Below, one piece after another: positions 1 to 21,188 of a stretch of DNA of 21,188 nucleotides. A program made the translations under genes and the position numbers. This stretch comes from an uncultured archaeon (GTDB taxonomy: Archaea; Asgardarchaeota; Lokiarchaeia; Sigyniarchaeales; SOKP01), in assembly GCA_964388035.1 (NCBI GenBank), contig CAYLZE010000083.1:1-21188 (forward strand), given 5' to 3'. The notes below the pieces were generated by a model, which worked only from the letters and a program-made list of their open reading frames with translations, was not told the DNA's origin and made no database searches. Position 1 is the stretch's first letter. Every line of letters begins with the position of its first letter.

Positions 1-22
1 TATATTAAGAATAAAGAAGAAT

Positions 23-1645
23 GTGAAAATGAAAATGGAAGTTCCTAGATATGATTATTTATATAAATATGTAAAGTATTGGGCTGAAGAAGAAGATCCC
101 AATTTTCCTTTTTTGAAATTTAAATGGAAAAAGCTTACCGCTAAAGAACTGGATGAAACGGTGGATCATTTAGCAGAAGCTTTGCTAAACTTGGGAATCG
201 AGCGGGGAGATTGCGTGGTCACGATTCTACCCATGATCTTGGAATATGCATTAATCTACTTGGCTGCAAATTCAATTGGTGCAATTGTGGTTCCAATGGA
301 TGTCAGATTTCGACCAGCAGATTATCGTCGGTTCATTCCTCACGTGAATCCAAAATTAATTTTTTTAATCAGTGAAGCACGTGGATATCACATTACCGAA
401 GCAATAAAAGAACTTAGCTCAGAATTTAATCCAAACATTAAATATTTCATGATTGGTAAGGAAGAATTCGGTACCCCGTTTGAGACCCTGTTAGAAATGG
501 ATTATAATCTCCACGAGGCATTGGAGAAAAGACGATCTCATTTAAATCCCGATGATGGCGCATTAGTAATTTTTACGGGAGGCACTACTGGAGTTCCCAA
601 GGCAGCTCTTCTATCCCATAAGAACATCGCAAGTGCAAGTTATTTAGAATCAAGTTTCATTCGAGAGCGCATCATTAAATTGGGAGCAAAATTACGATTT
701 CCCATGCTGTGCAACTTCCCTCCTAGCCACGTTGGCGGATCCATTGAGATGTTTGGTACCCTGATAGCTGGCGGGAATGAAATCATTCTTCAAGAACAAT
801 GGAATCCCTATGGTGTGTTAAGGGCGATTAAAAAAGAAAAAATGCCCTTGATTGGCGGCGTGCCGACGATGTATGCAATTATTAATAGTTTAAATGATTT
901 GGATGATTTTGATTTATCTTCTTTGAAAATTGCAATAGCTAGTGGAGAAAAATTGAGCCTTGAATTATTAAAAGCCATTCAGAAACGGATCTGTCCTAAC
1001 ATCCTTAATGCCTATGGAAGCACGGAATTTGGTCCAGAAGTGACATTCACAGAAATAGGTGATTCACTTGAAGAATTAGCGAATGGATATATCGGAAATT
1101 TATTACCCGAACAAGAAATGAAAATAATTGATGAGAACAATCAGGAAGTTGCGCCGGGAGAAACGGGAGAAATGTTGTTTCGGGGCAGCTTGACTATATC
1201 CGAATATTATAAAATGCCGGAAGAAAATAAAGCTACCTTTATCGAAGGTGGATGGTGTCGTTCTGGAGACCTTGGCTACATTACTAAAGAAGGGAGAATT
1301 TATATTAAAGGACGGAAAAAGTTTATTATACGAGTAGGTAGTTACACGGTTATGCCTTCGGAAGTCGAATCGGTAGTGGTATCGCATCCAAATGTTGCAA
1401 TGGCCGCTGCAATAGGAATGCCCGATAAGATCTATAATGAAGTAGTTTGGGTGGCTGTAGTTCCTCAAGAAGGAAAGAAAGTAATAGAAGAGGAGATCAT
1501 TTCTCTTTGTAAGGAACAATTGGCTGATTTCAAAGTACCTAAAAAAGTAATCATTAAAAAGGATCTTCCTATTACCAGGCTTGCGAAAGTAGATCGCCCA
1601 ACCCTTCAAAAACAACTCATTGAATCATTGAAGGAAAGTAATTAA
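23..1645 (+). CDS. AMP-forming acyl-CoA synthetase (long-chain-fatty-acid--CoA ligase family, ANL superfamily)
   Basis: Motifs present: P-loop IFTGGTTGVPK, AYGSTE, WCRSGDLG, IKGRKK, and the C-terminal catalytic Lys in LPITRLAKVDR. The GTG at 23 may be part of a GTGA RBS, so the real start could be ATG 29 or 35. Confidence 0.93.
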   Translation: MKMKMEVPRYDYLYKYVKYWAEEEDPNFPFLKFKWKKLTAKELDETVDHLAEALLNLGIERGDCVVTILPMILEYALIYLAANSIGAIVVPMDVRFRPADYRRFIPHVNPKLIFLISEARGYHITEAIKELSSEFNPNIKYFMIGKEEFGTPFETLLEMDYNLHEALEKRRSHLNPDDGALVIFTGGTTGVPKAALLSHKNIASASYLESSFIRERIIKLGAKLRFPMLCNFPPSHVGGSIEMFGTLIAGGNEIILQEQWNPYGVLRAIKKEKMPLIGGVPTMYAIINSLNDLDDFDLSSLKIAIASGEKLSLELLKAIQKRICPNILNAYGSTEFGPEVTFTEIGDSLEELANGYIGNLLPEQEMKIIDENNQEVAPGETGEMLFRGSLTISEYYKMPEENKATFIEGGWCRSGDLGYITKEGRIYIKGRKKFIIRVGSYTVMPSEVESVVVSHPNVAMAAAIGMPDKIYNEVVWVAVVPQEGKKVIEEEIISLCKEQLADFKVPKKVIIKKDLPITRLAKVDRPTLQKQLIESLKESN

Positions 1646-1681
1646 ATAGGAATTTCCACATAAATTTTTCATATCGTTCAA

Positions 1682-1698
1682 TTTTTTTTTAATTTTTT
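1682..1698 (+). terminator. Oligo-T tract, putative archaeal-type terminator of the acyl-CoA synthetase gene
   Basis: T9-AA-T6 run about 35 nt after the stop, in a convergent intergenic region. Confidence 0.4.
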
Positions 1699-1742
1699 CA
1701 TGTCATAAAAAGCAAGTTTTAAAAATCTCTCTTATTTATTCT

Positions 1743-3152
1743 TTAGTTCATGTGTTGCTTTTCCTCTTTAAAATTAATGTCGTCCAATTTACCCTTTAAT
1801 GGTTTGACTAAAACGGTATTTATTTGTTTTTCAAACATTTTCCTCGCTTTTTTTGATTTTAAAAGAAGAATAAGCATCCATCTTGTTATCCTGGACTTAT
1901 AATCTTTATTTGGAAAATCAAACATTTTCCTTCGCTTAAAGAAGATGAAATCTTTTTGAAATACAGCTCCGGGTAATCCATAAAGCATGTCCCGGAATAT
2001 TTTATAGCCGCCTTCTTTCAGAAACGTGGGAGGCGCAACATAACGAGTTTCAGAAAACTTAACTGCTTTTCTCGCCATGTTTAAAATTAAGGAATCTATT
2101 GTCTCTGAGTCACCCGATTCATCCGTCACGATATCCACTAAATTAGCATATCCCAATTCGGCAATCGCAGATACCCATTGACTAATATTTTCATTTTGAC
2201 TTAGTTCTCCAGAAATTAAAACACATAATTGGGTTCCTTCTGTGGAAGGTATGTGACCGCGGTAAAAGCATCTATCAAAATATAATTTCCATCGGGAGGA
2301 GAGAAAGCGGTCAACTAATCTTCCTGCATATACTAAAATATCCGTATTTTTTACGTAATTTTCAAAAAAATCTGTAAATTCATCATTATACACGCATTTA
2401 TTATTAAGTCCACATTTTAGACATCCAAGGCAAGCTCCTTTAATATTTATATCATTCAGATTAAAGATTTTTGCACCATTTTCGAAACAATGATTAAAGT
2501 GAAATGCCATTTTCGCCTCATTTGATTCTTGATCAATATAATCCGTTAGGATAATGATTCTTTTATCAAGATTATCAATCTTATCTACCTCCTTTACTTG
2601 ACCGGGAATATAATTAAAATCTTTTTTGAGCATTGCGGGATATTTTCGTGAAATGGGACCGTTGCCTTTAATTTCTTCCAGAAAATATTTCATGAAATAA
2701 TATAATTGTTTCCTTTTTTCGAATTCTATTAAATCGAAGGAGTTGGCCGAAAAAAAGCCATAATATTTCATGCCTAAATCTTCACTGATAGCGCGCATGT
2801 AATTATGAGCCACATGGTCATAAAATTTCATGGAAGTAGAAAGAACCGCGGCATATTTACCACTTAATTCTTGTATTTTTTTTTCAAAAAGGATCTCGAT
2901 ATATTTTTTCAATTGGGCGGGAATTAGCGTAGTATAGACGGGAAAGCTCCAAATTATCGCATCTGCACTGGATATCTGATCAAGTAGATGTTGATAAGTT
3001 TTCTCTTGCAGCCTCATGTTCGTTAATAATTGACCCACATTTAACTCGATGAACTTAATCTCGGGAAACATTTGCTTGAGATAATTTATGTATTGCATGG
3101 TAATGCTCAGTTCATTTCCTTTTGGACTACCGTTCAAAACTGCTATTTCCAT
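1743..3152 (-). CDS. Tandem flavodoxin-fold NAD(P)H-dependent oxidoreductase / iron-sulfur flavoprotein (Isf-like)
   Basis: N-terminal flavodoxin-like domain with VLNGSPKG, ADAIIWSFPVY and PAQLKKYIE. The second domain has the compact CLGCLKCGLNNKC motif (CX2CX2CX5C) typical of Isf [4Fe-4S] binding, followed by KLYFDR. Confidence 0.85.
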   Translation of the reverse strand: MEIAVLNGSPKGNELSITMQYINYLKQMFPEIKFIELNVGQLLTNMRLQEKTYQHLLDQISSADAIIWSFPVYTTLIPAQLKKYIEILFEKKIQELSGKYAAVLSTSMKFYDHVAHNYMRAISEDLGMKYYGFFSANSFDLIEFEKRKQLYYFMKYFLEEIKGNGPISRKYPAMLKKDFNYIPGQVKEVDKIDNLDKRIIILTDYIDQESNEAKMAFHFNHCFENGAKIFNLNDINIKGACLGCLKCGLNNKCVYNDEFTDFFENYVKNTDILVYAGRLVDRFLSSRWKLYFDRCFYRGHIPSTEGTQLCVLISGELSQNENISQWVSAIAELGYANLVDIVTDESGDSETIDSLILNMARKAVKFSETRYVAPPTFLKEGGYKIFRDMLYGLPGAVFQKDFIFFKRRKMFDFPNKDYKSRITRWMLILLLKSKKARKMFEKQINTVLVKPLKGKLDDINFKEEKQHMN

Positions 3153-3318
3153 TTTTTTACAGAAGAAGTATTATTATAATTAGGATTCTTATATAAGTCT
3201 TAAAATGGATAAAAAATTACGTTTTCTAATGATTATAAGAGTTGTTTGTTAATATAATTCATTTCACATGAAAAGATAATAATAGGCATATCAACAATAA
3301 TAAAGGTCATGCGAAAAA

Positions 3319-5637
3319 ATGAAAATGAATGATGAAATTTCGACAGAAGCTTATAAAAGAGCGGAAAGCTTTCTGCCTTGGAATGCTCAAAAATTAATAA
3401 AAAACGGGTATCTTAAACCAAATTGGATAGAAAATTCAAGTAAATTTTGGTATTTAATCGAAACGGACGAAAAAAGAGAGTTTTTATGTGTTGATCCGAA
3501 AACAAAGAAAAAAAGTAGAGCGTTTGATCATAATAAATTAACAAAAAACTTGAATCGAGTCACTGGCAAGAAGTACTCATCAACACAATTGCCATTCGAT
3601 ACGATTGAATTTAAAAATGATGGAACTATAATGGAATTCAATATTCGGAAAAATTATTGGTCGTGCGATTTAACTACATATGAATGCACGAAAATTAAAC
3701 GAGAACCAGAAACTCCTTCTAACTGGCTCGTATCACCTGACAGGCAAAAAGCTCTCTTTATCAAAGATTATAATGCGTATGCTATTGATCTCTCCACTGG
3801 AAAAAAGATTCAATTAACTAAGGACGGTGAAAAGGATAATGATTATGGATCGTCTCCAGAATCAAATACTTTTGCAATCACTCTCCGTCGTTTAAACATG
3901 GAAAGCCCTCCAATCGCATCATGGTCTCCCGATTCCAAAAAGATTCTCATTCATAAAATCAATCAAAAAAGTGTTAAAAAATTATATTTGATTCAGTCCG
4001 TAGGATTACGGGGTAGTTCAAGACCCTTATTACATGAATATCATTATCCCCTACCTCAAGATGATGAAAGAGCCTTATGCTCGACATATATTTTAGATTT
4101 AGAAAAAGAAAAAGCTATCTTAACAAGGCATGATCCTTATCCTTTAGATTACTTGTCTCTAATAGAACACAAGTACGCCTGGTGGGGAAAAGAAAGCAAG
4201 ACAACATACATTATATATTTTGAAAGAGGGCATGACGAAGTTACTCTGTGTGAAATAGATGTTTTTACCGGTGATACGAGAACCATCCTAACCGAAAAGA
4301 GCGCATCATTCATGGACCTAAATCCCAATCCCGATAAAAAACCAAATGTTAGCGTTGTAAATCAGGGTAAAGATGTAATTTGGTATTCTGAAAGAGATGG
4401 GTGGGGCCACCTTTATTTATATGACTGCGAAACGGGTGAAATGAAGAACCAGATCACTTCAGGAGAATGGGTAGTTCATGATATCATCCTTATCGATGAA
4501 GAAGAGAAATGGATATATTTTACTGCAGGAGGAAGAGAGCCAGGAATTGACCCGTATTATAGATTGTTATATCGAGTTCATTTTGATGGAGCAAGTCTTC
4601 AATTATTAACTCCCGAACCAGCAGATCATGATATTATTTTTTCTCCCGATGGAAAGTATTTTATTGATAATATTTCCAAAGTAGATGAAATTCCTCATTC
4701 TCTTTTGCGTTCAGCCAACGGGGAACTCATGCTGAACTTGGAAAAAGCCAATATTAATAAGCTCATGGATATGGGATGGAAATTTCCTGAAAGATTCACT
4801 CTGAAAGCTAGAGATAATACAACGGATTTATATGGCGTGATCTTCAAACCAATAAATTTTACCCCAAAACAGCAATACCCCATCATTGATTTTATTTATC
4901 CCGGTCCTCAAAGAATTAATACTCCCAAATCCTTTCCCATGAAATTAAATGCTAGCATTTTGGAATATTGGGACCCGCAAGCTCTTGCAGAATTAGGTTT
5001 TATCGTGATTGTTATGGATGGATTTGGAACTCCCTTGAGGTCAAAAAAGTTCCTCGACTATTCCTATGGCAAAATGGAAGAAGCAGGAGGATTGGAAGAC
5101 CACGTGAAGATAATAAAGGAATTGGCTAAATCTCATTCATTCATGAACTTGGAGAAGGTGGGAATTTACGGTCATTCAGGTGGGGGGTATGCTTCAGCAA
5201 GAGCAATACTAGAATATCCAGACTTTTACAAGGTAGCAGTAAGCTCTGCAGGTAATCATGATCAAAGGGGTTATGTGGCAGGATGGGGAGAGAAATATCA
5301 AGGATTAGTTCAAAATACTGATTATACTCATCAAGCTAATTCAAAGCTTGCGAATAATTTGAAAGGTAAACTATTCTTAGTGTGCGGGGACATGGATGAT
5401 AATGTTCATTTTTCATTGACCTATCAACTGGCAGATGCCTTGATTAAAGCAAATAAAGATTTTGACATGCTCGTTTTGCCAAATCGAAATCATTATTTCT
5501 TGATTGATGAATATTTTATCCGAAAACGCTGGGATTATTTTGTAAGATACCTATTAGACCAAACTCCCTCAAAAAGCTATAAGATTAAACCCCCCAGCAT
5601 GGAATTCATTATAGCATTAGCATCCCAGCAATTTTAA
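3319..5637 (+). CDS. S9B family peptidase (dipeptidyl peptidase IV-like)
   Basis: Beta-propeller region (WSPDSKK, SERDGWGHLYLYD, FSPDGKYF), IYPGPQ, nucleophile elbow GHSGGG, Asp in DMDDNVH, and His in NRNHYF. No signal peptide is evident. Confidence 0.95.
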   Translation: MKMNDEISTEAYKRAESFLPWNAQKLIKNGYLKPNWIENSSKFWYLIETDEKREFLCVDPKTKKKSRAFDHNKLTKNLNRVTGKKYSSTQLPFDTIEFKNDGTIMEFNIRKNYWSCDLTTYECTKIKREPETPSNWLVSPDRQKALFIKDYNAYAIDLSTGKKIQLTKDGEKDNDYGSSPESNTFAITLRRLNMESPPIASWSPDSKKILIHKINQKSVKKLYLIQSVGLRGSSRPLLHEYHYPLPQDDERALCSTYILDLEKEKAILTRHDPYPLDYLSLIEHKYAWWGKESKTTYIIYFERGHDEVTLCEIDVFTGDTRTILTEKSASFMDLNPNPDKKPNVSVVNQGKDVIWYSERDGWGHLYLYDCETGEMKNQITSGEWVVHDIILIDEEEKWIYFTAGGREPGIDPYYRLLYRVHFDGASLQLLTPEPADHDIIFSPDGKYFIDNISKVDEIPHSLLRSANGELMLNLEKANINKLMDMGWKFPERFTLKARDNTTDLYGVIFKPINFTPKQQYPIIDFIYPGPQRINTPKSFPMKLNASILEYWDPQALAELGFIVIVMDGFGTPLRSKKFLDYSYGKMEEAGGLEDHVKIIKELAKSHSFMNLEKVGIYGHSGGGYASARAILEYPDFYKVAVSSAGNHDQRGYVAGWGEKYQGLVQNTDYTHQANSKLANNLKGKLFLVCGDMDDNVHFSLTYQLADALIKANKDFDMLVLPNRNHYFLIDEYFIRKRWDYFVRYLLDQTPSKSYKIKPPSMEFIIALASQQF

Positions 5638-5692
5638 CAAAAAAATATACCATGGGATGATTTGTCCCGCAGTCAGATTTTTATCAAATAAG

Positions 5693-5738
5693 TATAAATA
5701 TAACAATAGGATAATTGGAATATAGAATAATAAGGTGA
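5693..5738 (+). promoter_or_regulatory. Putative TATA box (TATAAATA, 5693-5700) and RBS (AAGGTGA, 5732-5738) of the MBL-fold gene
   Basis: GGTGA ends 7 nt before ATG 5746, and a TATA-like octamer lies about 50 nt upstream of the ATG. Confidence 0.55.
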
Positions 5739-5745
5739 ATAAAAA

Positions 5746-6633
5746 ATGGCTCACATGGATAAAGAGGGCAAATTTAATGCGAATACTTATCTCATAGACT
5801 CAGAGTTCTTTAAATTGCCCAAAACCCTGGCACTCTATGTCATTGAAAGTGGAAATGAACGCATGTTGATTGATACGGGTGATACATTATCTGCAAGAAA
5901 GACGGTGAAAAAATTACAAGAAATGAAACTCTCTCCCATACAAAAGATATTTTTTACGCATGCTCATTGGGATCACATCCAAGCATTTCATCGGCTTGAG
6001 AAATTAATGAAAGAGGCTGATTTGGAAGTTCTAGCCCATGAAAACGCCGTGGAGATATTGAAACATCCCGAGAAAATGAATGAATTTTTTGGGTACGCGG
6101 TTGAACCGATTGAGGCAACAACTACCTTGAAAGAAGGAGATGTAATAAACCTGAACGGATTAGAATTAGAAATCATTGAATTTTTCGGTCATACCCAAGA
6201 TTCCATAGCAATCTATAATAAAAGCCTTAAGCATCTCATCGTAGGAGATGCAATAATCGATAGAATAGATCGCAATACTTATGTTACTGTATTGTTTGGA
6301 CCCAATTTTGATGAACCTTCTTTATTAAAGTCCTATGAAAAATTGAGGCGCATGAAAGATAAAATTGATTCCATTTCCCTTGCTCATTTTGGCACTTACA
6401 CGGCAGAGGATAAGGACTACATTATCGATAATGTGGAAGAAATGTATTTTAAAGCCAAGAATGCCTTAATAAAATGGTATAATGAGGGTCTTTCCGTAGA
6501 AGAAATCACGGAAAAGTACCAAGAAAATATTATTCCTAACTCAACACTCTTTAATAAAGAATCCCTTCAAGGATTACAGTGGAATATCGGACAAAATATC
6601 GATTCGCTTAAAGCTGCAGGATTAATAAACTAA
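5746..6633 (+). CDS. Metallo-beta-lactamase-fold hydrolase (glyoxalase II-like)
   Basis: LIDTG, THAHWDH (HxHxDH), GHT, GDA and AHFG metal-ligand motifs; good RBS. Confidence 0.92.
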   Translation: MAHMDKEGKFNANTYLIDSEFFKLPKTLALYVIESGNERMLIDTGDTLSARKTVKKLQEMKLSPIQKIFFTHAHWDHIQAFHRLEKLMKEADLEVLAHENAVEILKHPEKMNEFFGYAVEPIEATTTLKEGDVINLNGLELEIIEFFGHTQDSIAIYNKSLKHLIVGDAIIDRIDRNTYVTVLFGPNFDEPSLLKSYEKLRRMKDKIDSISLAHFGTYTAEDKDYIIDNVEEMYFKAKNALIKWYNEGLSVEEITEKYQENIIPNSTLFNKESLQGLQWNIGQNIDSLKAAGLIN

Positions 6634-6639
6634 ATTGAA

Positions 6640-6674
6640 TTTTTTTTAATTTATCACTATATTTTATTTTTTTT
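6640..6674 (+). terminator. Oligo-T tracts after the MBL-fold gene, putative terminator
   Basis: Several T4-T8 runs immediately after the stop codon. Confidence 0.4.
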
Positions 6675-6792
6675 CCTTGTATTTTCGATAAGGACAATTC
6701 CATATATCGGCATGTTAAGCCAAAATCTAAGTAATTTTTCCTTTTTTGCTGATTTATTAAGTTCAGTTATCGAATTTTCACATGCATTACAA

Positions 6793-7191
6793 TTAATCAA
6801 GTTTACTACCGCACGAAGTACAATATTTTTGTGTGCTTGGATTGATAATCGGTGTTCCGCATTTCGGGCAGATTTTCTGAACTGTTTTGTTCAGCATGGG
6901 CTCGGGTGTGGACCAGTATGTTTGAGAAGTGTTCGATGAAGATTTGCGTTTAGTGGATGAGCTTTCACCAAAATCTCCTTCAACAAGACCACAGCAACAT
7001 AGGCAACCAAATATCGCTCCAAAGAGAGCTAAAATACCCATAAAACTTCCTTCTAATAAGCGACTCCAATAGTCCGAAATTGGTGGGTAGGTAGAGCCAA
7101 CAAGTCCGTAAGGGATTAACCACATCAAAAATGTAACAAAGAAAAAACAACAAATAGAAGTAATAGTGATAACAATAAAAAATGTTTTCAT
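6793..7191 (-). CDS. Small membrane protein with two predicted TM helices and a C-terminal zinc ribbon
   Basis: Two hydrophobic segments, a Ser/Thr-rich linker, then CPKCG-x10-CTSCG. AGGA and GGTGA RBS-like sequences lie upstream on the minus strand. Confidence 0.8.
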   Translation of the reverse strand: MKTFFIVITITSICCFFFVTFLMWLIPYGLVGSTYPPISDYWSRLLEGSFMGILALFGAIFGCLCCCGLVEGDFGESSSTKRKSSSNTSQTYWSTPEPMLNKTVQKICPKCGTPIINPSTQKYCTSCGSKLD

Positions 7192-7649
7192 GTTTCCTAT
7201 TAGATTTCACCTTTTTTTAATCAATAGTATTGTTTTATATATACAAAATTACTCTTTTTCTAAATTCAATTTTAGATTTCATAAAGTAAATCAATGAATT
7301 TATTTATAAAGGAAATCCTAACATGGATATTATTATCGATATTTTTGATAAAGAGTTCATGTATTAAATAAAATCGTATATAACGTTTCTTTCATTTACA
7401 TTGGACCATATTATATGATATTCCCATACTTTTTTGCTTTGCTGGAAAACATTGACAAGTTTTAAATAATTTTAAAAAAAGAGGGCGAATATAAGTGAAA
7501 GTTCTCTCTATAAATTTATAACATGATATGGAGTATGAAAATGTCAAGATACTTAAAGCTGCAATATTAAAGTAAAGAATTTTTTGCATTTCACTTTAAA
7601 CATGACGACTGTTTACCCTATTTCATTTTGTTTGGGTTTTAATGTAGTT

Positions 7650-7673
7650 TAAGGATTATATCACGAATCCTTA
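7650..7673. promoter_or_regulatory. Perfect inverted repeat TAAGGATT-N8-AATCCTTA, candidate transcription-factor site
   Basis: 8-bp perfect arms in the divergent intergenic region, about 40 nt upstream of a TATA-like AAAAGATATATA preceding the aspartase-family gene. Confidence 0.35.
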
Positions 7674-7766
7674 GGAATCACTGATTAAAAGTTCAAAAAT
7701 ATTTGAGTAATAAAAGATATATAGGTGGTAACAGAACAATGAATTATTACTTACCCCCGTTTAATC

Positions 7767-9131
7767 ATGGAAAAAAAAAGAATGAGAATTGAGTCTGATT
7801 TACTCGGTACAATTGAAGTTCCTATTGAGAAATATTATGGTGCTCAAACGCAAAGGGCACTATTAAATTTCCCCGTTGGAAATCAAAAAACTCTGGGAGA
7901 TTATCTTCCCTTAATCAAGGGGTTAACTTCATGTAAAAAGGCAGCAGCTATTGTAAATGCAAAACACGGATATATCACCGAAAAACAAAAAGAAGCAATA
8001 ATTAAAGCAGTAGATCAGATATTCGTAAAAAATATGAGCGATCAATTTCCCATCCATTACCTATATGGTGGAGGTGGCACCAGTGGGAATATGAACGTTA
8101 ATGAAGTAATAGCCAACATTGCTGAAGAATTATTAGGGGGAAAACGTGGTGAATATGAGCTAATTCATCCCAATACTCATGTAAATTTAAACCAATCCAC
8201 GAATGATGTATATCCTACTGCTTGTCATATAGCAATTATAAATGAATGGCCGAAATTAAGAAGTGCGTTAAACGATCTCGTGAGTTCCATCAATCAACGT
8301 TCTAAAGAATTAGAAAATCAGAAGAGGGTTGCTCGCACCTGTTTACAAGAGGCCGTCGACATTACCTTCAAGGATTTTTTAGGGGGATATGTGGGATTTT
8401 TAAATCGAGCCATAAAAAGATTGGAGCATTCTGTCCATGAATTGTATTCGATTAATCTTGGTGGAACCATTGTTGGGAGAAAAATCGACGTTCCTCAAGC
8501 TTATTTAAAAGATATTATTCCGGCATTTAGAGATGTAACTGGGGATGCAAACTATATTCCTGCCGAGAATTACTTTGATGCGGCTCAAAATGTCGATACT
8601 ATGGGAGAAGTAGCCCATTCCTTAGCTATTCTAGCTCATGGGTTAATTAAGATTGGTAAAGATTTCCGTTTAATGAATTCGGGTCCCGAGGCAGGTTTCA
8701 ATGAAATTATTTTACCGCCTGTTCAACCGGGGTCCTCTATAATGCCCGGAAAAATCAATCCAGTGATTCCCGAATTTTTGATACAATGTTGCTTCATGGT
8801 AATCGGGAATACATCGGCATGCGATTTAACATTTAACCATGGTGAATTGGATCTGAATATCTGGGAAACCCTCTTAGTGGTCAACATTTTAGATTCAATG
8901 GAATTATTAATGAATGGATTAAGGACGTTTGAAGAAAAATGCATACAAGGGTTCAAAGTTAATATTGAAATTAATAATAGAAATGCCGAGTCAATCATTC
9001 CTTTATTAACGAAATTGATGCATCAGCATGGATATAACAAGATTAACGAAATTTGCAAAAAAGCAGTGGGTGATATTGAAAAACTTAAACGTTTGTTAAA
9101 GGAAGAAGATTTATCAGAATCTAAAAAGTAG
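7767..9131 (+). CDS. aspA: Aspartate ammonia-lyase family protein (fumarase/aspartase superfamily)
   Basis: YYGAQTQRA, GGGGTSGNMNVNEVIAN, NQSTNDVYPTA, SGPEAGFNEI and the signature GSSIMPGKINPVIPE. The RTH motif reads RTC, so the exact substrate is uncertain. Confidence 0.82.
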   Translation: MEKKRMRIESDLLGTIEVPIEKYYGAQTQRALLNFPVGNQKTLGDYLPLIKGLTSCKKAAAIVNAKHGYITEKQKEAIIKAVDQIFVKNMSDQFPIHYLYGGGGTSGNMNVNEVIANIAEELLGGKRGEYELIHPNTHVNLNQSTNDVYPTACHIAIINEWPKLRSALNDLVSSINQRSKELENQKRVARTCLQEAVDITFKDFLGGYVGFLNRAIKRLEHSVHELYSINLGGTIVGRKIDVPQAYLKDIIPAFRDVTGDANYIPAENYFDAAQNVDTMGEVAHSLAILAHGLIKIGKDFRLMNSGPEAGFNEIILPPVQPGSSIMPGKINPVIPEFLIQCCFMVIGNTSACDLTFNHGELDLNIWETLLVVNILDSMELLMNGLRTFEEKCIQGFKVNIEINNRNAESIIPLLTKLMHQHGYNKINEICKKAVGDIEKLKRLLKEEDLSESKK

Positions 9132-9528
9132 AACTTTACTCCGTTATCTCATTAGAAGATAGATATAAATTAAAATTGATCATGTATCTCGTAAGCCGAG
9201 ATAAATATTTCGTATCGTACATGAGAATTCATTTTTTCCTCTTACATTAATTGCTTACCTATAACAAATTAGATCTGCTTCTAAAGAAGAGTAGTTTGGT
9301 TGAAGTATATAATTATATATATATCTGGTATAAATATCCAAAAGTTTATAAGGGTAAAAATTCCAAAATTTTTTAATATCGGACTTTTTCTTCTTTTATA
9401 AGAAGTATATTTTGTTAAATTTATTATTATAAAGTTTAAAATAAAAAATTAAGGTACATTCGGGAATGTGGTACCATTTTCATTCTTCTGATGTATTTAT
9501 TTATAAAGATGAGTGAGATTGATAAATC

Positions 9529-11802
9529 TTGTTTTTTCAATTACCTGTCATTAGTAAATTAAGAGAAATTGTATTTTCAAATTACAGTGTCCATCCTTTA
9601 TTTTCTATTTGTTTGTTTATTATTATTCCGATAACATTAATATGTGCCTTCACCTGTTTGGCAATCATCCTTCGCAAAATTAGAACGCTGAAAAGAAGTA
9701 ATGGAAAAATGAGGGAGATTAGCAACTATATTCAAGAAGGAGCAAGAATCTATTTAACCCAACAAGGCAAAGTGCTTCTCATTATTTTAATTATCTTATT
9801 TATTCCCGTAGGATTTACAGGAATAGAATTTTCGGAAAACCCCCTTTTGGGGTTTGTTTATACGGGGCTAATTTTCTTTATTGGCGCTCTTAGTTCCCTA
9901 ATTGCTGGCTATATTGGAATGACCACGGCAACTAGGACTAATATTTTAGTAGTGGAAGCTTCGATGCGCGATCCTAATGAAGGATTCAAGTTAGCTTATT
10001 ACGGAGGCATGATCACGGGTATTCTTAATATCTCCTTGTTTATACTTGGTATTTGGATCATTCTCTTGATTTTTAACGGAAACGTGTATCTTATTGTAGG
10101 TTATAGCTTTGGAGCGAGTGTTGCTTCATTACTTGCACAAGTAGGTGGAGGTATCTACACGAAATCCGCGGATATGGGTGCAGACTTGGTAGGAAAGTAT
10201 GAGATGAGCATTAAAGAAGATGATCCGAGCAATCCCGCCATAATAGCAGATTTAGTGGGCGATAATGTGGGGGATTGTGCTGGAAGGGGTGCAGATCTAT
10301 TTGAAAGTGCTTCCTCAGATGTTATCGGAGGTATGGTATTGGGCATAATATTATTTATAATTACGAGCGATCCGATTTTTATCATTGTGAATTTCACGTT
10401 AATTGCTTTAGGAATGGTTTCTCTCTTCTTTACAACTCTCTTTTTGAAAATTGACTTTAAAAAACCTTCAAAAAGTATTTGGAATGTTTTTATTTCCGCT
10501 ACACTCATAAATGTATTAATTTTGTTCATATTAAACTTGGCACTTTTTGGACTCATAGGGATATATTTGTTTTTTGCAAGTTTCGTGGGTCTAATTATCA
10601 TGTTCATCACCATTTTATTTACTATCTATTATACTGACGTTCATTATAAACATACCCGCAAGGTAGCAGATGCAAGTGAAGAAGGGCCCTCTATTAATGT
10701 ATTAGCGGGTATTTCAGCAGGATTGTTCTCTACATTTTGGCCCATTCTGATCTTTGGAGTTGCAGTTATTTTAGCTTTCGTGTTTGGACATATGTTTGCT
10801 ATCACTTATTATACAGAATTCTTGCATTCCAATTTAGTTAACATCTTTGGTGAACCGGTGGATTGGAACTTATATCTTATTTGCTTCGGCATATGGGGGG
10901 TTTCAATGGCGTCCTCTTCCAGTGACACGATTATTAGCACGGTTTTAAGCTTTGATACCTTCGGTCCAATCATCGACAATGCTCATGGCTTGACAGAAAT
11001 GGGCGGGGATGAAGCCACCGAGGAATTAAAATATAATTTAGACCAATTAGATGCCGTGGGAAATACTACTAAGGCAATTGCAAAAGGATTTGCCCTTGTA
11101 TGCGGTGGATTAAGTAGCATCGTTTTATTTCTAACTTTTTTAGTAAATGCTCAATCTCTTGCTAGTGAACTTCCTACTTTTATTCCACAAGCGACTCTTC
11201 TAAATATTTTTGATAACTTGAATCTATTTAATCCCCTCATTATTTTTGGACTTTTAATAGGATTCACGATTCCTTTTTTAATTGCAGCAATGATTTTGCA
11301 TGCCGTTGAAGACGGAGCGAAAGACATGGTACAAGAAGTAAGACGCCAATATAGGGAAATTCCCGGCTTGAAAGAGGGTTTAAGCAAACCTGATTATGGG
11401 AAATGTATTGACATTTCGGCTAAAAATGCTCTTAAAAAAATAATTCAGCCCACGGCTACCGTTGTAATAGTTACACTTTCGATAGGAATTCTATTAGGGC
11501 CTTTAGTTTGTGCGGGATATTTAATCGGAAATCTTTCCGGGTGTCTAATTGTTGGCTTCTTTTTCTCGATCGGCGGAGCATCCTTTGATAATGCAAAGAA
11601 AGCAATTGAAGCAGGACTTCACGGAGGAAAAGGTAGTTTTGCGCACAAATCCGCAATTATTGGGGATACCTTTGGAGATCCCTTAAAAGATTCTGCCGGT
11701 CCCAGCATGAATATCATCATTACTACGGTAAACACGATGGCTCTCACCTTTTTACCGCTTTTCATGATCACGGGCTTTTTATGGAATTTATTTCCGATTT
11801 AA
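9529..11802 (+). CDS. hppA: Membrane-integral ion-translocating pyrophosphatase, K+-independent type, with a divergent ion gate
   Basis: Polytopic membrane protein with GGGIYTKSADMGADLVGK, EDDPSNPAIIADLVGDNVGD, DTFGPIIDNA, LDAVGNTTKA (Lys = K+-independent determinant), EVRRQ, DNAKK and GDTFGDPLKD. The TTG start is uncertain. Confidence 0.95.
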   Translation: MFFQLPVISKLREIVFSNYSVHPLFSICLFIIIPITLICAFTCLAIILRKIRTLKRSNGKMREISNYIQEGARIYLTQQGKVLLIILIILFIPVGFTGIEFSENPLLGFVYTGLIFFIGALSSLIAGYIGMTTATRTNILVVEASMRDPNEGFKLAYYGGMITGILNISLFILGIWIILLIFNGNVYLIVGYSFGASVASLLAQVGGGIYTKSADMGADLVGKYEMSIKEDDPSNPAIIADLVGDNVGDCAGRGADLFESASSDVIGGMVLGIILFIITSDPIFIIVNFTLIALGMVSLFFTTLFLKIDFKKPSKSIWNVFISATLINVLILFILNLALFGLIGIYLFFASFVGLIIMFITILFTIYYTDVHYKHTRKVADASEEGPSINVLAGISAGLFSTFWPILIFGVAVILAFVFGHMFAITYYTEFLHSNLVNIFGEPVDWNLYLICFGIWGVSMASSSSDTIISTVLSFDTFGPIIDNAHGLTEMGGDEATEELKYNLDQLDAVGNTTKAIAKGFALVCGGLSSIVLFLTFLVNAQSLASELPTFIPQATLLNIFDNLNLFNPLIIFGLLIGFTIPFLIAAMILHAVEDGAKDMVQEVRRQYREIPGLKEGLSKPDYGKCIDISAKNALKKIIQPTATVVIVTLSIGILLGPLVCAGYLIGNLSGCLIVGFFFSIGGASFDNAKKAIEAGLHGGKGSFAHKSAIIGDTFGDPLKDSAGPSMNIIITTVNTMALTFLPLFMITGFLWNLFPI

Positions 11803-12114
11803 AGTATCATCATGGATTAAAAAATCATTTTTTTCCTTCTCTTTCTGCACTATTTGGATCAATAATTCAACATTTTTAAAATTTAATTCAGGATTTACAT
11901 CGAATACTTAAACTTAGATTTTAAAATCATCCAAAACTGGGGAACGTTATCTAAAATCACGCTTTTACACTATAGATAACTATCTCTTGAAGAAAAAAAC
12001 CTCTTACTGTGAAGTTGGAATCGCCTTATCTTAAACAAAGAAGTTATAAAAGATTTAACAACTAATACAATCATATAGGTTAGTTTTTTTAAAAAATCGT
12101 ATAGTAGGATCTTT

Positions 12115-13626
12115 ATGAGAATTTTATATATAGATATTGACACGACAAGAGCGGATCATTTGGGTTGCTACGGCTATCAACGGGATACTACTCCAAATAT
12201 CGATAAAATTGCTAAAGAAGGAACCATCTTTACGGAATGTTATGCATCGGATGCTCCTTGTCTCCCTTCAAGGGCCTCCTTATTCATGGGACAATTTGGA
12301 ATACATACCGGCGTGGTTGGACATGGGGGAACCGCGGCTGATTTGGCCATCAGTGGGAAATATAGAGGATTCATGGATGCTAAATATTATAATTTCTGGA
12401 TTAATCTTCTTAGAAAAGCTCGTTATTACACGGTTTCAGTATCCCCTTTTGCGGAACGTCATTCTGCTTATTGGTTTTGCTCGGGATGGAATGAAATGTA
12501 TAATCCCGGTAAAAAAGGTCTTGAAACTGCTGATATGGTATATCCTTACGTGTATAATTGGTTAAATAAAAAGGGAAAAGAAGACAATTGGTTTTTACAT
12601 GTCAACACGTGGGACCCCCACACCCCCTATCGATCGCCTTTAGAATATGAAAATCCTTTTGAAAAGGATCCCTCACCGGGATGGATGACTCAAGAGATCA
12701 TTGATCAACACCGACAAAGCTATGGACCTCATTCTGCAAGAGATATTTGGGGAATCGGTTCGCCAAGAGAAACTAAATTTTTCATGAAAATTTTTCCCAG
12801 GGCGAGAATAGCAGAGATTGAAACAATCGAAGATTATAAAAGATGGGTTAATGAGTATGATGTAGGGATCCATTATGCCGATAACATGGTGGGGAAAATC
12901 GTAGAAAATCTTAAAGATTTAGAAGTTTATGATGATACCCTCATCATGATCAGTTCGGATCACGGAGAAAGCCAAGGTGAGCTAAATATATATGGGGATC
13001 ATTGTACCGCAGATCATATCATAAATAGGATACCCATGGTAATTAAATGGCCTGGTAAGGAATGGAACAAGAAATACGAATCTTTAATTTATCAATCGGA
13101 TATTGCTGCTACTTTAATTGAAAGTTGTGGACTAAAAGTTCCTAAAATATGGGATGGAACAAGTTATTACAAGCAAATTCAGAACAAAGAAGATTTCGGG
13201 AGGAATTATTTAGTTATAAGTCAAAACACGTGGAGTTGCCAGAGGACGGTTAGATTTAAGAATTGGAGCTTTATTCGAACATATCACACGGGACTAAAGG
13301 ATTTTCCAAAATACATGTTATATGATTATGATAAAGATTTTCACATGGTTAACAATCTCGCGGATATTAAAACTGATGTTAAAAATGAAGGCGTGAAACT
13401 TTTAGATGAATGGCACGCAGAAATGATGAAAAGCTCCCAATCAGATATAGATCCTATGTGGACTGTAATTTACGAAGGTGGGCCTCATCATACCCGATAT
13501 GACTTGCAACAATATCTTAAACGACTGAAAGATTCTGGAAGGGAACATTTAATCCCCAAAATACTAGAAAGAAATGAAGCTTATCTGACTCCGGATGAAA
13601 CCAAGGGGGGCTCTTATAATGTATGA
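12115..13626 (+). CDS. Sulfatase family protein (formylglycine-dependent, Cys-type)
   Basis: DIDTTRADHLGCYG, signature CLPSRASLFMG (CxPxR), WDPHTPY and SSDHGE. No signal peptide. Confidence 0.93.
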   Translation: MRILYIDIDTTRADHLGCYGYQRDTTPNIDKIAKEGTIFTECYASDAPCLPSRASLFMGQFGIHTGVVGHGGTAADLAISGKYRGFMDAKYYNFWINLLRKARYYTVSVSPFAERHSAYWFCSGWNEMYNPGKKGLETADMVYPYVYNWLNKKGKEDNWFLHVNTWDPHTPYRSPLEYENPFEKDPSPGWMTQEIIDQHRQSYGPHSARDIWGIGSPRETKFFMKIFPRARIAEIETIEDYKRWVNEYDVGIHYADNMVGKIVENLKDLEVYDDTLIMISSDHGESQGELNIYGDHCTADHIINRIPMVIKWPGKEWNKKYESLIYQSDIAATLIESCGLKVPKIWDGTSYYKQIQNKEDFGRNYLVISQNTWSCQRTVRFKNWSFIRTYHTGLKDFPKYMLYDYDKDFHMVNNLADIKTDVKNEGVKLLDEWHAEMMKSSQSDIDPMWTVIYEGGPHHTRYDLQQYLKRLKDSGREHLIPKILERNEAYLTPDETKGGSYNV

Positions 13627-13805
13627 AGAAAAAAGGCAAATGTTCTATTTAATTACTTCTATTAATAAAAGGTTTAAAATTGAACATTCTGTACTCTTCT
13701 AAGGTTTCATATCTTACAAATTTGCATGAAAGGTTAATTCGAATTATTTAATTTTTTATATATCTTCTATTAATTAAAATACATACCTTAAAAGTTAGAG
13801 CAATC

Positions 13806-15083
13806 ATGAGTAAACCAATTTCTAAAAAAATTATACTTTCAATAATGCTGATGAAATTTGCTGGTGAAATAGCTTGGGCAGTAGAGAATCAATATTTCAA
13901 TGTATTCATGTATAACGTGATTGCCCCTGTCCCCATTTACGTCTCATGGATGGTTGCAATAACAACTATAGTTGGAACCTTATCAGCAATCATTTTAGGC
14001 TCATATAGCGACGTTAAAGGAAAAAGAAAATCGATCATTGTTCTTGGTTTTATTTTCTTTGGAATCACCACTGCCATTTTCCCAATTGCTGCTTTTTTAC
14101 ATCCCATATTATTGGCTGTGTTTATAGCTATCCTTTTTGATTGCATCATGACATTCTTTGGATCGATGGCTCTTAATGCAGGGTTTAATTCATATATAAC
14201 GGATATCACCACAGTTAAGACCAGAGCAAAAGTGATGAGTGTTGCACAAATAATGTTTTTACTTGCTTTATTGCTCACTTATGGCGCATCGGGATTTTTA
14301 ATCACTGCTGTGGGATATTTTGCTTATTTTTATGTGATTGGGGGCATAGTATTAGTTATTGGGCTTGCAGGAAGCTTGCTCGTTCAAGACGATCCGGATT
14401 TAATGCCTTTAAAAACTACTACTTGGAAGCATATTAAAAGCACCTTCCAAAAAGACAAACTTAGTAAATACAAGAATTTTCTGGTGCTCTTAGTAGCCAT
14501 GGCAATCTGGCAAACTGGCCTCAATATCTTTTTTCCTTTCTTACTCGTCTACCTTCAACATTATATCGGTATCACAATTGTCACTTCGTCCATTATTGTT
14601 TTTATAGCAATACTCGTCTCTGTTATAATGGGCTATCCCATTGGAATAATAATTAATAAAATGGGAAGGAAAAAAATGGCAATCATCTCCACGTTGCTTA
14701 TAGGGATCTTTCTAATATTATTTTCGATGGTGACCGAATTGATTCTTCTGCTAATTTTTGGTACTATATGGTTTTTATTTTATACGGCATGGACGATTTC
14801 TACCTACACTTGGGTTAAGGATCTTTATCCTGATGAGAGCAGGGGGCAATTTAGCGGTTATTTCAACCTTTTCAACGCTACAATTCCCATGGTAATCGGA
14901 TCGTTTATAGGAGGCTGGTTGGCATCCGCATATGGAATCCCTACGGTTCAAGAGGGCATTGAGGGAACGATTCCCACACCACTCGTCTTTTTGGTGGGTG
15001 GTATCGTGATCTTAGCATCAATAGTCATACATTTCTTTATAAAGGAAGTGGAAATTAAAGAAGCTTTAATCAAGGACGTTTAA
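13806..15083 (+). CDS. MFS transporter
   Basis: About 12 hydrophobic helices; motif A-like GSYSDVKGKRK and NKMGRKK; DLYPDESRGQFSG. Confidence 0.92.
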   Translation: MSKPISKKIILSIMLMKFAGEIAWAVENQYFNVFMYNVIAPVPIYVSWMVAITTIVGTLSAIILGSYSDVKGKRKSIIVLGFIFFGITTAIFPIAAFLHPILLAVFIAILFDCIMTFFGSMALNAGFNSYITDITTVKTRAKVMSVAQIMFLLALLLTYGASGFLITAVGYFAYFYVIGGIVLVIGLAGSLLVQDDPDLMPLKTTTWKHIKSTFQKDKLSKYKNFLVLLVAMAIWQTGLNIFFPFLLVYLQHYIGITIVTSSIIVFIAILVSVIMGYPIGIIINKMGRKKMAIISTLLIGIFLILFSMVTELILLLIFGTIWFLFYTAWTISTYTWVKDLYPDESRGQFSGYFNLFNATIPMVIGSFIGGWLASAYGIPTVQEGIEGTIPTPLVFLVGGIVILASIVIHFFIKEVEIKEALIKDV

Positions 15084-15096
15084 TTAATGAAAAACC

Positions 15097-15112
15097 TTTT
15101 TATTTTTTTTTT
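15097..15112 (+). terminator. Oligo-T tract after the MFS gene, in a convergent terminator region
   Basis: T5-A-T10 just after the stop at 15083. A-runs near 15224-15241 could serve the opposite strand. Confidence 0.45.
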
Positions 15113-15255
15113 AACATTCGGTTCAGTTAAACTCTTGAAAAAATGAATAAATTTAGGAATAGCGGTAAAAAATTTTTTTTTAAAAGCTCTTCACTCAATT
15201 CTCTTATTTTTCACGTAATAAATAAAAAGTAGTAAAAAAAAGAAATTGTCTATCA

Positions 15256-16728
15256 TTAACTTGATGATTCTTCTTGAAGCCCTATATTAATCAACTTAGC
15301 CTTTATTTCTAACATTTCTTTAGGAGTTAGTTTCCATTGAAAGTAAAAATATATCGCAGCAAAAACAATGAAAATCATGGGAACAAGTGCAATCTGCGCG
15401 CGGATTCCGAACGTGGCTAAGGGGCTCTGATTAATACCCGCAGCAACATTATAATCAGTAAAGACATCATGAATTAACCACAGGGATAGGGCCATTACAA
15501 TTTGACCAAATTGAGAGACGAACATGAGAATTGCATTATATTTTGAATCGACTCTGCGTCCCTCACGGACAGATCCTTCATCAATCATGTCCGATAGAAT
15601 TGGGACAAGAACAACACCAATTAAGCCCGCTGCAGCTCCAAGAAAAGCTCCCACGATCATGGCACCTATTAAACTAGAAACAAACAGAAAGGGGATTAAG
15701 CAGATTGGCCAAATGATAAGTGCAAATTTAAAAATTTTCGCCTGACCGTATTTTTTAATTAAATATAAATAAAGGGGGATCAATACAATTCCGGCTACAG
15801 TGAAAGGAACTGCAAGTAGAGTCACGATGGAGGCAGCAATTCCAGGTTCATATTTTAGGACCACAGTAACAAAATACGTAAGAGACGGAGCAAATACATT
15901 TCCAAACACAGAATTGGCGATTGTAAAAATAAGAAATGCCCGAAAATTCGTATTTTTAAGGCCACGTCCCAATACCTTGAAAAATTCCTTAAAGTCACCC
16001 CAACCTCCCAAAGATTCTACATTATCCACTATCTTTCGATTCAATACTTTTTCACTATCTCTTGCTCCCGGAAAAGATAAAATAATTAAAACAATTCCTA
16101 TTATCACGAACAAACCAATTGTATAGATGTAAGCGGTTGCATTTTCAATCCCACCAAAAAGAGAAATGAAAATGCCTCCCGTAACCGCCCCGAATACTCC
16201 ACCTAGAGTTCCGATAACGGTTTGGAATGCACCAATTTTCCTCCTATCAACATCAGAGCGAAATTTATCGGACCGAATGGCAGCAATTGAGACCGTCCAA
16301 AAAGCAAGTAATCCATCATAAATGAATAAAATAGCAAGAAAGTAAATAAATGTCAGCCAAGCATTCCATATATTGACACTGGGAGGTGTAAAGACGAGAA
16401 AAGTCAGGATACCAAAAGGTATGGCCGTCATTAAAACAAATGGAAATCGTCTTCCCCACCGTTTAGTAAAAGAATAGGTTTTATCCGTATATATTCCGGC
16501 AATGAGTTCATTCAAGGAGTCCCATACGGTGAATATGGTCAGCGCAATGAAGTAAAGGAAGGTAGGCAAGCCTATAACGTTTTCATAATAAAAAGGCATC
16601 CATACCCACAACACGTTGGTCATTATTCCCAATGCTGCGCTTGCAAGGCTAAAAGAAAGTAAAATCTTAGTGGGGTAGATTTGCTGGGTTACATATTTTT
16701 CTGCATCTTCAACAACCATTTTAATCAC
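15256..16728 (-). CDS. MFS transporter, glycoside-pentoside-hexuronide (GPH/MelB-like) cation symporter family
   Basis: WDSLNELIAGIYTDKT...RWGRRFPF, SDMIDE...GRR and QSPLATFGIR; 12 TM-like segments. The real start is probably ATG 16719, with GTGA as the RBS. Confidence 0.9.
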   Translation of the reverse strand: MIKMVVEDAEKYVTQQIYPTKILLSFSLASAALGIMTNVLWVWMPFYYENVIGLPTFLYFIALTIFTVWDSLNELIAGIYTDKTYSFTKRWGRRFPFVLMTAIPFGILTFLVFTPPSVNIWNAWLTFIYFLAILFIYDGLLAFWTVSIAAIRSDKFRSDVDRRKIGAFQTVIGTLGGVFGAVTGGIFISLFGGIENATAYIYTIGLFVIIGIVLIILSFPGARDSEKVLNRKIVDNVESLGGWGDFKEFFKVLGRGLKNTNFRAFLIFTIANSVFGNVFAPSLTYFVTVVLKYEPGIAASIVTLLAVPFTVAGIVLIPLYLYLIKKYGQAKIFKFALIIWPICLIPFLFVSSLIGAMIVGAFLGAAAGLIGVVLVPILSDMIDEGSVREGRRVDSKYNAILMFVSQFGQIVMALSLWLIHDVFTDYNVAAGINQSPLATFGIRAQIALVPMIFIVFAAIYFYFQWKLTPKEMLEIKAKLINIGLQEESSS

Positions 16729-16792
16729 GAATAATTTATTAGTTGATTAGGTTAATTTAGGCAAAATCCTATTTAAAATGTACGCTTACAAA

Positions 16793-18460
16793 TTACTTTA
16801 AATTTTTTTTTAGAAACCTCATCATTTTGAAAAAATCACGCGCTCGTCTACTTCTGTCCTCAAGACCTATATTATGCCCGGCTTGGTTGTATTCTATATA
16901 TTTATAGGGATGATTTTTTTCTTTTAATTTTTCAACGAATAACCGGATTGGCTCAATTGGACATCTTGAATCTTGATCCCCCGCTACAATCATAACAGGT
17001 GCTTTAATATTATCCACATGAGTGATGGGGGAGCGATCGCGATATAAATCTTCCTTTTCATCAGGAGTTCCTCCAAAGAGCAAGTCAAGTCTATTGGCAA
17101 TGAGGTGTTTGTAGTCTTCAATCCAATCAATCACGGGAACTAAGGATAATCCCGCTTTAAATACATCTGGTTTTTTGACTAACGCATAGAGTGTCATGTA
17201 TCCCCCATAAGATGCTCCTACAATGCCTATTTGATCATTATGAATTTCAGGCTGAGCTTGTAACCACTTGGCGGCATGAACAATATCATCTAAATCTCCT
17301 CCTCCTAAATCACCTATATTCAGTTTTTGAAATTCCGAGCCATACCCCGTAGAACCCCGATAATTGACAGCAAACACACCAAATCCACTATTTGCGATAG
17401 ACTGCAAGTAGACTCCTTGAGACCATTCATCAAAAACTTGATCTGTAGGGCCCCCATGTACAAATACCAATCCCTGAGAGGGCTCATTTGCTTCTTTTTT
17501 CGCGGGGATATACCATCCATGAATTTTTCTATTATCGTAAGAAGGATACCAGATGGATTGCGGTTGGCAAAGAATTTTTAATATCTCGATATTATAATGC
17601 GGAGGAGTTACTAATTGTATCGCATTAGTCCCTACTTGATATTTATAGATTGACCCCGGAGAAATCATGGAAGAATGGTAACCTACCAAACATTTTCCGT
17701 CTTTGCTTAGCTTTATCTCTTCAATTTGCCCTTTTGGAAAGGGAATGGCATCATTAATCTCATTGTTTAATGAATGCTCTCTCACAAAAGAGCGTCCATG
17801 TTTACTTACAATATAATAGATGCCTTGCTCATTGGGCATCCAACAGCAATGAGAAAAATTTTGTGCCTCTTCTTGTTCCTGTACATTCAAAAAGATTTCT
17901 TCAGAATTATTTACCTTTTTAATGAGAATTTGCTTGTTGCCTTTAGCGTTAGTTTGAAAAGCTATCCACTTATCGGTAGGAGACCAAACTGCGGAATTTT
18001 CTTCAGAATTTTCCTCAAAATTATAATAGATGACATCTTCCGGATCCTTGCGATTTATCAATTGGATTTCGGCACCTTTTTCAGTCGATGCTGTAACAGC
18101 AATCCATTTCCCATCATGTGAATAATCCAAGTCAATGAACCCATAAGTGTTCTCTTTAAGGACAAAGGACTCTTTTGATTCCAAATTTATTGTTTCTATG
18201 CCCATGTATGGACCTTCCGCAAAGGATCGACTTACTTCCTTTCCATTGGGATGCCATCCAAGTGCCCAAGATACGAAGGCTTTAGAAGTTATTTGAATGG
18301 GTTGTTGAGCCTCCTTTTCTAAAGGGAGGAGATACAAATGGTGTCTTTCATCTCCATGAGATTCTTGAGGAAATAGTACAATGTCTTCTTGAGGTGAAAT
18401 TAGGAATCGGGTGATTTGTTCCTTAAAAGTAAGTTGTTTAGCTTTATTTTCTTCTGTCAA
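16793..18460 (-). CDS. S9C family peptidase (acylaminoacyl-peptidase / prolyl oligopeptidase-like); true start probably further upstream
   Basis: VHGGP, NYRGSTGYG, GASYGGY, DQDSRC and AGH catalytic motifs, plus propeller repeats (WHPNG, YSHDG, WSPTD). The frame stays open and protein-like upstream to 18586. Confidence 0.92.
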   Translation of the reverse strand: MTEENKAKQLTFKEQITRFLISPQEDIVLFPQESHGDERHHLYLLPLEKEAQQPIQITSKAFVSWALGWHPNGKEVSRSFAEGPYMGIETINLESKESFVLKENTYGFIDLDYSHDGKWIAVTASTEKGAEIQLINRKDPEDVIYYNFEENSEENSAVWSPTDKWIAFQTNAKGNKQILIKKVNNSEEIFLNVQEQEEAQNFSHCCWMPNEQGIYYIVSKHGRSFVREHSLNNEINDAIPFPKGQIEEIKLSKDGKCLVGYHSSMISPGSIYKYQVGTNAIQLVTPPHYNIEILKILCQPQSIWYPSYDNRKIHGWYIPAKKEANEPSQGLVFVHGGPTDQVFDEWSQGVYLQSIANSGFGVFAVNYRGSTGYGSEFQKLNIGDLGGGDLDDIVHAAKWLQAQPEIHNDQIGIVGASYGGYMTLYALVKKPDVFKAGLSLVPVIDWIEDYKHLIANRLDLLFGGTPDEKEDLYRDRSPITHVDNIKAPVMIVAGDQDSRCPIEPIRLFVEKLKEKNHPYKYIEYNQAGHNIGLEDRSRRARDFFKMMRFLKKNLK

Positions 18461-18644
18461 TTTCTTGCAAAATATTTGGGGGATCCCCGGCTCGTTAGAG
18501 ATATAAAAAATTTGTTCTTTTTTTGAAGCTAAATCAAAATGTCCGATGATAGGGATGGTTAATATATCGAAAAATGAAATGTATAGTCATCTCAATTAGT
18601 ATCTTTTCCATTTCAGTAAACTATGCTAAATTGAATATTTTAGC

Positions 18645-18660
18645 ATTTATAATTTTTTTT
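18645..18660 (-). promoter_or_regulatory. Putative BRE/TATA (AAAAAAAATTATAAAT on the minus strand) for the S9C peptidase transcription unit
   Basis: A purine run followed by TTATAAAT, about 35 nt upstream of ATG 18611. Confidence 0.4.
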
Positions 18661-19007
18661 ATAGGGGTTATTTTACTAAATAATGAATTTAAGTAGCTTC
18701 CTATCATCAAGGTAGCAATAGGGAAAAAAATCAATAGGGAATTCAACAAGATAAATTAAACAATTTCTCCTCTTTTTTTGTTTCAATATTTCATGTCTCT
18801 TTTCATGAGTTTTTCTTGCAAGAGTTTCAGATAATACTTAATTAACGAAATCGGCATGTCACATTCATTCCTATAATCGGATTTTTTTATAAAAAAATTA
18901 AGTAAATTTTAGATGATAAGAAAACTCTTACATTTATAACTGATACTTAGGATAAAATTGTTAACACATGTAAAAATTATAATAAAAAAAAGAAAAGATG
19001 CCTATCA

Positions 19008-20396
19008 ATGGAAATAAATAGGGACGATTTAACTCAAATAAGAAGGAAATTCCATCAATACCCCGAAACGCTCTGGACGGAATTTTGGACGACGGCGAAA
19101 ATATGTGAATATTTAGAAGCATGGAGATATAAATTAATGGTTGGAAGCGAGATAATTCAACCGACTCTAAGACGAATGGTACCTCCTCAAGAAAATATAG
19201 AGAACGCTTATCAACGAGCAAAAGAATGGGGGGCACCTGAAAAATGCCTTCATAAAATGGAAGGAGGGTTAACGGGTGTCATGGGCATGTTAGATACGGG
19301 AAGAGAAGGCCCCACTTTTCAATACGAAGCGGATATTGATGCTTTACCAATCAAGGAATCAGAAGAAGAGTCCCACGTTCCTTTTAAAGAGGGATGGGGC
19401 TCCAAAAATGAAGGTAACATGCACGCGTGCGGACATGATGTCCACATCACCATGGGGCTGGGTGTTGCAGAATGGATTTCTAAAAATATCGAAAAGTTAA
19501 GGGGAAAATTCGTTTTAACCTTTACCCCTGCTGAGGAAGGAGGTCATGGCGCTTTGAGCTTTAGTAAATTACCCGTGATGAAAGAAATTGATTATTATTT
19601 TGCCTATCATGTTGCTGTAAAACCCTTAGGAGGCATGTTTTTAGTTCCAAGGGTTTTTCTACGATCCATAGAGATATATGAAGTAGAATTTAGAGCAAAA
19701 AAATCTAAAGAAGAGCAAGCATTATTGCTAAATTTAGTACAGGAAATGCAAGAAGGCAAGTTAAAAACTCATCTAGACTTAGTCAATGCTTATGTGGAAC
19801 GTTATAAAAGAATTCCACTTAAAAGTGAAAATACCTTAAAGGCAGCGATTTCCGCATATTTTAATCTTCAAGGCATTCCCAAGAGAATGGATGGGCAATT
19901 TCAGCTTTCCATTATGGAATTTAAGCAAGGAGAATATCCCAATCATTCCATTACCTTTAAACTCATAATTCGTGCAGATAACAATAATCTAACCGATTAT
20001 TTAGCAAAATCTTCGCATCTCATCCTAAATAATGCAGCAAAATCGTTCGGTGTACGAGTAAAAATTAAAAGGGATCAAGAATGGTGCTATCCCGCTTGGG
20101 AACAAAATAATACTGAACTCATTAAACTTGCTGAACAAGTGTGGAAGAAGTTTTATGGAAATACTGTGGTTAAGCATTCTTTTGGAGAAATGGGCACCGA
20201 TGATGATGTCTACATGATGAATACTATTGTCGAGAATGGTGGAAAGTGCTTTTATGGTATAATCGCTTCTGATACAAATGGGAATAGGTATGGAGAATTA
20301 CATACAAATAATTTTAATATAGACGAAAGAGTAATTGAGGCGGGTATTGGGCTCACAACTCATATGATTAACCGTATTTTAGAAAAGCATTTTTAA
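19008..20396 (+). CDS. M20D amidohydrolase, AbgA-like (p-aminobenzoyl-glutamate hydrolase subunit A-like)
   Basis: RRKFHQYPETLWTEF, an AbgA-type N-terminal insert (QRAKEWGA...GGLTGV...TGREGPT), ADIDALP, MHACGHDVH, PAEEGG and LHTNNFNIDE. Confidence 0.88.
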   Translation: MEINRDDLTQIRRKFHQYPETLWTEFWTTAKICEYLEAWRYKLMVGSEIIQPTLRRMVPPQENIENAYQRAKEWGAPEKCLHKMEGGLTGVMGMLDTGREGPTFQYEADIDALPIKESEEESHVPFKEGWGSKNEGNMHACGHDVHITMGLGVAEWISKNIEKLRGKFVLTFTPAEEGGHGALSFSKLPVMKEIDYYFAYHVAVKPLGGMFLVPRVFLRSIEIYEVEFRAKKSKEEQALLLNLVQEMQEGKLKTHLDLVNAYVERYKRIPLKSENTLKAAISAYFNLQGIPKRMDGQFQLSIMEFKQGEYPNHSITFKLIIRADNNNLTDYLAKSSHLILNNAAKSFGVRVKIKRDQEWCYPAWEQNNTELIKLAEQVWKKFYGNTVVKHSFGEMGTDDDVYMMNTIVENGGKCFYGIIASDTNGNRYGELHTNNFNIDERVIEAGIGLTTHMINRILEKHF

Positions 20397-20567
20397 TCTA
20401 TTTGGTATTTAAACAAATGAAAGTCAAGACAGATCTATGCCATTGAATTAAAAAAGAATTTTACCCTTTATCATATCAAATTAAAACAAAAATTGAAAGT
20501 TAGAACCATCAATTCATTAAATCCAAATTTAGAAGTTCGTCTATTTTCAAACGAGCATGATCATCAA

Positions 20568-21179
20568 TCAGTCCTTCTTTTTTGTTTCAGCTTCAAATTT
20601 TTCTAAAATCTCTTTTGAAAAATTATTTGAATTTGTATTATAATCCATTTCAAAACCCTTAATTATTTTTTTAAAATCATCGAGTAGCTCCATCCAATTT
20701 AATCGATAATTTAAATAATTCCAATCAATCTTTTTTTTATTAGCTATTAATAAATTTATGATATCACTAATATCGATAGAAGAGCGATCCGTTCTGGCTA
20801 ATTTACTTAGTATATAATCTTCTATTGAAAGAACATTTACATTTTGAAAAAATGGTCTTATTTTTTTAAGCATTTGTTGGTCCCAATCAAAAGCATCGCA
20901 TGGCTTTAACCATATTTTAGCCTCATCTGTATGACTGAATACTGTGAAAAGATCGTGATTAATCTTAGGATTTTGGCGTGAATATATTCCCTTCTGGTTT
21001 AAAAAGGCTACAAATTTATCCAATTATTCTTGAGAACTTACATGAATACATAAATCTATATCTAAAGTAGTTCTCGTTATATTATATGCCGGAAGAGCTA
21101 AACCTCCAATAACCACATTTGGAATGTTAAGCTGTTCTGCAACGTTAATGATGGTTTTAAAAAAATCATTTATCAACAT
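20568..21179 (-). pseudogene. Nucleotidyltransferase (AbiEii/DUF6036-like) interrupted by an in-frame TAA at 21026-21024
   Basis: ATG 21179 opens MLINDFFKTIINVAEQLNIPNVVIGGLALPAYNITRTTLDIDLCIHVSSQE*, and the same frame continues LDKFVAF...SIEDYILSKLARTDRSSIDISDI...IDWNYL. The GG and RxTxDxD motifs lie before the stop; KL..R..D..D lies after it. Confidence 0.8.
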
Positions 21180-21188
21180 GAATCAACT

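Follow-up and report, generated by a model that had tools for sequence, protein, structure and literature searches.

How might a membrane pyrophosphatase (mPPase) work when threonine stands in place of its gate lysine? The question is raised by a gene in the 21,188-nucleotide stretch of DNA analysed here (the window), which comes from an uncultured archaeon of the Lokiarchaeia. In mPPase models, the lysine at position 16.50 forms a gate-closing ion pair and can either mask the Na+ site or unmask it (PMC5150537, PMC10897367). It pairs with D6.50 and E6.53-57, and its movement has been proposed as central to pumping (PMC5150537). As a 'unifying principle', the swing of this lysine has been likened to that of the Arg in F- and P-type ATPases (PMC5150537, PMC10897367), and the gate Glu has a pKa that depends on it (Lys707; PMC9408878). 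K16.50 is not invariant, as its conservation is given as 94.5% in a published table (PMC6882861). Helix position numbers used here, such as 16.50, are those of Table 3 of the same paper.

The gene and the T16.50 clade

We identified an open frame on the forward strand at positions 9529..11802 that encodes 757 amino acids, with a TTG start and a TAA stop. At the aligned position, 14 orthologues start with ATG and 2 with TTG. The protein matches PF03030 (H_PPase) with 623.4 bits (cut-off 29.7) over profile positions 2-644 of 645. Its AF2 model (pLDDT 90.6, pTM 0.91) has the predicted 16-helix mPPase fold with the inner ring of helices 5, 6, 11, 12, 15 and 16. Foldseek gave the best structural superposition with the Vigna radiata H+-PPase (VrPPase, 4a01; TM 0.84, rmsd 2.6 A), followed by the Pyrobaculum aerophilum enzyme (PaPPase, 8b37; TM 0.82/0.91) and the Thermotoga maritima enzyme (TmPPase; TM 0.80). 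PaPPase is also the best PDB sequence match (phmmer, 8e-104), in a single stretch covering residues 54-756. The open frame, the PF03030 match, the model, the structural matches and the orthologue starts thus identify a full-length membrane-integral pyrophosphatase, which we assign to an Asgard subfamily named here 'T16.50'.

The gene is preceded by an AT-rich intergenic region of 397 bp, delimited from the ORF map and sequence (9132..9528, forward strand), and followed by a spacer of 312 bp; it appears to be monocistronic. No conserved gene neighbourhood was found in the window, and the neighbours at 19 orthologous loci give no functional clue: downstream of the mPPase gene, 7 of them have a CxxCxxCC (PF03692) gene and 6 a small gene of unknown kind. 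Salt-marsh metagenome contigs from two runs, covering 11541-11819 and 11589-11900, have zero differences to the gene, as does one contig over 9479-11053; one of the two runs is possibly the source sample of this genome. Two 151-nt metatranscriptome contigs match the gene with one mismatch each, which is a weak hint of transcription and too little to claim it.

Phylogenetic analyses (FastTree; IQ-TREE LG+C20) placed the protein within 84 protein clusters that form a monophyletic clade and whose named members are all Asgard archaea. The clade has 100% support, its stem measures 0.53 substitutions per site, and its successive sisters are all of the Q/R...H/K type. The direct sisters, and the likely parent type, are Q5.50/R6.47/H16.46/K16.50 mPPases (C133, C4 and P0122-P0124; 41-45% identity), for which we found no biochemical data in the searched literature. 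They have Q5.50, R6.47, E6.53, K12.46 and A12.49 in common with the clade, whereas they keep K16.50, H16.46, A6.57, N6.58 and L11.40. By these sequence comparisons, the clade is shown to derive from the duplication of a K+-independent-type Q5.50/R6.47/E6.53/H16.46/K16.50 mPPase.

All orthologue frames are open and full length, including one in a genome of the same genus that is 80% identical and followed by the same downstream sulfatase gene, and dN/dS of orthologue pairs is 0.09-0.12 at dS values of 0.18-1.2. The clade structure and these rates support a distinct mPPase subfamily under purifying selection. No description of this subfamily was found in the searchable literature, and it is apparently undescribed so far. 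Chlorobium limicola and Cellulomonas fimi, whose enzymes belong with the Na+-regulated H+-PPases of Luoto et al. 2015, are named there only in passing. The earliest-branching member, P0084, has T16.50 but E6.58 and S11.40. Lys16.50 was regained at least twice inside the clade, with both of the new aspartates described below kept, so that the Lys-free state is not obligatory for the role of the clade. A metagenome search with the Lys-revertant P0013 returned only relatives of 67-69% identity; in one of these, L141, the codon is AAA (Lys), as against ACA in its relatives.

The window genome encodes three mPPases besides the one studied here. Two of these paralogues (contigs C133 and C4) belong to the Q5.50/R6.47/H16.46/K16.50 type and the third (C53) has K5.50 and V16.50, so that two of the four copies are without the gate Lys. 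The loss of the gate lysine, noted in the preliminary description of the locus, made from the letters alone, is not unique to this gene: K16.50 is missing in at least two other mPPase lineages, including that of C53, and reappears within the clade itself. The C53 lineage (K5.50/D6.53/[T,V,C,A]16.50) also occurs in Anaerolineae, Clostridia, Bathyarchaeia and Thorarchaeota, and its catalytic centre is intact. It often carries Thr at 16.50 (GPS[IL]NT.IT), yet represents an independent Lys loss: it forms a separate clade with 99% support, has D6.53 and M6.47 and lacks Asp at 6.58 and 11.40. Its lysine at 5.50 may stand in for K16.50. Most of the enzymes retrieved by a genome-contig search with an alignment of this type were canonical; a further 10, all from the four groups just named, were of the K5.50 type, and none of the matches came from Chlorobium or Cellulomonas. 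In five related Asgard genomes the K5.50 enzyme is the sole other mPPase. It is presumably their working pump, which would make Lys16.50 dispensable for some mPPase function. In the related Asgard genomes that we checked, mPPases lacking the gate Lys are the only kind or the main one.

An intact catalytic centre and a rebuilt ion gate

The motifs that the preliminary description listed as retained (TKSADMGAD, DLVGDNVGD, DNA, LDAVGN, DNAKK and GDTFGDPLKD), together with GPSMNIIIT, are all found in the translation, and the PPi/Mg2+ centre is intact. Specifically, the catalytic K5.58, D5.61 and D5.65 of TM5 (10162..10185, forward strand, as for all residues below) are present in 84/84 clade clusters, as are D6.35, D6.39, D6.43, D11.50, D11.57, N12.43, K12.50, the TM15 D/K/K set, D16.31, D16.35, K16.38 and D16.39. 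Altogether 20 catalytic and funnel positions are invariant across the clade. Three other variants that had been noted are not clade-wide: EDDPSN marks a sub-clade (S in 24/84, against R in 56/84), DNAHG belongs to this protein alone (H in 1/84, A in 77/84) and AVEDGA varies inside the clade.

Thr732 (ACT, 11722..11724) occupies position 16.50. In HMMER alignments GPSMNIIIT pairs without gaps with GPSLNPLIK of PaPPase (8b37), GPSLDILIK of TmPPase (4av3) and GPSLNILIK of VrPPase, and Thr732 therefore lies at the K16.50 site (K691/K707/K742). The reported lysine-to-threonine change is thus borne out. As had been argued, its codon is two substitutions from AAA or AAG, which makes a base-call error unlikely; the contigs of two runs are identical there. 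Thr is found at 16.50 in 78/84 clade clusters and in 19/19 genomic orthologues, which use all four codons (ACT, ACC, ACA and ACG), well beyond chance. The possibility that close orthologues might keep the lysine can therefore be set aside. Neither does another basic residue appear to have taken its role: we found no Lys or Arg gained in the membrane core in the clade, where basic gains occur only at the cytoplasmic-loop residues 50, 57 and 615, and R6.47 is also present in sister lineages that retain K16.50.

The remainder of the TM16 gate segment (11707..11736) is rebuilt as well, with M16.45 (82/84), N16.46 (81/84), T16.51 (83/84) and T16.54 (81/84); sister lineages have L, H and V/L at 16.45, 16.46 and 16.51. 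In TM11 (AF2 helix 446-491), Ser464-Ser465-Asp466 (11.38-11.40, 10918..10926) replaces G-M/L-L. The preliminary description had pointed to Asp466 (GAC, 10924-10926), and D11.40 indeed occurs in 83/84 clade clusters and S11.39 in 78/84; of the others, 135/164 have L at 11.40 and 111/164 have M at 11.39. D11.40 is an added buried Asp and lies one or two turns below D11.50. The suggested co-occurrence of this Asp with the lysine loss, in a clade under purifying selection, is evident from the same counts and from dN/dS near 0.1. A second new gate carboxylate is found in TM6, where Ser263-Asp264 (6.57-6.58, 10315..10320; S in 82/84, D in 81/84) replaces the A and N of the sisters. D6.58 adjoins position 6.57, the site of the proton-accepting E6.57 of plant enzymes. 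In the non-clade sample, D6.58 and D11.40 are carried by exactly the same five representatives, which form a separate clade with 98-99% support. Cys672 (15.46, 11542..11544), on inner-ring helix 15 at gate depth, is also clade-specific (C in 80/84, G in 124/164 of the others).

The canonical gate residues of TM6 (10294..10308) are kept, namely D6.50 (Asp256, 84/84), E6.53 (Glu259, 80/84) and S6.54 (Ser260, 82/84), and S5.43, the proposed partner of the protonated gate Glu, is present in 84/84. An unbiased list of clade-defining columns consists mostly of 6.57/6.58, 11.39/11.40, 12.57, 15.46 and 16.45/16.50/16.51. Helix register and co-occurrence suggest that D264, D466 and T732 line one cavity. 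The initial view of a distinct subfamily with an intact catalytic centre and a more acidic, lysine-free gate is supported by the monophyly and the invariant catalytic residues; the exchanges R5.50Q with M6.47R, N6.58D, A6.57S, L/V16.51T and G15.46C had not been reported.

Subclass signatures and characterised enzymes

The coupling funnel has Gln204 at 5.50 (10138..10140; Q in 84/84), where Arg is canonical and 86.4% conserved across mPPases (PMC6882861), and Arg253 at 6.47 (10285-10287; R in 84/84). In the solved mPPase structures, R5.50 goes with M or L at 6.47. The Q5.50/R6.47 pair, also found in all sister lineages, looks like a relocation of the funnel Arg. The TM12 motif GNTTKAIA carries Lys515 at 12.46 and Ala518 at 12.49 in place of Thr (11071..11082; K in 84/84, A in 72/84 and S in 12/84). 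The K12.46 ammonium is described as replacing the K+ cofactor in 'A lysine substitute for K+' (Belogurov & Lahti 2002, as cited in PMC9408878). The published rule for K+ independence couples K12.46 to the change G/A12.49T, and K12.46 is so far known in H+ pumps only, whereas all characterised Na+-transporting mPPases have A12.46 (PMC10897367). The protein thus combines the K12.46 signature with Ala at 12.49, and, from the gate set of K+-independent H+-PPases, it has E6.53 and S5.43 and lacks K16.50. It also carries all four Na+-site ligands (D6.50, E6.53, S6.54 and D/N16.46, here D256, E259, S260 and N728) and lacks the A12.46 of K+-dependent Na+ pumps.

In NCBIfam (NF001960, 630 bits against a cut-off of 546) and several databases the clade goes under the label 'sodium-translocating', the class of TmPPase. 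This label rests on overall similarity and not on diagnostic residues, and the automatic names 'sodium-translocating' and 'K+-insensitive proton pump' are contradictory and unsupported.

Among enzymes of known structure, the K+-independent H+-PPase PaPPase shares the fold, all catalytic residues and K12.46, E6.53, S6.54, N16.46 and S5.43 with the 757-residue protein, at an overall identity of about 32-35%. PaPPase has R5.50, M6.47, K16.50 and T12.49 and no Asp at 6.58 or 11.40, whereas our protein has Q5.50, R6.47, T16.50, D6.58, D11.40 and A12.49. The Na+-PPase of T. maritima (4AV3/5LZQ) has compatible Na+-site ligand positions (D6.50, E6.53, S6.54 and D/N16.46; PMC5150537), but it is K+-dependent (A12.46) and has R5.50 and a K16.50 that swings out so that Na+ binds, unlike the T16.50 clade. 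VrPPase (4A01) has an acidic residue one turn below 6.53 (E6.57, as against D6.58 here). Its proton path runs R5.50-D6.50-K16.50-E6.57, and our protein lacks both basic members at those positions and has the additional TM11 Asp.

Proposed transport without the gate lysine

Given the analyses presented above, we propose that this protein is most likely active and uses PPi to pump cations through a gate that lacks Lys and is more acidic. For the fuller reading, that it is a functional mPPase from a neofunctionalised paralogue family of some Asgard (Loki-type) archaea and pumps cations in a manner unlike the known H+ and Na+ enzymes, we consider the chances to be even. The long stem branch of the clade kept the complete PPi/Mg2+ centre and the coupling funnel, and, with few exceptions, its substitutions fall around the ion gate (K16.50T, H16.46N, L/V16.51T, L16.45M, A6.57S, N6.58D, M/L11.39S, L11.40D and G15.46C). 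Comparison of the orthologues shows the resulting Lys-free state to have been held since by purifying selection.

PPi binding and hydrolysis would still drive the usual movements of helices 6, 12 and 16. The cationic 'plunger', that is, the Lys ammonium that forms a pair with D6.50/E6.53 and by which the site is masked or unmasked, would be absent, so that the classic site (D6.50, E6.53, S6.54 and N16.46) would be permanently unmasked. The D6.58-D11.40 carboxylate pair, lined by Ser and Thr hydroxyls, might form a second site about one turn nearer the exit, and a bound cation (protons shared between the carboxylates, or Na+) would take over the charge-balancing role of the lysine. With such changes to the gate, the ion affinity, selectivity or ions-per-PPi ratio would be expected to differ from those of the known H+ and Na+ enzymes. 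As to the transported ion, we give equal weight to a Na+-capable pump and to transport of H+ only, neither of which we hold to be probable in itself, while another cation, or two charges per PPi, seems unlikely. K12.46 counts against the pump reading, given the A12.46 of all characterised Na+ transporters (PMC10897367). The regained lysines inside the clade and P0084, with its E6.58 and S11.40, weigh against it too.

A lead may come from another protein family. The gastric H+,K+-ATPase has a built-in Lys that fills a cation site, where the Na+,K+-ATPase has Ser. The change from Lys to Thr in the T16.50 clade is the reverse and would free a cation site; this analogy, like that to the K12.46 ammonium within mPPases, is a lead and not a test; the site here is the gate and not the cationic centre, and P-type ATPases are a different protein family. 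More tentatively, and as less likely than not, we suggest a new functional class of mPPase, a natural Lys-free pump with a two-site gate (D6.50/E6.53/S6.54/N16.46 plus D6.58-D11.40) and a cargo unlike that of any known mPPase. The cargo of such a class may be a pair of monovalent cations for each PPi, a divalent cation, or Na+ although the enzyme is K+-independent.

The least unlikely alternative is an ordinary K+-independent H+ pump, in which a proton relay would run through D6.50 and E6.53 to D6.58/D11.40 with ion and stoichiometry unchanged. The so far exclusive occurrence of K12.46 in H+ pumps (PMC10897367) favours this, as do the proximity of D6.58 to the proton-accepting Glu of plant H+-PPases (PMC5150537), the invariant S5.43, the interchange of Lys and Thr inside the clade and the other K16.50-less lineage that is the only further mPPase of five related Asgard genomes. 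However, if the function had stayed the same, the gain of two buried carboxylates and about five hydroxyls, with loss of the sole gate cation, would be a surprisingly extensive change, and one that is coordinated and conserved. Without Lys, moreover, the carboxylate pKa would rise and proton release outside would be harder (reasoning from PMC9408878), and the presence of three other mPPases in the genome argues for a different role of the T16.50 copy. Alternatively, pumping may have been lost. The protein would then be a PPi hydrolase anchored in the membrane, or a leak or sensor under PPi control, and would remove PPi with no conservation of energy. We consider this improbable. The gate is heavily altered and only the catalytic half is strictly canonical, but the gate substitutions are conserved (78-83/84) and specific (Asp, Ser, Thr) rather than random hydrophobic drift, the whole-gene dN/dS of about 0.1 takes in the transmembrane core, and an uncoupled hydrolase has no need for conserved buried carboxylates.

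More improbable still is an enzyme running mainly in reverse or near equilibrium, in which two serial binding sites (two ions per PPi) would let energy-limited sediment archaea form or buffer PPi by means of the ion gradient. The canonical and D6.58/D11.40 sites could hold two cations, PPi synthesis has been discussed as the main mPPase role in some organisms and a 2:1 stoichiometry for dual pumps (PMC9408878); against this, the second site and its occupancy are putative and the neighbourhood shows no conserved connection with enzymes that use PPi. An error in sequencing or assembly at codon 732, or a duplicated gene drifting as a pseudogene, has a negligible probability. The sequence comes from a metagenome-assembled genome with an estimated contamination of 7.3%, but the identical contigs of two runs, the same-genus orthologue with its shared sulfatase neighbour, the Thr state across a clade of 84 clusters and in 19 genomes, the open full-length frames and the low dN/dS rule out such an origin.

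In the T16.50 family, then, two new buried aspartates lie at the same depth as the lost Lys, and a conserved natural family and at least two further lineages lack K16.50 while the catalytic machinery is untouched. The conflict between the automatic names matters for reconstructions of Asgard bioenergetics. The family provides a natural test of whether the gate lysine is needed for ion pumping, and, if the two-site reading with a new cargo is true, the 'moving Lys' model would not be general for mPPases.

The pyrophosphatase gene and its neighbourhood

The gene at 9529-11802 (+) is an open frame of 757 codons with a TTG start, which aligned with an ATG start in 14 orthologues and with a TTG start in two. 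It appears to be monocistronic, as an AT-rich spacer of 397 bp lies 5' of it and a spacer of 312 bp lies 3'. By fold, HMM and catalytic residues the product, P0001, is a full-length membrane-integral pyrophosphatase (mPPase). It matches PF03030 over the whole profile (623 bits), and its best sequence match in the PDB is 8b37, the K+-independent H+-PPase of Pyrobaculum aerophilum (8e-104). The AlphaFold2 model (pLDDT 90.6, pTM 0.91; input alignment of 91 sequences) compares with VrPPase 4a01 at a TM score of 0.84 and an rmsd of 2.6 Å. Metatranscriptome matches to the gene comprise two short contigs only. Within the gene, 10155-10613 (-) holds an antisense ORF of 152 codons. This frame is open too at 10 of the 19 orthologous loci; most likely it is no separate gene but shadows one that is conserved and codon-biased.

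The neighbouring genes (23-9131 and 12115-18460) resemble a set for degradation and uptake: their products are an acyl-CoA synthetase, a flavodoxin-like FMN reductase, two S9 peptidases (one DPP-IV-like), an MBL-fold hydrolase, an aspartase/fumarase-class lyase, a sulfatase and two MFS transporters; the sulfatase is the only neighbour common to the window and a same-genus genome. Directly 3' of the orthologous mPPase in 7 of 19 genomes is a gene for a CxxCxxCC protein of ~200 aa (PF03692, YkgJ-like; loci L040:4064-4660 and L041:4064-4687, and five others), followed in six of these by a convergent gene without clear family. Both genes are absent from the window.

A rebuilt gate in an Asgard clade

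The preliminary description proposed that the gate lysine of characterised mPPases, K16.50 (helix.position), had become threonine and that TM11 had gained an aspartate. All of the motifs it quoted are found in the translation. GPSMNIIIT aligns gap-free with GPSLNPLIK of P. aerophilum, GPSLDILIK of Thermotoga maritima and GPSLNILIK of Vigna radiata, so Thr732 (ACT, 11722-11724) occupies position 16.50. With numbering anchored on D11.50 (Asp476) and Table 3 of PMC6882861, Asp466 (GAC, 10924-10926) is indeed a new residue at 11.40. The region is identical in contigs of two salt-marsh metagenome runs, bearing out the view that no base-call error is involved, and an artefact is excluded. Further changes, unlisted in that description, are Gln204 at 5.50 (canonically Arg) with Arg253 at 6.47, Ser-Asp at 6.57/6.58, Thr at 16.51 and 16.54, and Cys at 15.46.

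A search of 5.8 billion proteins returned 84 clusters at 48-80% identity to P0001, below which matches drop sharply to ≤41%. Named members are all Asgard archaea (Promethearchaeota, Lokiarchaeota, Hodarchaeota); the source genome of the window is itself a 5.47-Mb Asgard assembly, 96.7% complete. In a 248-sequence alignment the clusters form a single clade (support 100 with both FastTree and IQ-TREE LG+C20), whose stem is the longest internal branch (0.53 substitutions per site). Each catalytic and funnel residue checked is present in 84/84 clusters. The gate states are nearly as constant: T16.50 (78/84), D11.40 (83/84), D6.58 (81/84), S6.57 (82/84), S11.39 (78/84), T16.51 (83/84), M16.45 (82/84), N16.46 (81/84) and C15.46 (80/84). 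Other motif changes listed in the preliminary description did not hold for the clade, EDDPSN occurring in only 24 of the 84 clusters and DNAHG in one, with AVEDGA variable.

Orthologues were found in 19 of 154 species-level genomes of the same order (10 of 24 genera), nearly all full length, with two cut at contig ends. All 19 carry Thr16.50, encoded by ACT, ACC, ACA or ACG, so close orthologues have not kept the lysine. No Lys or Arg was found to have been gained in the membrane core of the clade, so neither sequence-level refutation proposed in the preliminary description holds. Among orthologue pairs with unsaturated dS (0.18-1.2), dN/dS is 0.09-0.12. The window gene belongs to a maintained family and is not a decaying copy; selection maintains the intact PPi/Mg2+ centre together with the rebuilt gate. 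At helix 3's cytoplasmic end, position 3.67 (Leu140, 9946-9948) has lost in the clade a Lys/Arg that is 95% conserved in other mPPases, and acidic residues are gained nearby (E143, D148).

Parent type and related lineages

The successive sisters of the clade are the cluster representatives P0122 and P0123, then a group with two paralogues from the genome of the window (contigs C133 and C4). All of these sister lineages have Q5.50, R6.47, E6.53, A6.57, N6.58, L11.40, K12.46, A12.49, H16.46 and K16.50, indicating that the clade is a duplicate of this Q5.50/R6.47/H16.46/K16.50 type. The Q5.50/R6.47 arrangement, in which the funnel Arg seems to have moved from helix 5 to helix 6, was inherited by the clade from its parent type. 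Gln5.50 and Arg6.47 (10138-10140 and 10285-10287 in the window) also occur in loci L002 and L003 and in many other search matches, a large K12.46 group that is apparently uncharacterised and in which His is the usual accompaniment at 16.46. In our non-clade sample, Q5.50 occurs in 62/164 sequences and R6.47 in 60/164, a sample biased to query relatives that does not give family-wide frequencies.

Derived in the clade are K16.50T, H16.46N, L/V16.51T and L16.45M in TM16, A6.57S and N6.58D in TM6, M/L11.39S and L11.40D in TM11, and A12.57G, G15.46C, V4.53N and A5.59S elsewhere. These positions make up the bulk of what an unbiased scan returned for columns with ≥90% fixation in the clade and a different residue in ≥60% of the other sequences. 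The majority are on inner-ring helices in register x.39 to x.58, at the depth where the ionic and hydrophobic gates lie (PMC6882861).

Loss of K16.50 is not unique to this gene or its clade. The published conservation of K16.50 is 94.5% and that of R5.50 86.4% (PMC6882861). The fourth mPPase of the same genome (L001:1450-3576 (-), contig C53) has K5.50 rather than Arg, M6.47, D6.53 and V16.50 (GPSINTLLV). Sequences of this K5.50 type, often with GPS[IL]NT.IT, group as a separate clade (99% support) and come from Anaerolineae, Clostridia, Bathyarchaeia and Thorarchaeota. In five other Asgard genomes, the T16.50-clade gene is accompanied by this type and no further mPPase. A third small lineage (P0133, P0147) has T16.50 too.

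Lys16.50 was regained at least twice within the Asgard clade, by P0080 and by the five clusters P0013, P0030, P0036, P0046 and P0058, which make up the sister subclade to that of the window gene; one metagenomic relative has AAA at this codon where its neighbours carry ACA. Both aspartates (6.58, 11.40) were retained each time. A separate lineage (P0095, P0126, P0148, P0157, P0167) also has D6.58 and D11.40, often with D6.57, and retains K16.50; its residue at 16.46 is L, E, N or T. The two aspartates occur together only there among the non-clade sample, which is biased to query relatives, and the buried pair is of independent origin in that lineage. The aspartates thus behave as a coupled pair, evolving separately from the Lys-to-Thr change.

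For three genomes from a single Asgard genus, the mPPase matches contain TAG stops in frame (G091:C27:7839-10043, G096:C42:65151-67352, G114:C31:19713-21932), one of them TAA as well, and the matches in genomes G054 (TAA), G026 (TAA) and G027 (TGA) each have a single in-frame stop. Broken copies, problems in sequencing or read-through could account for them.

Classification and predicted ion transport

P0001 departs from two highly conserved, non-universal mPPase positions, R5.50 and K16.50, and on its residues fits none of the described subclasses. It shares K12.46 with K+-independent H+-PPases but lacks T12.49 and K16.50, so it is not a typical member of that class; it shares Na+-site ligands with Na+-PPases but lacks A12.46, so by these residues it is not a Na+-PPase. 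P0001 passes the cut-off of the NCBIfam equivalog NF001960 ('sodium-translocating pyrophosphatase') despite its K+-independent Lys12.46, and public names of clade members are contradictory ('sodium-translocating', 'K+-stimulated sodium pump', 'K+-insensitive proton pump'). We found no description of the clade in the searchable literature, a search that did not include Luoto et al. 2015, possibly relevant to the parent type.

The partners of K16.50 are D6.50 and the gate Glu; on substrate binding the lysine moves. It blocks the Na+ site in H+ pumps and swings away in Na+ pumps (PMC5150537; PMC10897367). P0001 retains the gate residues D6.50, E6.53, S6.54 and S5.43; the lysine is removed without replacement, and two carboxylates and several hydroxyls are gained at gate depth. 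The canonical gate site would then be permanently open and more basic. We predict that D6.58 and D11.40 form a second site roughly a single turn of helix nearer to the exit, with shared protons or Na+ as the bound cation that balances the charge. We therefore read P0001, with about even confidence, as a working cation pump powered by PPi whose affinity for the ion, selectivity or stoichiometry is altered.

The main rival explanation, an ordinary H+ pump working through a carboxylate relay, is favoured by the presence of K12.46 and S5.43 and by the evident dispensability of the lysine in other lineages, and we regard it as a possible but rather unlikely account. An uncoupled hydrolase is improbable, and a two-ion, PPi-synthesising enzyme more improbable still, each being less likely than either an ordinary H+ pump or an altered cation pump.
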